A DNA stretch of 64,000 bases, from NCBI GenBank assembly GCA_016788065.1, contig JAEUTI010000026.1:2290-66289 (forward strand). Reading direction: 5' to 3'. Each line of letters begins with the position of its first letter. Positions within the stretch are counted from its first letter, which is position 1. This document shows, piece by piece, positions 1 through 64,000 of the stretch. Made by a program: the position numbers and the translations under genes. The stretch is from Bacteroidia bacterium (lineage in GTDB: Bacteria > Bacteroidota > Bacteroidia > AKYH767-A > OLB10). Below the pieces are notes generated by a model that saw only the letters and a program-made list of their open reading frames with translations, had not been told where the DNA came from and ran no database searches.

Positions 1-2093
1 TGATCGCAAATAGAGTCAGGATTATAAATAAAGGAAGTTGAAGGTAATTCACGATGGATTTTTATAATATGATTCATTGGATCAATTAAATAGTAAGCAT
101 ACGGAATAAATCCTGTTAAAAAAGTAGTTGATGAATCAATGGATAGCGAATTGTACATTGTGTACTGAAAAAGATGCATAACGCTATCCTGATCATTCAA
201 AATGTAGGTGTCGGAATTATCAAGGTTTCCAAATATAAGATTATTGCCAATGTTACCCAGTCTAAAACCTCCCATCCAATTCATAGCTGAAGTCACCACG
301 GTATCCCATGTAATTCCATCATAACGATAGATCGCAGCTGTGGCAGCCAGATACAATTTATTATTTACCACCAGCATTTGAGTAACATTTTGATTTCCTG
401 GGATGGCAAGACTGTCCCAATTATTTCCGTTAGCTGATCGGGCGAAATAATAGTAATTTGGAAAAGAACCAAATTTACCGGAAGCATAGAGCATATTATT
501 GAAGACACAAAGGCTTGCAACATAATCATTATTCACAGACAGCTGTGGTAATTTACTCCAGGTGGTTCCATCAAATTTTGCAACTCCATGAACATTATTA
601 AGATCGGCAATTTCAGTAATGGCGCCGGCTACAAATAGTTTGTTATTGAAAGTTACCATATCTCTGATCATTTCCGGTTTACCTGATCCAACGGAATCCC
701 AATCAGTCCCATTCCATACAGCAAAACCACCTGTTGATTTATTGCCGGCTTTGCTGAAATTCCCACCCACATATAATTGGTTATTATATCGTACGAAATT
801 TCGTACTCGAAATCCTGATCCTAAATCCATCGCATTAACTCCGGTTCCAACCGGCTCCCATTTTGTACCATCCCATGTTGCAATACTATTAGCAACTGAA
901 TCTCCCGCAAATTCAAATCGGCCACCTACTAATAATTTATTCCAGGTTGAATCAAAATATATTCCATAACCGTGAGCATAATAACCAGACATATACCCTA
1001 ATGTTGGAAAAAACGGACTGCTGTAAGTGCCATTTTTTAAACAAGATACTCCGGCTGCAACTTCATTGTTTATTTTTCGAAAATCTCCTCCAAAAAAAAG
1101 TGTATCCTGAATTACTTTCCCAAAATACCAGTCTGGGTGATTTACAGTGTTCCCGATGGACGAGAAGCTCCCAATGTAGGTTCCGTTTGAGTTGTACATA
1201 GAGATAATTAAAGAATCATATGCTGTCAGACTCCTATGAAATGAATAAATAATGTTATTGTAAGTTGTGAGCGGGCAAAATATATAATCCACTTGAAAGA
1301 GCCCTGGTCCAGGAATTCCCTGCCAGTTGGTTCCTGATTTTTTGTAAATTGAGGAATTATTAGTGGTTAAACTATACATCGTTGCAAATAATGTCCCGTT
1401 ACAATAGGTGATGTTTCGAATCTCATGCAAGGTGTCGAGTGGCATGGGTGTCCAGGTGTTTCCGTCAAACTTCACAAGATTTCTACTGGCCATCCCATTA
1501 AAAGTATTGAAGAAACCATATGCATATAATGTATCATTCAGTACCTTTATGTTTACCCAGGCATAATCAGCACCGTTTCCAACACTGGACCATGTGTTTC
1601 CATCCCATTTTGCAATACCATTCACCTGCAAATTGTTATCAGCAACTGTAAAATAACCCGATACATACAATGATGAATCATAATATTCTATCGAGGTGAC
1701 AACACCATTCAAACCTTGCCCCATCTGATGCCATCCGGTACTGTCATAATAGCAAATGTTATTCATGGTGACCCCATCAATGGTTTCAATATTTCCGCCA
1801 ACATAAAGCCGGCCATTCACATATTGCATATCCCTCACATAATAATTAAAAGTATTGGCCATTGCATGCCATCCGGAATTGTCCCGGTAAGCTATTGTTT
1901 TTGTGTCCAGGTTCTCAATGGTCTCAAATTCGCCGGCAACAAACATCCTGTCCCCAATAGTATCCTTCTCCATACAAAGTATAGTTCCGGATACTCTAAG
2001 TCCTGATCCGAGTTTTTCAAATTGTTGCGAGTACCCTGTATAAGAATTCCATAAAAAGGCGATTAAAAAAATTAAACATTTCCAGGTTCTCAT
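1..2093 (-). CDS. secreted repeat (beta-propeller-like) protein; 3' end lies beyond the window start
   Basis: Absent from the ORF track because it runs off the edge. Manual reverse translation from ATG at 2093-2091 gives MRTWKCLIFLIAFLWNSYTGYSQQ (signal peptide). The frame was still open where spot-checked (1-60, 601-660, 1201-1260, 1981-2093). Recurring (W/F)DGxxW..(V)G.G units are present. The + strand ORFs at 619-2006 are antisense shadows. Confidence 0.6.
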   Translation of the reverse strand, partial: MRTWKCLIFLIAFLWNSYTGYSQQFEKLGSGLRVSGTILCMEKDTIGDRMFVAGEFETIENLDTKTIAYRDNSGWHAMANTFNYYVRDMQYVNGRLYVGGNIETIDGVTMNNICYYDSTGWHQMGQGLNGVVTSIEYYDSSLYVSGYFTVADNNLQVNGIAKWDGNTWSSVGNGADYAWVNIKVLNDTLYAYGFFNTFNGMASRNLVKFDGNTWTPMPLDTLHEIRNITYCNGTLFATMYSLTTNNSSIYKKSGTNWQGIPGPGLFQVDYIFCPLTTYNNIIYSFHRSLTAYDSLIISMYNSNGTYIGSFSSIGNTVNHPDWYFGKVIQDTLFFGGDFRKINNEVAAGVSCLKNGTYSSPFFPTLGYMSGYYAHGYGIYFDSTWNKLLVGGRFEFAGDSVANSIATWDGTKWEPVGTGVNAMDLGSGFRVRNFVRYNNQLYVGGNFSKAGNKSTGGFAVWNGTDWDSVGSGKPEMIRDMVTFNNKLFVAGAITEIADLNNVHGVAKFDGTTWSKLPQLSVNNDYVASLCVFNNMLYASGKFGSFPNYYYFARSANGNNWDSLAIPGNQNVTQMLVVNNKLYLAATAAIYRYDGITWDTVVTSAMNWMGGFRLGNIGNNLIFGNLDNSDTYILNDQDSVMHLFQYTMYNSLSIDSSTTFLTGFIPYAYYLIDPMNHIIKIHRELPSTSFIYNPDSICD

Positions 2094-2210
2094 CTTACTT
2101 ATTTTAAATTGTGAATCTCATTTGTAAGCGAAAGTATAAGAAATTCTTTGAAGATTCAAAAATTAAATTGGTAGCAATTATCAGGAATTGATCCAATTGC
2201 ATGTTATTGA

Positions 2211-5043
<2,833 letters not shown>

Positions 5044-5127
5044 GACTTATAGGATTAGCCAGGCAAAAATATAAAAAACAATGAATACAGGATTATTACG
5101 CAGTAGAAAAATACCAAAAGAAAAAAA

Positions 5128-5976
5128 TTAGCCTTCCTTGTTCAGGGATTTTAGTTTGAGTGGCATGCTTACTCCGAATACCACATTGAACTGAGTAAAG
5201 TAGAAATGTTGTCTTGCCTTATCCGAAGAATTTTTAGTGGTTTTAATATCAGGCATATTTATAAATCCGCCTTTCAGTTCAGGTTGAATGAAAAAATGTT
5301 TTAGAAAAGTGATATTAATAGCTGCTACAAGATCAATTCCATATCCAGCTAAATGAAATTGGTCGTTACGATCGAAATCAAGTAATGTAACATTTGATCG
5401 TGGATATAAAATTCCAACTCCAAAACCTTCTACAGCATTAATTTCTAGCTGAGATGAATGATATAAACGATCGTGATGTCTGATTTCTGAATTCGCATAG
5501 TTCAATCCATCAGTATGTTCAAAAATTAAAAAATCCTTTGAAAGAGTGATATCTTCATTATCATACATACCATTGTAAGCAGAACTGCTATTCTCTATAA
5601 ACCCATTAATTTTTACCTTTTGGCCATTTCGCATCACATACTTCATATGATCGGTTCCAATAGAAATTGAAAGATTGTTTTTGAAGTAATATCCAAATCG
5701 CAAATTGTATTGTGGAATTGTAAGCTGTGCGGGATTAAAATAAACATCTGCATCAAAAGGAGACGGCCTGTCGTAAGCAATTACATTTTTAAGCGTAAAA
5801 TCGTATCCGGTTCCAGTGAATTGAATATCTGATTTAGTGTACCATGCACGATTCCATCCCCAATAAAAATAAAATTCACCTTTTTTATTGAATCGATGTG
5901 AAGAAACGCCCTCTGCATCTCCTGCAAAAATTGTTGCTCCGTAAATAACTAAAATAAGTGTGAGTAGAAATCGCAT
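5128..5976 (-). CDS. hypothetical outer-membrane beta-barrel protein
   Basis: Signal peptide MRFLLTLILVIYGATIFA with alternating aromatic/aliphatic beta-strand pattern. The track start at 5991 is a TTG lying inside a TATATTTG -7 box, so the ATG at 5976 is preferred. Confidence 0.5.
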   Translation of the reverse strand: MRFLLTLILVIYGATIFAGDAEGVSSHRFNKKGEFYFYWGWNRAWYTKSDIQFTGTGYDFTLKNVIAYDRPSPFDADVYFNPAQLTIPQYNLRFGYYFKNNLSISIGTDHMKYVMRNGQKVKINGFIENSSSAYNGMYDNEDITLSKDFLIFEHTDGLNYANSEIRHHDRLYHSSQLEINAVEGFGVGILYPRSNVTLLDFDRNDQFHLAGYGIDLVAAINITFLKHFFIQPELKGGFINMPDIKTTKNSSDKARQHFYFTQFNVVFGVSMPLKLKSLNKEG

Positions 5977-5988
5977 AAAATGAGTGTA

Positions 5989-5996
5989 CAAATATA
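5989..5996 (-). promoter_or_regulatory. Bacteroidota -7 promoter box (TATATTTG on minus strand)
   Basis: The reverse complement of 5989-5996 is TATATTTG, 13 nt upstream of the ATG at 5976. Confidence 0.35.
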
Positions 5997-6192
5997 CGGG
6001 GATTCTTTGTTAAGGTTACTTACTAAATAAAATAATGTGTTAACGAAATAAGTTTGTAATGAATTGAAATACAGTCAAGTGTGTTGAAGTGGCTGACTAA
6101 AAAATCAGCTCATTTCTATGTTGTTAATTAGAATGCTCATTATTTTTATTTAATTAACTTATTTGTCAATCATTTGTGATGTCAGAGATGTG

Positions 6193-6200
6193 TACATTTG
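6193..6200 (+). promoter_or_regulatory. Bacteroidota -7 promoter box (TACATTTG)
   Basis: TAnnTTTG match 14 nt upstream of the ATG at 6214. It lies inside the longer TTG-started track ORF, which argues for the shorter start. Confidence 0.4.
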
Positions 6201-6213
6201 TAAAAAATTATTT

Positions 6214-6765
6214 ATGAGTATTCATGTAAAACACCCCTGGCATGGGGTTGAAAGCGGAGAACAGGCACCTAAGGTAGTAAGGGCAGTTATTGAGATTGAA
6301 AAAGGAAGTAAAGCAAAATATGAGCTTGACAAAGATTCCGGCTTATTAAAACTGGATAGAGTTTTGTTCAGTTCAGTCCATTATCCTGCAAATTATGGTT
6401 TTATTCCACAAACATATTGCGATGATAAGGATCCACTTGATATTTTAGTTATTTCATCCATAGATTTTAAACCACTAAGTCTGGTTGATGCCAAAGTTAT
6501 TGGTTGCATGCGAATGGTTGATAATGGTGAACAGGATGATAAAATTATTGCTGTCGCGAATTTTGATCAGTCGGTCAATTATATGAACGATGTGAGTGAA
6601 TTGCCTCCACATACAGAGAGTGAAGTAAGACGTTTTTTCGAAGATTATAAGAAGCTTGAAAAGAAGCAGGTTGTAGTGAAAAAGTTTTTCAACAGAGAAA
6701 TTGCCTTCAAGATTATTAAAGATGCGATGGCACTTTATAAAAAGAGTTTTAAGGGGTTCATGTAA
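6214..6765 (+). CDS. ppa: inorganic pyrophosphatase (family I)
   Basis: HPWHG..., [25 protein letters not shown] and DPLDILV motifs. Start moved from TTG 6163 to ATG 6214. Confidence 0.93.
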
Positions 6766-6903
6766 GTTTGCTATCAGAAGACAACAGTTTCGTTTTCTAT
6801 AACAATATAATTACTTTTTTAACGTTTGCCCGTAATTATTTTTTAGTGCAATAAAAATACTGGTACAAAGTTTGGAATTATAGAATCATCTAAACTAAAA
6901 CCA

Positions 6904-7497
6904 ATGAAAAATCTCAAATTAATTTCAATGATTACCATGTTATTATCATGGACATTGATTACCGAAGCTCAGGTGCAATTTGGTGTCACAGGTGGCGTAT
7001 CGTTCAACAAAACAAATTTTAAAGTTTCAGATTTGACACCGGGAACCAACCTCAATTTCAGTAAAGCAACAGGTGCAGAACTTGGAATTTTTACCCGTAT
7101 TCCTGCAGGATTTATTTATGTTAAGCCAATGGCTAATGTTAGTTTTCTTCGCGGGACAGTTACGGGAGGAGAAGATAATGTGAACGAAAGTGATGATTTT
7201 AATATGAGCACCATCGAAGTGCCCGTTTTGGTTGGGTTGCAATTATTGCCATTCTTATCAATAGAAGGTGGGCCAAGCTGGAATTATCTCATGGATCATT
7301 CCGAAAATGTGAACGGGGTGAATTTATCTTTCAATAGACATTCAGTTGGTTACAGAGCAGGAGCGGTACTTGATTTGGGCACACTGGGGATTTTTGGCCA
7401 CTATGGCGGTATCCTCACAAACAATGAGGGCCGGCAAGTTGAATTGCAGCGGCCCTCCAGAATAATTGTTGGTATAAAACTGAATTTATCAAAATAA
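6904..7497 (+). CDS. small outer-membrane beta-barrel (porin-family) protein
   Basis: Signal peptide ending in ...EAQ, followed by a Gly/aromatic-rich alternating strand pattern. Confidence 0.55.
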   Translation: MKNLKLISMITMLLSWTLITEAQVQFGVTGGVSFNKTNFKVSDLTPGTNLNFSKATGAELGIFTRIPAGFIYVKPMANVSFLRGTVTGGEDNVNESDDFNMSTIEVPVLVGLQLLPFLSIEGGPSWNYLMDHSENVNGVNLSFNRHSVGYRAGAVLDLGTLGIFGHYGGILTNNEGRQVELQRPSRIIVGIKLNLSK

Positions 7498-7508
7498 ATC
7501 CAAAGCCT

Positions 7509-8027
7509 TTATTTTTTTAACGGCGCTCCAACCGGAATAGAACAATCGTGACCAGGTTCCCCATGGGCTGGATTGGTTCCCGCAGCTACAGACCCGGTTG
7601 GTGCTCCTGCAGGAGTTCCAGTAGCGGGAGCAGTCATTATAGAAGTGGGTTGTTGAGTAGCCGGTTGAGCAGCAGCTGGCAAGGTAATTTTTGACGACCC
7701 CTGAATTTCTCCGGGAGTGATTGTCATGGTATTGCTTTCGGCTTCAGGTGTGCTTCCCGGTGCGGGGGCCGATGAAAGTGGTGCCCCAACAGCAATTTCA
7801 CAACGGTGCCCCGGCATACCATGCTCCGGATTTAGTCCGCTCGCTACCGCAGCATCAGCTGTTGCTTTCATTTCCAGGCTTTGTTGAATTGCCAGTGTAT
7901 CAATTGGAGCTGCAGGATTAACCTGTGTTGTATCCATCGTAGTTGTCTCGGTCGATTCAGGCGCTGAATTACAGGATATTGCTATCACAGCAGGAATTAA
8001 TGCTATTAGAAGGGTTTTCTTATTCAT
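7509..8027 (-). CDS. probable lipoprotein with duplicated NPxHGxPGHxC motif
   Basis: Signal peptide plus Cys19 (AIS-C). Ala/Pro/Thr-rich linkers. Two copies of NP(E/A)HG(M/E)PGH(R/D)C(E/S)I(A/P)VGAPL at 7776-7832 and 7518-7574. Confidence 0.6.
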   Translation of the reverse strand: MNKKTLLIALIPAVIAISCNSAPESTETTTMDTTQVNPAAPIDTLAIQQSLEMKATADAAVASGLNPEHGMPGHRCEIAVGAPLSSAPAPGSTPEAESNTMTITPGEIQGSSKITLPAAAQPATQQPTSIMTAPATGTPAGAPTGSVAAGTNPAHGEPGHDCSIPVGAPLKK

Positions 8028-8229
8028 AAAGAAGTTTATTTAAGGTTAACAGGCTGAATTCGAATATGGTACAAGCCTTTTCACAAAGATAGTGAAAAAT
8101 TAACATTCCAAAGGATGTTCTTTCTAAGGAACTATTATGTGTTTGAAATTCAAGGATGATGATGTGAAAAACCATGGCATATATATTCTATGAATAAACA
8201 CTGTTCATTTCCAAACCTCTTTGGTTGCA

Positions 8230-9195
8230 TTATTTACTTTTAGTATCCGGATTTTTTTTGAAATACTTTCTGAATAAAAAATTACTCCGCATCGCTTTTA
8301 AGTTTTCATTTAATAGTTCGGTACTTAATTTCAAATTTGCGATTCCATTTTTCACATTGCCGGCAAGTGAAGTATCGGCACTTACTGCATGCAACAAACT
8401 ATTTTTATTATTCAGTTGCTTTGAAAATTCACTCAATTCCTGCGAAATTATATTCAGACTGTCTGATGTTTGTTGTAAGTTTGAAATGGTGGTTTTTAAT
8501 TCATAAGAAATAACCGTATCGCGAATTAATGTTGCAGCTAATCCTTTTCCAGTATTCAATTCAGTCGCTAGTTTGTTTAATTGTAAAGTGATGTTATTCG
8601 CATTAACAGCTGCATCGCGAATTACCGCCAGCGTCTGACGAATATTATCGGCCGAAACAGAATCTTCGATAAGCTTTAAAATCCCCCTGCTTTTATTAAG
8701 TCTGGAAGTAAAATTTTTAAGATCTTCAGTAATAGCTTCCAGATTTTGGTTGGTCGTATTAAGAGTTCTGATCATCTCATCATTTTCGATCGGGCGTAAA
8801 GAAATGAGAACATCACCTTCTTCAATATTTGGTGCAGTACCTGAACCCGGATTGATATTGATGAGTTTATTTCCCATTAATCCATCTGTTCCAACGGAAG
8901 CAATAGAATTTTTCTTGATGTAGGTGCTGTTGCTTTTTTCAATGATCATGTAGACAGTTACACTGGAGTCATTTTCAATCTTTATTTTCTCAACTGTCCC
9001 GATATCGATTCCTGCATAACGCACGTTATTCCCGGGAATTAGTCCGTTGACATTATAAAATTGAGAAGAAATTTTGATGGTATTGCTGAATATATTCCTG
9101 TTACTACCTATCAGATACAAAGCCGCTATAAGTGCTGCAGTTCCAATGGTTATAAATATACCTAATCGAATATTGTTTGTGGTGGTTGCTTTCAT
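8230..9195 (-). CDS. mlaD: MlaD / MCE-family substrate-binding protein
   Basis: N-terminal TM segment followed by an MCE domain (GLIPGNNVRYAGIDIGTV) and a long coiled C-terminus. It overlaps the upstream ATPase gene by 4 nt. Confidence 0.8.
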   Translation of the reverse strand: MKATTTNNIRLGIFITIGTAALIAALYLIGSNRNIFSNTIKISSQFYNVNGLIPGNNVRYAGIDIGTVEKIKIENDSSVTVYMIIEKSNSTYIKKNSIASVGTDGLMGNKLININPGSGTAPNIEEGDVLISLRPIENDEMIRTLNTTNQNLEAITEDLKNFTSRLNKSRGILKLIEDSVSADNIRQTLAVIRDAAVNANNITLQLNKLATELNTGKGLAATLIRDTVISYELKTTISNLQQTSDSLNIISQELSEFSKQLNNKNSLLHAVSADTSLAGNVKNGIANLKLSTELLNENLKAMRSNFLFRKYFKKNPDTKSK

Positions 9196-9947
9196 TGCAT
9201 GCTTTCAAAGAATTGTTTAACTTTTGGATCTGAACTTTTAATTAGCTCATCAAATGTTCCTTCTGCATAGTTTGTACCTTCCAGAAGTACTACAATTTTA
9301 TTGCCTGTTTTGTGCGCTACCTGAATATCATGACTAATTATAATTGATGAAATATTATATTTTTTCTGAAGTGACATCATCAAATCAACAATTTCTTTTC
9401 CGGTTATTGGATCAAGTCCGGTTGTTGGTTCATCATATAAAACTATTTCAGGCTTCAGTATAAGTGTTCGTGCCAGACCGATTCGTTTACGCATACCACC
9501 TGATAAGTCTGCCGGCAACATGTCAATGGTATGTGGTAATCCAACATTTTCCAAAGCTTCTTTTACAAGCGCATCAATTTCTTCTTTCGTTTGATTGAAC
9601 CAGTGCCTCCGCATCGGGAATTCCAAATTTTCCCGAACAGTCATGGAGTCATACAATGCATTATTCTGAAAAAGAAATCCAATCTTTACACGAATTTCAT
9701 CCAGAGATTCTTGTTTCATTTCTGAAATTTCATTCCCAAGAACCTTTATGGTACCGGAATCTTGTTTGAGCAAACCTACAACACATTTAATGAGCACCGA
9801 TTTGCCTGATCCCGATTTACCCAAAACAACAACATTCTCACCCCTGTGAACAGAGAGATCAAAACCATCCAGCACTTTATTATTGCCAAATGCTTTTTTT
9901 AATGCTGTAATCTCAATTACAATTTCTTTTGAGTCTGAATCGTTCAA
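9192..9947 (-). CDS. mlaF: ABC transporter ATP-binding protein, MlaF-like
   Basis: Walker A GKSGSGKS, signature LSGGMRKR and Walker B VLYDEPTTGLD. Sits in an operon between the permease and MCE genes. Confidence 0.85.
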   Translation of the reverse strand: MNDSDSKEIVIEITALKKAFGNNKVLDGFDLSVHRGENVVVLGKSGSGKSVLIKCVVGLLKQDSGTIKVLGNEISEMKQESLDEIRVKIGFLFQNNALYDSMTVRENLEFPMRRHWFNQTKEEIDALVKEALENVGLPHTIDMLPADLSGGMRKRIGLARTLILKPEIVLYDEPTTGLDPITGKEIVDLMMSLQKKYNISSIIISHDIQVAHKTGNKIVVLLEGTNYAEGTFDELIKSSDPKVKQFFESMQ

Positions 9948-9977
9948 GATTTTTTTATTAAGATATTTCTCAATTCG

Positions 9978-10745
9978 TTAGTTTAATCCCAGCATATCTG
10001 TAAATTGAACGGCAATTAAATCAATTACAAATATTAATAAGGATGCTATAACCACAGAGGAGTTAGCTGAATGTCCAACACCTTCTGTTCCTTTCATAGA
10101 ATGATAACCTTTGTAACAACCAACTATTCCAATTGCAAATCCAAAAAAATAGGATTTGACAAATGCAGGAACAAAATCGCTGTATGCTAATGCATCAAAA
10201 ACCTGGTTGATGTACAATTTAAAACTTACTGCATCTTTTATATTTACTCCAAGGTAAGAAGCATAGAGCGCAAGCAGGTCCGCAATTATTACTAATACAG
10301 GAAGCATAAGAGTGGTTGCCATAACTCGTGTAACAACTAAATACTTAAATGGATTTGTTCCCGATACTTCCATAGCATCTATTTGTTCCGTAACTTTCAT
10401 TGATCCTAATTCAGCTCCGATGCTGGATCCAATTTTACCTGCACATATCAAAGCTGTAATAACAGGCCCGATTTCTCTGACAACTGAAACGGCAACCATG
10501 GCGGGTAACCAGGATTCAGCACCAAATTCCGCTAATGTTGGTCGCGATTGCACCGTAAGCACCAATCCCATAATTGCTGCTGTAATTCCAACTAGGGGCA
10601 ACGATTTATAACCAATTATGTAGCATTGCCGGAACAGTTCCTGCCACTCATATCGCGGTTTTAAGCCTTCCCGGAAAAATCTTCCGGCAAAGTTTCCAAT
10701 CGCTCCCACTTCCTCTAAAAACGCAACCCACTTGCCTGATTTCAT
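9978..10745 (-). CDS. mlaE: ABC transporter permease, MlaE-like
   Basis: About 255 aa polytopic permease with the MlaE-type pattern (EIGPVITALICAGKIGSSIGAELGSMKVTEQIDAME). Confidence 0.85.
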   Translation of the reverse strand: MKSGKWVAFLEEVGAIGNFAGRFFREGLKPRYEWQELFRQCYIIGYKSLPLVGITAAIMGLVLTVQSRPTLAEFGAESWLPAMVAVSVVREIGPVITALICAGKIGSSIGAELGSMKVTEQIDAMEVSGTNPFKYLVVTRVMATTLMLPVLVIIADLLALYASYLGVNIKDAVSFKLYINQVFDALAYSDFVPAFVKSYFFGFAIGIVGCYKGYHSMKGTEGVGHSANSSVVIASLLIFVIDLIAVQFTDMLGLN

Positions 10746-10994
10746 ACCGATGTCTTACTGCTTCAAAAGTAACATAATATTCCAATCCTGAAAATGACAT
10801 TTATCGCGTTAATGAATAGCAAACCCGGGAACCACCTTTTCGCTAAATGGGAAAAGTAGCGATATAATTTCCCAAATTGAGAATTTTTCGTATTGCCAAA
10901 CAATTAAAAATGAATTAGATACACCTAATGATTTAAACGGAACAAAACTTGCCAATGATATCAAACACACTATATTAACCTAACGCTTCAAATT

Positions 10995-11495
10995 ATGAAA
11001 AAGGTAAAAACAATTCTCTTCGCTATGGTATTATTTACCGGAAACCTGTTTGCGCAAGATTATGGAACAGGAATCGGATTACGACTTGGTGGATTATCAA
11101 GTGGTATTTCTGTAAAAGGATTTGTGAACTCTACTTCTGCTTTAGAAGGTATTGCATCATTCGGTCGGCATAGTTTTATTGCCACAGGCTTATACGAGAA
11201 ACATTTTGCAATTCCCGGTGCAACCGGATTAAATATGTATGTGGGTGCTGGTGGTCACATAGGTTTCTTCGGTTATCGTGGTTCTTACTTTTATAAAAAG
11301 AAAAATGAATATTATTATGTTTATGACGAAGGTCGTACTGCTGTAGTTCCAGGTGTAGATTTGATTATAGGACTCGAATATAAAATTAAGGATGTCCCTT
11401 TGGCAATTGGAGTTGATATAAAACCGTTCATCGATTTCTTTGATGGCTCCGGATTTTATTTTGATGGCGCACTTAATATTCGTTACGTATTCTAA
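10995..11495 (+). CDS. small outer-membrane beta-barrel protein
   Basis: Signal peptide ...LFAQ, Gly-rich strands and a C-terminal aromatic residue (RYVF). Confidence 0.5.
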   Translation: MKKVKTILFAMVLFTGNLFAQDYGTGIGLRLGGLSSGISVKGFVNSTSALEGIASFGRHSFIATGLYEKHFAIPGATGLNMYVGAGGHIGFFGYRGSYFYKKKNEYYYVYDEGRTAVVPGVDLIIGLEYKIKDVPLAIGVDIKPFIDFFDGSGFYFDGALNIRYVF

Positions 11496-11498
11496 AAT

Positions 11499-13331
11499 TT
11501 AACGAATTAATTCCACCGTTCCTTTAAATACTTCATTTCTGTCGGCTGCATTTAAAATGTAAAAGTATACTCCATCCGGAACATCTTTTCCATTTTCGGA
11601 TTTCCCATCCCACCAGGTTCCGGGTGCATCTGATTTGAAAACAACATTTCCCCATCGATTGAAAATTTGCAGCGAGAAATCATAAACTCCTTTCGCAAGA
11701 AATAAATCGTTCACCCCATCATTGTTGGGTGTAAAAATGTTGGGCAGAAAGAACGGACAATCCGTTGAATCATTCACATACTGTGAATAGGTAACAGTGC
11801 CTGAACTGTTGCTCAGAGTGAGTTGAACAAGATGAGGTCCATTGCCGGTAAAACAAACAACTGGAGGATCTGATCCAATATATTGTGAAGGTGTTCCATT
11901 TTCAAATGTCCAAATCCAATTTCCTGCAAGCAAACTTTGTTGTGTAAAGCTATAACATATTTTAGGACAAAGTGTATCCACAGATGCCGCAAATGTTCCG
12001 CAGGGCAATAAATTATTGCAGAAGTTTGTCCGTGATGTCGGAATCGAAAATGCAGGAGGAGGAACAGGAGTATGATTCGCTGTCAAAGGAAGTACAGTTT
12101 CCGGAACAGGAATTTCTTCCACAACCAAAATTTCATCTCTTACAATTAAATTCAAAGGTGAAGTATAGCAACCAAGGTCTCCGTTGGAATCTGTTCGTAA
12201 TAATGGGGCAATGCGAAACTGTATCGCCGGCCGTGCATCACCGGTCATTAAATAGCCACCATCTGATGTTTGCGAACCGTAAAATATATAATTGGTAAAG
12301 TTAGGGGATATACCATAACTTTTAGACCATATCACATTTCCGTTCGGTTGTGATTTTACCAACATTAAATTTCTTTGTTCCCAGGCTCCTTCATCACCAA
12401 AAATCGCAACGTTGCCATCATTTGTGTAAATAATATCTCTGCCAATATCACCCTGCGGTGTTTGTGCATCATAAAATTTTGATTCAATAACATTAAGTCC
12501 GGTATCGACTTTTAAAAACATAATATCCCATTCCGAATTAATAAAATAACTTTTTCCGGTTATATACAAATTACCTTCGTTGTCTGAACAAATGGCTTTA
12601 GGTTCATCATCATAAGTTGTTGAGTAAGTTTTTCTTTTGATAAAATTCCCATCGAGTGTGCAAGTCAGAATAAAAGTATCCATGAATGGTAAAAATATGG
12701 CTTTCAATGTCCCGAATATGGCCAGTTTATCATCGGCAGTAATGGTCAAACCCAATGGTGTGTAATAGTTGATGTTAGAGAATTGATGGTGCCACAATAC
12801 ATCACCATTTGAATTTAAACAAACAACGGAAATAGCGGTAACGGCTGATATATTATTCACAATACTTCCGCATAAAAATATTCTTCCATCGGAATGTTGT
12901 TTCATGAATCCTTTTGTTTCATCAATCCGGTGATCAATCACAGTGCTCCACTGCGTATTTCCAATCGAATCTAATTTCATTACCACGGCTTCCCAGGAGC
13001 CCGAAACTGTTTGTGTGTTCAATAAGATCAATGCTCCCATGTCGGCTTGCGGAATCAGCTCTACGGGAAGGGTATAAATTCCATTATCAAAGAACTGCTC
13101 CCATTCTTTGTCGCCGGCACAATTCAATTTTGTTACACAGGCAATGGCTCTGCCTGAGATATAAATGAAGTAAGAAAAATAATAGCCTCCATCTGTCGTC
13201 TCTGTTATAGTGCGCCCCTCACCACCTGCACTGATATGTCCATAGGTTTTGTAAAATGTTTGCTGCCCTTGAACAGGTTTCGTAACCAGACAAATGAGCA
13301 TAATAGTAACGGAATAAAGAAATAGCTTCAT
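11499..13331 (-). CDS. T9SS type B (gliding-motility CHU_C-type) C-terminal-domain surface protein
   Basis: The C-terminus PNIFTPNNDGVNDLF...FNRWGNVVF...WDGK...GVYFY matches the type B sorting domain. A signal peptide is present. Start placed at ATG 13331; GTG 13343 in the track is an alternative. Confidence 0.8.
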   Translation of the reverse strand: MKLFLYSVTIMLICLVTKPVQGQQTFYKTYGHISAGGEGRTITETTDGGYYFSYFIYISGRAIACVTKLNCAGDKEWEQFFDNGIYTLPVELIPQADMGALILLNTQTVSGSWEAVVMKLDSIGNTQWSTVIDHRIDETKGFMKQHSDGRIFLCGSIVNNISAVTAISVVCLNSNGDVLWHHQFSNINYYTPLGLTITADDKLAIFGTLKAIFLPFMDTFILTCTLDGNFIKRKTYSTTYDDEPKAICSDNEGNLYITGKSYFINSEWDIMFLKVDTGLNVIESKFYDAQTPQGDIGRDIIYTNDGNVAIFGDEGAWEQRNLMLVKSQPNGNVIWSKSYGISPNFTNYIFYGSQTSDGGYLMTGDARPAIQFRIAPLLRTDSNGDLGCYTSPLNLIVRDEILVVEEIPVPETVLPLTANHTPVPPPAFSIPTSRTNFCNNLLPCGTFAASVDTLCPKICYSFTQQSLLAGNWIWTFENGTPSQYIGSDPPVVCFTGNGPHLVQLTLSNSSGTVTYSQYVNDSTDCPFFLPNIFTPNNDGVNDLFLAKGVYDFSLQIFNRWGNVVFKSDAPGTWWDGKSENGKDVPDGVYFYILNAADRNEVFKGTVELIR

Positions 13332-13482
13332 TTTTATATGCACTGATTTAGCGAATTTAGGTAATAGTTTTTAATTTCTGATGACTGGTGCTTTGACCCT
13401 GATTAATTTAGACAACAGGAATTGCCGCCCTGCTGCCCGGGAATTAATTTTATTTTTTTGAATTACGGATTCCTCTGGATTT

Positions 13483-13490
13483 TATATTTG
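13483..13490 (+). promoter_or_regulatory. Bacteroidota -7 promoter box (TATATTTG)
   Basis: TAnnTTTG match 5 nt upstream of the ATG at 13495, implying a very short or absent leader. Confidence 0.35.
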
Positions 13491-13494
13491 TGCG

Positions 13495-14721
13495 ATGAAA
13501 GCTGCCACATTGCACAAGTCACCGTTTAATCTAGCTGTAATTGCGGCGGGCCTGGGCTTTTTTGTAGATGCATTCGACCTGTTTCTATTCAGTATTTATC
13601 GAATTCCCAGTTTAACCGAACTTGGCTTAACAGGAGCCGCTCTCAAAGCTGAAGGTGAAAAATTATTGGCTGTTCAAATGCTTGGGATGATGATTGGTGG
13701 AATTCTTACAGGTATCATAGGTGATCGTAAAGGTCGGGTTGCGGTACTCTTCGGATCAATCTTGTTGTATTCGGCAGCTAATATTGCCAATGCTTTTGTT
13801 GGCGACACTACCAGCTATGCAATCATACGGTTTTTAGCCGGAGTGGGTTTGGCCGGGGAACTTGGAGCCGGAATAACGTTGGTAAGTGAATCTATGACCA
13901 TTGAAAGGCGTGGATACGGAACCATACTGGTTGCTACCATGGGTGCTGCCGGTGCGGTTTGTGCCGGACTTGCCGGAGATTTCCTGCCCTGGAGAACAGC
14001 TTTTTTTGTCGCCGGTGTTGCGGGTTTGTTGCTTTTGCTGCTGCGGATGAAGTCGATGGAAACAACAATGTTTAAACAAACGGAAAGCGTCAGCTCACAA
14101 CAAAAAGGGTCTTTTAAATATCTGTTTTCGGATCGGAAACGTGCACTAAAATATCTTGGATGCATATTGATGGGCGTTCCAATATGGTTTAGCGTGGGTT
14201 TACTGATTACACTATCTCCTGAATTGGCAAAAGATCATCAAATTGATGGCTGGGCATTAACAAAAGCATTTACTCTCTTTCAGATCGGAATTACTGTTGG
14301 TGATCTAAGCAGTGGAATTTTAAGCCAGCTGCTGAAGACTCGCAAAAAAGTAATTCTTGGATATATGTTAATGGCCATTGCGGCTACAGTTTATTTTTTC
14401 AGCGGATTTGAAAATTCAAACACGAATTACATTTCCTGTTTTTTGATGGGTCTCGGATGTGGTTATCTATCGGTGTTTGTAACTGCTACAGCTGAACATT
14501 TTGGAACGAACTTAAGAGTATTGGTATCAGCTACCGTAACCAATTTTATGCGGGGATCAGTAACCTTGCTGATTCCATTTCATTTGTGGCTTGAATCACA
14601 ATTTGAATTTTCACTTGCATTCAGTCTGATAATTACCGGAATACTAGTTTGGTCGCTTGCAATAACCAGTACAGTTTTGTTGAAGGAAACCTATGGCAAA
14701 GACCTGAATTATACAGAATAA
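13495..14721 (+). CDS. MFS transporter
   Basis: About 12 predicted TM helices. The loop 2-3 motif GDRKGR is present. Confidence 0.8.
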   Translation: MKAATLHKSPFNLAVIAAGLGFFVDAFDLFLFSIYRIPSLTELGLTGAALKAEGEKLLAVQMLGMMIGGILTGIIGDRKGRVAVLFGSILLYSAANIANAFVGDTTSYAIIRFLAGVGLAGELGAGITLVSESMTIERRGYGTILVATMGAAGAVCAGLAGDFLPWRTAFFVAGVAGLLLLLLRMKSMETTMFKQTESVSSQQKGSFKYLFSDRKRALKYLGCILMGVPIWFSVGLLITLSPELAKDHQIDGWALTKAFTLFQIGITVGDLSSGILSQLLKTRKKVILGYMLMAIAATVYFFSGFENSNTNYISCFLMGLGCGYLSVFVTATAEHFGTNLRVLVSATVTNFMRGSVTLLIPFHLWLESQFEFSLAFSLIITGILVWSLAITSTVLLKETYGKDLNYTE

Positions 14722-14723
14722 AG

Positions 14724-15365
14724 TTATTTGGATTTTACATATTCAAATTCTCCAAATTCTTCCCCCTTTAATACCGGATTTGAACCTTTTAACCTGTTAT
14801 CAGACAAGTTCAAAGTGAATTGTTCGAACCATACATCCATAATTTTGGGATTGAAATTGAATTCGAAATAGTTGTCTCCCGGATGTTCCGGTTCAAAAGT
14901 GTGGATCATTTCCGGACAAAGCTCAAAAAGTAATTCTATTTTTTCAGGATTCCCAAATTTGAAAACGGTTTCGCCTTCATTAGTCATTTTCTGAAAGTCG
15001 GTGGTATTGGCTCCGGAAATTAATCTTGCATACACAAAAGATGACATCATTGTATTAGGATCTTTCACAGCAACTACTTTATCGGGTGTACCATTCTTTC
15101 GGCTGGCAACCATGATGAATCCCTTATCCCTTTTTCCGTTACTGTTAAAAATTATCTGTTCACCGTTTTGTTGCCACGTGCCACTGCCTGTGCGGTCGAG
15201 TGCTCCCTGTGAAAAGAAAAACTCAAATGTATGGTCATCATTGAGTTTGAATCCCGAAGCTGTTTCCATAACATTTTCGAGATAATAGATTCCTGCAGCA
15301 GACGGCTTTTGTCCCATACAAATAGTTGAAATTAGAATGGTTATAGTTATCAGAATTAATCTCAT
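14724..15365 (-). CDS. hypothetical secreted protein
   Basis: Signal peptide MRLILITITILISTICMGQ. I recognise no other motif. Confidence 0.4.
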   Translation of the reverse strand: MRLILITITILISTICMGQKPSAAGIYYLENVMETASGFKLNDDHTFEFFFSQGALDRTGSGTWQQNGEQIIFNSNGKRDKGFIMVASRKNGTPDKVVAVKDPNTMMSSFVYARLISGANTTDFQKMTNEGETVFKFGNPEKIELLFELCPEMIHTFEPEHPGDNYFEFNFNPKIMDVWFEQFTLNLSDNRLKGSNPVLKGEEFGEFEYVKSK

Positions 15366-15428
15366 GGAAAATTAGTATTGAAGTTGCTTTACTTTTTTTG
15401 AATTACCTGATGTAAATATATCAAATAT

Positions 15429-16565
15429 TTATTTTTGTGAATACTCTTCTCTTAATTCTGTAAAAGGCTTTTCATAGTATTTGTAAAGCAAGGTTGAAAA
15501 TCCAATGACAGCTACCCAATAAACTCCATATGCAATCCAGGCACTTGTAGCATCTGCTGGCGGGAAGTTATCGCGAATAACTTCAGCTACCAGCGCCAGA
15601 TTAATGAGATACATGGAATAGGAAATCAGGCTGATGTGGGTAAAAATGCGGGTGGCTAGTACAGGGCCTTTTTTCATGCTTTCGAAAAGAGGTAGTAAAA
15701 GCATACAACCAATACTTTGAATCAAAAGCTTGAAAACCTTGGTTGAAAAATCATTTGGTTCCCAATTTGCATATAAAACGTAATAACACAAAATTACACC
15801 GGCAACAAAAGCGATTTTACGAAATTTGAACCAGATGTCGTAATGCCAGTAATGAATGAATGCCGCGAGTAATCCTAGTGCAATTCCATCAAGCCGGAAA
15901 ATTACTACTTTAAAGATTTTAACGGAAACCCAGAAGGCATCTACTTCTATTTTGGATGCAATGAATAATCTTAAAAGAAATGGTACTAACAGAAATATAG
16001 CAATTGCAGTCAGGAATAAATACTTTTTACTGACCTGAAATTGTTTCATTGCCAAAAAGACTATTCCAAGTATAACCGGAAAGAAAATATAAAACCATTC
16101 CTCAATACTCAAACTCCACGATTCCCAAAAGAAACCAACAAAATGTTGCGAGAAGTTTTGAAGGAAGAACAAAAATTTCCAGTTAAACTGCATAAAATCT
16201 TCTTTAATAATTCCTGTATAAACAAAAATTACATTGAGCAACAAAACCAGATAATAGGCAGGTAAAGTTCTGAACCATCTTCTGATCCAAAAGTTTTTAA
16301 TTGTTTTAAAATTATAATCAGCAGTGTTTTCAAAAGTTTTGATCAGAATGCCTCCAATTAAGAATCCACTGAGCACGAAAAATAGTTCCACACCATCAAT
16401 CAATTTGATCCAAGGGAAACCGGTTTCTGCTTTTTCCAGCATTAATGCATGACCGTTTACGACAAAAATAATTGCCAATGCGCGCATCAGATCCAAACCA
16501 AAAACTCTTTGAGAGTAATCGGGGTTCAGTCGAAAAATGGAAAAGATTGGTCCAAAAGGTGACAT
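15429..16565 (-). CDS. acyltransferase family 3 membrane protein
   Basis: Polytopic membrane protein. The N-terminal FGLDLMRALAIIFVVNGH pattern is typical of acyltransferase_3. Start moved from TTG 16580 to ATG 16565. Confidence 0.7.
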   Translation of the reverse strand: MSPFGPIFSIFRLNPDYSQRVFGLDLMRALAIIFVVNGHALMLEKAETGFPWIKLIDGVELFFVLSGFLIGGILIKTFENTADYNFKTIKNFWIRRWFRTLPAYYLVLLLNVIFVYTGIIKEDFMQFNWKFLFFLQNFSQHFVGFFWESWSLSIEEWFYIFFPVILGIVFLAMKQFQVSKKYLFLTAIAIFLLVPFLLRLFIASKIEVDAFWVSVKIFKVVIFRLDGIALGLLAAFIHYWHYDIWFKFRKIAFVAGVILCYYVLYANWEPNDFSTKVFKLLIQSIGCMLLLPLFESMKKGPVLATRIFTHISLISYSMYLINLALVAEVIRDNFPPADATSAWIAYGVYWVAVIGFSTLLYKYYEKPFTELREEYSQK

Positions 16566-16666
16566 TTTCAGTTGCTGCAAGCTATTGGCTTCATCCTGTT
16601 TTCAGGAATAAATTGCAGGTGGCAAAAGTAACAAAATAATGATATTTGGGAAAGTTCGGTACCTGA

Positions 16667-17725
16667 CTACCAATCCAGTTCAAGTTGCAATCCGGTTCCG
16701 GGTCTTTTGAATAGCGAATAATCGTATTCCGGGAAGGAGCGGCCATCTAAATGTTTCTTAACAGACAACTTAAAAAGCTGGCGGATGGATTCCGCAATAT
16801 GACCTTCACCACGCATCCTCATGCCAAAACGATTATCATTCACCTGGCCACCGTGGCACTCCTTGATTTGGTTCCAGATTTTGTCGGCAGCATCCGGAAA
16901 GCTTTTAAAGAGCCAATCATGAAAAATATCTTTTACAGAACCATTCAAACGAACCATGGTAAATCCTGCTGCAAGTGCTCCGGCATCGGCAGCAGCCTGA
17001 ATGAGATCAGGAATTTCATCACTGTTTAGTCCGGGAATTATAGGTGCTGTCATCACACCGGCAGGGATTCCATTTTCTGTGAGATGCTTGATCACTCCCA
17101 GACGGTTTTTGGTAGTTGCAGTCCGGGGTTCCATCAATAAGCGTAAGTCTTCACGCATACTAGTTATAGATACCATTACATGTACGAGATTGTTCTCTGC
17201 CAGTTCAGAAAGAATATCAATGTCTCGTAGAATTAGACTGTTCTTGGTGATGATGCCTACCGGATGTTTGAATTCTAAAAATACTTTCAAAAGGCTTCTG
17301 GTGATTTCCATCTTCCGCTCCAGCGGTTGATAACAGTCGGTGTTTCCGGAGAGACTTATTCGGGATGGCTTGTAGTTTTTATTTTGAAATGCTTTGCGTA
17401 ATAATTCCGGTGCAGCGGGCTTTGCAATCAGTTTTTGTTCGAAATCGATGCCGGCGCTATATCCCCAATATTGATGAACATTTCTGGCATAACAATAAAC
17501 ACATCCATGCTCACAACCTTGATACGGATTTAGTGAGAAATCGAAAGGTAAATCGGGACTCTCCGTTTTGTTGAGAATGGTTTTGGGGTGCTCCAGAAAT
17601 ACTTCAGTTTTGCCATCCAGATCAGGAAGCTCATCGATGCCTTCAAAATGCTCCAATACCCGCTCACGGGTTTCGAATCTGTTTTTCGTATTTATTTGAG
17701 CGCCACGGCCTTTAATGTATTCCAT
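16667..17725 (-). CDS. PA0069-family radical SAM protein
   Basis: CEHGCVYCYARN (CxxxCxxC cluster), an N-terminal GRGAQ.N..NRF motif, and DCYQPLER. Confidence 0.85.
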   Translation of the reverse strand: MEYIKGRGAQINTKNRFETRERVLEHFEGIDELPDLDGKTEVFLEHPKTILNKTESPDLPFDFSLNPYQGCEHGCVYCYARNVHQYWGYSAGIDFEQKLIAKPAAPELLRKAFQNKNYKPSRISLSGNTDCYQPLERKMEITRSLLKVFLEFKHPVGIITKNSLILRDIDILSELAENNLVHVMVSITSMREDLRLLMEPRTATTKNRLGVIKHLTENGIPAGVMTAPIIPGLNSDEIPDLIQAAADAGALAAGFTMVRLNGSVKDIFHDWLFKSFPDAADKIWNQIKECHGGQVNDNRFGMRMRGEGHIAESIRQLFKLSVKKHLDGRSFPEYDYSLFKRPGTGLQLELDW

Positions 17726-17812
17726 CAGAATGATTGTAATCCTGTCACACAGTAGGTTCTAAAGATAACAATATCTGAAATAAAAGAAAGGAGAAAAATA
17801 ATTTTTAATCAT

Positions 17813-17846
17813 AAAAAAAGGCTGTCGAAAATTCAACAGCCTTTTT
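17813..17846 (-). terminator. rho-independent (bidirectional-type) terminator after the ompA-family gene
   Basis: GGCTGT-N10-ACAGCC stem at 17820-17841, flanked by an A7 run (17813-17819) and a T5 run (17842-17846). Confidence 0.55.
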
Positions 17847-17863
17847 CATTCAAGCGTTAATTA

Positions 17864-19321
17864 TTAATATTCGGTTTTGAGTTCTACTCTTCTGTTTTTG
17901 GCTCTGCCATCTGCTTTTGCATTGTCGGCAATTGGTTTGCTTTCTCCAAATCCGGTAGCAGTTAAACGTGATTCCATAATTCCTTTACCCATGAGATAAG
18001 TTTTTACAGATTCCGTTCTTTTTTGTGAAAGAGTCATGTTATATGCATCTTCACCTTGGCTATCAGTATGTCCTTCAATTATTAATTTAGCGGCATCGTA
18101 TTTTTTCAGAATGGTTGCTAATTCATCTAACTGAACTGTTGATGCAACTTTTAATTTATCACTATTTAGTTCAAAAAATATTTTACTCGCAATTTGAGTG
18201 ATTTTTTTCACATCTTCTTTAGTAATTTCAGGACAACCTTTATTTGCTATATTTCCTTTTACGGTAGGGCAACGATCCTCATTATCTGCAACACCATCTC
18301 CATCAGTATCAGGACAACCTTTCATTGCAAGGTTACCTGCGAGATCCGGACATAAATCATCTTCATTAAGAATGCCATCTTTATCACTATCCATAGGACA
18401 TCCAGTTGCATCTACTTTGTACTTTGGATCAGTCCCTGCACATTTATCGTCAAGATCTGTGATGCCATCTTTATCTGTATCAGGACAACCTTTTAAAGTT
18501 GACAGTCCGGCAACATCAGGACAACTGTCTTCCTTGTCAGCTATTCCATCTCCATCAGTATCAGGGCAGCCTAATAAAGCAACTGTTCCTGCAATATCCG
18601 GACATGCATCCTGATAGTTTGCAACTCCATCTTTATCGGTATCAACCGGACATCCTTTTTTATCAACTTCTACACCTGGAGGAGTGTCTGCGCATTTATC
18701 ATTTCTGTCAGCAACACCATCTTTATCAGCATCTTTTTTTGATCCTGCATTAAAAGTTAAACCAACGGTGTGCATCAAAAATGCATCATTCGTATTTTCT
18801 TCTACCCCATCTTTATTATCATTGGTAGAATAAAGGAAAAGTTCCTGAATATTCAACATGACATTTGGACTCAGCTGAACATTAAATCCTGCACCTGCTG
18901 ATGGTACCGAATAATCGATTTTGCTTTTATCCTGTACTGTGGGATTTTCTGCAAAAAGCATCGCACCCGCTCCGGCTAAAATGTATGGGCGGAATTTGTA
19001 TTGGGGACCTAATATATTAAAACGTAAGTTCAGAGTTACAGTCGAGAATCCTGTGCGGAAGCTGACTGTATCGTTTCTGTGACCAACTTCTCCTTTTGTA
19101 AATAAAAGATTTAAATCTACGTGACTTCCTAAATAGCGCGAAAATGAAATTCCGCCAAAACCATAAAATGGAAGATCAGTTTTGTAAAACCCGTTTCCCA
19201 GATCACCGTTGTATTGTTGTGCACCCCCATGGAATCCTACATTCCATTTTTTGTCGATTGTTTGACCGGTTACAAACAACGAAGATGTAACCATGATGAA
19301 TAATAGTAGTAATTTTTTCAT
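17864..19321 (-). CDS. OmpA-family protein with thrombospondin type 3 (Ca-binding) repeats
   Basis: N-terminal barrel, about seven D.D.DG(V/I).D..D.CP repeats, and a C-terminal OmpA_C peptidoglycan-binding domain (IEGHTDSQG..YN..LSQKR). Confidence 0.85.
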   Translation of the reverse strand: MKKLLLLFIMVTSSLFVTGQTIDKKWNVGFHGGAQQYNGDLGNGFYKTDLPFYGFGGISFSRYLGSHVDLNLLFTKGEVGHRNDTVSFRTGFSTVTLNLRFNILGPQYKFRPYILAGAGAMLFAENPTVQDKSKIDYSVPSAGAGFNVQLSPNVMLNIQELFLYSTNDNKDGVEENTNDAFLMHTVGLTFNAGSKKDADKDGVADRNDKCADTPPGVEVDKKGCPVDTDKDGVANYQDACPDIAGTVALLGCPDTDGDGIADKEDSCPDVAGLSTLKGCPDTDKDGITDLDDKCAGTDPKYKVDATGCPMDSDKDGILNEDDLCPDLAGNLAMKGCPDTDGDGVADNEDRCPTVKGNIANKGCPEITKEDVKKITQIASKIFFELNSDKLKVASTVQLDELATILKKYDAAKLIIEGHTDSQGEDAYNMTLSQKRTESVKTYLMGKGIMESRLTATGFGESKPIADNAKADGRAKNRRVELKTEY

Positions 19322-19571
19322 AAGTAATAATTTTGATCAATTGTTGTGTTAATGGTATTTAACCATGACAGATTATCATGTTGAGATCATGGAGGGAATA
19401 ATCGTGCCACTTGATTCAAAGCATGTGGGGTGTGACTAAACACAATTAGTCGGGTAATTTTTCCCCAACAAGAGATTTAAAATACCAACATGGGAAATAT
19501 TGCCTGATCGCTCAGGAGAAAATTCATTGAAAAATTGTAACGTACTTCTCTTTGAAGACTAAAAATCGATC

Positions 19572-20990
19572 CTACTGAATTACTATTCTACTTTGATTTT
19601 CTATTCCGTCAGCAGCAATGGTTATGAAATATATTCCGGGAGCAATATCGGTTAAATCTGTTTTCGTTTCATTTAATCCGGAAGCCGCTTGATATACATT
19701 GTTAATTAGCACGCGACCACAGATATCTGAAAGTTGCATTGTCACATTTAATTGTTTTTGCAAATACAACTGAACAGTGATGAGTTCGGTTGCAGGGTTC
19801 GGATAAATTGCCTGTACACTAAATGGTTGTTCATCCTGTAATCCAATAGTTGTTCCGGTTGTGAAAGAAAATTTGACTGAATAAAAGCCCTGTACACTAC
19901 CATTTGCACTTCGAACTCGCCAGTAGTAAACTGCATTCGGATTCAACCCTGTAACTTGTTGGCTGGTTGCTGTGAGCCCGGAAACATTATAAATCATGGA
20001 TGCCGTAGTAAATGTGCTGCTGGTAGAAACCTGCAGTGTGTAACTATCTGCGCCCGGTACCGGAGTCCAGCTAAATACTGGATTCAATGGAATGCCAGTT
20101 GCTGTATCTGCCGGATAGGTTAACGTTGCAGCAGCTGTCGCAGATGTGAAATTGTAAACATTGGAAGGTATACTTTCATGACCACCATTATTCGATTTTA
20201 CTCTCCAGAAATAATTGGTAAATCCTCCTAAGTTGGTGATGATAGCACTATTGGTTCCTGCATTCCTTGAGATGTCGATGGTAGAAAATGCAGGGTCGGT
20301 ACTAAGTTCAATAGTGTACATGACAGCTCCCGGAACAGCACTCCACACAAACGATTGTGTATTTAAAACTCCGGTAGCTCCATCAGCAGGTGCAGTTAAT
20401 GTTGGTGCATCAGGTATGCTATCATTCACGCCGGTGTAGGAAACAAACATATCTATTTTTTGCAACGGCACATCATTAGCATCACGAGGTGATAAAACAA
20501 TGGAGTCAACAATGTTCAATCCTGATGTTACTTGTCCGAATACCGTATAATTCCCATCTAGAAAAGTTGAATTGGCAACACAGATATAAAATTGAGAGTT
20601 TGCGCTATTCGGATCGTTATCGCGTGCTGCACCAATGATTCCCCGAAGGTGTCGAACCACATTAAATTCCGCCGGTACTGTTGGTTGCCAGGGTTGTCCC
20701 TGACCCCATGTAGAAATAGGGCCACTAATGGTGTTTGGATCTCCACCCTGAATAACAAATCCAGGAACCACTCTGTGAAATGCGGTGCTGTCGAAAAATT
20801 GTTCACTGGTGAGACTGTCGAACATATGCACATGTAATGGTGCAATGAGTGGAAACAACTCTATATTAATGGTGCCGAGATAATTTCCCGCACGACGGGT
20901 AATAATTTCATATTGTGGTTTGTCGATTCCTTGTGCCTGAAGGTCGATAACAGAAAACGCAACGAGAATAAACAGTATAAATCTTTTCAT
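19572..20990 (-). CDS. secreted cyclophilin-type peptidyl-prolyl isomerase with two Fn3-like domains and a T9SS type A C-terminal domain
   Basis: Cyclophilin motifs FHRVVPGFVIQGGD and NSQFYI plus a signal peptide. The C-terminus is IYPNPATELITVQL...GIYFITI. Start at ATG 20990 (MKRF...). Confidence 0.85.
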   Translation of the reverse strand: MKRFILFILVAFSVIDLQAQGIDKPQYEIITRRAGNYLGTINIELFPLIAPLHVHMFDSLTSEQFFDSTAFHRVVPGFVIQGGDPNTISGPISTWGQGQPWQPTVPAEFNVVRHLRGIIGAARDNDPNSANSQFYICVANSTFLDGNYTVFGQVTSGLNIVDSIVLSPRDANDVPLQKIDMFVSYTGVNDSIPDAPTLTAPADGATGVLNTQSFVWSAVPGAVMYTIELSTDPAFSTIDISRNAGTNSAIITNLGGFTNYFWRVKSNNGGHESIPSNVYNFTSATAAATLTYPADTATGIPLNPVFSWTPVPGADSYTLQVSTSSTFTTASMIYNVSGLTATSQQVTGLNPNAVYYWRVRSANGSVQGFYSVKFSFTTGTTIGLQDEQPFSVQAIYPNPATELITVQLYLQKQLNVTMQLSDICGRVLINNVYQAASGLNETKTDLTDIAPGIYFITIAADGIENQSRIVIQ

Positions 20991-21196
20991 GGACATCACT
21001 TTTTAAATTAAGCTTCTAAAATTAGGTAAAAGATTCAGAATGGTCAATTGTAGTTTGATAATTTGCTCATCCTGAGACCTGAAAGATCATCTTCTACAAA
21101 AACACGGTTTAATAAAGTCTTTGGTGAAATGATTTTTGTCATGGATTGATTTTTGTCTTTCTGTATCTTTACTACCACATTATTAAAGCATAAAAT

Positions 21197-21580
21197 ATGA
21201 GTCAGCGCAAGATATTTATAGTTGAGGAAGATCTTCGGTTTGCAGATAAACTAAAAGCCTTTTTAAAGGAACGTCCCCAATGGGAAGTAAGCTGGTTTGC
21301 CACAGGTGAAGAGGCTATCCAGTCAGCACATCGTGACCCGCATGTCGTTATTATCGATTACCATCTGGATCAGTTAAAAGGTCAGGGATTGAATGGGATC
21401 GATACCATGAAAGAGATCCGGAAGATAGCGCCCGAAGCACATTGCTGGTTTCTATCGGGTCAGAAGCACTATGGTGTGGCTTTGCAAACAATTTCGGAAG
21501 GTGCTGAAGGTTATATTATTAAGGATGAAAATGCACTGGTGGAAATCGGAAAAATACTGGATGAACTGGTGGAAATGTAG
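21197..21580 (+). CDS. single-domain response regulator (receiver only)
   Basis: IFIVEED, the phospho-acceptor context VVIIDYHL, FLSG, and the conserved Lys in YIIKD. Confidence 0.8.
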   Translation: MSQRKIFIVEEDLRFADKLKAFLKERPQWEVSWFATGEEAIQSAHRDPHVVIIDYHLDQLKGQGLNGIDTMKEIRKIAPEAHCWFLSGQKHYGVALQTISEGAEGYIIKDENALVEIGKILDELVEM

Positions 21581-21692
21581 CGCAGACTTATTCGCATTCA
21601 CCCGTTAATAAGTAACAGAATCCTACCCGGGATGAATTGGTATTTGTCTATATTTTTACATCCATCAGGCATTATAAAGCCCATTTTAATCT

Positions 21693-21902
21693 ATGGAAAT
21701 ACCGGTACAACAATTGGCTCCGTTGCTGAAGAGTAGGCGTAAGGATTTGAAAATCAAACAAGAGGATCTATCTGAGACCACAGGAGTTGCCTTACGGACC
21801 ATTCGGGATTTAGAAAAGGGATTAGGAAATCCGTCGCTACATACCCTGGAAAAAGTCATGCAGGTTTTAGGGATTGAACTTATTTTCAGACTTCGCAAAT
21901 GA
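21693..21902 (+). CDS. XRE-family helix-turn-helix protein (HipB-like antitoxin candidate)
   Basis: 69 aa with the HTH_XRE pattern (LKSRRKDLKIKQEDLSETTGVALRTIRDLEKG). Its stop overlaps the next ATG (ATGA at 21899-21902). Confidence 0.8.
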   Translation: MEIPVQQLAPLLKSRRKDLKIKQEDLSETTGVALRTIRDLEKGLGNPSLHTLEKVMQVLGIELIFRLRK

Positions 21903-22882
21903 ACCGTACTTTATACAATACGCCGCGTTGTCCGGGTTCTTTAAAAGATGGTTTCAACTCTTATAATCCGGGTACTTTACGAACCTTGTTCGACAGCCGG
22001 AAAGTTTTTCATGTTATTGAGGGGAATTCCGACACAGTATCCTGGCAGAAAGCAAGAATCGATGGTGAGCAATTTGGCGGACAACAATGGTATCGGGTAG
22101 CACTAAATAAAAATAAACCGGAACCGCATCCTGCAGGAAATTATATTTTAAAAATTGTTCCGGATGATACTGATTCGGTGAAGTTTCCATTTGAGCAGGC
22201 AGGCAATGAACATTTTTGTCTGCAACTTGCCAAACAGGTTTATGGAATTGATACCGTTCCCAATGCGATGATATTTTTTGAAAACGGACAACCCGCAATA
22301 ATTGCCCGTTATTCTGATAATTTTCCGTTTCCGGAAGATGAAATAATTGATTTCAGTCAATTGATTAATCAGAATGAAACGCAACCGTTTATTGATAAAG
22401 AAAAATTTTCTTATTTTGATCTGGTTACTGTAATCAACGAAAATGTAGCAGCCTCATTGATTGGAAAGGAAAGATTTTTTACTAATATTTTATTCAGCTG
22501 GCTGGTTGCTAACGGCCATGCATATATGAAAAATATCAGACTTCGGAAAACTTCTTTAGGAGACTATACCTTTTTTCCATTAGCAGATATTTTATGTACT
22601 CGTGTTCATGCAATAGGGCCTGAAATTGCCGCTCCCGGTGGATTGTATCAGGGAGATAAAAATACTCCGGAGTTTCGGGAATATGGTCACTACACACGAA
22701 ATGAGTTTACCAATTTTGCCTTGCGATTGGGAATAAACCGAAAGCGATCCGATAAAATTATGGATCATTTGGTAGCAGGAAGAAATGAAGCAGGTAAATT
22801 ACTCGATCAGGCATTTGTTCCTGAAGAAGTGAAAAATATTATTCGCTATTATTTTAATGAAAGACTGATGCGTTTGAAGTAG
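21899..22882 (+). CDS. HipA-like protein with non-canonical catalytic residues
   Basis: Collinear with short Bacteroidota HipA proteins (NYILK..., GIDTVPNAMIFFENGQPAIIARYSD, FSWLVANGHAYMKNIRL, FPLADIL). The catalytic-loop Asp is replaced by His. Confidence 0.7.
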   Translation: MNRTLYNTPRCPGSLKDGFNSYNPGTLRTLFDSRKVFHVIEGNSDTVSWQKARIDGEQFGGQQWYRVALNKNKPEPHPAGNYILKIVPDDTDSVKFPFEQAGNEHFCLQLAKQVYGIDTVPNAMIFFENGQPAIIARYSDNFPFPEDEIIDFSQLINQNETQPFIDKEKFSYFDLVTVINENVAASLIGKERFFTNILFSWLVANGHAYMKNIRLRKTSLGDYTFFPLADILCTRVHAIGPEIAAPGGLYQGDKNTPEFREYGHYTRNEFTNFALRLGINRKRSDKIMDHLVAGRNEAGKLLDQAFVPEEVKNIIRYYFNERLMRLK

Positions 22883-22908
22883 CAGCAGTTTTAAGCAGGG
22901 AGGAATTA

Positions 22909-23313
22909 CTATTTAAGCCAGGCTTTGGCATCATTCACATCAACAAAATACTTCGTTTCAAAATTAATCACCGGTTGGGCTGTTGAAATAATTTTTTTGA
23001 CTGAAGTGTTGTTGAAATAATCAAGTGATGTTACAATTGCCATTTTTTGAATTCCGGTTGCAGCAATTTTCGGAAACCATACATTCGCTGCCCATTCTTC
23101 ATCGGCAGGTAATATAGCTTCCATATTTTTTAAGTTAGCTAACCAGAATTTTGCATTGTGCTCAATCACTGCTTCGAGAGCAACATTAAGCCCTTCCCGA
23201 AACTGATCTGAAGTTGCAAATTTCTTCCATTTTAACTTCACCAGATGTTGATCGGGATTTACATAAATGGTTAAAAAATCCTGATCAAATAAAATATCAT
23301 TTGCTGTCATCAC
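22909..23313 (-). CDS. hypothetical protein
   Basis: 134-aa ORF with no signal peptide. I cannot name a family confidently. Confidence 0.4.
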   Translation of the reverse strand: MMTANDILFDQDFLTIYVNPDQHLVKLKWKKFATSDQFREGLNVALEAVIEHNAKFWLANLKNMEAILPADEEWAANVWFPKIAATGIQKMAIVTSLDYFNNTSVKKIISTAQPVINFETKYFVDVNDAKAWLK

Positions 23314-23519
23314 GATACAAAAGTAATGTAGTTTTCAGATGTTTTTTGTCCGATTTGGTAAAGATAAACTACAATTTTGTGTATTGGTCTTTTTTATGGG
23401 TAAATAGATTACCTGACTCGGTGGCCGAATTTTAATTGCATGGAATTTTGTAGTAAAACAGCTACATTTGAGCCGTTGCACATGCTGCTATTCCTGTTTT
23501 CGCTTTCCTTTCAAGGTGC

Positions 23520-23527
23520 TACCTTTG
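23520..23527 (+). promoter_or_regulatory. Bacteroidota -7 promoter box (TACCTTTG)
   Basis: TAnnTTTG match 17 nt upstream of the gltX ATG. Confidence 0.45.
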
Positions 23528-23543
23528 CAACTCAAACAAAATC

Positions 23544-25097
23544 ATGTCAATTAAAAAAATCAGAACCCGTTTTGCTCCCAGTCCAACCGGCCCGTTACAC
23601 ATGGGTGGGGTGCGGACCGCCTTATTTTGCTACCTCTTTGCCAAAAAGCATGGAGGTGATTTTCTGTTAAGAATTGAAGATACTGACCAAAGCCGTTATG
23701 TTCCCGGCGCCGAGGAATATATCGTCGCAGCCCTTAACTGGTGCGGGATTCAGATAGATGAAGGGGTTTCTGTTGGTGGGAAATTTGAACCATACCGTCA
23801 AAGTGAAAGAAAAGAGCAGGGTATCTATTTGAAATATGCCAAAGAAATGGTCGCTTCCGGTCATGCATATTATGCATTTGATTCAGCAGATGAGCTGGAA
23901 GAAATGCGAAACCGTTTAATAGCTGCCGGCAATGTTGCTCCACAATATAATCACGAAACACGCAAAACAATGTCTAATTCATTGACATTGAGTGCAAAAG
24001 AAGTGGATGACAAAATTGCTTCCGGTATTCCGTATGTAATTCGTTTAAAGGTCCCTTCCGGGGAAGAGATTACCTTTACGGATTTAATTCGGGGGGAGGT
24101 GACAGTAAATTCATCGCTTGTTGATGATAAGGTGTTGTTGAAATCGGATGGAATGCCAACATATCACCTGGCCCATATTGTTGATGATGTGCTAATGGAA
24201 ATTACACACGCCATTCGTGGTGAGGAGTGGTTGCCATCAGCTCCAGCACATATATTAATCTATCGCTATTTGGGTTGGGAAACATCGATGCCGCAATATG
24301 CACATCTTCCATTGCTGTTAAAGCCTGATGGAAATGGTAAGCTTAGTAAGCGGGATGGCGACCGTTTAGGGTTTCCTGTTTTCCCATTAGATTGGCAGGA
24401 TCCCAACACAGGTGAGAAATCGTCGGGTTATCGTGAACGAGGTTATTATCCCGAAGCATTTGTAAATATGCTGGCTTTTTTAGGATGGAACCCGGGAACG
24501 GAGCAGGAACTGTTTACGATGGAAGAATTAATTCAGCATTTTTCATTCGAACATGTTCATAAAGCAGGTGCACGTTTTGATCCTGAAAAAGCGAAATGGT
24601 TCAATGAACAATATCTGCGTAAGCAAACAACGGAAGCACTTGCAAACCGTTTGCAACCTGTTGTGAAAAGCAAGTTCAATTTAGGCGATGATGATGTTAA
24701 GGTTTCTTCTGATTATTTAGTGAAAGCTGTCACGTTGCTGAAGGATCGTGTACAATTTGAATCGGAATTGATAGAAAAGGGGAGTTATTTGTTTCAGGCG
24801 CCTGATGTTTATGATGAACAGGTTCTGGCTAAAAAATGGAAACCTGAACTTGCTTCATTTTTCAATGCATTGATTGAAAATTTAAGATCACTGGAGGAGT
24901 TTAATTCTGTTGCTGTTGATACTGCTATAAAAAGTACTGCTGCAACATCCGGAATTAAACCGGGAGAGATTATGCAACTGTTGCGTGTATTTGTAAGCGG
25001 GCAAGGTGCAGGAGTCGATTTAATCGGGATGCTGGAGCTCTTTGGTAAGAATGAAGTTATTGAAAGATTAAACAAGGCTTTGAAAAAAGTAAATTAA
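23544..25097 (+). CDS. gltX: glutamate--tRNA ligase
   Basis: Class I motifs PSPTGPLHMGG (HIGH-type) and KLSKRDG (KMSKS-type). The length is typical. Confidence 0.95.
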   Translation: MSIKKIRTRFAPSPTGPLHMGGVRTALFCYLFAKKHGGDFLLRIEDTDQSRYVPGAEEYIVAALNWCGIQIDEGVSVGGKFEPYRQSERKEQGIYLKYAKEMVASGHAYYAFDSADELEEMRNRLIAAGNVAPQYNHETRKTMSNSLTLSAKEVDDKIASGIPYVIRLKVPSGEEITFTDLIRGEVTVNSSLVDDKVLLKSDGMPTYHLAHIVDDVLMEITHAIRGEEWLPSAPAHILIYRYLGWETSMPQYAHLPLLLKPDGNGKLSKRDGDRLGFPVFPLDWQDPNTGEKSSGYRERGYYPEAFVNMLAFLGWNPGTEQELFTMEELIQHFSFEHVHKAGARFDPEKAKWFNEQYLRKQTTEALANRLQPVVKSKFNLGDDDVKVSSDYLVKAVTLLKDRVQFESELIEKGSYLFQAPDVYDEQVLAKKWKPELASFFNALIENLRSLEEFNSVAVDTAIKSTAATSGIKPGEIMQLLRVFVSGQGAGVDLIGMLELFGKNEVIERLNKALKKVN

Positions 25098-25162
25098 GAA
25101 TATTAAACACTGGAATTCCGGTGAAAATTTCAAGTATAAAATATAGTTAATTCAAAATTAAA

Positions 25163-26827
25163 ATGTCAACTGAAAAATCGTTGAATTTCCTTGAGGAAAT
25201 TGTGAAGGAAGATGTGGCAAGCGGTAAACATGGTGGTCGTTTGCTCACTCGTTTCCCGCCTGAACCCAATGGCTATTTGCATATCGGGCATTCGAAATCT
25301 ATTTGTTTGAATTTCGGAGTGGCGCAACAATTTGGCGGACAAACTAATTTGCGATTTGATGATACCAATCCAGTTACTGAAGACACCGAATATGTCGAAA
25401 GTATCATGGAAGATATTGCCTGGCTGGGATTTAAGTGGGCGAATGTGTTTTATGCATCCGACTATTTTGATCAACTCTATAATTTTGCAGTGAAATTAAT
25501 TGAGCAGGGCTTAGCTTATGTTGATGATAGTTCAGCAGAAGAAATTGCTGCGTTGAAAGGAACACCAACAGAGCCTGGTAAAGACAGTCCATATCGCAGC
25601 AGAAGCATTGAAGAAAATCTCTCACTGTTTACGCGTATGCGAAATGGCGAGTTTAAAGATGGTGAAAAAGTATTGCGTGCAAAAATTGATATGGCTTCAC
25701 CGAATATGCATTTACGTGATCCATTGATGTACAGAATTAAGCATGCCCATCATCATCGCACCGGTGATAAATGGTGCATTTATCCAATGTATGATTTTGC
25801 TCACGGACAATCGGATGCCATTGAAAATATTACGCATTCTATTTGTACACTCGAGTTCGAAGTACACAGGCCGTTATACGAATGGTTTATACAAAAACTG
25901 GATTTGTATCCATCAAGACAATATGAGTTCGCACGATTGAATCTCAATTACACGGTAATGAGCAAACGGAAGTTGCTCCAACTGGTCAACGAAAAACATG
26001 TTACCGGTTGGGATGATCCTCGTATGCCTACAATTAGCGGATTACGCAGACGTGGTTATACTCCGGAAAGCATTCGTGCTTTTGCAGAAAAAGTTGGAGT
26101 AAGCCGACGCGATAATATTATTGATGTTGGATTACTTGAATTTTGTATTCGCGAAGACCTGAATAAAAATTCACTTCGTGCGATGGTAGTAATTGATCCT
26201 TTGAAGTTAGTTATAACCAATTATGAAGAAGGAAAAACTGAAATTCTGACAGGAGAAAATAATCCGGAAGATGAAAACAGTGGCACACGCGATATTCCTT
26301 TCAGCCGCGAATTATTTATTGAACACGAAGACTTCAAAGAAGTTGCTGAGAAAAAATATTTCCGTCTGGCTCCCGGTTTAATGGTGCGTTTAAAGAGTGC
26401 TTATATTATCAGATGCGATTCCTTTGTTAAGGATGAATCAGGTAATATTAAAGAAGTGCATTGTACCTATTTCCCCGAAAGTCGTAGTGGTTCTGATACA
26501 AGCGGACTTCAGGCAAAAGGAGTTATTCATTGGGTTGAAGCGAATACGGCAATTCCTGTTGAGGTAAGATTGTATGATCGGTTATTCGGAGTTGAAGATC
26601 CTTCTTCTGAAGAGGGCGATTTCAAATCGTATTTAAATCCACATAGTCTCGAAGTGAAATCAAATGCCCTGGGTGAGCCATCCTTAAAAAATGCTGCTGT
26701 GGGTGATAAATTCCAGTTTCTGCGTAAAGGCTACTTTTGTGTAGACCGGGATTCTGTTGGCGGAAAACTCATTTTTAACCGGACTGTTCCATTAAAAGAT
26801 TCTTGGGCTAAAGAACAAAAGAAATGA
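25163..26827 (+). CDS. glnS: glutamine--tRNA ligase
   Basis: [20 protein letters not shown], and the C-terminal anticodon-binding beta-barrels typical of GlnRS. Confidence 0.95.
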
Positions 26828-27189
26828 AAAACGTGAAAACGACCATTACTATTGGAGGCATTGAGTGCTATGCCTTTCACGGTTGCATGGAAGAAGAAGG
26901 AAAGATCGGAAGTCGTTATTTGGTTGATGTTCAAATAGATAAGAATGTTGAGCAAGCTGTATTTAACGACGAACTGAACGACACCGTCGATTATGTAGTT
27001 GTAAATAAGATAGTTAAGGAACAAATGGCGATTCGTTCTAAATTAATTGAACATGTTGCCGGTCGAATTTTGAAAGAATTGAGCAGACTGATTCCAGGGG
27101 AGAAGGCTATAGAGGTGAAAATCACCAAGTTTAATCCCCCTGTAAATGGAAACATGCATCATGCGAGTTTCACAATCAAAGAAGGTTAA
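26824..27189 (+). CDS. folB: dihydroneopterin aldolase
   Basis: FHG..EEE..G pattern, D.L.DTVDY, and the KFNPP tail. Its start overlaps the glnS stop (ATGA). Confidence 0.85.
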
Positions 27190-27360
27190 AATTAAATTTG
27201 TTGATTCACGCAACAAAGCTGACTGATTGTAGTAATAAGGAGCAAATCAAATTTCCATTATCGTTTTTTGATTTAAATTGTTAAATTTGCACTTCCAAAA
27301 AATGATCCGGACAGCAAATCCGGGATAGTTAAAAAAATCATTTTTGCGAATTTAAAATAA

Positions 27361-27431
27361 GGTCGCGTGGCCGAGTGGTTAGGCAGAGGTCTGCAAAACC
27401 TTGTACAGCAGTTCAAATCTGCTCGCGACCT
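27361..27431 (+). tRNA. tRNA-Cys (GCA)
   Basis: Hand-folded cloverleaf. Acceptor stem GGTCGCG/CGCGACC. Anticodon stem GAGGT/ACCTT with loop CTGCAAA. T arm AGCAG-TTCAAAT-CTGCT. Discriminator is U73 (a CysRS identity element). CCA is not encoded. Confidence 0.9.
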
Positions 27432-27433
27432 CG
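27418..27433 (+). repeat. att-like direct repeat, copy 1 (3' end of tRNA-Cys)
   Basis: TCTGCTCGCGACCTCG is identical to 36408-36423. Confidence 0.85.
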
Positions 27434-27435
27434 AA

Positions 27436-27465
27436 GGAGCTGGAAAATTTTCCAGCTCCTTTTTT
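27436..27465 (+). terminator. rho-independent terminator after tRNA-Cys
   Basis: Perfect hairpin GGAGCTGGAAAA/TTTTCCAGCTCC followed by T6. Confidence 0.7.
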
Positions 27466-27700
27466 ATGGATTTGAATACGAGTGAATTACATCTGATTTT
27501 CGAGTATTTATGAATCTTTAAAATAGGATTTTGAACCCAAATCACTGCTTTCTCAAGTCATTGATTATCAGACATCAAAAATTTGATTTTTTTAAAAAGG
27601 CTCAATATGTTTCACCTTTTGTTTCACCTTGAAGAGAAAATTCCTAATTTCGGCATCTTAGAACAACTGTCTCAAAATTACGTTACAGTTGTTAGTTGAT

Positions 27701-28027
27701 ATGAAAAAAATCAAATCCGCCTTTATTTTCTTTTTTGCCTGGTACATGCTCTCCATGGTTTTCATTCCATGTGCTGACATTTGTGCCGAGGATTTACATG
27801 AAGTGGTGTCTTCTATGAATTCCGCTCAGGAACATCATCAGGAGCATTCGGATTTATGTTCTCCATTTTGCTCTTGTTCCTGTTGTTCTTCACAGATTAC
27901 ATTTGCTCATTTTCAGTCATTGGAAATTATCAAGAATGATTATGTCAGAAGTTTTGTTTCATTAAATCAGGTTTTTCTTCCTTCCATTTACTTTTCAATT
28001 TGGCAACCGCCAAAACTCGCTTTATAG
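27701..28027 (+). CDS. Cys/His-rich small membrane protein (resembles the family I recall as DUF6660)
   Basis: N-terminal TM helix, then PCADIC, EHHQEHSDLCSPFCSCSCCS and a C-terminal WQPPK. First gene of the czc-like operon. Start at ATG 27701. Confidence 0.55.
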   Translation: MKKIKSAFIFFFAWYMLSMVFIPCADICAEDLHEVVSSMNSAQEHHQEHSDLCSPFCSCSCCSSQITFAHFQSLEIIKNDYVRSFVSLNQVFLPSIYFSIWQPPKLAL

Positions 28028-28123
28028 ATTTCAAAATGTCCTTTTTCTAAGGACTGTTTAAATTCTATGTCAATGCTATGCATTGGCCGGTTTTCTATTT
28101 TAATCTATTCAACAACTAATTTA

Positions 28124-31100
28124 ATGTTAGACAAAATAATTGCGTTCAGTATAAATAATAAGTTCATCATTGGGTTGATGACACTTGCACTCATTGTTTG
28201 GGGGGCATGGAGCGCATCTAAACTACCCATTGATGCACTTCCTGATATAACAAACAATCAGGTTCAGATAATAACCCTTTGCCCTACACTTGCTGGCCAG
28301 GAAGTGGAACAATTGGTCACCTACCCTATTGAACAAAGCATTGCCAACTTGCCAGACGTGGTAGAGTTACGAAGCATTTCTCGATTCGGACTTTCGGTTG
28401 TTACAGTGGTATTTGAGGACAAGGTCGACATCTATTTTGCAAGGCAGCTTGTTAATGAAAAACTGAAGGAAGCTGAGGAAAAAATTCCAAGAGGAATTGG
28501 TACGCCCGAATTGGCTCCTGTAAGTACGGGATTAGGAGAAGTGTACCAATATATAATACATCCAAAAAAGGGAAGCGAAAGCAAATATACTGCTATGGAC
28601 CTTCGAACCATGCAGGACTGGATTGTGGCCCGGCAGCTGTATGGTACTCCGGGAATTGCTGAGGTGAACAGTTTTGGTGGTCAGCTCAAACAGTATGAAG
28701 TCGCAGTGAATCCCGACAGGCTTGTGGCAATGGGTATTTCTATTCCGGAAATATTCACTGCTCTTGAAAGGAATAATGAAAATACCGGAGGTGCCTATAT
28801 TGATAAAAAACCCAATGCCTATTTTATAAGGGGGGTTGGATTGATAGGCTCCTTTGAGGATATCAAAAGAATTGCTGTTAAAAATAATCCAAATGGCATC
28901 CCTATTCTTATTGGTGACGTGGCTGAAGTTCGGTTTGGAAGTGCTGTCAGGTATGGAGCCTTGACGTATAATGGACAGGTTGATGCCGTTGGAGGTGTGG
29001 TGATGATGCTCAAAGGGTCAAACAGCGCTGATGTGGTAAATCGTGTCAAGGAAAAGATGAATACGATTAAAGCATCGTTACCTGATGATGTTGTTATAGA
29101 GCCGTATCTTGATAGAACAGACCTGGTTAATCGCGCTATTTCCACCGTTGAAAAGAATCTTCTTGAAGGTGCTCTGATTGTGATTTTTGTACTGGTGTTG
29201 TTTTTGGGAAATCTTCGTGCCGGGCTTATAGTTGCATCTGCGATTCCACTATCCATGCTATTTGCCCTTGGAATGATGAATCTGTTTGGTGTGAGTGCGA
29301 ATCTCATGAGTTTAGGAGCAATTGATTTTGGACTCATAGTAGACGGAGCTGTAATTATTGTGGAGAGCATTTTTCACCGAATCACGACAAGCCGATTGAA
29401 AGACAACAGGACTGAACTATCTACGGAGGAAATGAATGAAACCGTTTTGGATAGTGCTAAAAGAATGATGAAGTCCGCTGCTTTTGGACAAATGATAATT
29501 CTGATTGTTTACTTACCAATATTATCACTTGTTGGAATTGAAGGCAAAATGTTTGGTCCAATGGCGCAAACTGTATCATTTGCCATTCTTGGTGCTTTTA
29601 TTCTTTCACTTACATATATTCCCATGGTATCAGCTCTTTTCCTTAGCAGAAAGATAGCACACAAAATCAATATTTCAGATAAAATGATGATGAAAATCCA
29701 GGCAGTATATTTGCCATTGCTGCAAAAAGCTATTGCTGCAAGGAAAATCGTCATTGGAACAACTGCGGTAGTTTTTATTTTCACTGTAGTGCTGTTTGCA
29801 AGAATGGGAGGTGAATTTATACCTACTTTAACAGAAGGTGATTTCGCATTTCATTGTATTCTTCCGCAAGGAACATCCTTATCTCAGAGCATAGAAACAT
29901 CAATGCAGGCATCAAGAATTGTAAAACAATTTGACGAAGTAAAGATGATTGTAGGCAGAACCGGAAGTGCTGAGGTACCTACTGACCCAATGCCTCCTGA
30001 AGCAACGGATTTAATGATAATATTAAAGCAGCCGGATGAATGGAAACGTGATATAACGTATGAGGAACTGGCTCAAGAAATTATAGAAGAACTTGAAGTG
30101 ATACCAGGAGTATTTTTTGAGAAAAGCCAACCCATTCAAATGCGATTTAATGAACTTATGACCGGAATCCGGCAGGATGTTGCAATTAAAATATTTGGTG
30201 AAAACATGGACACCTTGCTGTTTTACGCCAATAAAGTAAATGAGTCTATCAGCAGTGTAGAAGGAATAACACAACCCAGTGTTGAAAGGGTATCCGGATT
30301 GCCACAGATTGTTATTAATTATAACAGGTCGCAAATTGCAAATTATGGACTTGCCATTGAGGACATCAATCATATTGTAAGTACCGCATTTGCAGGAGGT
30401 GATGCAGGTGTTGTTTTTGAAAATGAGAGAAAATTTGATTTGGTTGTTCGATTAGACAGCACACACAGAAATAATATTGAAGATGTGAGTCATTTGTTCA
30501 TTCCAACATCTGGAGGAAATCAAATTCCGCTATCACAAATTGCAGATATTAAGTTGGAGTTAGGGCCGGCCCAGATAAGCCGCGAAGACGGGAAACGCAG
30601 AATCGTAGTCGGGTTTAATGTGAAAGGCAGGGATGTTGAAAGCGTAGTAAAAGAAATGCAAAGTATGTTGGCGAACAAAGTTAAACTACCGGAAGGTTAT
30701 TATTTTACATATGGCGGCACGTTTGAAAACCTGCAGGCGGCTTCTGCCCGTTTAATGATTGCTGTCCCGGTTGCACTTGCTCTTATTTTCATTTTGCTCT
30801 ACTTCACATTCACTTCTGTCAGCCAGGCAGTAGTGATATTTACCGCAATTCCTATGGCCGCAATTGGCGGAGTGTTCGCGCTTCTGGTGAGGGATATGCC
30901 ATTCAGCATATCAGCAGGAGTAGGATTTATTGCCTTGTTTGGAGTGGCAGTGTTAAATGGTATTGTATTGATTAGTACATTCAATCAGCTGCAAAAAGAT
31001 GGTGTTTCTGATATGATAACAAGAATTATGGAAGGAACAAAAATTCGACTTCGTCCGGTATTGATGACTGCTGCGGTTGCTTCATTAGGATTTCTGCCGA

Positions 31101-32491
31101 TGGCACTTTCACATGGAGCAGGGGCGGAAGTTCAGCGACCATTGGCAACTGTAGTTATCGGAGGTTTGATTTCTGCAACCTTCCTGACACTTTTTGTTTT
31201 ACCATTGCTTTACCTGGTATTTTCGCCAAAGAGGGTATCAACTTCGAACAAAACAATTGTAGGATTAATCTTTGTCATTATTTCAGGATTTGCAAGCTAC
31301 GATTCAAATGCACAAACTGCTTCCAGAATATTAAGTGTGGAAGACGCTATAAAAATAGCGCTTGACAGTAATTTGAATATTAAGGTCTCAAAACTTAATA
31401 TGGAGGCAAGTCAAAAGCTCAAAAAATCTTTCTTTGAATTACCCAAAACTGAAGTGAGTTACCAGTATGGACAGTTCAACAGCAACAATAAGGATAACAG
31501 TATTGAGATTTCCCAGGATATTCCGTTTCCTACATACTATGGTGCTCAGTCAGGGCTGTTGAACGCACAGGTGCGGGGCAGTACATTAGATTACAAAGCC
31601 TCCGAAAATGAATTAAAGGGACTTGTGCAGGAAAACTACTTTCAATTGCAATATCTTTTATTGGCCAAAAAAAATGTAAGACAATTGGATAGTTTGTATG
31701 ATGAATTTGTTCGGGTTGCAACATTGAGATACAATTCAGGTGAAACCAATTTGCTTGAGAAAATATCAGCTGAAACAAAGCGCAGTGAAATATCTATACA
31801 ACTTTCAAGAATGGAAAGCGAGTATTTCGCTGCGTATAATGCTCTCAAAACCTTACTTAACATATCATTTGATTTCGAGGTGAGTGCATCATTTGAGCCC
31901 TTGCAATTATTGTCAGGTATTGATTCTTCAGCAGTACTTCAAAATCCAAACTTGTTAAAATATTATCAGGAAGCTGAAGTCGCAGATAGATACGCCAAGT
32001 TGGAAATTGCTCAAGCATTACCTGATATTAAGTTGGGATATTTTAATCAATCAATAATCGGCTTACAAAGCATCAATGGAAGTGAGACTTACTTTGACTC
32101 TGGCGACCGATTCACCGGTTTTAGCCTCGGACTCAATATTCCTTTAACATTTTTTAGTAATTCATCAAAGGCAAATTCATACAAATTACAAAGAGATGCA
32201 TTAGAACTGGCTGGTGAAAACAACAAGCGAATGTTGCAAAATCAGCTTGAGCGGTCATTACAAAATTATGGTTCCAGTGTATTGCAATACGAAATGTATA
32301 AAGAGGCTTCCTCAAATTACATTGAATCCTTAATTAGTACAGCAACGCTTGGTTTTAAGAATGGCGAAATTGGCTATATGGAGTATATCAATGCCCTTGA
32401 AACAGCTGCTAACATAAAGATAAAGTACTTGCAATCTATTAATCAAATCAATCAATCTATTGTTCAAATTAACTTGTTAATCAGTAAATAA
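28124..32491 (+). CDS. CzcA/CusA-type heavy-metal RND efflux pump fused in frame to a TolC-like outer-membrane factor
   Basis: The first ~1040 aa form a typical HME-RND pump (12 TM, large periplasmic loops). A hydrophobic signal-like segment follows (31250-31315, KTIVGLIFVIISGFASYDSNAQ). The last ~390 aa are an OMF (LSVEDAIKIALDSNLNIK and coiled repeats). No stop or frameshift separates the parts. Confidence 0.88.
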   Translation: MLDKIIAFSINNKFIIGLMTLALIVWGAWSASKLPIDALPDITNNQVQIITLCPTLAGQEVEQLVTYPIEQSIANLPDVVELRSISRFGLSVVTVVFEDKVDIYFARQLVNEKLKEAEEKIPRGIGTPELAPVSTGLGEVYQYIIHPKKGSESKYTAMDLRTMQDWIVARQLYGTPGIAEVNSFGGQLKQYEVAVNPDRLVAMGISIPEIFTALERNNENTGGAYIDKKPNAYFIRGVGLIGSFEDIKRIAVKNNPNGIPILIGDVAEVRFGSAVRYGALTYNGQVDAVGGVVMMLKGSNSADVVNRVKEKMNTIKASLPDDVVIEPYLDRTDLVNRAISTVEKNLLEGALIVIFVLVLFLGNLRAGLIVASAIPLSMLFALGMMNLFGVSANLMSLGAIDFGLIVDGAVIIVESIFHRITTSRLKDNRTELSTEEMNETVLDSAKRMMKSAAFGQMIILIVYLPILSLVGIEGKMFGPMAQTVSFAILGAFILSLTYIPMVSALFLSRKIAHKINISDKMMMKIQAVYLPLLQKAIAARKIVIGTTAVVFIFTVVLFARMGGEFIPTLTEGDFAFHCILPQGTSLSQSIETSMQASRIVKQFDEVKMIVGRTGSAEVPTDPMPPEATDLMIILKQPDEWKRDITYEELAQEIIEELEVIPGVFFEKSQPIQMRFNELMTGIRQDVAIKIFGENMDTLLFYANKVNESISSVEGITQPSVERVSGLPQIVINYNRSQIANYGLAIEDINHIVSTAFAGGDAGVVFENERKFDLVVRLDSTHRNNIEDVSHLFIPTSGGNQIPLSQIADIKLELGPAQISREDGKRRIVVGFNVKGRDVESVVKEMQSMLANKVKLPEGYYFTYGGTFENLQAASARLMIAVPVALALIFILLYFTFTSVSQAVVIFTAIPMAAIGGVFALLVRDMPFSISAGVGFIALFGVAVLNGIVLISTFNQLQKDGVSDMITRIMEGTKIRLRPVLMTAAVASLGFLPMALSHGAGAEVQRPLATVVIGGLISATFLTLFVLPLLYLVFSPKRVSTSNKTIVGLIFVIISGFASYDSNAQTASRILSVEDAIKIALDSNLNIKVSKLNMEASQKLKKSFFELPKTEVSYQYGQFNSNNKDNSIEISQDIPFPTYYGAQSGLLNAQVRGSTLDYKASENELKGLVQENYFQLQYLLLAKKNVRQLDSLYDEFVRVATLRYNSGETNLLEKISAETKRSEISIQLSRMESEYFAAYNALKTLLNISFDFEVSASFEPLQLLSGIDSSAVLQNPNLLKYYQEAEVADRYAKLEIAQALPDIKLGYFNQSIIGLQSINGSETYFDSGDRFTGFSLGLNIPLTFFSNSSKANSYKLQRDALELAGENNKRMLQNQLERSLQNYGSSVLQYEMYKEASSNYIESLISTATLGFKNGEIGYMEYINALETAANIKIKYLQSINQINQSIVQINLLISK

Positions 32492-32493
32492 AC

Positions 32494-33900
32494 ATGCAAA
32501 CCATGAAATTACATAAATATATATCACCCATGTTTCAACTAAATAATTATCCTGTATTTTTTGGAATGATTTTAAATTTCTTTGTACTGTCGGGTTGTTC
32601 TGAAAAATCTGCAAGTAATGCAGGAGAAGCAGAACATGGACATGAGGAAGAAGGTGTGCATGAGAATGCCTTGACAGCTTCTCTTACTGCAGCACAGATA
32701 AAGAGCATTGGAATTGTTTTGGGCAATATTGAAAAAAAGCAATTGACCGCTTCGCTCAGAGCAAATGGACTGTTAAAGGTTCCGAATCAGAATCGTGCAA
32801 CCATTTCAACCATGGCTGATGGTGTTGTAAAGTCGATTTTAGTTCAGCCGGGAAATTCTGTTCGCATCGGACAGATTATAGCCACCTTATCCGGAACTTC
32901 TATCATTGCAATGCAGGAAGAGTATCTCGCGGTTAGTGCCAGGGTGCTGTTATCTGAGTCAGATTTTTATCGCCAGCAGGAATTACAAAAAGGTAATGCA
33001 ACGTCTGCTAAAGTTTATCAACAGTCCGAGGCTGACCTGAAATCGCTCAAAGCGCGAAAATCAGGACTGCAAAAGCAATTGGAATTGGTTGGTATCAGTG
33101 TTAATGAATTGACAAGTGAAAATTTTCAATCCAGCGTCAATATTACCAGTCCGATAAACGGTGTAGTTAGTGATGTTTTAGTCAACATAGGAAGTTTTGT
33201 CGAAGCGAATAATCCAATCGCCACAATTGTGGATAATTCTCAGCTTCACCTTGATTTGTATGTGTATGAGAAGGATTTATCAAAACTCAAAGAAGGTCAG
33301 ACTATTCATTTTACACTAACAAATAACCCCGGAAAAGAATATGATGCAAAGATTTATGCCATAAGCAACACATTTGAATCAAATTCAAAAGCTGTATCTG
33401 TACACGCACAGGTTTTGGGTGATAAATCCGGTTTAATTGATGGAATGAGTATAACTGCAATAGTGAGCTTAAGCGAAACAGCCGTTGATGCAGTTCCAAC
33501 GGAATCGATTGTTAGTTTTGAAGGACAGGATTTTATTTTCGTAGTTTCTGATGCTCATAATGAAGAAGAACATCATGGTGATGGGGATGGGCATAATCAC
33601 GACGAACATGGGCACGAACACAAAGACTCAGAAATTTCTGATAAAAAAATGACACATGAACATGAAGACGGTGAATCGCATGCTGAACATAGCGATTCAG
33701 AAGAAGTGCATGAAACTAATGTAACTTCTGCCGGCATGCTCACTTTTGAACGGATTCCTGTGGCCAAAGGCACAACCGATATTGGCTACTCGGAAATTAC
33801 TTTATTGAAGGATATTCCGGCGAATGCCCAAATAGTTACAAAAGGTGCATTTTTCGTGCTGGGTAAAATGACCAATGCTGGTGAAGGTCATGAGCATTGA
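32494..33900 (+). CDS. RND efflux periplasmic adaptor (CzcB/CusB-like) lipoprotein with His-rich segments
   Basis: Lipobox LSGC, HlyD/MFP-type barrel-sandwich and coiled-coil pattern. His-rich stretches at the N-terminus, at 33556-33714, and in the C-terminal GEGHEH. Confidence 0.85.
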   Translation: MQTMKLHKYISPMFQLNNYPVFFGMILNFFVLSGCSEKSASNAGEAEHGHEEEGVHENALTASLTAAQIKSIGIVLGNIEKKQLTASLRANGLLKVPNQNRATISTMADGVVKSILVQPGNSVRIGQIIATLSGTSIIAMQEEYLAVSARVLLSESDFYRQQELQKGNATSAKVYQQSEADLKSLKARKSGLQKQLELVGISVNELTSENFQSSVNITSPINGVVSDVLVNIGSFVEANNPIATIVDNSQLHLDLYVYEKDLSKLKEGQTIHFTLTNNPGKEYDAKIYAISNTFESNSKAVSVHAQVLGDKSGLIDGMSITAIVSLSETAVDAVPTESIVSFEGQDFIFVVSDAHNEEEHHGDGDGHNHDEHGHEHKDSEISDKKMTHEHEDGESHAEHSDSEEVHETNVTSAGMLTFERIPVAKGTTDIGYSEITLLKDIPANAQIVTKGAFFVLGKMTNAGEGHEH

Positions 33901-33929
33901 AAATTAATGAATTACATTCAAATTGACTC

Positions 33930-34295
33930 ATGAAGTTGAATACATTGATGCCAAAGGCATTAGAAGCATTCTATAACCTGGAATTATCAAATGCCGAAGC
34001 CGCTTTTAAGATGAAGCACTATCAACAGAGCTGGAGACATCTTGAGCGCGCGCATATTTTAGGCCAGCCATATCCGATAGCCCATTCAATGGTGCATTGG
34101 AGAATGCTTCTTTTCGGCATTAAAACAAAAAACATTTCTGAAATTATCGGGCAAATTCCCCGACTCCTATTTGGAGGAGTAAAATCGTTTGTTGGAAAAA
34201 TACCAGTTGGAAATACCGGAGGAGCCAATGTTCCTCCATTGAAGCCTATGGATATTCCAGACGATTTGATACAAATAATTAATAATTATAAATAA
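33930..34295 (+). CDS. DUF3703-family protein
   Basis: W.HLERAHILGQ...H..ML.....GQ..R......GK.PVGNTGGANVP pattern as I recall for DUF3703. Confidence 0.65.
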   Translation: MKLNTLMPKALEAFYNLELSNAEAAFKMKHYQQSWRHLERAHILGQPYPIAHSMVHWRMLLFGIKTKNISEIIGQIPRLLFGGVKSFVGKIPVGNTGGANVPPLKPMDIPDDLIQIINNYK

Positions 34296-36181
34296 TGAGA
34301 CTTCCTCTTAAAGACAAGAAATTTATTTTTCTGTTAGTGGCAATTTTGGTAGTTGTTACACTTGAAATATTTTCCATTTTTGGAATTGATATGCCAATGC
34401 CATATGCACCTTTCATTTATGTTGCTTTTATATTGGCAATTGGACATAAAGTTATTTGGAATGGCTTTCAGGCACTATTTAGGTTGAATTTCAGCAGCAT
34501 CAACTTATTAATGGTTATTGCTGTTGTTGGAGCGTTTTATCTGGGAGAATACCCTGAGGCTGCGGTTGTAATTGTTTTATATGTATTAGGTGAACGCCTG
34601 GAAGATATAGGAATAGCAAATAGTAAGTCAGCATTGGATGATTTGGTTTCAAAATCTCCTAAAACAGCTTTCATTAAAGCATCTGGAATTGATGTCCCAA
34701 TTGATAAGATTGAGATAGGCACAATTATTCAGGTTAAACCTCATGATATGATTCCGCTTGATGGAATTATTGAATACGGCGAATCCGCAGTTGATGAAGC
34801 TGCAATCACCGGTGAACCTATACCTAAAGATAAGCACAAGGGAGATTTGGTTTTTGCCGGTACACTTAACAAAAGTGGTTTTATTGAAATCAAGACCACT
34901 AAACTTTCCACTGACACTACTTTTTCCAAAATAATAAAATTAACATTTGAGGTCAGTGCGAATAAAAGTAAAACGCAAAAGTTTATTCAACAATTTGCCA
35001 AAATATATACTCCTTCAGTTATAGTTTTAGCTGCATTGTTATTTGTAGTACCTGTTTTCTTGTTAAATAAAGATATGAATCACTGGCTTGAACAGGCTAT
35101 TACCTTATTAGTAATTGCTTGTCCATGTGCGCTTGTTATATCAACACCGGTAGCTATCTATGCAGCTATTGGAAATGCCTCTTCAAAAGGAGTATTAATT
35201 AAAGGTGGGAAATATTTGGAATTATTGGCGGGTGTTAACGCAATATGTCTTGATAAAACAAGGACTATTACATTTGGTAATCCTGTGGTTTCAGATGTAA
35301 TTCCTCTCAATGGGACCAGTCGAGAAGAATTATTGGCATGTGCAGCAGGTGCTGAAGTATTTAGCGAGCACCCGCTTGCACAGGCCATTGTAGATGCTGC
35401 AAAAAATGCAGGATATAAAATTCATGCTGCCGAAAAATTCGAAAGCATTATAGGCAAAGGAGCTATAGCAAAATGTCTTGTTTGTGAGGATGAAACAATT
35501 CTCATAGGAAAGCTTCAATTTATTGGCGAAAGCCAGCCCATCACCAACGATGCCGAACAAATAGTCAAAAAACTCTCTGAGCAAGGCAAAACAAGTGTCG
35601 TAGTAAGTTTTGGAAATGGGGTTGCAGGAATTATTGGCTTAATGGATGAAATTAAACCAGATAGTGCCGAGGCCATCAAGGAATTCAGGATTATGGGAAT
35701 TGAACCGATTATGTTAACCGGGGATAGCATTTTATCAGCCAACTATGTTGCAGATATTGTTCACATTAAAGAAATATTTGGAGGCCTTCTTCCTGAAGAT
35801 AAAGCAGCTCGAATCAAAGAATCCATTTTAAAATATAAAAGCGTTGCAATGGTAGGAGATGGAATCAATGATGCGCCCGCCTTAGCTCAATCAACTGTTG
35901 GTATAGCCATGGGAGCCGCAGGCAGTGATACTGCTATTGAAACCGCTAACATCGCTTTAATGAACGATAAACTGTCGCTCATTCCTTTTCTTATACGATT
36001 ATCCAAATCAACATTATTCAGAATAAAAATGAATACCATCGGAGCTATATCAATCAAGGTGCTCTTTATATTATTGGCATTCATGGGATATGGAAATTTG
36101 GTGATGGCTATTGCAGCTGATGTGGGCGTTACCTTGATTGTGATATTGATAAGTCTGAACTTAATGAAGTTTGAATCTTAA
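34295..36181 (+). CDS. heavy-metal (Zn/Cd/Co-type) P1B-type ATPase lacking an N-terminal metal-binding domain
   Basis: TGEP, CPC (35120-35128), SEHPL, TGD and GDGINDAPAL are all present. The phosphorylation motif reads DKTRT (35252-35266). The start overlaps the upstream stop (TAATG). Confidence 0.9.
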   Translation: MRLPLKDKKFIFLLVAILVVVTLEIFSIFGIDMPMPYAPFIYVAFILAIGHKVIWNGFQALFRLNFSSINLLMVIAVVGAFYLGEYPEAAVVIVLYVLGERLEDIGIANSKSALDDLVSKSPKTAFIKASGIDVPIDKIEIGTIIQVKPHDMIPLDGIIEYGESAVDEAAITGEPIPKDKHKGDLVFAGTLNKSGFIEIKTTKLSTDTTFSKIIKLTFEVSANKSKTQKFIQQFAKIYTPSVIVLAALLFVVPVFLLNKDMNHWLEQAITLLVIACPCALVISTPVAIYAAIGNASSKGVLIKGGKYLELLAGVNAICLDKTRTITFGNPVVSDVIPLNGTSREELLACAAGAEVFSEHPLAQAIVDAAKNAGYKIHAAEKFESIIGKGAIAKCLVCEDETILIGKLQFIGESQPITNDAEQIVKKLSEQGKTSVVVSFGNGVAGIIGLMDEIKPDSAEAIKEFRIMGIEPIMLTGDSILSANYVADIVHIKEIFGGLLPEDKAARIKESILKYKSVAMVGDGINDAPALAQSTVGIAMGAAGSDTAIETANIALMNDKLSLIPFLIRLSKSTLFRIKMNTIGAISIKVLFILLAFMGYGNLVMAIAADVGVTLIVILISLNLMKFES

Positions 36182-36407
36182 ATTTTTAATGGAAAAGTGC
36201 AAAATATTTCGTATCTTCACGGTAATGGAAAATTTTAGTTCAAGTCTGCCATTTGGAAAGAAATCAAAATCAGTTTTGGCATCCAAAGGACCTTTTTCTC
36301 AAAATACCGGTACAGAAGTGCATATCGCTTCACCTGGCGCTTCACCGCTCATACTCGGTTCCATGTACTAATCGCCAAATCAATAACTTATGCAAGGTTG
36401 TCCGGAG

Positions 36408-36423
36408 TCTGCTCGCGACCTCG
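36408..36423 (+). repeat. att-like direct repeat, copy 2 (displaced tRNA-Cys 3' end)
   Basis: TCTGCTCGCGACCTCG is identical to 27418-27433. The 5' flank (TGCAAGGTTGT) loosely resembles the tRNA anticodon/variable region. Confidence 0.8.
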
Positions 36424-36430
36424 GTTAGAA

Positions 36431-36463
36431 AAAGCCGTTTCAACTTTGTTGAAACGGCTTTTT
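36431..36463 (+). terminator. rho-independent terminator immediately after the tRNA 3' remnant
   Basis: AGCCGTTTCAAC-TTTG-TTGAAACGGCT stem-loop followed by a T run, with an A run upstream. Confidence 0.6.
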
Positions 36464-36465
36464 CG

Positions 36466-36607
36466 TTGACTTGGTCGCTATGCTCCCTGTTAAGTTGGTC
36501 GCTATGCTCCCTGTTAAGTTGGTCGCTTCGCTCCGGTGTTTTATTTGGTTCGCTTTGCTCACTGTGTTTGAGTGGTTCGCTTCGGCGCTAGAGTTGGTTG
36601 GTTTCCC
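36466..36607. repeat. degenerate tandem repeat array (5-6 units of 24-28 bp, core TTGGT(C/T)CGCT)
   Basis: TTGACTTGGTCGCTATGCTCCCTG / TTAAGTTGGTCGCTATGCTCCCTG / TTAAGTTGGTCGCTTCGCTCCGGTG / TTTTATTTGGTTCGCTTTGCTCACTGTG / TTTGAGTGGTTCGCTTCGGCGCTAGAG / TTGGTTGGTTTCCC. Confidence 0.85.
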
Positions 36608-36654
36608 ATTTTGACTTCAAGTTGTTAATTTTACATTAGAAGAATTTAGTAACC

Positions 36655-37005
36655 ATGGACAACTCAAGAATCTACAAAATGTCTTTTGCAGGAGTATATC
36701 CGATGTATATTCAGAAAGCTGAGAAAAAGGGACGGACCAAAGAGGAAGTTGATGCTATTATTTTCTGGCTTACTGGATACAACGAAAAATCGCTGCAAAA
36801 ACAAATCGATAAGAAAACCAATTTTGAAACCTTTTTTGCCGAAGCACCCCAACTTAACCCGAATGTTTCCAAAATAACCGGTGTTATTTGTGGTTATCGT
36901 GTTGAAGAAATTGAAGATAAACTGGTGCAGAAAGTCAGGTACCTTGATAAGTTGATTGATGAACTGGCGAAAGGCAAAACCATGGAAAAGATTTTGAGGA
37001 GCTGA
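36655..37005 (+). CDS. DUF2200-family protein
   Basis: Strong match to the family pattern I recall ([27 protein letters not shown]...LTGY...[14 protein letters not shown]...[21 protein letters not shown]). Confidence 0.75.
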
Positions 37006-37097
37006 TGGTTGTTTGGTAATGCAATTAATTGCCCTTTATTTTCACAAATGTTAACTATCTGGAAAAAATGTTTAATTTTATCTTTAAAATTAAGCTT

Positions 37098-38744
37098 ATG
37101 AAAACAACCTTTCCTGAATTCGGCAATTTTCTGAAAATATTTTTGCTTATCGCATTTTTGAATATCTCCACTAACAACCTAAATGCGCAATCGAGTTTCG
37201 ATATGAGGATTGATAATGCAATTGGAAGTACTTCTGCATTTTCCTGGGCCGACAACATAGTGCCTTGTGTCGATGGAGGTTATTTTTTAACAGGATTATA
37301 TTTTGCAGGTTATTATATTATTAAAACGGATGATGCAGGTACCATTGAATGGAGCAAAAGCTTGCCAATGAATAATCCGGTAGATCTTTTCCCATCAGAA
37401 ATAATTGCAACACATGACAGTGGCTTTTATTTTATGAGTAATTTAGTAGATGGTATGTTCGGGACATACATTTATCCAACCATTTTTAAGTCTGATAAAT
37501 TTGGCAATTTTCAAAAGGCAAAATATACACCCTTCAATATGTTTGGAACTATTGGCCATAATTTTGATTTTGGCGATGTTGATAGTGTCACCAATGAATT
37601 GTTGCTTCATGGTACCTATTATATCTACAATGGTTCAAATGGTGCTTGTTGTTATGAGCATTTTGCATTTAAACTCGATACTGCACTAAACATCCAGTTT
37701 ATTACCCGTCTCGATAATTCTATTCCAGGAAAATATTTGAGGAATGACCCAACCATAAAACAAGTTAGAATAAATAATCAGTTAGCTGGTTATCTTGCAA
37801 CAGGATTGGTTGATGTTGGAACTAGCCCCAGGAATTCTATTATTAATTTTTTAGATACTTCAGGTAATTTGGTGTGGACCAGAGAATATACTGGAGTGAG
37901 CATAAGTGACTTCGTGCAGGTTGACAGTAGTTTTTATTTTATTTCTAATCACCCAACACCCACTGCTACTATTTCTACAATTGTAAAAACAGATCTTACA
38001 GGAAATATTATTTTCAGCAAGGAATTCCAGGGGGTAGAACCAATCAGAACGGAAAGCATTGATTTATCTTCAGATAGTATGCTACTGATTTCCGGACAAT
38101 ATAGAAGTTTAGTTGCGGGGCCCTTTTCAACTTTGATTCTTAAAGCGGATCTTGATTTGGATAGTATAACAGCTATGGAAGGAGTATTGCCTACACCTAC
38201 CCATTGGATAAAAAGCACCCCTGTCGAAAATTCTGCCGGAACTTTTTTGATCTCCAGAGTTCAGATGTACGGGAACTCAAGAAAAGCGATTCATGAAAAA
38301 GTTGAATTTGATAACCCTTTGTGTAATTACAACATTATTCCTGTTACTACAATTCCTTTAACATTAACGGATACTATTCGGAGCTTTACAAATGTGCCTT
38401 ACCTAATAAATAGCTATGACACAATTCAGGCATTCATTCCGGAAAATTTTGCATTTAGCAGCCCTTGTCTGACATTAGATATAGAGGATTTGAATGGTAA
38501 TCCTGATATTAATCTCCTGAATGTAAATCCCAATCCAGCCAGTGACTACATTGAGCTATCACTTGATGAAACTGAGAATTCTTCTCAAGTAACAATTTAT
38601 AACATCACCGGCGAAGCTGTTGGTAAATTTGAAATGGTCGGGAACATTAGAATAATTCCTATAGCCGATTTGTCACAGGGTATTTATTTTGTGAATGTGA
38701 TAACAGAAAAACAGCAATTTAATGCTAAGTTTATTAAGCTTTGA
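37098..38744 (+). CDS. secreted protein with T9SS type A C-terminal sorting domain
   Basis: Signal peptide ending in LNAQ. The C-terminus is VNPNPASDYIELSL...GIYFVNV...KFIKL. Start at ATG 37098. Confidence 0.7.
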   Translation: MKTTFPEFGNFLKIFLLIAFLNISTNNLNAQSSFDMRIDNAIGSTSAFSWADNIVPCVDGGYFLTGLYFAGYYIIKTDDAGTIEWSKSLPMNNPVDLFPSEIIATHDSGFYFMSNLVDGMFGTYIYPTIFKSDKFGNFQKAKYTPFNMFGTIGHNFDFGDVDSVTNELLLHGTYYIYNGSNGACCYEHFAFKLDTALNIQFITRLDNSIPGKYLRNDPTIKQVRINNQLAGYLATGLVDVGTSPRNSIINFLDTSGNLVWTREYTGVSISDFVQVDSSFYFISNHPTPTATISTIVKTDLTGNIIFSKEFQGVEPIRTESIDLSSDSMLLISGQYRSLVAGPFSTLILKADLDLDSITAMEGVLPTPTHWIKSTPVENSAGTFLISRVQMYGNSRKAIHEKVEFDNPLCNYNIIPVTTIPLTLTDTIRSFTNVPYLINSYDTIQAFIPENFAFSSPCLTLDIEDLNGNPDINLLNVNPNPASDYIELSLDETENSSQVTIYNITGEAVGKFEMVGNIRIIPIADLSQGIYFVNVITEKQQFNAKFIKL

Positions 38745-38925
38745 TTTTGATGGGGATGAATTAAGCCAATGCTTCTTTTTCAGGGACTTGGTCGGTTTCA
38801 ACTCTGCACTAACATTTGCAAGCCACTGATAATGAATAGTATGTGAATTGAAGCCGCATTGATTTGGTAGTCTGGAACTAAACTTTTACTTTAGTACTAA
38901 CCAGACAACTAACCACAAGTCTATC

Positions 38926-39903
38926 ATGCTATTCATCAGGTTCAAATATTTCATTATTTGTTTGTTTGTAGCAGTGTTACTTCCTTTTTATGGAGTTACA
39001 CAAAACCTGGTTAATAATCCCAGCTTCGAAGACACAGTAAGTTGTCCAACGAATGAACATCAGCTATGGCGTACAAATGGTTGGTACACGGTTAATCAGA
39101 CTCCTGACTATTTTAATTCCTGTACCGATAATGCAGATATTGATGTGCCGGTAAATTATTTTGGAAACACTATTCCTGCAGATGGAAATGCATATGTTGG
39201 TTTGGTTTCGTATGTGAGTACGACTCCTGATTTTAGAGAAATTATAGGTACCGAACTTAAACAACCATTGGTGCCCGGGACGAGATATTATATTTCTGCC
39301 TGTATTATCAGACCTGATACTTCCATTGCCGATTGTGTAGTAAATAAATTTGGATTCAAATTCTCAAATACTTTTTTGCCTTCAACTTCTGTAGTCGATA
39401 ATTATTCGCACTTTAACACCGATTCAATTTTCCGTGATAAAAATGATTGGGCAACAATTAAAGGAAGCTTTGTTGCAGACTCTGCTTATTCATTCTTGTT
39501 TATTGGCAATTTTTATACTGATGCCGATGTTAATGTTTCAGATTGTTCAACTCCGGCAGGTTATCACTTCGCCTATAATTTTATTGACATGATTTGTGTT
39601 TCTGCTGATTCCTCAAAGTTAAATTACTCCTGTAATGCTACTGTTGGGTTTTCTGATGAGGTATCAGCAAGTGAATTCAAAATTTCTCCAAATCCTTTCA
39701 ATGAATTTATTTCACTTCAATTTGGTAAATCATCCTCATATACTTTTGTAATTTCAGATGTTTCCGGTAAGGTTGTAGTTAGTCAGGATTATGAAGGTAA
39801 TGCTGTGATTGAAACAAATCATCTTCCCAAAGGCATTTATTTTTATAAAATGGTTGATGATAACGGAAAGTATAAAATGGGAAAGCTTGTAAAGACGCTT
39901 TAA
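38926..39903 (+). CDS. secreted protein with T9SS type A C-terminal sorting domain
   Basis: A signal peptide is present. The C-terminus is ISPNPFNEFISLQF...GIYFYKM...KLVKTL. Confidence 0.7.
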   Translation: MLFIRFKYFIICLFVAVLLPFYGVTQNLVNNPSFEDTVSCPTNEHQLWRTNGWYTVNQTPDYFNSCTDNADIDVPVNYFGNTIPADGNAYVGLVSYVSTTPDFREIIGTELKQPLVPGTRYYISACIIRPDTSIADCVVNKFGFKFSNTFLPSTSVVDNYSHFNTDSIFRDKNDWATIKGSFVADSAYSFLFIGNFYTDADVNVSDCSTPAGYHFAYNFIDMICVSADSSKLNYSCNATVGFSDEVSASEFKISPNPFNEFISLQFGKSSSYTFVISDVSGKVVVSQDYEGNAVIETNHLPKGIYFYKMVDDNGKYKMGKLVKTL

Positions 39904-39932
39904 TGTTCAAAATCAGGTTAGGATAAAGATAT

Positions 39933-40634
39933 TTACACAGAGGGGAAAGATATTGCCATCAAAACCATAATTTTCCCGAGAATATTTTTTGTCAATGTTT
40001 TTGATACAGCTTCTCCAACCGAATTTACCTGAAGTTTCTGGTAGAGCTTTTTAATATGTGAATGGACTGTTTCATAGCTAACGTTTAGTTCTGAAGCAAT
40101 CATTTTATACGATTTTCCTTTCACCAATAAATTCAAAACATCGTATTCTCTGCTACTCAATTGTAACGTATCGTCTTCTGATGATGGCTTTGATGGGGGA
40201 TGGATTTTAGAGAATTTATTCAATACTTTTCGTGCGATTACCGGAGTCATAGGTGCGCCGCCCTGATGTACTTCTTCGATTTGTGATATAAGTGATTCCA
40301 TGCTCGCGTTTTTTAAAACATAGCCATTGGCACCTGCACAAATAGAGTTGAAAACTTTTTCATCATCTTCGAAGCCTGTGAGCATTAAAACAGGTAGTTC
40401 GGGATATTTCACCCGCAGTTTCGTGACACCTTCAATGCCATTTACTCCCGGCATATCAATATCCATAATGACTACGTCAGGCTTGGTAGAGGCAATATCT
40501 TTCAGCAAATTATCGTAATTTTCAAACGAATCCACTATTTCCATGGTGTCAGTAGTGGAAAGCAGTAACTTAACCGATTCCCTAACATTCTTATTGTCAT
40601 CGAATATTATTACACGAAGCTTTGGGGTTTTCAT
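39933..40634 (-). CDS. NarL/FixJ (LuxR-type) response regulator
   Basis: Receiver domain (IIFDDN, VVIMDIDMPG, LTGF, K in YVLKN) plus a LuxR HTH (LSSREYDVLNLLVKGKSYKMIASELNVSYETVHSHIKKLYQKL). Confidence 0.9.
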   Translation of the reverse strand: MKTPKLRVIIFDDNKNVRESVKLLLSTTDTMEIVDSFENYDNLLKDIASTKPDVVIMDIDMPGVNGIEGVTKLRVKYPELPVLMLTGFEDDEKVFNSICAGANGYVLKNASMESLISQIEEVHQGGAPMTPVIARKVLNKFSKIHPPSKPSSEDDTLQLSSREYDVLNLLVKGKSYKMIASELNVSYETVHSHIKKLYQKLQVNSVGEAVSKTLTKNILGKIMVLMAISFPSV

Positions 40635-40702
40635 GATTCAATTTTAAGCAATATTAATCACCACCTCTATTCTTTACAATCACCAGTATTGGTTAAATTC
40701 TG

Positions 40703-43700
40703 CTACAGGGTAATAGTAATAGTTGTTCCCTGTGAATCACTGGTTTGTATCGCAAACACACCGCCAATTTCTTCGGCCCGTTTACGCATATTTTGTATGC
40801 CATTTCCGTTGTAAGCTTTGTTTTCTGTTATCACTATCCCTTTTCCGTTATCGCTAAATTTCATTTGCAAATGGTTGTCTTTTTTGGAAAAGGTAATGTG
40901 AACTTCCGAACTTTCCGCATATTTTATAGTGTTATGCAGCGATTCTTTAAAGATCAGAAACAAATTTTTTCGATGATCCATTTTAAGATGCATATTTAGA
41001 AGATGATCAGGACAATTGATGGTAAAGGAAATCCCGGCAACTCCCAAGACCGAAGCAGCATAGCTTTCCATCCGGTAATATAAATCACTTAATGCATCAT
41101 TTTCCGGTTTAACCGCCCAAACCGTATCACTGGTTTTGTCTATTATTTCCCGCGACCCGGAAGCAATTTTCTCTAATATGTTTGTAACATCTTCATTTGA
41201 TTCCCCCTTCAATTTGGAATGTGCTACCTGGCTGTATAAATGGATACTTCCCAATGTAGATCCAATATCATCATGCAGATCTCTTGCAATCTTATTCCGG
41301 ACCTCCTGTAATTTCAATATCTGTCGGATACGATACTTATACAATCCAAAAATAGAGAGGCCTGATATAAGTATTAGAAGTGAATAGAAATACCATGTTT
41401 TATAAAAAGGAGGAACTACAGTAATTTGATAGTATGCTATTTCACTTTCTATTCCATCGCTGTTTGTTGCCTTGAACCGGAAATTATATGACCCCGGAGG
41501 TAAGCTTGTATAGGAAACTAATGGGTTCGAAGCGTTATTTCGCCATTCGTCATCTATACCCTCCAACTGGTACTGAAATGTTGTTTGATCATTGAAGGAG
41601 AAGCAGTTTGCTGAAAGATATAATTTAACGAAATTTTTATTTGCAGGAAGAACAAGTTCCTGATTGAGCAAAGAGTCGGATGATTGATCCATAACCCACA
41701 ACCTCGTAATATGTACTTTAGGCTTTTCAAAATTGGCAAGCATCGAATCGGGATTGAATACAATATATCCACTATTGAAGCCGGCTGATAAACTTCGGTT
41801 ATCATTTTCAAAAAAATGACCTGAGACTCCATTGGGAATACCGTGACTCCGATCATATCGCTTGTAGCGATTTTTATCCGGATCATATTGTAAAATTCCG
41901 GATGCAGTTATTATCCATAAATTGCCATTATTGTCTTTATTTATACCTTGTAATGATTGATAGTTTCCGGGTATGATGGTAAAGTGTCCGCTCGTTGATT
42001 CAGGGTTGAATTTCATTAATCCTGATCCCTGAGAAGTAACCCAAAAAGTTCCATCCCTATTTTCAAGCATGTCGAAAATATTATTAACAGGTGTTGTAAG
42101 TTTGTTGTCTGTAAAGGTAACCCAGCTTTTCAACTCAGGAATTGAATTTTGACTATCCAACGAATCCTGCAAATCGACTTCCATTGGAATTAATTGTTGA
42201 ATTCCCTTGGTGACACCACATAGCCATATTCTGTTTTTGGAATCAATATAAATTTTTCGAACCAGGTTGTCGAGATAATCACTCTTCTTTAATGACTGAA
42301 GCTTAAATGGTAATCCAACATCTTTTTTATCAGGATCAACTATCGCAAGTATGTGACCATAAATGGAAGCAATTAAGTAGGATTTATCAGAGCTTTTGAA
42401 CTCTGCAATACTGTTAATGGTGGATGCATAAATGGAAAAGAAACTAAATGTCTCATAACTTACCAGTCTATTCATTTTAATCAACGACATGTTCAAAGTA
42501 TCAAGCTCAAAAAGTGTTTTGTTGGTGCCCACAAAAATTTTATTATCAGAAGTCTGAAATATTTCAGTTAACTGCAAGGGAGATTTTTCATATATAAATT
42601 CTTTATGAGTGAAGCTGGAACTCATTTTATCTTTATAAAAAAGTCCGCAATCACCAGCCACAATTTCGATACCACCCGGAGTAGTACACTTGCCATGAAT
42701 GTGACAGGTAATGGTATTTTTGGGAACCGGTAAGTAGGTAATATCGAATTGGTTTTGTGTAGGATCGTATAAATATAGCCCCGACATAGTTGCAATCCAA
42801 ATCCGGTTAAAGTCATCTTTGAAAATGGCATTCACCCTCGTAGTTACAGGTATCGAGAACCGGAAATTATCTTTAAATGAATTTTTGCTCCGATCAAAAA
42901 GGATAAGTCCTGCGAGTTTAGTGCCAATCCAGAGTGTACCTGACGGATCTTCGTTTATAGCATAAATTTCATCGCCTGAATTGTTCAGCTTCTCCGATTT
43001 GTCGAAAAAATATTGTTGCTTGTAATTTAATTCCAGATCTAACCGGTGAAGCGCATTATTCCAGGCGCCGACCCACACCGAAGAATCCTTTGCAATATAG
43101 ATGGTGTTAATGGTAGATGCACTATAAAATCTTACTGAATCGGGTTGTGTTTTCCTGATAATGGTATAAATGGATCTGGCAATAGTACCTGCATAAATAT
43201 CTTTACCCGTAGGCAGCAATGCATAGCAGGATCGGGCGGAATCAACTGTATTATATTTGTGATTTTCCAGCGACATATAACCTGATCCGCCATTGTTGAA
43301 TCCAATCCACAATCTGTTTCTGAATTTGTCGTATGCAATGGTGTTAATAGCATTGGATGGAAACCCCGACCTGTACTTATTGTATGATTTAAATCTTCCA
43401 CTCCTAAAATCATAAGAAGCTAATCCACTCGATGCTGTACCAATCCATAATATGGAATCAGCATCAACAGCCAGACTGGTTATGCTGTTAGCACAAATGG
43501 AATTTGTATCATTGCTGATGTGTTTGAAGATATGAAATTCATGACCATCATAGCGGTTTAATCCGTCTTTTGTTCCTATCCACATAAAGCCGTTATGATC
43601 CCTGGTAATACTTGTTACCTGATTATCGGATAACCCCTGTTCCGCGGAATAGTGCTTTAAGTTTAAAATTTTCTCTTGTGCTGAAGCTTCGTTAAAGCAA

Positions 43701-43783
43701 CTAAAAAGCAGGAATGCTGAAATCAGCAATCTGACATGTGTTAAATTTGAAACGAGTTGAAATATGGACAGAAGGATATTCAC
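40703..43783 (-). CDS. sensor histidine kinase with periplasmic two-component-regulator propeller repeats, Y_Y_Y domain, TM, HisKA_3 and HATPase
   Basis: Repeated W(I/V)GT..GL propeller blades. The H-box is ARDLHDDIGSTL and the ATPase G-boxes are near the C-terminus. GTG start. Paired with the LuxR-type regulator downstream. Confidence 0.85.
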   Translation of the reverse strand: MNILLSIFQLVSNLTHVRLLISAFLLFSCFNEASAQEKILNLKHYSAEQGLSDNQVTSITRDHNGFMWIGTKDGLNRYDGHEFHIFKHISNDTNSICANSITSLAVDADSILWIGTASSGLASYDFRSGRFKSYNKYRSGFPSNAINTIAYDKFRNRLWIGFNNGGSGYMSLENHKYNTVDSARSCYALLPTGKDIYAGTIARSIYTIIRKTQPDSVRFYSASTINTIYIAKDSSVWVGAWNNALHRLDLELNYKQQYFFDKSEKLNNSGDEIYAINEDPSGTLWIGTKLAGLILFDRSKNSFKDNFRFSIPVTTRVNAIFKDDFNRIWIATMSGLYLYDPTQNQFDITYLPVPKNTITCHIHGKCTTPGGIEIVAGDCGLFYKDKMSSSFTHKEFIYEKSPLQLTEIFQTSDNKIFVGTNKTLFELDTLNMSLIKMNRLVSYETFSFFSIYASTINSIAEFKSSDKSYLIASIYGHILAIVDPDKKDVGLPFKLQSLKKSDYLDNLVRKIYIDSKNRIWLCGVTKGIQQLIPMEVDLQDSLDSQNSIPELKSWVTFTDNKLTTPVNNIFDMLENRDGTFWVTSQGSGLMKFNPESTSGHFTIIPGNYQSLQGINKDNNGNLWIITASGILQYDPDKNRYKRYDRSHGIPNGVSGHFFENDNRSLSAGFNSGYIVFNPDSMLANFEKPKVHITRLWVMDQSSDSLLNQELVLPANKNFVKLYLSANCFSFNDQTTFQYQLEGIDDEWRNNASNPLVSYTSLPPGSYNFRFKATNSDGIESEIAYYQITVVPPFYKTWYFYSLLILISGLSIFGLYKYRIRQILKLQEVRNKIARDLHDDIGSTLGSIHLYSQVAHSKLKGESNEDVTNILEKIASGSREIIDKTSDTVWAVKPENDALSDLYYRMESYAASVLGVAGISFTINCPDHLLNMHLKMDHRKNLFLIFKESLHNTIKYAESSEVHITFSKKDNHLQMKFSDNGKGIVITENKAYNGNGIQNMRKRAEEIGGVFAIQTSDSQGTTITITL

Positions 43784-43878
43784 AAATACATCTTTTCTTC
43801 GCTAAGATAAGAATAGATGTGGAATTGTCAATTTCCTGACTTAAACTACTGATTATTCAACTGTTTACATCTGGTTTA

Positions 43879-45351
43879 TTAATTGATAATAACCTTTTTC
43901 GTTACCAGAGAAGTGCCATCAGTAATTCGCAAAACATAAATGCCTTTCACCGGACTCTGAATATTAAAAGAAGCAGAATTTTGTCCTTCGTTTACAGAAA
44001 TTTGCTGGCTGATAATTTCTCTTCCCTGCATATCATTTAAGGTGACAGTAGCCGAGCCGGCTATAGCCGATGATATCTGTAAATCAAAATTACCATTTCC
44101 TGGATTCGGTATAATGTTGATGTTTGTTTCAGCTTCTTTCAGAAATGATAAGTTAGAAGGATTTACCAGCAAGGTGGTAAATGTTTGCTTCGTCCCCCAA
44201 GGTGAAATATTTCCACTTGCAGCATCACAAACTGCTCGCACACTCCAGTCGTATGATGTGTTTGCAAGCAATCCTGTTAATTGATAGGTGTTTGAAGTCA
44301 ATCCCGTTATAGTTGTCCATGTTGTTGATGAAGACGGCTTGATCCTTACATCAAAAGTTGAATAGCATTTTGTAGGATTCCACTTTAAGAAGGCAGATTT
44401 TTTAGTGATATATTTTGTTCTGCGACCACCCGGTGAAACGCAAATAACCGGATTCAAACAATCTTGCAACAAACTTACAGACGCATCGGCACTAAGCTGA
44501 TTTTGCATTGCATACCATTCCTGACATTGATCTTTCAAACGAAAGTTTAACCAGGGAATTAAATACTGGTTTACTTTACCTTGTTGCGTGGCACGACTAA
44601 TAGTGGGTGATGGACTACAGGTTAATTCACCAAATGAACAATTGAAATTCTGATTAGCAAATTGACAATGACTACCTCCCAGAATATTGATGTAGCTTTT
44701 GCAATCGGAGCCGGTGTTATTATAAATGAGCTGACTATGTTGTGCAGCCGGTGTAACACAATCGTTTCCTCCTGCAAAAATTAGTGCAGGAATTGTAATT
44801 GCAGCAGCAGCGCCCGAGGCTGATGGGTTCGTCTCTGCGGGAGCTAATCCTGCAATCGCAGTGATGGTTGGTAAGTATTGTACAGCAAGAAAAGATGCTC
44901 CTCCTCCCATAGAGTGACCCATAACACAGGAAGTAGCCGACACTTTACCGTTAAATAAATTCCCGGAAGTATTACCTGCAGTTTGCAAGGAACTGATCAC
45001 GAAAGCCAGATCACGCCCGAATGCATCATGGTCGGGTAGTATGCTGCCTTCGGTTTTAGGAAGTGCAACAATATAACCTTCAGGAACCAATGCCGACCAA
45101 ATATTATCGTATGCAGCAGTCGTCATCACAAAACCATGTCCAAAAGAAATTACCGGAAACTTTATACCCGTACCTGCCACAGGGGTATTGGTTCCGGCGG
45201 CTGTGGCCGGATAATACACCGTTGTTTCGATAGCACGATTCCCGCGTGACGGATCAGTAAATGTTATCGTAGTTGAACCTATTGCATAATTTTGTGCATT
45301 AACTCCCGCACAAGCAAGCAGTAATCCAATGGAAAGTAGAAGTGTTTTCAT
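43879..45351 (-). CDS. secreted alpha/beta hydrolase (dienelactone-hydrolase/cutinase/PETase-like) with Fn3-like domain and T9SS type A C-terminal domain
   Basis: Signal peptide ...GVNAQ. Nucleophile elbow GHSMGG (44902-44919). Candidate acid in GGNDCV and candidate His in GGSHCQF. The C-terminus is IIPNPGNGNFDLQI...GIYVLRI. Confidence 0.75.
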   Translation of the reverse strand: MKTLLLSIGLLLACAGVNAQNYAIGSTTITFTDPSRGNRAIETTVYYPATAAGTNTPVAGTGIKFPVISFGHGFVMTTAAYDNIWSALVPEGYIVALPKTEGSILPDHDAFGRDLAFVISSLQTAGNTSGNLFNGKVSATSCVMGHSMGGGASFLAVQYLPTITAIAGLAPAETNPSASGAAAAITIPALIFAGGNDCVTPAAQHSQLIYNNTGSDCKSYINILGGSHCQFANQNFNCSFGELTCSPSPTISRATQQGKVNQYLIPWLNFRLKDQCQEWYAMQNQLSADASVSLLQDCLNPVICVSPGGRRTKYITKKSAFLKWNPTKCYSTFDVRIKPSSSTTWTTITGLTSNTYQLTGLLANTSYDWSVRAVCDAASGNISPWGTKQTFTTLLVNPSNLSFLKEAETNINIIPNPGNGNFDLQISSAIAGSATVTLNDMQGREIISQQISVNEGQNSASFNIQSPVKGIYVLRITDGTSLVTKKVIIN

Positions 45352-45467
45352 ATGACTCAATTTGAGTCTCATGAAACAAATGATATGGGCAATAAGTTTA
45401 ATGCAATCTGGCTTTCTTTTTAAAAAGCTGACATTCAGGCAGGACTTAACTTAATGGGAAAGTTAAA

Positions 45468-45830
45468 TCAAATTTCACGCTCGTACTCCCAGGCATTGTA
45501 AAGCTCATTTAAAAAGAGATTCTCTCTCTTCGAAATCTGCCTATCGGCCGCAACCAGTCTGGTAGCCATATCCAAAAAGTGATTCCGCTGATCTAAAGTG
45601 GAATCCATGTAAAAGTCATTCATTGCTGTGTTGAAATGAAGCGCATAGTCTTCGCTTTTCATAGCAGAAATTATATCCATTTCAGATTCAAGATCGGGAA
45701 GTTGTCCCAGATTCTCTTCCATGAACTGACGTATTATTTTATCTTCTTTTCCATTAAATCTGCCATCCACTGCAGAAAGGATCATCAACATGTGATAACC
45801 TGCTACTGAACGGCTCATTGGTGAACTCAT
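45468..45830 (-). CDS. hypothetical protein (possibly TerB-like fold)
   Basis: 120 aa. The ILSAVDGRFNGKEDKII and LVAADRQISKRE segments are reminiscent of TerB-type repeats. The assignment is weak. Confidence 0.35.
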   Translation of the reverse strand: MSSPMSRSVAGYHMLMILSAVDGRFNGKEDKIIRQFMEENLGQLPDLESEMDIISAMKSEDYALHFNTAMNDFYMDSTLDQRNHFLDMATRLVAADRQISKRENLFLNELYNAWEYEREI

Positions 45831-46201
45831 AGGTGTTGGTGCTCTTAATTCGCCCGACTAAATTAATAAAAGAAAGGAAACGCAAGGTGAAATTGATGTA
45901 ATTCACAGATATTCAACAGGTTAGATGCTTTTATGTTTTAAAATCCTTTAAAATTTTGTAATATATTGAAACATAGCCACTTGTTTATTTTTGAAGTATT
46001 GTAACCGTTTCAACAGGCTGCGTACAAGGGTAATGAAATGCGCGGAAAAGTCTCCCCAAACTAGGGTGGTTTCTACGGTTTTAATTTGCAAGTAATTAAC
46101 AACCAATTGATTAACATTGAGCTAACACTCGTGAGTTGCTGCATTAAGGCAAACAGGTTGGGCTAGCATGTAATTAACCATCAATTAACAGTATTTGAAA
46201 T

Positions 46202-49200
46202 ATGGTTTTCTTAAAAAACAGAGCATTTAAACTCGACAAACGGATCTACCTGGTGTTTGCCTTGGTAGTTTGTATTGCAGTTGCCAATGCATTGCTGAGC
46301 ACTTCAAAAATCAGAAACAATAAGAATACCATATTCGAGATTACCACATTTACGAATCCAACATTAGAGAGTCTGGAAGAATTCAACATGCTGGTAACGC
46401 GTTCCCGCATGTTTATTACAAACTGGGTTTATCTACCAAATAATGAAACCGACAAAGAACAATTAGTTCAGTTTAATAAAGTCAATTATCCGAAACTTAA
46501 AAGCAGGTTAACGGGATTATCTACCGGATGGAGATCTTCCGAGAATGTTGAGCACATGGATAAGTTGTTCAAAGATTATGAGGAAGTGATTCGTGAACAA
46601 GAAAAAATTATGAAGAGTCTGGTGGAGTTCGATGACTACCAGGACCCCATGAAGAAATATCTTGCTGAAGAGCAATTGGAGAGTGAAATTATTCCTCGTA
46701 CGAATAAAATTCTGGGCAATCTGCGCACCATTATTAAGCTTAAAAAGGATGAAGCAAAAATTATGCAGGACCACATGGTTCAGGATAATGATCATTTGCT
46801 GGTAATTGTTTTTTCTCTTGCGGTGCTCATAGTTTTGTCGGTAATGGCTGCCGGTATTTACATGATGAAAAAAATCATCATCCCTTTAGTTAGTGTAAAA
46901 GAGATTATGCTTCGAATGAGTAAAGGGGAACTTCCGGATGTGAATCTGAATTACGACAACAATGCACTTGCAGAAATGACAAATGCACTTGCTCAATTGC
47001 GTGATGGTTTACAACGTACATCCACCTTTGCGGGAGAAATAGGGAAGTCCAATTTTAATGCTTCATTTGCTCCTTTAAGTGAGAAGGATGTACTTGGAAG
47101 TGCATTATTGGAAATGCGTAACAAATTAAAAAATGCAGCAGAAAGTGATGCTGTCAGAAACTGGATCTCAGAAGGGTTTGCCAAAATTTCAAATATCCTT
47201 CACCGGAATACTGATGACATCAGAAGTGTTTCCAATGAATTAATCAGCGATCTGGTCATGTATGTGGAAGCACAACAAGGTGTTGTGTATTTGGTAAATG
47301 ATGAGAATGAAAAGGATGTATTTATTGAACCTGTTTCATTTTTTGCACCCGGAAGAACGGAATTGAATTTAAAGCGAATTGATTTTAAAGAAGGTGTTGT
47401 TGGACAGGTAATTTTTACTAACCGACGCATCCATTTGCAAAATGTTAAAGAAACCATTCCGCCAATTGAAACTGGTGTAGCAAAAATTGCAGTTTGCGAT
47501 GTTTTCGTGATGCCTTTGTTTGCAGCGGGTCGGGTGGTAGGTGCTGTCGAGATAAAGTCTGCGCAGCCCCTTACTGTTAAGATGCGTGAATTTATTGAGC
47601 GTGTTGCTGAACCTATAGCATCCAATATTCTGAACCTTAAGGCAAATTTGCTAACCCGGAAATTACTGGAAGAATCGCAGCTAAAAACCAGAGAACTTGC
47701 ACAACAGGATGATGAATTGCGTCAGATTAACAATGAACTGATGGTTCAATCGGGTCGCCTCAAGCAATCGGAATCAGCTCTCAGAAAGCAGCAGGAAACC
47801 ATGCAAAAAGTAAATGCTGAATTGGAAGCAAAAGCGTTGCTGCTGGAAGAAAAAAATATGACCATTGAAGATGCTCATAAAGCACTTGCATTTAAAGCCG
47901 ATCAGCTTGAAAGAAGCAGTAAATATAAATCCGATTTCCTTGCAAATATGTCGCATGAGTTGCGCACTCCACTTAATAGTGTATTAATTCTCGCTAAACT
48001 GTTAAGTGAAAACCGTACCGGTAATATGAATCCAAAGCAGATTGAACACGCGAAGGTAATTCATAAATCGGGCAGCGACTTACTCGTTATTATTAATGAT
48101 ATTCTTGACCTTTCTAAAATTGAAGCCGGTAAACTGGAGCTTATTAAAGAGCCTACAGCATTGACAGAAATTGTTGGAAATATGGAGCAACTTTTCAGAG
48201 AAGTTTCAGTCGATAAGCACATATCATTCAAGACAGAAATTGACAGCTCCCTGAAAGATGTTATTCATACTGATCGGGTCAGAATAGAACAAGTGCTGAA
48301 GAATCTCTTGTCTAATGCTTTCAAGTTTACTCCAGCAACCGGAACTGTAACATTTAAGGTTACGAAGGCTGCTCCCACTGTTTCATTCCGGAATGAAAAA
48401 CTTCAGAACAGTAAATCTGTTTTGTGCTTCTCTGTTACAGATACCGGTATAGGTGTGCCTGAAGAAAAGCAAAAACTGATATTCGAAGCTTTCAATCAGG
48501 CCGATACCTCAATTACCAGAAAATATGGTGGGACAGGTCTCGGATTGGCAATCAGCAGGCAACTAACTGCTTTATTGGGTGGTGATATTGTGCTTGATAG
48601 TATTGAAAACAAAGGATCAACTTTTAGTATTTATCTTCCACAATATGATGATGCAACTCCGGCTATAATTGGTGATGTGGTCCGGACTGTTAAGTCACAG
48701 CCGGTTAACTATGATAATGCGCGGCAGGTTGTAATTTTTGCTGCCGATGATGCGAATGTGGAACCATGGAGAAATTTACTTGCCATTGAGAATTTTAAAG
48801 TAATGGCCTTCTCGGTTCCTGATGATCTTGGTTCGGGACGGGAGGTGGCCCTTGTAATTATAGATCAGACACTTTCAGATAAAGAGTTTATCAGTATGGT
48901 GCACATGATTAAAGGAATGAATGCAACGAAAAATGCTGCAATAATTTCACGTTCTGTTTCCGAGTATGTCCCTGCAGAAATAGCATCTGAAATCATTTTC
49001 CACACCACCGCTCCTGTTAATCAGTCTCTGGTTTCTCAAATTCTTTCAAAGGTTTATGCGAATGAATATGCATTGACAGGTAACTCACCTGATTTACATG
49101 TTAGTGAACCAGCGGTTAAAGAAGTAATTCCTGTATTTAATATGCCACCTGCCCGAAACAAAGATTCGGTTTCATTGCAAGGCAAAAAAGTTTTAATTGC

Positions 49201-49555
49201 TGATGATGATATGCGAAACATTTATTCGCTATCAACATTATTTGAAAACGAAGGTGCTACGGTTGTTTTTGCAATGGATGGGCTTGAAGCTTTGCAATGC
49301 CTGAAGGAAAATCCGGGTATTGATCTTATTCTAATGGATATTATGATGCCAAATATGGATGGTTTGCAGGCAATGCAGGAAATCAGAAAAATAAATGCTT
49401 TTGTTCATTTGCCAATAATAGCTGTCACAGCCAAAGCTATGCGCGACGATCGGGAAATATGTATTCGGGCCGGTGCTTCTGAATATATAACAAAACCCGT
49501 AAACTCCGAGCTACTCATGAATCATGCATATTCATTACTAAAACTTAATCCCTAA
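46202..49555 (+). CDS. hybrid sensor histidine kinase (2 TM, HAMP, GAF, coiled coil, HisKA, HATPase, receiver-like segment, receiver)
   Basis: H-box FLANMSHELRTPLNS and G-boxes GTGLGLAISRQL. The C-terminal receiver has VLIADDD...LILMDIMMPNMDG...AVTAKA. Confidence 0.9.
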   Translation: MVFLKNRAFKLDKRIYLVFALVVCIAVANALLSTSKIRNNKNTIFEITTFTNPTLESLEEFNMLVTRSRMFITNWVYLPNNETDKEQLVQFNKVNYPKLKSRLTGLSTGWRSSENVEHMDKLFKDYEEVIREQEKIMKSLVEFDDYQDPMKKYLAEEQLESEIIPRTNKILGNLRTIIKLKKDEAKIMQDHMVQDNDHLLVIVFSLAVLIVLSVMAAGIYMMKKIIIPLVSVKEIMLRMSKGELPDVNLNYDNNALAEMTNALAQLRDGLQRTSTFAGEIGKSNFNASFAPLSEKDVLGSALLEMRNKLKNAAESDAVRNWISEGFAKISNILHRNTDDIRSVSNELISDLVMYVEAQQGVVYLVNDENEKDVFIEPVSFFAPGRTELNLKRIDFKEGVVGQVIFTNRRIHLQNVKETIPPIETGVAKIAVCDVFVMPLFAAGRVVGAVEIKSAQPLTVKMREFIERVAEPIASNILNLKANLLTRKLLEESQLKTRELAQQDDELRQINNELMVQSGRLKQSESALRKQQETMQKVNAELEAKALLLEEKNMTIEDAHKALAFKADQLERSSKYKSDFLANMSHELRTPLNSVLILAKLLSENRTGNMNPKQIEHAKVIHKSGSDLLVIINDILDLSKIEAGKLELIKEPTALTEIVGNMEQLFREVSVDKHISFKTEIDSSLKDVIHTDRVRIEQVLKNLLSNAFKFTPATGTVTFKVTKAAPTVSFRNEKLQNSKSVLCFSVTDTGIGVPEEKQKLIFEAFNQADTSITRKYGGTGLGLAISRQLTALLGGDIVLDSIENKGSTFSIYLPQYDDATPAIIGDVVRTVKSQPVNYDNARQVVIFAADDANVEPWRNLLAIENFKVMAFSVPDDLGSGREVALVIIDQTLSDKEFISMVHMIKGMNATKNAAIISRSVSEYVPAEIASEIIFHTTAPVNQSLVSQILSKVYANEYALTGNSPDLHVSEPAVKEVIPVFNMPPARNKDSVSLQGKKVLIADDDMRNIYSLSTLFENEGATVVFAMDGLEALQCLKENPGIDLILMDIMMPNMDGLQAMQEIRKINAFVHLPIIAVTAKAMRDDREICIRAGASEYITKPVNSELLMNHAYSLLKLNP

Positions 49556-49616
49556 TTCTCAATCCTTAATCCTTAATCCTTAATCCTTAATCCTTAATTC
49601 TTAATCCTTAATCCTT
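49547..49616. repeat. heptanucleotide microsatellite (AATCCTT)x10
   Basis: 7 exact and 3 degenerate units. It starts in the last codons of the upstream kinase gene (stop TAA at 49553-49555) and ends 10 nt before the next ATG (49627). Confidence 0.95.
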
Positions 49617-49626
49617 CCTCTGCCAC

Positions 49627-50757
49627 ATGGAACTGCAATCATCACCTGTAAAAAATGTTGTAAAAAAGCAGGTACTAAATCTGCTGCTTGTCGACGACAG
49701 ACCTGAGAATTTATTGACGCTTGAGAGTATTCTGGAGCGTGATGACAGACATATTATCAAGGCTTCTGGTGGAAATGAAGCATTAAGGATAGCCATTAAA
49801 GAAGAAATTGCTCTGGTATTGCTCGATATTCAGATGCCGGACATAGACGGAGTTGAGGTTGCACGCTTATTAAGATCAAATAAAAAGACCCGACATATTC
49901 CAATTATTTTTGTTTCCGCTGTCAGTAAAAGTGAGCGACCTTCCTTAGAGGAATTCGAAGAAGGTACTATTGATTGTTTGGGTAAACCACTCAATCTGGA
50001 TGAAACTAAATACAAAGTTGCAGCCTATGAAAGAATGTACAGGTTGCAGAATGATCTGGGATTGATGAAAGCGTCGTATGATCAAATAAAAGCTCAGTTG
50101 GAGCAGTTTGTTTATATTGTATCCCACGATTTAAAAGCTCCTATTCGTGCTATCGATAATTTATGTAACTGGATTGCTGATGATTTAGGCGGACAAGCCG
50201 ATGCCAATACATCTGAGAATATTTCTTTGATGCGAAGCAGGGTAAACCGAATGTCGAGTTTATTGGATGGTGTGTTAGAATTTTCCCGTGTTGGAAGAAT
50301 TTCAGATGAAGATGCTCCATTGGATATTACACAGATGGTTCATGGAATTTTTGAAGCTATTGCGCCCCCAAAAGGATTTACAATTCAAGCGAATGAACTT
50401 CCGGTAATTCAGGCAAGTCAGATAAAATTTTATAAGATATTTCACAACCTGATAAGTAACGCAGTGATTCATCATCATGATCCTGAAAATGGATTGATTT
50501 CTGTTTCTGCCATCAAGCAAGAGGACGCAATTATTTTTAAGGTTACCGATAATGGTCCCGGTATCAAGCCACAATATTATGATAAGGTTTTTGAACTTTT
50601 TGCAACATTGAAATCAAAAGATGAAAAAGAAACTACCGGCGTGGGACTGGCTGTGGTTAAAAAGATTGTTGAAGATTTTGGTCAGAAAATCTGGATTGAA
50701 AGTAATGAATCTTCACAGATTTCATTTTGTTTTAGTTATCCAATGAAATCTTCATAA
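49627..50757 (+). CDS. response-regulator receiver fused to a histidine kinase
   Basis: Receiver motifs LLLVDDRPEN...VLLDIQMPDIDG...FVSA. H-box SHDLKAPIRAI. An HATPase domain with a G-box is present. Confidence 0.85.
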   Translation: MELQSSPVKNVVKKQVLNLLLVDDRPENLLTLESILERDDRHIIKASGGNEALRIAIKEEIALVLLDIQMPDIDGVEVARLLRSNKKTRHIPIIFVSAVSKSERPSLEEFEEGTIDCLGKPLNLDETKYKVAAYERMYRLQNDLGLMKASYDQIKAQLEQFVYIVSHDLKAPIRAIDNLCNWIADDLGGQADANTSENISLMRSRVNRMSSLLDGVLEFSRVGRISDEDAPLDITQMVHGIFEAIAPPKGFTIQANELPVIQASQIKFYKIFHNLISNAVIHHHDPENGLISVSAIKQEDAIIFKVTDNGPGIKPQYYDKVFELFATLKSKDEKETTGVGLAVVKKIVEDFGQKIWIESNESSQISFCFSYPMKSS

Positions 50758-50762
50758 ACTAT

Positions 50763-52178
50763 ATGAAGAACTTCTTTGCACTTCTTACCAGGAAGAAATT
50801 GTATAATCTGATACCGGAAGATCAACCGGTTTCCAGACAACAATTTGTGCTGTTTCGTATATTTTCTTTTACAGGTGCTTTTGTATGTATTGGTGTTTCA
50901 GCCAAAATGCTGCTTACCATCGATAATGCCGGATATCTTCCCTGGATGATTCTTGCCCTTTGCGCGGTAATGCTTATTAATTTCTACAGCATTCAGACTC
51001 AGGCTGGCTTAAGAAAAGCTTATTTAATTATGCTTGGCTCTGCCGTTGCTTTATTGCACCTTGTATCTTATTCATGCGGAGGAATCCGAACGGCAGGTAC
51101 ATTGTATTTTGGTGTAATTATTTTGTATGCGTACATGTTGCTTGGAAGAAAGTCAGGTAAAGCATTTACAATTGTTGTAATTACACATGTTGCTTATCTC
51201 TTTATTGTTTCAACATTCACCGACTGGACCAGCTTTGATTTTTTTAAGAATGATATAACTTTAATTAATGAAGATTTTCTTGTTAATGCAATAATGTCTT
51301 TTTTCCTGATTGCAGTTCAGGGAAACTATTTACAGAGTAATAAAAATGAAGTAATTCAGGACCTTGACAAAAAGCGAATCCTTCTGGAAGAGAAGAACAG
51401 AATTCTGGAGGAAAAGAATGAATTACTGAATACTTATTCGCACAATCTCGAGAAAACCAACGCTGAACTTCGTAAGTTCGCTTCGGTAGCAGCTCATGAT
51501 CTGAAAGCTCCACTGCGTGCAATTGGAAGTCTGACCGGTTTTATTGAGGATGAAGAGCAACAATTTAAAGGAGAGCAAACACAACAGTATTTTAATCTGA
51601 TTAAAACCAGAGTGAACAGAATGGATCAGTTGCTGGATGCCTTATTGGAATATTCCAACATATCGGATGCTGTTATTCAACCAACTTATTTTAATCCTGA
51701 AGCTGTCATTCATAAGCAAGCACTTGCATGGAAGTCGCATGATGTGGAATTTTCTGTTAGCGGAAGTTTCCCGACACTATTCATTGACGAGAAACATTTT
51801 GCTAAAGTAGTTGGTGCGTTGATTAAAAATGCTGTAGTATTTAATGACAAGCAAATAAAGAAAGTTGTTATTAATGGACGTTTTACAGAAACCGGTTTTT
51901 TTGTGGATGTGATTGACAATGGACCTGGAATTGATCCTGCTTTCCAGGATAAAATATTTATTATTTTTCAAACCTTACAACCCAGAGATACTTTGGAAAC
52001 AATGGGTGTTGGATTACCGGTGTCAAGAAAAATAGCTGAGACCTGGAATGGTGGTGTTACGGTAATTTCCCGTCCCGGAGAAGGAGCAACATTCAGCATC
52101 AGAATTCCGAATAACCTGGTTCAGGAAAAATTACTAAATGGAGAAATGGTGGTTGAAAGTAATATCCCGGGCATTTAA
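50763..52178 (+). CDS. membrane sensor histidine kinase (polytopic N-terminus, coiled coil, HisKA, HATPase)
   Basis: About 6 TM helices. H-box AAHDLKAPLRAI and G-box GVGLPVSRKI. It starts 6 nt after the previous stop. Confidence 0.85.
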   Translation: MKNFFALLTRKKLYNLIPEDQPVSRQQFVLFRIFSFTGAFVCIGVSAKMLLTIDNAGYLPWMILALCAVMLINFYSIQTQAGLRKAYLIMLGSAVALLHLVSYSCGGIRTAGTLYFGVIILYAYMLLGRKSGKAFTIVVITHVAYLFIVSTFTDWTSFDFFKNDITLINEDFLVNAIMSFFLIAVQGNYLQSNKNEVIQDLDKKRILLEEKNRILEEKNELLNTYSHNLEKTNAELRKFASVAAHDLKAPLRAIGSLTGFIEDEEQQFKGEQTQQYFNLIKTRVNRMDQLLDALLEYSNISDAVIQPTYFNPEAVIHKQALAWKSHDVEFSVSGSFPTLFIDEKHFAKVVGALIKNAVVFNDKQIKKVVINGRFTETGFFVDVIDNGPGIDPAFQDKIFIIFQTLQPRDTLETMGVGLPVSRKIAETWNGGVTVISRPGEGATFSIRIPNNLVQEKLLNGEMVVESNIPGI

Positions 52179-52198
52179 TTTTCAATGATACCGGATTA

Positions 52199-53554
52199 TT
52201 AATCCAGTAATTTTCCTGGTTCGCTGTCTTGTTTGATAATACTTATAATGGTATTGAAAATTATTTTCAGATCAAATATAAAAGTCCAGTTATTTATATA
52301 AAAGAGATCAAGTTTCACTCTGTTTTTCTTCATTTCAAAGGCACTGGTTTCGCCCCTGTATCCTTTCGATTGTGCTAAACCTGTTATGCCCGGTTTAATT
52401 TTATGACGGGCCATAAAGTTATCAAGTTCTGCTGAAAAATCTTCTGTATGCTTAAGCATGTGGGGACGAGGGCCAACCACTGACATGTCACCAATAAGTA
52501 CATTGAAAAACTGTGGTAACTCATCCAAACTCGATTTTCGAAGAAACTTTCCAACCCGGGTTATACGTTTGTCGTTGGCTGTTGCCTGAAGTGTATCACT
52601 TTCATTATTCAATTGCATAGTTCTTAATTTAAAACACCAGAACCATTGATTATCGCGCCCCGTTCTACGTTGTTTAAAAAATGCAGGACCCTTTGAATCG
52701 AGCTTTATGATAATTGCAATGATTGGCAATAGCCAGCTAAGTAAAAATACAATCACCAGAGATGAAAATACAATATCGAAAATCCGTTTGATAAGTTGTG
52801 CGTCCCAGTTGTCGAGTGGAGTTGTGTGTACTTTTAATATTGGAACAGAACCAATTTTTTCAAGTTCCAAATCACGGACAGTTACCCATTTGAAATCTGC
52901 AATTAACCTTACCCTTATCAGATTTTCTTCGGCAAACACCATCAGGTCGGCAAGTGTATCGTGTTTGACCAGTGAAATAGAATAGAAAATTTCATGTATA
53001 TTATTGGCTAAGCAATATTGTTTTAATTCATCAAGCTTAGCGCTGCCATCAATTATTTTTCTGATTCTATAGCCATATTCTGGTCGCGAATCCAGAATAT
53101 CCTGCACCTGAACCGGATTATCTTTTTGTGTGATGATAACAATGTTACGATAATTCATGCCACGCTTTCGGGCAAGCTTAATCGCATAATGGAAAAACAA
53201 CCGATATATGAACATGCAAACGAAAAGTGACAGATAGAAAAGAGCAAGGAACTCCCGGGAGTACCTTTGAGATTGCTCAAATACATAGTATGCACATACC
53301 AGCAATACATGCATGGCCATAAGCATCATAAATGATCGGAGTACTATGTAAAAGGTCGAAGTTCGACTGATATCGTATGGCTTAATGATTGATGTTGCAA
53401 ACATCCATGCCAGATTGATATAGAAAAGCATGAAGGTAAAAGGTGGATGATATGCTTCCAGCTTATAGTAATACATAGCAATGTAACAGAGATTCAGTAT
53501 GATAAAATCACTGAAAATATTGATTCGCTTTATGTATTGAGAATATCTGGTCAA
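52199..53554 (-). CDS. polyprenyl-phosphate glycosyl-1-phosphate transferase (WbaP/exopolysaccharide priming sugar transferase)
   Basis: N-terminal TM helices and a C-terminal bacterial sugar transferase domain (KRIFDIVFSS..., DELPQFFNVLIGDMSVVGPRP). TTG start per the track. Confidence 0.85.
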   Translation of the reverse strand: MTRYSQYIKRINIFSDFIILNLCYIAMYYYKLEAYHPPFTFMLFYINLAWMFATSIIKPYDISRTSTFYIVLRSFMMLMAMHVLLVCAYYVFEQSQRYSREFLALFYLSLFVCMFIYRLFFHYAIKLARKRGMNYRNIVIITQKDNPVQVQDILDSRPEYGYRIRKIIDGSAKLDELKQYCLANNIHEIFYSISLVKHDTLADLMVFAEENLIRVRLIADFKWVTVRDLELEKIGSVPILKVHTTPLDNWDAQLIKRIFDIVFSSLVIVFLLSWLLPIIAIIIKLDSKGPAFFKQRRTGRDNQWFWCFKLRTMQLNNESDTLQATANDKRITRVGKFLRKSSLDELPQFFNVLIGDMSVVGPRPHMLKHTEDFSAELDNFMARHKIKPGITGLAQSKGYRGETSAFEMKKNRVKLDLFYINNWTFIFDLKIIFNTIISIIKQDSEPGKLLD

Positions 53555-53803
53555 AATGTGTGCAACCGTTAAGTTCTGGCCTTCTTGTCAGACTTCAAAA
53601 TTAAAAATATTTGTGTTATATCTGAATTAATTCCGTAAACAACCCCATTTCTGGGGTGCAAAGGCTCATTTTTATTGGTATTCTCAAACCAGATTGCTGC
53701 TGATGTAAGAATCGACATATTCATGGATTTTAAAGGGTTTTTTAGTTGAGTAACCAGTTTTTGCCAATCGGTTCATTATCTTAGTCGCATTAAACCGAAA
53801 CAC

Positions 53804-55534
53804 ATGAAATGTAAACATTTCTTTCTGTACCTGTTCCTGATTCTTAGTTTGGCTGAAGCACAGGCTCAACAGCTTCCACACATAATTACACCTGCTGAAA
53901 AACTGGCAGCTCCTGCTTATTTTGGTAGCAAAACAGCATCCCCAAATGCCATAACCACCCCACCTGCATCACCCGTACGCACCATTGCTGAATGGGAGGA
54001 GCTGCAAGGATTTACTATAACATGGACATCCTACCAAAGCATTCTTAAAGAGATAGTACGGTATGCAAAAGAGGAAACCAGAGTATATATAATTTGCTCT
54101 AATGCCACAACAGTGATCAATTATCTTGCATCATATAATATTGATACTGTAAATGTTACATGCCTGCAAGTTCCTTACAACAGTGTTTGGAGCCGCGATT
54201 ACGGGTTGTGGAGTGCATATACCAATGAAGTGGATACACTAATTACAATTGATTGGATTTATAACCGACCCCGACCACTTGACGATGCTATTCCGGCTGC
54301 ATTGGCAACACAGTTGAATACGCCTTTTTATGAAACATCGGTAAATCCCTGGAATCTCATTCATACCGGAGGTAATTTCATGACGGATGGTTTTGGTACC
54401 GGTTTTTCATCGAAATTAATTCTGGATGAAAATCCCTCAAAAACGGAAGCGCAAATTGATACCATCATGAATCGTTTTATGGGAATAAGCCGATACATTA
54501 AAATGGATAAACTCCCTTATGATGTAATCCACCATATCGATATGCACATGAAGTTGCTGGATGAGGAAACCCTACTCATGGGTGAGTATCCTGCCGGGGT
54601 TGCCGACGGACCACAAATAGAGGCCAATTTGCTTTATGTCATCAATAATTTCAATTCTGTTTATGGCACTCCTTATAAAGTTGTCCGCATTCCCATGCCA
54701 GCTGATAATGGCCAATATCCCAATACCAATGGGGATTACTTCACCTATACAAATTCTTCTTTCATTAATAAAACAATCATTGTTCCTACTTACGGCATCC
54801 CTGCCGATACCACTGCTCTTCAAATTTACAGAGAGGCCTTGCCGGGCTATACGGTGGTAGGGATAAATTCACTTGCCAGCATCGGTGCTTTGGGTGCATT
54901 ACATTGTATCACAAAAGAGATTGGAACTTCTGATCCATTATTGATCAGTCACCAACCATTACCTGATACATATGATGATGTAAATCCTTACATCGTTCAG
55001 GCTTACATGAAACATCGGAGTGGTATCGCAAATGCTACACTTTATTATAGAACCGATACGCTTCAACCTTACCTTCAGATTGCCATGGCGCCGGGAAGCA
55101 CCCCTGATTATCAGGTTGCAGCTATTCCTCCCCAGCCGGTGGGAACAACCATCTATTATTATGTAGAAGGAGTAGCAGTTTCCGGTAAGCAACAAGTTCG
55201 GCCAATGCCCGCGCCAGATGGCTACTGGAAATTTAAGGTTTTAGGCGCTGTTGGTATTGAAGAAGAAAATGTGGTCATCCTGCCAAAGGCCCCTTTCCCA
55301 AATCCCGCTAAAGCAATTACTTGTCTGCCCGTTATAGGACAAGTCGGAGAAAAAATCCGAATTTCTATACAAAGTGCTACTGGTCAGCAAGTTATGGTTG
55401 TGTACGATGGAGGAATGCAAGCTGTTGAAAATCACTATTTTATAGATGCTTCTAAGTTAAGCAGCGGCGCATATCTGATTACTTATGAAACCAATTATGG
55501 CATTCACCATCAGAAGCTGATGGTAAGTCACTGA
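53804..55534 (+). CDS. secreted agmatine deiminase / Porphyromonas-type peptidylarginine deiminase family protein with T9SS type A C-terminal domain
   Basis: Signal peptide. VWSRDYG, HTGGNFMTDG and HIDMHMKL motifs. Catalytic Cys in GALHCITKE (codon 54905-54907). The C-terminus is PFPNPAKAITCLPV...GAYLITY. Confidence 0.85.
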   Translation: MKCKHFFLYLFLILSLAEAQAQQLPHIITPAEKLAAPAYFGSKTASPNAITTPPASPVRTIAEWEELQGFTITWTSYQSILKEIVRYAKEETRVYIICSNATTVINYLASYNIDTVNVTCLQVPYNSVWSRDYGLWSAYTNEVDTLITIDWIYNRPRPLDDAIPAALATQLNTPFYETSVNPWNLIHTGGNFMTDGFGTGFSSKLILDENPSKTEAQIDTIMNRFMGISRYIKMDKLPYDVIHHIDMHMKLLDEETLLMGEYPAGVADGPQIEANLLYVINNFNSVYGTPYKVVRIPMPADNGQYPNTNGDYFTYTNSSFINKTIIVPTYGIPADTTALQIYREALPGYTVVGINSLASIGALGALHCITKEIGTSDPLLISHQPLPDTYDDVNPYIVQAYMKHRSGIANATLYYRTDTLQPYLQIAMAPGSTPDYQVAAIPPQPVGTTIYYYVEGVAVSGKQQVRPMPAPDGYWKFKVLGAVGIEEENVVILPKAPFPNPAKAITCLPVIGQVGEKIRISIQSATGQQVMVVYDGGMQAVENHYFIDASKLSSGAYLITYETNYGIHHQKLMVSH

Positions 55535-55655
55535 TAATGAAATGGTAGTAAAAATTTAAGAACCTGCTTCTGATTTTAAAACTTGATTATCAATAATATG
55601 TGAAATTTTGAAGGGATAGCCGTGCATGAGGTTTTTTGGATTCATTGATTTTTCG

Positions 55656-55663
55656 TACCTTTG
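55656..55663 (+). promoter_or_regulatory. Bacteroidota -7 promoter box (TACCTTTG)
   Basis: TAnnTTTG match 35 nt upstream of the yceD-like start. Confidence 0.4.
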
Positions 55664-55697
55664 CCCACTTTCCTAAAGCTTAAATATCGATAAGGTA

Positions 55698-56231
55698 GTG
55701 GATCGTCTGAATAAATATTCGATTCCATTTGCAGGTTTAGCAAAGGGAAGCCATCAGTATGAATTTGATATTGATGATAAGTTCTTTGAATCATTTGAGA
55801 ATTCCGTAATCAAGAAAGCGCGGGTTCATATTGATCTTGATTTTAACAAATCGGAGACAGTATTAACATTGACTTTCAGAATGGTTGGCAGTTTGAATAT
55901 GAATTGCGACCGTTGTCTGGAAGACTTTGATATGCCAATTGACACCACAGAAATAATGCTGGTAAAATTTGGTGAACCGGGTGTTGGAGAAACTGACGAC
56001 ATCATTGTGATCAGTCACAGTGACAGTCATCTCGACATAGCGCAACACATCTATGATTATCTCAGTTTGCAGGTTCCTATGCGGGTAGTTCATCCCGATG
56101 ATGAGTCGGGTAATCCAACCTGTGATCCGGAATTTATTGCGAAGCTGAATGAGATTAAAGAAGAATCACCGGAAGGACCTGTAGATCCACGGTGGGAGGC
56201 ACTGAAAAAACTGGGCTTCAACGAAAATTAA
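55698..56231 (+). CDS. yceD: YceD-family (DUF177) protein
   Basis: CDRCLEDF...P Cys motif and an acidic tail. It has the conserved position upstream of rpmF. GTG start. Confidence 0.8.
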   Translation: MDRLNKYSIPFAGLAKGSHQYEFDIDDKFFESFENSVIKKARVHIDLDFNKSETVLTLTFRMVGSLNMNCDRCLEDFDMPIDTTEIMLVKFGEPGVGETDDIIVISHSDSHLDIAQHIYDYLSLQVPMRVVHPDDESGNPTCDPEFIAKLNEIKEESPEGPVDPRWEALKKLGFNEN

Positions 56232-56264
56232 CTATTTGAATTAACATAATTAAAGAGTACTAAA

Positions 56265-56453
56265 ATGCCAAATCCTAAACACAAACACTCCAAATCGAGG
56301 AGTGCTAAAAGGAGAACCCATTACAAAGCTACAGCTCCTACAGTAGCTATCTGCTCCACTACCGGTGAAGCACATCTTTATCACCGTGCTTACTGGCATG
56401 ATGGTAAAATGTATTATAAAGGTAAAGTGGTGATGGAGCAACCAGCTGCTTAA
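56265..56453 (+). CDS. rpmF: 50S ribosomal protein L32
   Basis: [20 protein letters not shown]-terminus. Size and synteny (yceD-rpmF-plsX) fit. Confidence 0.93.
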
Positions 56454-56497
56454 TGCACTGCTCCGCTTAATCATTAATTTCAAACACACAGCCGTTG

Positions 56498-57466
56498 ATG
56501 AGAATTGGCATTGATATGATGGGTGGGGACTTTGCTCCACTGGAAACAACCCTAGGGGCGATCCAGGCGAGGAAAGAACTTGATCCCCGGTACACGCTGG
56601 TTCTTATTGGTAACGAATCCGAAATCCGCGAAATATTTCGTCAGTATCATGCCGATGAAAGCGGATTTGTATTTGTCAATACCAGCCAGGTGATTGGGAT
56701 GGCCGACCATCCCACAAAAGCATTTCAGCAAAAAACGGATTCCAGCATTGCCGTTGGTTTTCATCTCCTGAAGGAGAAGAAAATTGACGCATTTGCCAGT
56801 GCCGGAAATACCGGTGCTATGATGGTGGGCTCAATGTTTGCCGTTAAGCCGGTGCAGGGAATTTTACGTCCCGCAATTTCATCTATTATTCCTAAAGAAG
56901 ATGGTGGTGTTGGAATCATTCTGGATGTTGGTATTAATGCCGACTGTAAACCGGAAGTGATGCAGCAGTTTGCTATTCTTGGTTCCATCTTTGCCGAAAA
57001 TGTGTATCATATTAACAATCCGAAAATCGGATTGATGAGCATTGGTGAAGAAGATGAAAAAGGAAATATCCTTACCAAAGAATCACATCAGTTAATAAAG
57101 ACTACTTCGAATATTAACTTCATCGGGAACCTCGAAGGTCGCGATATGTTTAATAACAGAGCTGATGTAATTGTCTGCGATGGCTTCACCGGAAATGTGA
57201 TGCTGAAACTTGCCGAATCATTCTATTCATTGATCCGCAAACGTGGTATTCATGATGAATATTTCGATCGCTTCGATTTTGAAAATTATGGAGGAACTCC
57301 GGTATTGGGAGTTAATTCCACCGTTATAATTGCCCATGGTATTTCTAATGCCAAGGCTATTAAGAATATGATTTTGCTTTCTAAGGAAGTTGCTGAAGCA
57401 GGACTTGCTGAAAAAATTTCCAAAGCACTTGCCGATACACCGGTGAGTGAACAATTGCCCAAATAA
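56498..57466 (+). CDS. plsX: phosphate acyltransferase PlsX
   Basis: [14 protein letters not shown] start, AGNTGA and CDGFTGN motifs. ATG 56498 preferred over TTG 56495. Confidence 0.93.
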
Positions 57467-57471
57467 CGTTT

Positions 57472-58464
57472 ATGGAAAAGACCAGAGCTGCTATTACAGC
57501 CGTGAACGGGTATGTACCCGACTATATTCTTTCCAATCTGGAACTGGAAAAACTGGTCGATACCACCGATGAGTGGATTACCTCCAGAACCGGAATTAAA
57601 GAACGCCGCATTTTAAAAGGTCAAGGTCTGGGTTCATCCGATATGGCTGCTGCTGCTGTGCAGGGCTTGTTGAAAAAGAAAAATATTGCTCCTGAAGAAA
57701 TCGAACTGGTGATTTGTGCTACCACAACTCCCGACATGCAATTTCCTGCTACTGCAAATATTGTGAGTGATAAGGTAGGAATGAAAAATGCTTTTGGATT
57801 CGATATCAATGCTGCTTGCTCAGGCTTTATTTATGCGCTGGTTACCGGATCAAAATATATTGAAAGTGGTCAGTATAAAAAAGTGATTGTTATTGGTGTC
57901 GATAAGATGTCATCTATCATAGATTATACCGATCGCACTACCTGTGTGATTTTCGGTGATGGTGCCGGTGCGGTACTTTTGGAACCTGATCAATCGGGAG
58001 CCGGAATCGTGGACTCTATTCTGAGAAGCGATGGTTCGGGAAGAGTGCATCTTCATCAGAAAGCCGGTGGAAGTGTGTTGCCTGCATCGCATGAAACGGT
58101 GGATGCCAAACAACATTTTGTTTATCAGGAAGGACAAGCGGTTTTCAAATTTGCCGTAACCAATATGGCTGATGTTTCTGCGGAAATTATGGAGCGTAAT
58201 CAATTGAAAGCCGAAGACATAGCCTGGTTGGTGCCACATCAGGCAAACAAAAGAATTATTGATGCCACAGCCCGCAGAATGGGATTGGGCAATGAAAAAG
58301 TAATGCTGAATATTGAGAAATACGGCAATACTACCAATGGTACCATTCCTCTTTGTTTGTGGGAATGGGAAAATCAGTTACATAAAGGCGATAATATCAT
58401 TCTGGCCGCATTTGGCGGAGGATTTACCTGGGGATCAGTTTATATCCGTTGGGCATACAATTAA
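57472..58464 (+). CDS. fabH: 3-oxoacyl-ACP synthase III
   Basis: TSDEWI..RTGI, active-site AACSGF, HQAN, and GNTS/T..P..L motifs. Confidence 0.93.
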
Positions 58465-58497
58465 TTTATTTATATTTGTTTCAAATACATCATTCTG

Positions 58498-58983
58498 ATG
58501 AACAAGAAAGAGATTGAAGAACTTATAAAGTTCGTTTCAAAAGCCGGTGTGAGCGAGGTTAGTCTCGAACAAAAGGATTTTAAAATTACGATCAAAAACA
58601 GTAGCAGAAATTTTGAGACAATTGTGGCTGCACCACAACAGGTTTTGCAAGCCGCACCTGTTGCCGCTCCTGCTCCTGTGGCTGCTCCGGCGCCTGCAGC
58701 ACCTGCAGCTCCGGTAGCTCCTAAAGCCGATGACGAATCGAAGTTTCATGTGGTGAAATCACCAATGATTGGTACTTTCTACCGCTCTCCGAGTCCAGAT
58801 AAACCCAATTATGTAAATGTGGGTGATGAGGTAAAACAGGGCAAGGTAATTTGTATCATCGAAGCAATGAAGTTGTTCAATGAAATTGAATGCGATATTA
58901 CCGGCAAAATTGTAAAGGTATTGGTAGATAACTCTTCTCCGGTTGAGTACGACCAGCCTTTATTTCTGGTTGATCCTTCCTAG
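58498..58983 (+). CDS. accB: acetyl-CoA carboxylase biotin carboxyl carrier protein
   Basis: Ala/Pro-rich linker and the biotinylation motif EAMKLFNEIE. Confidence 0.92.
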   Translation: MNKKEIEELIKFVSKAGVSEVSLEQKDFKITIKNSSRNFETIVAAPQQVLQAAPVAAPAPVAAPAPAAPAAPVAPKADDESKFHVVKSPMIGTFYRSPSPDKPNYVNVGDEVKQGKVICIIEAMKLFNEIECDITGKIVKVLVDNSSPVEYDQPLFLVDPS

Positions 58984-59019
58984 TCATTAAGACGCTTTCT
59001 ACTATTAATTTGTGTAGCT

Positions 59020-60357
59020 ATGTTTAAGAAAATCCTGATCGCTAACAGAGGCGAAATAGCATTACGTATAATCCGTACCTGTAAGGAAATGGGAATCCGC
59101 ACTGTTGCGGTTTACTCTACTGCCGACAAGGAAAGTCTGCATGTTCGTTTTGCCGATGAAGCCGTTTGTATCGGACCTCCTCCAAGCAGGGATTCTTATC
59201 TCAATATTGCTAACCTGATTGCTGCTGCTGAAATCACAAATGCCGATGCTATTCATCCCGGCTATGGTTTCCTTTCTGAAAATGCGAAGTTCTCCGGCAT
59301 CTGCGCTAAGCACAATATAAAATTTATTGGTGCATCACCTGAGATGATTGACTCGATGGGTGATAAATCGAATGCGAAAGACACTATGAAGAAGGCCGGT
59401 GTACCTACTATTCCGGGTTCTGATGGTTTGCTGAGCAGTGTTGCTGAAGGACAGAAAATTGCAAAGAAAATAGGTTATCCCGTAATTCTGAAAGCTACTG
59501 CCGGTGGTGGTGGCCGCGGAATGCGAATTGTCTGGAATGCTGAAGAGTTTGAAGCAGCATGGGACTCTGCCCGCCAGGAAGCAGGCGCCGCTTTTGGTAA
59601 TGATGGAATGTATCTTGAAAAGTATATTGAAGAACCACGTCATATCGAAATTCAAATCGCAGGCGATCAGTATGGAAAAGCATGTCACCTTTCTGAAAGA
59701 GATTGCTCTATTCAACGCCGTCATCAAAAACTGATTGAGGAAACGCCTTCACCATTCATGACCGAAGACTTACGCGAACGCATGGGTGATGCAGCCATTA
59801 AAGCTGCCCTCGCTGTAAGTTATGAAGGTGTTGGTACCGTTGAATTCCTTGTCGATAAACACCGCAACTTTTACTTCATGGAAATGAATACCCGTATTCA
59901 GGTGGAACACCCGATTACGGAAGAGGTTATTAATTATGATCTGATTAAAGAACAGATTAAAATTGCTGCCGGAATTGAAATTTCAGGTGCCAATTATTTC
60001 CCGAAACTTCATGCTATTGAATGCCGCATAAACGCCGAAGATCCATACAATAATTTCAGACCTTGTCCGGGTAAAATTACCAACCTTCACGTTCCCGGTG
60101 GTCATGGTGTACGCGTCGATTCGCATGTTTATGCCGGATATACTATTCCATCCAATTATGATTCCATGATATCTAAATTGATTACCATCGCACAGTCACG
60201 CGAAGAGGCAATCAATACCATGGAAAGAGCACTGAGTGAGTACGTAATTGAAGGTGTGAAAACCACCATCCCTTTTCACGTGCAATTGATGCAAAACCCC
60301 GACTTCCGCGCAGGTAATTATACAACGAAGTTCATGGAGAGCTTCAAACTGTTGTAA
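59020..60357 (+). CDS. accC: acetyl-CoA carboxylase biotin carboxylase subunit
   Basis: [33 protein letters not shown]. Confidence 0.95.
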
Positions 60358-60404
60358 GAATCCGGGTAGTAGTTAGTTCTTCTTAACTTTTAAAATGTAC
60401 CATC

Positions 60405-60974
60405 ATGTTTGATCTGCATATCAAGGATATTATTACCGTTTCCATGATTCTTTTTGCAGTAATCGATATCATTGGGTCCATTCCTGCTATCATTCAGATC
60501 CGTCAGAAGGTTGGCGATATTCATCCTGAAAAAGCAACGCTGGTTTCTCTTCTGATCATGATGCTGTTTCTCTTTCTGGGGGAAACAATCTTAAAATTCC
60601 TAGGCCTCGATCTCCCTTCTTTTGCCATCGCCGGTTCTTTCGTACTTTTCTTCCTTGCGCTTGAAATGATTCTCGGAGTAAAGATTTATAAAGATGAAAT
60701 GCCCGCAACGGCATCCATTGTCCCTATAGCATTTCCTCTTATTGCCGGTGCCGGAACCATGACTACACTTTTATCCCTGCGGGCTGCTTACGACAGTATT
60801 ACCATCATTATTGGAGTTGTGCTAAATCTCATTCTGGTTTACCTGTGCCTTAAAAACCTCCGTTTTCTTGAGCATTTGCTGGGGCCGGTTGGAATTGGGG
60901 TTGTGCGAAAAGTATTCGGATTTATTTTGCTGGCAATCGCTGTAAAGCTCTTCCGTACAAGTCTCAATATTTAA
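60405..60974 (+). CDS. MarC-family (UPF0056) integral membrane protein
   Basis: About 6 TM helices, with the ID..G..P and P.A.PL.AGPG/AG patterns typical of the MarC family. Confidence 0.75.
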   Translation: MFDLHIKDIITVSMILFAVIDIIGSIPAIIQIRQKVGDIHPEKATLVSLLIMMLFLFLGETILKFLGLDLPSFAIAGSFVLFFLALEMILGVKIYKDEMPATASIVPIAFPLIAGAGTMTTLLSLRAAYDSITIIIGVVLNLILVYLCLKNLRFLEHLLGPVGIGVVRKVFGFILLAIAVKLFRTSLNI

Positions 60975-61315
60975 CCGCCGTTTTTATTCCTGTAGCTGCC
61001 ATTTTCCAATCGTCATAATTACAGACCTATCTTTAATTAATAGGCTGATACCCTTATCAACACGGGTTTGTTAACAATTACGGGGTGTTTGAATCGTAGG
61101 GGCTTAAATGTGTTTTTATTTTACATGCTGAAGTAGTCCGTAAAATTACTTCTGCCCGAAAGGGAGTTTTCCCTTTAAAAACATGTACTCACATCTCTTA
61201 AACTGCCCGAAAATGACTCTCAACAACACCTAGCCTACCAGATTTCTTAGCGTCACTCTGATATTACTCAGAGCAGATTTTTTATTGCCATTGGCTTCAT
61301 AAAGCTATTGGCAAA

Positions 61316-61334
61316 ATGTGCATTTAGTGCACAT
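61316..61334. promoter_or_regulatory. perfect inverted repeat ATGTGCA-N5-TGCACAT (candidate operator)
   Basis: 7-bp arms with a 5-bp spacer, 42 nt upstream of the ATG at 61376. Confidence 0.3.
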
Positions 61335-61375
61335 ACCAGCTATCAATCAAATCATCTCTTATTCTTAAACACACT

Positions 61376-62269
61376 ATGAATCGAACATTTTTGTCCGGAT
61401 CAAAATCAAGTAAATATTTCTCAGCAACCATAGGCAATCTGTTATTACCGGTATTGTTGTTGGCAATGCTGTTCCCCGATGCTGCAATTGCACAGGGTAA
61501 TTTATTAATCACACCCCGGAGAGTTGTCTTCGAAGGGTCTAAGAAAATACAGGAACTAAATCTTGCTAACATTGGTAAAGATTCTGCCCGCTATGTATTT
61601 TCTCTTGTTGAAATACGAATGAAAGAAGACGGAAGCTTCGAACGCATTGCCGAACCCGATTCCGGTCAACTTTTCGCAAGTCCGTATTTAAGATTTTTCC
61701 CAAGAAGCGTAATTCTTGCACCTAACGAGTCGCAGTTAATGAAAGTGCAGCTCTCAAGAACAGAACAATTACCTCCCGGTGAGTACCGCTCACATATTTA
61801 TTTCCGGGCTGAGCGCGACGATAAACCTTTGGGCGAATTTGAAGCTCGTGTCGATTCAGGATCCATCTCCGTTTCTATTATCCCCATTTTCGGAATTACC
61901 ATTCCAATCATTGTGCGTGTTGGAGAACTTTCTGCTGAGGTTGCCATTTCTGATGTGAAAATCATGAAACATGATAGTATTTATTCAACATCGATGGTGT
62001 TGAACAGAAAGGGAACAAAGTCGGTCTACGGCGATGTGAAAGTAGAGCATGTTAGCGATGCAGGAATTAAAACCACTATTGGTCGTGCAAATGGTGTTTC
62101 TGTTTATACGCCGAATGCCAAAAGAAATTTTGAAATGAAACTGAAGGATGCAGACAAAGTTGATCTGAAAAAAGGTAAGCTATTGATTTCATACAACTCC
62201 GATTCTGATGTGAATCCGGTTAAAATGACTGAAGTGGAAGTATTGATCGATTTCTCAGCATCCAAATAA
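61376..62269 (+). CDS. secreted PapD-like (Ig-fold pilus-chaperone-like) protein, tentative
   Basis: Signal peptide ...AAIAQ. LLITPRRVVFEGSKKIQELNLANIGKDSARYVF resembles the N-terminal PapD chaperone strand pattern. Assignment is from pattern only. Confidence 0.4.
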   Translation: MNRTFLSGSKSSKYFSATIGNLLLPVLLLAMLFPDAAIAQGNLLITPRRVVFEGSKKIQELNLANIGKDSARYVFSLVEIRMKEDGSFERIAEPDSGQLFASPYLRFFPRSVILAPNESQLMKVQLSRTEQLPPGEYRSHIYFRAERDDKPLGEFEARVDSGSISVSIIPIFGITIPIIVRVGELSAEVAISDVKIMKHDSIYSTSMVLNRKGTKSVYGDVKVEHVSDAGIKTTIGRANGVSVYTPNAKRNFEMKLKDADKVDLKKGKLLISYNSDSDVNPVKMTEVEVLIDFSASK

Positions 62270-62293
62270 CTATTCGAACAGCGGCAATCCAAA

Positions 62294-64000
62294 ATGATTT
62301 TTAAATTGAATAAAGAATTAAGTCATAATAATACCTGGCACACCAATAGTGTGCAAAGGAAGATTGTGCTATTGCTTTTCATTTTCTCCATGTTCAGTTT
62401 AACTATGTTTGCGGCCGATATCACATGGACCGGTAATACAAGCACTTCATGGAATGTTGGCTCCAATTGGGCAGGAAATAATGTTCCCGGTAACAATGAC
62501 AATGCACTTATTCCAGGCGGAAGACCAAATTATCCGGTAATAACTTCCAATATCAATGTCAGAAATATAACCATAAACAATACCGGTACCGGTGGCCGGA
62601 TGACCGTTAATTCAGGCAATGTAAATGCACGAAGGTTGAATTTGCGTGCTACTGGATTGCTAACCATAACGGGGGGGCAAATTAATTTCACCCGTATGAC
62701 TATTGCCGGAACTATAAACCAGATTGGTGGTAATATAACAGCAACTTCTACTTCGTCTGTTAGTGCTGGTGGAATTGTCAATCAGTCGGGCGGAGTTTTG
62801 CACATGGGAAATAATGTTAATAATTCTCCTTCAGCAAATTTTCGCGTAAACACAGGTGGTGTTGTTAATCAATCGGGAGGTACCATTACTGTTCGTGATT
62901 TATCTGCCGGAGGTGGAGTGTTCAATCAGACTGGCGCTGCCGCACTGTTTCGGGTTGACCGTAACTGGCTGATGGGTACAGGAAGTACTTTTAATGCAAC
63001 TGATGGTACTGTGCTGTTTTCCGGTTCCGGAACCCTCAGTAATTTTGCATCAGGAACCAGACAATTTTTCAATGTTCTAATCGACAATAACGTAAATCCC
63101 GGTTTCTCCAATACCGCTGGAAGTACCATTCCAATAGCAGGAAATTTTTCGAATGATAATAATTCACTGAACAATACTGCCAATGCTACTTTTACTTTTA
63201 ATGGAACTGCAAACCAAACAATTTTTTCTGCTTCCAATGGAACCAATTCAACTTTCGGAAATTTTGTTGTAAATAAAACTTCCGGTATTTTATTTCTTCA
63301 AAGCAATATTTTCGTTTCCGCTAACATGACAGTGAACCTTGGTACATTCGATATGGATGCTTACCGATGTAACAGGGCCACAAATGGCGGTACGCTGCTT
63401 GTAAATAATAATGCTTTCCTGCTTTTGTCGGGTTTAACAGGTGGACAAGCAGGAAGTAATTTCCCTATCGGATTTACAGGTATTGGTCTTGATACTGCCA
63501 GCACTGTTGTATATGATGGAGGCAATCAAACTGTCGCCAATATGTTTTATGGAAATTTGGTATTATCTGCCGCTACCGGTAATGTCTTTAAAACAATGCC
63601 AACTGCTGCTCTGTTTGTTGATGGTAATTTCACTGCAACTCGAGGGACAGCTTCTTCGCTGGCATTTACAGCCTTGTCAAATTTTACTATTGCCGGCAAT
63701 GTAACGATTGGTGTTAGCACTACTTTCAATACAGGAACATTCACACATTCAGTGGGAGGAGATTTTACTAATTCAGGAATATTGAACGCAACCGGAAATA
63801 GAATTATCTTAAATGGCCTCGGTGTGCAACAAGTATCATCAACCAGCAATTTCTTTAAACTGGTAATTAATAAGACTTCCGGCTATGTTAATCTTGCTTC
63901 AAATATCAGTCTCAATGACAGTCTGGTTTTTACAAGAGGTAATATAAGGACAGGTGCTTTTAAAGTTATCATTACAGTTAACGGAAAAATAGGTGGTGCT
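62294..64000 (+). CDS. very large surface protein (beta-helix/adhesin-like); 5' part only, continues beyond the window end
   Basis: Absent from the ORF track because it runs off the edge. From ATG 62294 my manual translation gives 569 codons to base 64000 with no stop. Signal-anchor LLLFIFSMFSLTMFA, then ITWTGNTSTSWNVGSNWAGNNVPG and many Gly/Asn/Thr-rich ~20-25 aa repeats. Confidence 0.65.
   Translation, partial: MIFKLNKELSHNNTWHTNSVQRKIVLLLFIFSMFSLTMFAADITWTGNTSTSWNVGSNWAGNNVPGNNDNALIPGGRPNYPVITSNINVRNITINNTGTGGRMTVNSGNVNARRLNLRATGLLTITGGQINFTRMTIAGTINQIGGNITATSTSSVSAGGIVNQSGGVLHMGNNVNNSPSANFRVNTGGVVNQSGGTITVRDLSAGGGVFNQTGAAALFRVDRNWLMGTGSTFNATDGTVLFSGSGTLSNFASGTRQFFNVLIDNNVNPGFSNTAGSTIPIAGNFSNDNNSLNNTANATFTFNGTANQTIFSASNGTNSTFGNFVVNKTSGILFLQSNIFVSANMTVNLGTFDMDAYRCNRATNGGTLLVNNNAFLLLSGLTGGQAGSNFPIGFTGIGLDTASTVVYDGGNQTVANMFYGNLVLSAATGNVFKTMPTAALFVDGNFTATRGTASSLAFTALSNFTIAGNVTIGVSTTFNTGTFTHSVGGDFTNSGILNATGNRIILNGLGVQQVSSTSNFFKLVINKTSGYVNLASNISLNDSLVFTRGNIRTGAFKVIITVNGKIGGA

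Follow-up and report, generated by a model that had tools for sequence, protein, structure and literature searches.

An 8990-bp metal-efflux islet at a Bacteroidota tRNA-Cys gene, a probable helper-dependent (CIME-like) integrative element

Genomic islands without an integrase are numerous and tend to be written off as decayed relics. Among elements with site-specific integration, NBU1 enters the 3' end of tRNA-Leu via a 14-bp common core and NBU2 enters tRNA-Ser, and the integrase-less IMEX elements use host XerCD at dif. In Streptococcus thermophilus and other Firmicutes, CIMEs are elements whose integration and transfer genes are lost and whose attL and attR are kept (Guedon et al. 2017, PMC5704250), and CALINs are cassette arrays without an integrase that are mobilised in trans (PMC11389934).

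The islet analysed here lies in a window of 64,000 nt (64 kb), the whole stretch of DNA studied. It resembles a CIME in that a target gene's 3' end carries the flanking attL and attR, in its adaptive cargo, in its lack of integrase and transfer genes, and in the use of its att site by related, integrase-bearing elements within the species. It differs in its host, a member of the Bacteroidota, in its target, tRNA-Cys, and in that the integrase-less form occurs in two distantly related hosts; accretion mobilisation, moreover, was not seen in the contigs retrieved. With NBU1, NBU2 and the CTnDOT family it shares Bacteroidota hosts, tRNA 3' ends and short (13-16 bp) cores, but NBUs encode their own integrase and mobilisation genes and the islet encodes neither. 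The likeness to integron cassettes and CALINs consists in recombinase-less cargo between recombination sites, an integrase located elsewhere and the exchange of cargos at one hotspot; however, the islet spans 9 kb, comprises an operon of several genes and has attP-type arms at a tRNA instead of attC hairpins at attI, and the integrase family is not the same. Like IMEX elements, it was integrated site-specifically without an encoded recombinase, whereas the tRNA gene and a likely mobile-element integrase take the place of dif and housekeeping Xer. The islet extends a known concept, that of CIMEs or hitcher elements, and is not a new mechanism.

The preliminary description had claimed an intact tRNA-Cys ending at 27431, an exact same-orientation repeat of its 3' end 8990 bp downstream and a different terminator behind each copy, and all of these claims held. 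ARAGORN identified an intact tRNA-Cys(GCA), in agreement with an Rfam match at 27361-27431 (62 bits); an Rfam scan of 27000-37000 returned this tRNA only, and the left arm showed no metal riboswitch. The 16-mer TCTGCTCGCGACCTCG occurs in two exact copies in the window, and none of 100 shuffles matched it. With up to 2 mismatches allowed, no third copy, degenerate att site or tandem island was found in the 64 kb. Since the match is limited to 16 nt and no similarity was found upstream of it, with no longer tRNA remnant at the distal repeat, the distal copy is the tRNA 3' end only. The insert thus lies between two direct copies of the tRNA 3' end, one of them in the intact tRNA, as is typical of tRNA-integrated islands. 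Both hairpins fold: the region 27433-27462 with -21.3 kcal/mol (z -5.6) and a T-run behind it, and the region 36423-36471 with -26.8 kcal/mol (z -7.8). The flanks hold gltX, glnS and folB upstream and a DUF2200 gene downstream, for which an exact-protein look-up gave no record. The features of the site are as follows.

27361-27432, + strand: tRNA-Cys(GCA) (ARAGORN, Rfam), whose present 3' end is element-derived (attL side)
27418-27433, + strand: attL core, the proximal copy of TCTGCTCGCGACCTCG, covering the last T-loop base, 3' T-stem, 3' acceptor stem, discriminator and 2 nt
27434-27467, + strand: element-borne hairpin terminator that now terminates tRNA-Cys, a perfect 14-nt inverted repeat (AAGGAGCTGGAAAA / TTTTCCAGCTCCTT) followed by a T-run
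27608-27630, + strand: left (P') arm dyad, a candidate arm-type integrase site, with the direct dyad TGTTTCACCTTT TGTTTCACCTT (TRF)
36285-36407, + strand: right (P) arm module, which holds the exact dyad match GCTTCACCTGGCGCTTCACC at 36329-36346
36408-36423, + strand: attR core, the distal copy of TCTGCTCGCGACCTCG, the former 3' end of tRNA-Cys, displaced by the insertion
36428-36464, + strand: native tRNA-Cys terminator in the chromosomal attB flank, a 17-nt perfect inverted repeat
36465-36584, + strand: array of 24-nt tandem repeats (TRF), outside the islet and part of the chromosomal site

Between the repeats there are only five cargo genes, all co-directional.

27689-28027, + strand: DUF6660, small Cys/His-rich protein (Pfam PF20365, 1.2e-9), likely ATG at 27701
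28067-32491, + strand: CusA/CzcA-family RND pump for heavy metals with a fused outer-membrane factor domain, 1474 aa (Pfam ACR_tran and OEP; TIGR00914)
32494-33900, + strand: CzcB/CusB-type periplasmic adaptor (Pfam HlyD_D23; TIGR01730)
33930-34295, + strand: DUF3703 protein (Pfam PF12487, 4e-44)
34295-36181, + strand: heavy-metal (Zn/Cd/Pb-type) P1B ATPase (TIGR01525; TIGR01512)

The RND fusion scores 1197 bits against TIGR00914 (cut-off 701), with the OEP domain at its C-terminus, and the ATPase 545 bits against TIGR01525 (cut-off 346). Permease, adaptor, outer-membrane factor and ATPase, the parts of Czc/Cus RND efflux together with a P1B ATPase, are thus all present, and from its domains the cargo is one predicted Zn/Cd/Co-type metal efflux operon; Pfam and NCBIfam thereby bear out the coherent cassette between core-gene flanks proposed earlier. 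DUF3703 is also found beside czc genes on unrelated plasmids, and a 66-aa ORF (36171-36371) overlaps the right end of the islet. In the plasmid collection czcA homologues were distant only, with DNA identities up to 69%, and hence none of them is a plasmid-borne copy of the islet.

The absence of an integrase, originally asserted for the interval, now extends to the whole window. In the islet ORFs Pfam and NCBIfam detected no integrase, relaxase or T4SS domain. A conspecific island's integrase, used as tblastn query, gave only E>3 across the 64 kb, and none of the six-frame ORFs of the window was matched by an HMM of three local integrases. No relaxase or oriT was identified. An integrase next to the tRNA-proximal end is missing from the islet and present in the sibling islands at the same site.

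Both att sites are kept, and the arms are homologous to, or share motifs with, those of integrase-bearing islands. The exact pattern TTCACC-N6-TTCACC has two matches in the window, both + strand, one immediately inside either end of the islet (27611-27628 at the left), and it was found in none of 100 shuffles. In alignments the left-arm dyad lines up with those of the integrase-bearing islands, and the right-arm module shares 84% identity with the right end of the L108 islet (see below) and with that of an insertion in L088. A slightly relaxed dyad is the sole match in each occupied locus, always at an element end, and is absent from L089, L028 and L001, the loci tested as empty sites. We consider these dyads to be candidate integrase-binding arm sites. 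In the window the left arm has a third, degenerate site (ATTTCGGCAT at ~27646-27655 versus ATTTCACCGT in L108), and the spacing from core to dyad in the left arm is ~85-95 nt longer than in the integrase-bearing islands, which could impair recombination.

The empty site that had been predicted, with tRNA-Cys followed by the 36424-36463 terminator and DUF2200, is present in L089 (GCA_016711545.1), where tRNA-Cys leads into the same terminator as at 36428-36464, the same 24-nt tandem repeats and DUF2200. The copy number of the 24-nt array differs among strains. In L088 and L116-118 tRNA-Cys is likewise joined directly to the native terminator. Homology to L081, L088, L089 and L116 begins at the distal repeat (36408-36423), and homology to conspecific strains bearing other islands stops at 27432; in L081, L082-84 and L085 the break coincides exactly with the repeat or with the end of the tRNA, and the DNA inside is different. 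A GlnS scan of the genome collection gave nearest representatives with 76-81% identity. Two loci, L028 and L001, were rejected as strict empty sites: glnS-folB-tRNA-Cys is common to both, but the downstream genes differ. A 1476-aa ORF of L028, alike in size to the RND fusion, is unrelated to it.

Three other islands (L082-84, L090, L092) occupy the same tRNA-Cys in near-conspecific strains with identical or nearly identical GlnS, and the site is an integration hotspot. Each of these islands, of which ~10 kb was seen, begins with a minus-strand tyrosine integrase and shares the TTCACC dyad with the islet, and each island at the site carries its own hairpin. The integrases, which are candidate helpers, are 60-64% identical to each other, and their Arm-DNA-bind_5 / Phage_int_SAM_5 / Phage_integrase domains form an architecture typical of NBU/CTnDOT-family integrases. 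The L088 insertion has M78/HTH cargo with the same right-arm module, and no recognisable left arm was found at its left end.

A related islet of 12 kb lies in L108 between tRNA-Cys and a second CTGCTCGCGACC, with the same arms and without an integrase; searches by tblastn and HMM found none in L108, L088 or L081. The two islets are 83% identical in DNA and, at the protein level, 92% in the RND pump, 85% in the ATPase and 78% in the adaptor, whereas their hosts share only 68% in the GlnS C-terminus, 59% in FolB and 65% in flanking DNA. The junction from left arm to DUF6660 is collinear in both, and a matching empty site is present in L114, which is related to the L108 host. The integrase-less architecture has thus spread horizontally between distantly related hosts, and its presence in both points to repeated successful transfer and not to local decay only.

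Site-specific integration of the islet into tRNA-Cys is essentially certain. Observations named beforehand as contrary to it were not encountered: the 16-mer is uncommon, relatives have empty sites and, between the two hosts, the cassette is far more conserved than the core flanks. In the proposed mechanism, a tyrosine recombinase would insert the 8990-bp islet (27434-36423) into the tRNA 3' end. The circular form would carry an attP composed of the right arm (36285-36407), the 16-nt core, identical to the tRNA-Cys 3' end, and the left arm (27434 to ~27660), with the expected junction ...CAAGGTTGTCCGGAG-TCTGCTCGCGACCTCG-AAGGAGCTGGAAAA... Recombination of attP with attB would regenerate an intact tRNA with the element-borne terminator and push the original 3' end and terminator 9 kb downstream. 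A tRNA-Cys-specific integrase of the sibling-island family could then excise and re-integrate the islet in trans, restoring an attB expected to read tRNA ...GTTCAAA-TCTGCTCGCGACCTC-GGTTAGAAAAAGCC. Another route would be the tandem integration of an incoming island, its right end joined via the core to AAGGAGCTGG, after which the outer att sites would recombine and both elements leave together.

Having no recombinase or transfer genes and keeping its att sites and arm dyads, the islet behaves as a helper-dependent element, and we regard 27434-36423 as probably an 8990-bp integrative islet of this CIME-like kind. Since it lacks a recombinase, keeps the sites and has moved between distant bacteria, the enzyme it uses probably comes from mobile islands in its neighbourhood. 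Such an islet supports helper-dependent hitcher islands as real metal-resistance vehicles in wastewater Bacteroidota. The locus offers an unusually complete natural experiment, with two host lineages that include empty sites, three integrase-bearing sibling islands, conserved arms at both islet ends and the integrase-less islet in two distantly related hosts, and it supplies testable components, namely the candidate arm site TTCACC-N6-TTCACC, the 16-nt core and three candidate helper integrases.

The occurrence of the right-arm module on differing cargo (metal efflux in the window and in L108, M78/HTH in L088) suggests a broader and more tentative reading, which we put forward as a possibility somewhat short of an even chance. 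The islet would be one of a family of recombinase-less cargo modules that diversified Bacteroidota tyrosine integrases swap in trans at tRNA-Cys, across genera; every module would be flanked by a minimal attP, consisting of the 16-nt tRNA-Cys core and TTCACC-dyad arms. If true, a tRNA gene would host the functional counterpart of an integron's cassette economy. Secondary landing sites may be offered by the variable tandem-repeat array beside attB.

The preliminary description had left a choice between a stranded relic and an element mobilised in trans; the arm dyads, the conspecific integrases and L108 favour mobilisation in trans, while we infer mobility itself, that is, that the islet is still mobilisable, and likewise its route of cell-to-cell transfer. 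As a relic, the islet would derive from an integrase-bearing island by loss of the integrase module, would now be fixed and immobile, and would spread within the species only vertically or by homologous recombination in the flanks. Decay of an ICE or IME is the standard origin of CIMEs (PMC5704250), and the missing integrase in islet and window, the degenerate arm site and the atypical left-arm spacing agree with such a history. Moreover, no circular, tandem (accreted) or same-strain restored attB junction was seen in the contigs retrieved, and one scan of viral contigs gave no match to the left-junction pattern. Nevertheless, the same integrase-less architecture with its collinear junction and 78-92% identical cargo exists in a host with GlnS at 68%, so that either the element moved after integrase loss or an identical loss happened twice. 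The non-coding right arm (84%) is as conserved between the two islets as their coding DNA (76-83%), and homologous recombination is ruled out for the transfer between L108 and the window because the flanks are only 65% identical. We therefore judge the immobile relic, with its spread confined to the species, unlikely.

An ancestral core operon, always beside tRNA-Cys, with a repeat due to chance or local duplication and relatives that deleted the cassette, is very improbable and already contradicted: a related cassette at the same position in L108 and a GC content equal to that of the flanks agree with it, but precise tRNA-to-distal-flank empty sites occur in two separate lineages, RND identity (92%) is far above GlnS (68%) and FolB (59%), integrase-bearing islands occupy the same junction, and the 16-mer is not expected by chance. 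No more credible is an autonomous islet whose recombinase, in DUF3703, DUF6660 or a small unannotated ORF, went unrecognised; two cassette proteins are of unknown function and the 66-aa ORF sits at the right end, yet DUF6660 translates into a Cys/His-rich, membrane-type peptide, DUF3703 is a companion of czc genes on unrelated plasmids, Pfam and NCBIfam show no likeness of either protein to a recombinase, and the att and arm layout matches classical tyrosine-integrase islands at the same site.

The composition check suggested earlier was borne out in part. With a tetranucleotide L1 distance of 0.146 the islet deviates more than any other 9 kb block of the window (background of 38 blocks: mean 0.100, sd 0.015, maximum 0.1415), a modest deviation to which the codon content of membrane proteins could contribute. 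GC, at 0.383 versus 0.386 in the flanks, is uninformative as a sign of foreign origin. Ten Logan contigs were retrieved, from ten sequencing runs that include SRR21396296, ERR4450748 and SRR32046553, and all have the islet at 100% identity; the adaptor protein is on 14 contigs. This identity across samples could reflect one widespread strain.

The islet has the anatomy of a classical attP × attB tyrosine-recombinase integration at the 3′-end of a tRNA gene, and it is essentially certain that it is integrated and foreign in origin. Its ends are marked by the following features.

27361-27432, intact tRNA-Cys(GCA), found by ARAGORN and Rfam
27418-27433, + strand, proximal 16-mer TCTGCTCGCGACCTCG (attL core), exact match
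27434-27467, hairpin after the proximal repeat, perfect 14-bp stem followed by a T-run
27608-27630, + strand, left dyad TGTTTCACCTTTTGTTTCACCTT
36326-36346, + strand, right dyad GCTTCACCTGGCGCTTCACC, near the right end of the islet
36408-36423, + strand, distal 16-mer TCTGCTCGCGACCTCG (attR core), exact match, 8990 nt from the proximal copy
36428-36464, hairpin after the distal repeat, 17-bp stem, different from the proximal hairpin

The 16-mer comprises the 3′ T-stem, the 3′ acceptor stem, the discriminator and two flanking bases, and sequences 5′ of its two copies are unrelated. Exactly two copies are present in the 64 kb window, both on the + strand, with no third copy there allowing ≤2 mismatches and none in 100 shuffled sequences. 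Both hairpins fold much more strongly than shuffled controls.

Five co-directional genes lie between the repeats, encoding in order a Cys/His-rich DUF6660 protein, a CusA/CzcA RND pump with a fused OEP domain, a CzcB-type adaptor, a DUF3703 protein and a heavy-metal P1B ATPase; gltX, glnS and folB are upstream, and DUF2200 and T9SS-tail proteins downstream. Protein family searches found no integrase among the islet ORFs, and none was detected in the window by tblastn with a local integrase as query or by an HMM built from three local integrases and run against all six-frame ORFs. The GC content of the islet equals that of the host; in tetranucleotide profile no other 9 kb block of the window deviates as strongly, though the deviation is modest. 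No plasmid or viral copy of the islet was found.

The preliminary description had predicted an empty site in which the distal-repeat terminator directly follows tRNA-Cys, and this arrangement is present in relatives. In L088 (GCA_016706985.1) and L089 (GCA_016711545.1), with GlnS 97-98% identical to that of the window, tRNA-Cys is directly followed by GACCTCAGTTAGAAAAAGCCGTTTCAAC, the terminator found after the distal repeat in the window, and then by a 24-nt tandem array as in the window; in L089 the DUF2200 gene comes next. In a sister species (L116-118, 86% GlnS identity), tRNA-Cys is followed by the window's distal terminator stem and then by T9SS, response-regulator and histidine-kinase genes, which are also in the window's right flank. 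The window GlnS itself matches the GlnS of ‘Bacteroidetes bacterium ADurb.Bin397’ at 100% identity.

This tRNA-Cys is an insertion hotspot, also occupied by other DNA. Three other islands lie immediately 3′ of it on contigs whose GlnS is identical or differs by one residue, and homology of these contigs to the window ends at 27432. The island in L082-84 carries a 445-aa integrase (Arm-DNA-bind_5, SAM_5 and Phage_integrase domains), followed by BT4734-like, kinase-AAA and HSP70-like genes; that in L090 a 381-aa integrase; and that in L092 a 318-aa integrase alongside IS21 and GmrSD genes. Mutual identity among the three integrases is 60-64%. The islands span L082 12370-21665, L092 12329-21665 and L090 3283-12659, and their cargo is defence-like or mobile (kinase-AAA with HSP70-like, GmrSD, an IS21-family element and BT4734-like primase-type proteins). 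L085 provides one more left junction. In metagenome contig L081, homology to the window's right flank begins at the 16-mer, tRNA-like identity of the repeat reaches 20 nt, and the DNA to its left, with a protein-kinase gene, is unrelated to the window.

At the tRNA-proximal end of all islands, the core is followed by one or two hairpins and then by a direct repeat of (T)TTCACC(T), present two or three times with a spacing of 12 nt. Exact TTCACC-N6-TTCACC has only two matches in 64 kb, one just inside each islet boundary and both on the + strand, and none in 100 shuffles. Across related loci a slightly relaxed dyad is confined to element ends, namely left arms in L082, L084, L085, L090, L091, L092 and L095 and right arms in L081 and L088, with none in the empty-site loci checked (L089, L028 and L001). 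From this sequence pattern we infer that the dyads are candidate arm-type sites, to which the Arm-DNA-bind_5 domain of integrases of the local family would bind. In the window islet the third left-arm site is degenerate, and the core-to-left-dyad distance is ∼85-95 nt longer than in integrase-bearing islands. Among Logan contigs carrying the islet, four independent ones (L097, L099, L100 and L101) all stop at window position 36313, ∼30 nt inside the conserved right-arm module that starts near 36285, which suggests an assembly-graph branch, i.e. that the right arm is joined to other DNA in those metagenomes.

A related 12-kb islet with two extra genes and no integrase lies in L108 (GCA_031546785.1) between tRNA-Cys and a second CTGCTCGCGACC, with left and right arms homologous to those of the window islet; the corresponding empty site is present in L114, the complete chromosome of a relative of the L108 host. 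Between L108 and the window, protein identity is 92% for the RND pump, 85% for the ATPase and 78% for the adaptor, versus 68% for the host GlnS C-terminus and 59% for host FolB, and DNA identity is 83% for the islet and 84% for the right arm versus 65% for the flank. The junction from left arm to DUF6660 is collinear in both islets, and the simplest reading of these sequences is that integrase loss preceded spread of the element between the two host lineages. For such spread the element would have needed either a recombinase acting in trans or cis transfer through accretion. Across the ten Logan contigs retrieved (ten sequencing runs), identity to the window islet is 100%, which one widespread strain could explain equally well.

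The islet lacks integrase and transfer genes and yet keeps attL, attR and arms, and in a broader sense it matches helper-dependent ‘hitcher’ elements (PMC11389934). It is probably mobilisable at present; neither an excised nor a tandem form turned up in the contigs retrieved.

The 24-nt array (unit TTGGTCGCTATGCTCCCTGTTAAG) directly follows the native tRNA-Cys terminator, and its copy number differs among strains: ∼4-5 units in the window (36465-36584), ∼11 in L081 (2564-2834) and ∼5-6 in both L089 (12321-12457) and L088 (12320-12464). The sister species has analogous arrays of different units at the same position (L116 8433-8673). The units contain TCTGCTC/TATGCTC or CTCGCG, resembling the att core, and one possibility is that they are secondary att sites. 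Within the array, L088 carries a second integrase-less insertion (12465-18130, ∼5.6 kb) with a 634-aa ORF and Peptidase_M78, HTH_3 and DUF2188 genes; its right 90 nt, which include the TTCACC dyad, share 84% identity with the right arm of the window islet and adjoin another repeat unit (GTCGCTCTGCTCCCTG), and no left arm was recognised in it. The L114 empty site (12200-12520) has another repeat structure adjoining a tRNA-Cys attB, two copies of a ∼110-nt repeat with hairpin-forming segments.

The ADurb.Bin397 MAG has another CzcB-like adaptor (P0163; 74% identity at 75% query coverage), encoded on a separate contig of 2.9 kb, so that the species possesses one or more further czc-type systems. 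A HipA_C-domain kinase gene (window 21899-22882 and upstream) precedes gltX and is kept in relatives; because an HTH_3 gene is its partner in related loci, the two likely form a toxin-antitoxin pair. Finally, a CTTAATC 7-nt tandem repeat of 10.4 copies (TRF score 118) occupies window 49544-49616.

Follow-up and report, generated by a model that had tools for sequence, protein, structure and literature searches.

Tripartite efflux pumps are, by the textbook account, assembled from three separately encoded proteins. In the window analyzed here (a 64,000-nucleotide stretch of a Bacteroidia contig, from whose first letter all coordinates are counted), an RND pump and an outer-membrane factor (OMF) are encoded by one gene, czcA::OMF (28124..32491; 1455 codons plus stop, with a predicted precursor of 160.3 kDa). 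This raises the question of whether the gene is genuine and, if so, how a single chain could supply both an inner-membrane pump and an outer-membrane channel. All features described below lie on the forward strand.

A single gene for pump and outer-membrane factor

The list of open reading frames of the window contains an uninterrupted frame at 28067..32491, in which the ATG at 28124 is the start common to the homologues and yields a product of 1455 aa, identical to a database protein (P0002). Translation over 31220-31340 reads ...LPLLYLVFSPKRVSTSNKTIVGLIFVIISGFASYDSNA followed directly by QTASRILSVEDAIK..., without a stop or a change of frame. Both results agree with an earlier note on this DNA, which had quoted this junction and proposed one uninterrupted 1455-codon frame that joins a full CzcA/CusA-type pump to a TolC/CzcC-like OMF.

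The HME-type RND pump moiety occupies 28136..31222 (residues 5-1033 in 1455-aa numbering) and ends with TM12 (...TLFVLPLLYLVF). In line with the earlier note, ACR_tran (Pfam PF00873) is matched over profile positions 1-1020 of 1021 (E 2.5e-284) and the NCBIfam model TIGR00914 (CusA/CzcA) over positions 1-1044 of 1051, with 1196.9 bits against a cut-off of 701.45. The best solved relatives are ZneA (4k0e, E 4e-192) and then CusA (3k07, E 2e-186); the coverage of PF00873 and the end-to-end alignment with ZneA and CusA show that it has the 12 TMs and the two large periplasmic loops of a full RND pump. The TM4 motif AIDFGLIVDGAVIIVES (29318..29368, residues 399-415) is of the divalent-cation HME type and aligns with AIDFGIIVDGAIVVMEN of ZneA, while CusA has AIAVGAMVDAAIVMIEN at this position. 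Nies reportedly defined this type in 2003 by the TM4 motif DFG-x3-DGA-x3-VEN, to which DFGLIVDGAVIIVES, aligned to DFGIIVDGAIVVMEN of ZneA, conforms with Ser, not Asn, as its final residue.

The C-terminal part is an OMF by both profile and fold, as the earlier note had claimed. Two tandem OEP repeats (Pfam PF02321; ~31340-31861 and ~31928-32482) each score above cut-off (E 1.4e-26), and the AF2 model of this part (pLDDT 87.2) has TolC topology, with duplicated beta-barrel strands and long alpha-barrel helices. Foldseek retrieved TolC, SilC, CusC, OprM and CmeC at E ~1e-16, and all 44 PDB matches at E ≤ 0.001 are OMFs, the top-ranked ones with TM-scores of 0.64-0.70. The model-based prediction for this moiety is a trimeric outer-membrane channel, the predicted mature form of which (31313..32488; 392 aa, 44.3 kDa) would begin with Gln-TASRILSVEDAIK. 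The moiety does not qualify as a NodT-type lipoprotein OMF (TIGR01845): it scores 23.9 bits where the cut-off is 210, and residues 1030-1075 contain no Cys.

The fused gene is part of a module with the order DUF6660 - czcA::OMF - czcB - P1B ATPase, carried on an islet of ~9 kb. The left border of the islet is a tRNA-Cys (GCA) gene (27361..27432, ARAGORN) and the right border a direct repeat of the 3' end of that gene (36408..36423), read from the sequence as the 16 nt tctgctcgcgacctcg. The first module gene (27689..28027) encodes a small Cys/His-rich DUF6660 protein (Pfam PF20365, E 1.2e-9), a homologue of which is found upstream, in the same orientation, in 69 of 80 related loci. Only 3 nt after the fused gene begins a gene for a CzcB-like periplasmic adaptor with His-rich tails (32494..33900; TIGR01730, 148.5 bits, plus HlyD_D23), found downstream in 79 of the 80 loci; as in tripartite RND systems, a cognate periplasmic adaptor is thus encoded beside the pump. 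It is followed by a DUF3703 gene (33930..34295; PF12487, E 4e-44), which occurs in only 11 of the 80 loci, and by a gene for a P1B-type heavy-metal ATPase (34295..36181; E1-E2_ATPase and Hydrolase domains), present downstream in 54. From the His-rich CzcB and the P1B ATPase in the same operon, proton-driven export of Zn, Cd or Co is predicted.

The fusion is by no means confined to this window. Thousands of database proteins of ~1450 aa have the same pump and OMF architecture. In the database protein search, the junction-plus-OMF region was matched in all 8000 scored candidates, and the best 120 of these 8000 are nearly all 1448-1457 aa long with both domains present. Across the genomes of many species of the same phylum, a single open frame of 1440-1500 aa runs through the junction, and the fused state was found in 77 of 80 named genome loci, including isolates of Pedobacter, Mucilaginibacter and Olivibacter; Pedobacter foliorum NZ_CP162529 is among the complete genomes that carry it. 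That ~1450-aa CzcA proteins occur in Bacteroidota, as the earlier note had suggested, is thereby borne out, and the architecture is common there. An assembly or sequencing error, or a decaying pseudogene with a lost stop codon, has next to no chance of accounting for the frame, since the same architecture recurs in thousands of independent assemblies, complete genomes among them, and since the pump half and the OMF half are both intact and conserved. This conservation across database proteins and genome loci excludes a sequencing artefact. We conclude that czcA::OMF is a genuine, conserved gene fusion, and that in much of the Bacteroidota this czc-type system is encoded predominantly in the fused form.

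The junction between the two moieties

Between TM12 and the OMF, the window encodes the three regions of a Sec signal peptide. A cytoplasmic loop, SPKRVSTSNK (31223..31252; net charge +3), which AF2 places between TM12 and the next helix, would serve as the n-region with its KR..K residues. The 14 hydrophobic residues TIVGLIFVIISGFA (31253..31294) form an h-region that would be a 13th membrane helix of N-in/C-out orientation, and an 18-residue helix at model residues 35-52 of AF2 model m9623fe676e3e covers this hydrophobic segment. The c-region SYDSNA (31295..31312) has Ser at -3 and Ala at -1, so that signal peptidase I is predicted to cut at 31312/31313, between A1063 and Q1064, leaving Gln at +1 as in the Q-rule of the Bacteroidota. 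The site falls within the sole disordered stretch of the AF2 model, with pLDDT <50 at the c-region. No Cys occurs in residues 1030-1075 and the junction is therefore not a lipoprotein (SPase II) signal. The genome has a gene for signal peptidase I (PF10502).

These features were compared across 133 unique fused junctions, using an in-house heuristic with controls instead of SignalP; the best -3/-1 site was taken and Gln was not demanded by the search. Position -1 is Ala in 129/132 junctions and position +1 is Gln in 119/132, the other 13 lacking Gln there, and in alignment A3 each of the two residues is at least 90% conserved. By the same search, none of 216 internal hydrophobic segments of the pump has an Ala-Gln site. 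The net charge of the n-region averages +3.6 and is not under +1 in any junction. Measured by one definition, median h-region lengths are 15 for the fused junctions, 14 for the signal peptides of the genome and 20 for pump TM segments, and cleaved signals are described as differing from signal anchors by a shorter hydrophobic core (PMC2120157). The distance from the cut site to the OMF fold has a median of ~7 residues (range 0-14 among the unique fused junctions). According to the Bacteroidetes Q-rule, Gln occupies +1 of signal peptidase I substrates, on average in 71% per species (PMC5837995); the present genome, with Gln at +1 in 410 of 877 crude signal-like N-termini, follows it.

Stand-alone or split OMF orthologues begin with Met and then have the same n-h-c signal, with the Ala-Gln site at the homologous position, ~7 residues before the shared LSxxxAIxxALxNN start. 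The proposal of the earlier note, that the junction is the OMF signal peptide without its Met, therefore holds: judged from sequence, the OMF has kept its own Sec signal peptide within the fusion, at the junction. Split czcA-OMF-czcB operons of other Bacteroidota (loci L031-L039 and L090) are orthologous to the fused ones, have the same gene order and are nested among them in a carefully built ML tree of the pump moiety (45 fused and 10 split sequences). They differ in that the two genes are kept apart by a stop codon, an overlapping frame shift or an insert, and in that the OMF starts with a Met of its own. On this tree, the state changes between fused and split at least 8 times (bootstrap 5-95%: 8-8), and split forms have arisen by different routes, namely an in-frame TAG, +1 and +2 overlaps, and a 250-nt insert. 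This repeated switching by different routes implies that fused and split encodings are functionally interchangeable.

Proposed fate of the precursor

The fusion is probably translated as a precursor "polyprotein" of a tripartite divalent-metal efflux system, which would be cut by signal peptidase I into an ordinary pump and an ordinary OMF. The pump would insert as 12 helices, its C-terminus ending up cytoplasmic; the K/R-rich n-region would remain in the cytoplasm, while the h-region of ~14 residues would insert N-in/C-out as a 13th helix and start export of the 392-residue OMF moiety. Cleavage would most likely occur behind Ser-Asn-Ala (between A1063 and Q1064), giving a 116 kDa pump, which retains the uncleavable "signal peptide" as an extra C-terminal helix, and a 44 kDa OMF. 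The latter would be freed as a soluble precursor with an N-terminal Gln, probably cyclized to pyroglutamate as in other exported proteins of the Bacteroidota, and would then trimerize and enter the outer membrane, so that the mature pump and OMF could join CzcB in a complex, as in CzcCBA/ZneCAB pumps. The presumed benefit would be that pump and channel are made in equal amounts (3:3 in the complex) and targeted together, with no need for a translation start of the OMF's own. A search of this genome for the plant type of glutaminyl cyclase only (PF05096) found none, and AF2 does not place the 13th helix against the pump with confidence (pLDDT ~50). The literature search returned no proteomic, blot or N-terminal data on cleavage, and we know of few natural bacterial precedents for a signal peptidase cutting behind a polytopic membrane protein.

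The earlier note had left two options for the extra segment, a 13th TM that tethers the OMF or an internal export signal that is cleaved, and the evidence favors the second over the first: Ala at -1 and Gln at +1 are near-invariant, the core has the length of a signal, the linker is of only ~7 residues, and fused and split states have switched repeatedly. That the segment is instead a permanent 13th TM, with the whole chain anchored in the inner membrane and its C-terminal part acting as outer-membrane channel or as a non-canonical periplasmic duct, is improbable. The frame is continuous and conserved, a tether would likewise enforce 1:1 stoichiometry, and AF2 gives the segment a helix of 18 residues; the stretch from the end of that helix to the first OMF element, however, is only ~7-10 residues and spans at most ~35 Å, whereas the mature N-terminus lies, in the AF2 topology, at the equatorial level of the alpha-barrel. 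In TolC/AcrB this barrel measures ~100 Å and is docked above a pump headpiece of ~70 Å, and the tether would thus be ~90 Å too short. Moreover, a tether requires neither the near-invariant Ala nor the Gln, the h-region is of signal-peptide and not of TM length, and a permanent anchor fits poorly with at least 8 interconversions of fused and split forms. There is a small chance that a substantial fraction escapes cleavage or is cut only after assembly, which would make an envelope-spanning single polypeptide unlike the solved tripartite pumps or, in a milder form, that the retained 13th helix has a role of its own, for example a modulatory one like that of AcrZ or the docking of CzcB.

Processing by a different protease or at a different position (rhomboid, site-2 protease, signal peptidase II or autoproteolysis) is quite improbable: although the enzyme was assigned from the motif alone, the lipobox Cys is absent, the conserved residues are determinants of signal peptidase I together with the phylum-specific Gln at +1, and in split orthologues this motif serves as a normal signal at the N-terminus. 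Very unlikely is a scheme in which internal initiation near the junction makes most of the OMF separately and the read-through fusion is a minor or non-functional by-product. In its favor, a Met is still found in the n-region of 44 of 132 unique junctions, several of which read ...KKGKMK... and resemble a vestigial start, and an in-frame TTG occurs at 31205 of the window, within the TM12 stretch. On the other hand, 88 of the 132 junctions are without Met, and no ATG, GTG or TTG lies between 31206 and 31318 of the window. As there is no stop codon, all ribosomes translating czcA enter the OMF part, which makes the fusion the major translation product of czcA; given the 44 Met-containing junctions and the TTG, some internal initiation at the junction may occur in addition to the precursor route favored here.

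Significance and comparison with known systems

If the proposed processing is right, the gene specifies a widespread natural bacterial "polyprotein", in which signal peptidase I separates an inner-membrane transporter from an outer-membrane channel by cutting at an internal signal. It would then offer a natural test system for what decides whether signal peptidase cleaves a segment or leaves it as an anchor, for the tolerance of a transporter towards a signal peptide that is never released, and for the setting of pump/channel stoichiometry in this phylum, in which, to our knowledge, Shine-Dalgarno-based translational coupling is absent. A targeted full-text literature search found no description of an RND-OMF fusion or of such a biogenesis route, and the text examined from a field review of tripartite efflux does not mention an RND-OMF fusion. 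Genome and metagenome surveys that count czcC/TolC genes, or that predict signals at N-termini only, will score the outer-membrane component of such operons as absent. Two czcA and two czcB genes but a single czcC are listed in one genome report (PMC6260751).

CzcCBA of Cupriavidus metallidurans and ZneCAB are likewise tripartite HME-RND systems, with a pump of the TIGR00914 family, a TM4 motif of the type DFG..DGA..VE, a TolC-fold OMF and an adjoining CzcB-type adaptor. Their three components come from separate genes arranged C-B-A or C-A-B, whereas here the arrangement is A-C-B, A and C share one frame, and the OMF signal is internal. CusCFBA of E. coli is related through CusA, the second-best solved relative of the pump, and CusC (3pik), among the best fold matches of the OMF; unlike the present system, it has AIAVGAMVDAAIVMIEN in TM4 of CusA and not the DFG..DGA type, its OMF CusC is a lipoprotein whereas the junction here is without Cys, and its genes are separate.

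For the arrangement itself, there is a likeness by analogy only. Thöny-Meyer et al. are said to have described, in about 1989-1991, FbcH of Bradyrhizobium japonicum, a cytochrome b-c1 precursor split at an internal signal sequence. There too, one reading frame runs from a polytopic inner-membrane protein through an internal signal peptide into an exported partner from the same complex, but the families are unrelated, and the exported part of FbcH remains at the inner membrane whereas the OMF must reach the outer membrane. The same principle of internal signal cleavage is found in eukaryotic and viral polyproteins, where a short-core N-in/C-out segment behind a membrane domain is cut on the trans side by signal peptidase (PMC2120157, PMC13578380, PMC5010249); these differ in being substrates of the ER signal peptidase complex, not of bacterial LepB, and in not being efflux systems.

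A pump and an outer-membrane factor in one reading frame

In the ORF list of the window, an uninterrupted frame extends from 28067 to 32491 on the forward strand. The start common to homologues is its second ATG, at 28124, yielding a product of 1455 residues that is identical to P0002, a protein from a public collection. Between 31220 and 31340 (+), translation reads ...LPLLYLVF SPKRVSTSNK TIVGLIFVIISGFA SYDSNA QTASRILSVEDAIKIALDSN... without a stop or frame change. ORF list and translation thus bear out the single 1455-codon frame described in the earlier note, whose coordinates, lengths and quoted junction peptide are all correct.

That note had also read the two halves as a full CzcA/CusA-type RND pump and a TolC-like outer-membrane factor (OMF), and both assignments hold. 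For the pump, Pfam ACR_tran covers profile positions 1-1020 of 1021 (E 2.5e-284) and the NCBIfam score for TIGR00914 (CusA/CzcA heavy-metal RND) is 1197 bits (cut-off 701), while the closest solved structures, the zinc pump ZneA (4k0e, E 4e-192) and CusA (3k07, E 2e-186), both align end to end. The TM4 motif, AIDFGLIVDGAVIIVES, is of the same type as that of ZneA/CzcA (AIDFGIIVDGAIVVMEN) and differs in type from that of CusA (AIAVGAMVDAAIVMIEN), so divalent cations would be the expected substrates. An AlphaFold2 (AF2) model of the pump plus a 13th helix (1063 aa, alignment A3) is of low confidence: its mean pLDDT is 67, falling to about 50 in helix 1043-1060.

The C-terminal 392 residues contain two OEP repeats (Pfam). 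An AF2 model of TM12, junction and OMF (mean pLDDT 87.2) has a duplicated strand-strand-long-helix-long-helix topology, and Foldseek returned 44 PDB matches at E ≤ 0.001, every one an OMF; the top-ranked matches TolC, SilC, CusC, OprM, CmeC and VceC have TM-scores of 0.64-0.70. Against PDB sequences, phmmer with the OMF part alone gave no match at E ≤ 1, and the profile of alignment A1, dominated by its pump columns, retrieved RND pumps only. Because these sequence searches gave no OMF, the identity of this half is settled by fold comparison. Neither the sequence nor the profile searches of the PDB found a chain combining pump and OMF parts. The halves evolve at unequal rates: relatives that share about 80-85% identity in the pump part share only about 53% in the OMF part (alignments A2 and A3).

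Genomic setting, distribution and split forms

The czc module of roughly 9 kb opens with a DUF6660 gene (27689-28027), whose Cys/His-rich product has a single hydrophobic segment at its N-terminus. The gene that begins 3 nt past the fused-gene stop encodes a CzcB-like adaptor with His-rich tails (32494-33900) and is separated by a DUF3703 gene from a P1B ATPase (34295-36181). Among 80 related named loci, DUF6660 is immediately upstream in 69, CzcB downstream in 79 and the ATPase downstream in 54. The adaptor carries the His/Asp/Glu-rich EHGHEEEGVHE near its N-terminus and a further such stretch, EEEHHGDGDGHNHDEHGHEHKD...HEHEDGESHAEHSDSEEVHE, before the last domain, and its C-terminal end is GEGHEH. 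Metal binding by these tails is plausible. The module is bordered on the left by tRNA-Cys (27361-27432) and on the right by a 16-nt direct repeat of the tRNA 3' end, tctgctcgcgacctcg (36408-36423), which look like att sites of an integrated element; no integrase lies in the interval between them. Just outside the right-hand repeat, three tandem copies of the 24-nt unit GTTGACTTGGTCGCTATGCTCCCT, 75-100% identical (36465-36536), sit inside a probably spurious 112-codon ORF (36253-36591).

All 8000 candidates scored in a database search with residues 980-1474 (junction and OMF) matched the query. The best 120 of them were inspected, and nearly all are 1448-1457 aa long with both Pfam domains, making about 1450 aa the typical length among these. 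When 401 species genomes of the phylum were searched with a 261-aa junction-spanning query, a single open frame of 1440-1500 aa ran across the junction in well over 100 places among the matches listed, spread over many family codes and often with two fused copies per genome. Of the 80 loci in named genomes, 77 carry the fusion. The mention in the earlier note of CzcA annotations of about 1450 aa in Bacteroidota is thereby substantiated, and an assembly or sequencing artefact is excluded, since the fused frame recurs across database proteins, phylum genomes and named loci. Fused isolates include Pedobacter caeni DSM 16990, Pedobacter sp. BAL39, Mucilaginibacter sp. MD40, Olivibacter and P. foliorum LMG 31463, a complete genome in which both Pfam domains were confirmed; fused MAGs bear labels including Saprospiraceae, Chitinophagales, Crocinitomicaceae, Flavobacteriales, Cytophagales and, twice, "Ignavibacteria". 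Database entries carry the architecture under a generic name. Full-text searches of about 8.4 million papers and preprints turned up neither a description of an RND-OMF fusion nor proteomic evidence for one, and the accessible portion of the main tripartite-pump review does not mention one. An overlooked fusion would fit the genome report of Mucilaginibacter pedocola, in which czcA and czcB are each listed twice and czcC once (PMC6260751).

Where czcA is unfused, the OMF gene lies directly 3' of it, in the order A-C-B. At one locus (L031), both share a frame interrupted by a single TAG (...KTFTKK*AEMKTKIILSS...IFG|QNTK); elsewhere the split takes the form of +1 overlaps, +2 overlaps or an insert of roughly 250 nt. 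As these mechanisms differ, the splits are independent events. A careful, unrooted ML tree of 45 fused and 10 split forms, built from the C-terminal 480 residues of the pump part, requires eight state changes (bootstrap 5-95%, 8-8), one change being allowed in 0% of bootstrap trees; on a quick 39-row tree the number was seven. Split forms are nested among fused ones at short distances, for example L034 and L038 (split) beside L029 (fused). A single ancient fusion followed by vertical inheritance only is rejected as the whole story, given the eight changes, and the unrooted tree leaves the direction of each, fusion or fission, undecidable. Such easy swapping with the signal peptide intact in both encodings suggests that fused and split genes should give the same mature products.

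In L034 (3430-3600) and L038 (3650-3900), which belong to one genus, the czcA-OMF gap or overlap holds repeat-like sequence that recurs downstream and translates as ...LTAKSAKI... / ...FANFA..LRTLRLIAFL.... The insert of roughly 250 nt in L038 is of this kind, and a small repeat element may have caused the split there. In L044, from a long-read MAG, a TAA stands two codons past the predicted cut (...SADAQT*KLLTVED), at a position occupied by Gln in relatives. Either an assembly error or a nonsense mutation, which would leave the OMF part signal-less, accounts for it. The pump parts of L003, L004, L046 and L069 (family codes f7 and f15, Crocinitomicaceae and Flavobacteriales) are only about 0.01-0.05 changes per site apart; this conflict of gene tree and family codes suggests that the module has recently moved horizontally within the phylum.

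The junction as a signal peptide

Junctions were compared in 227 fused sequences, which gave 133 unique junctions, residues being counted over 132. Scoring relied on a heuristic of our own, with controls run by the same code: the most hydrophobic 9-residue window past TM12 was located and the best downstream -3/-1 site chosen, leaving the +1 residue unconstrained. Position -1 is Ala in 129 of 132 junctions, -3 is A, V, S or T in 124, and +1 is Gln in 119 (90%). Unique fused junctions have an n-region of mean net charge +3.6 (minimum +1) and an uncharged core of median 15 residues, and the cut site precedes the conserved OMF start LSxxxAIxxALxNN by a median of 7 residues. This stretch of alignment A3 is mostly variable; the -1 Ala and +1 Gln belong to the few columns in it that are conserved at ≥90%.

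A|Q occurs in none of the 216 unique hydrophobic segments taken from inside the pump part, while 410 of 877 crude signal-like N-termini from this genome have Gln at +1. Gln at this position is the mark of the published Bacteroidetes Q-rule, by which most signal peptidase I substrates have an N-terminal Gln (mean 71% per species) that is then cyclised (PMC5837995; PMC10653852). Cleaved signals classically differ from signal anchors in having a shorter hydrophobic core (PMC2120157); by the same definition, core length is 14 (IQR 12-16) for the A|Q signal peptides of the genome versus 20 (IQR 18-23) for pump TM segments. A lipoprotein signal (signal peptidase II) was rejected, as the junction contains no Cys.

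Stand-alone OMFs 32-45% identical to the C-terminal part start like MRIVIIILFVLLSVAGFA|QSSKLSVQQAIDIALKNN, sharing n-h-c layout, A|Q and motif spacing with the fused junction, in agreement with the earlier proposal of an OMF signal peptide at this place. A representative-cluster search with the OMF part gave 307 clusters at E ≤ 1e-30, of which the best 149 were classified as 92 stand-alone, 31 fused or fragments of fused, and 26 partial. These numbers are no measure of abundance, as the fused proteins, about 80% identical in the pump part, fall together in few clusters. The pattern x-[AGS]|Q occurs within residues 11-45 in 72 of the 92 stand-alone representatives.

Proposed export and cleavage, and comparison with known systems

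In the AF2 model of TM12, junction and OMF, the TM12 helix (3-28) is followed by a loop (29-34) and the h-region helix (35-52). The only disordered stretch of the junction, 55-59 (pLDDT below 50), is DSNA|Q, and residue 63 begins the first OMF element. The mature OMF N-terminus would thus lie at equatorial level, with about 30 helical residues between it and the beta-barrel above. The TolC alpha-barrel measures about 100 Å and the RND headpiece about 70 Å. Arguing from secondary-structure elements and these published dimensions, we infer that over 100 Å separate this N-terminus from the inner membrane, a distance that a tether of about 10 residues, spanning at most about 35 Å, would not bridge, so that an uncleaved chain should be unable to form a canonical pump. 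Besides this short linker, conservation at -1 and +1 and fused/split interconversion speak against a permanent tether. Separate synthesis of the OMF by internal translation initiation could use a TTG at 31205, inside TM12; from 31206 to 31318 the window is free of ATG, GTG and TTG. As a general route, internal initiation is ruled out by the 88 of 132 junctions that contain no Met. Processing by a different protease is possible but unsupported.

Cleavage by signal peptidase I, as the junction sequence suggests, would proceed as follows. The pump would insert with its C-terminus in the cytoplasm, the K/R-rich loop remaining inside, and the 14-residue core would then insert N-in/C-out, initiating OMF export. 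Signal peptidase I, encoded in the genome (PF10502), would cut after SNA, between A1063 and Q1064 (nt 31312/31313). By computed mass, an OMF of 44.3 kDa would proceed to the outer membrane and a pump of 116.1 kDa would retain the signal peptide as a 13th helix. The predicted mature OMF N-terminus is pyroGlu/Gln-TASRILSVEDAIK, pyroglutamate formation being an assumption: a profile search of the genome found no glutaminyl cyclase PF05096. Some Bacteroidota use an animal-type glutaminyl cyclase.

The likely benefit, speculatively, is equimolar pump and channel (3:3 in the complex, with 6 adaptors) without a second initiation event. The phylum is not known to use Shine-Dalgarno coupling, a setting in which equimolar synthesis could, again speculatively, matter. 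We rate the fusion as ordinary parts made by an unusual, so far uncharacterised route, with a precedent in FbcH, the Bradyrhizobium japonicum cytochrome b-c1 precursor, a single chain that is reportedly split at an internal signal sequence.
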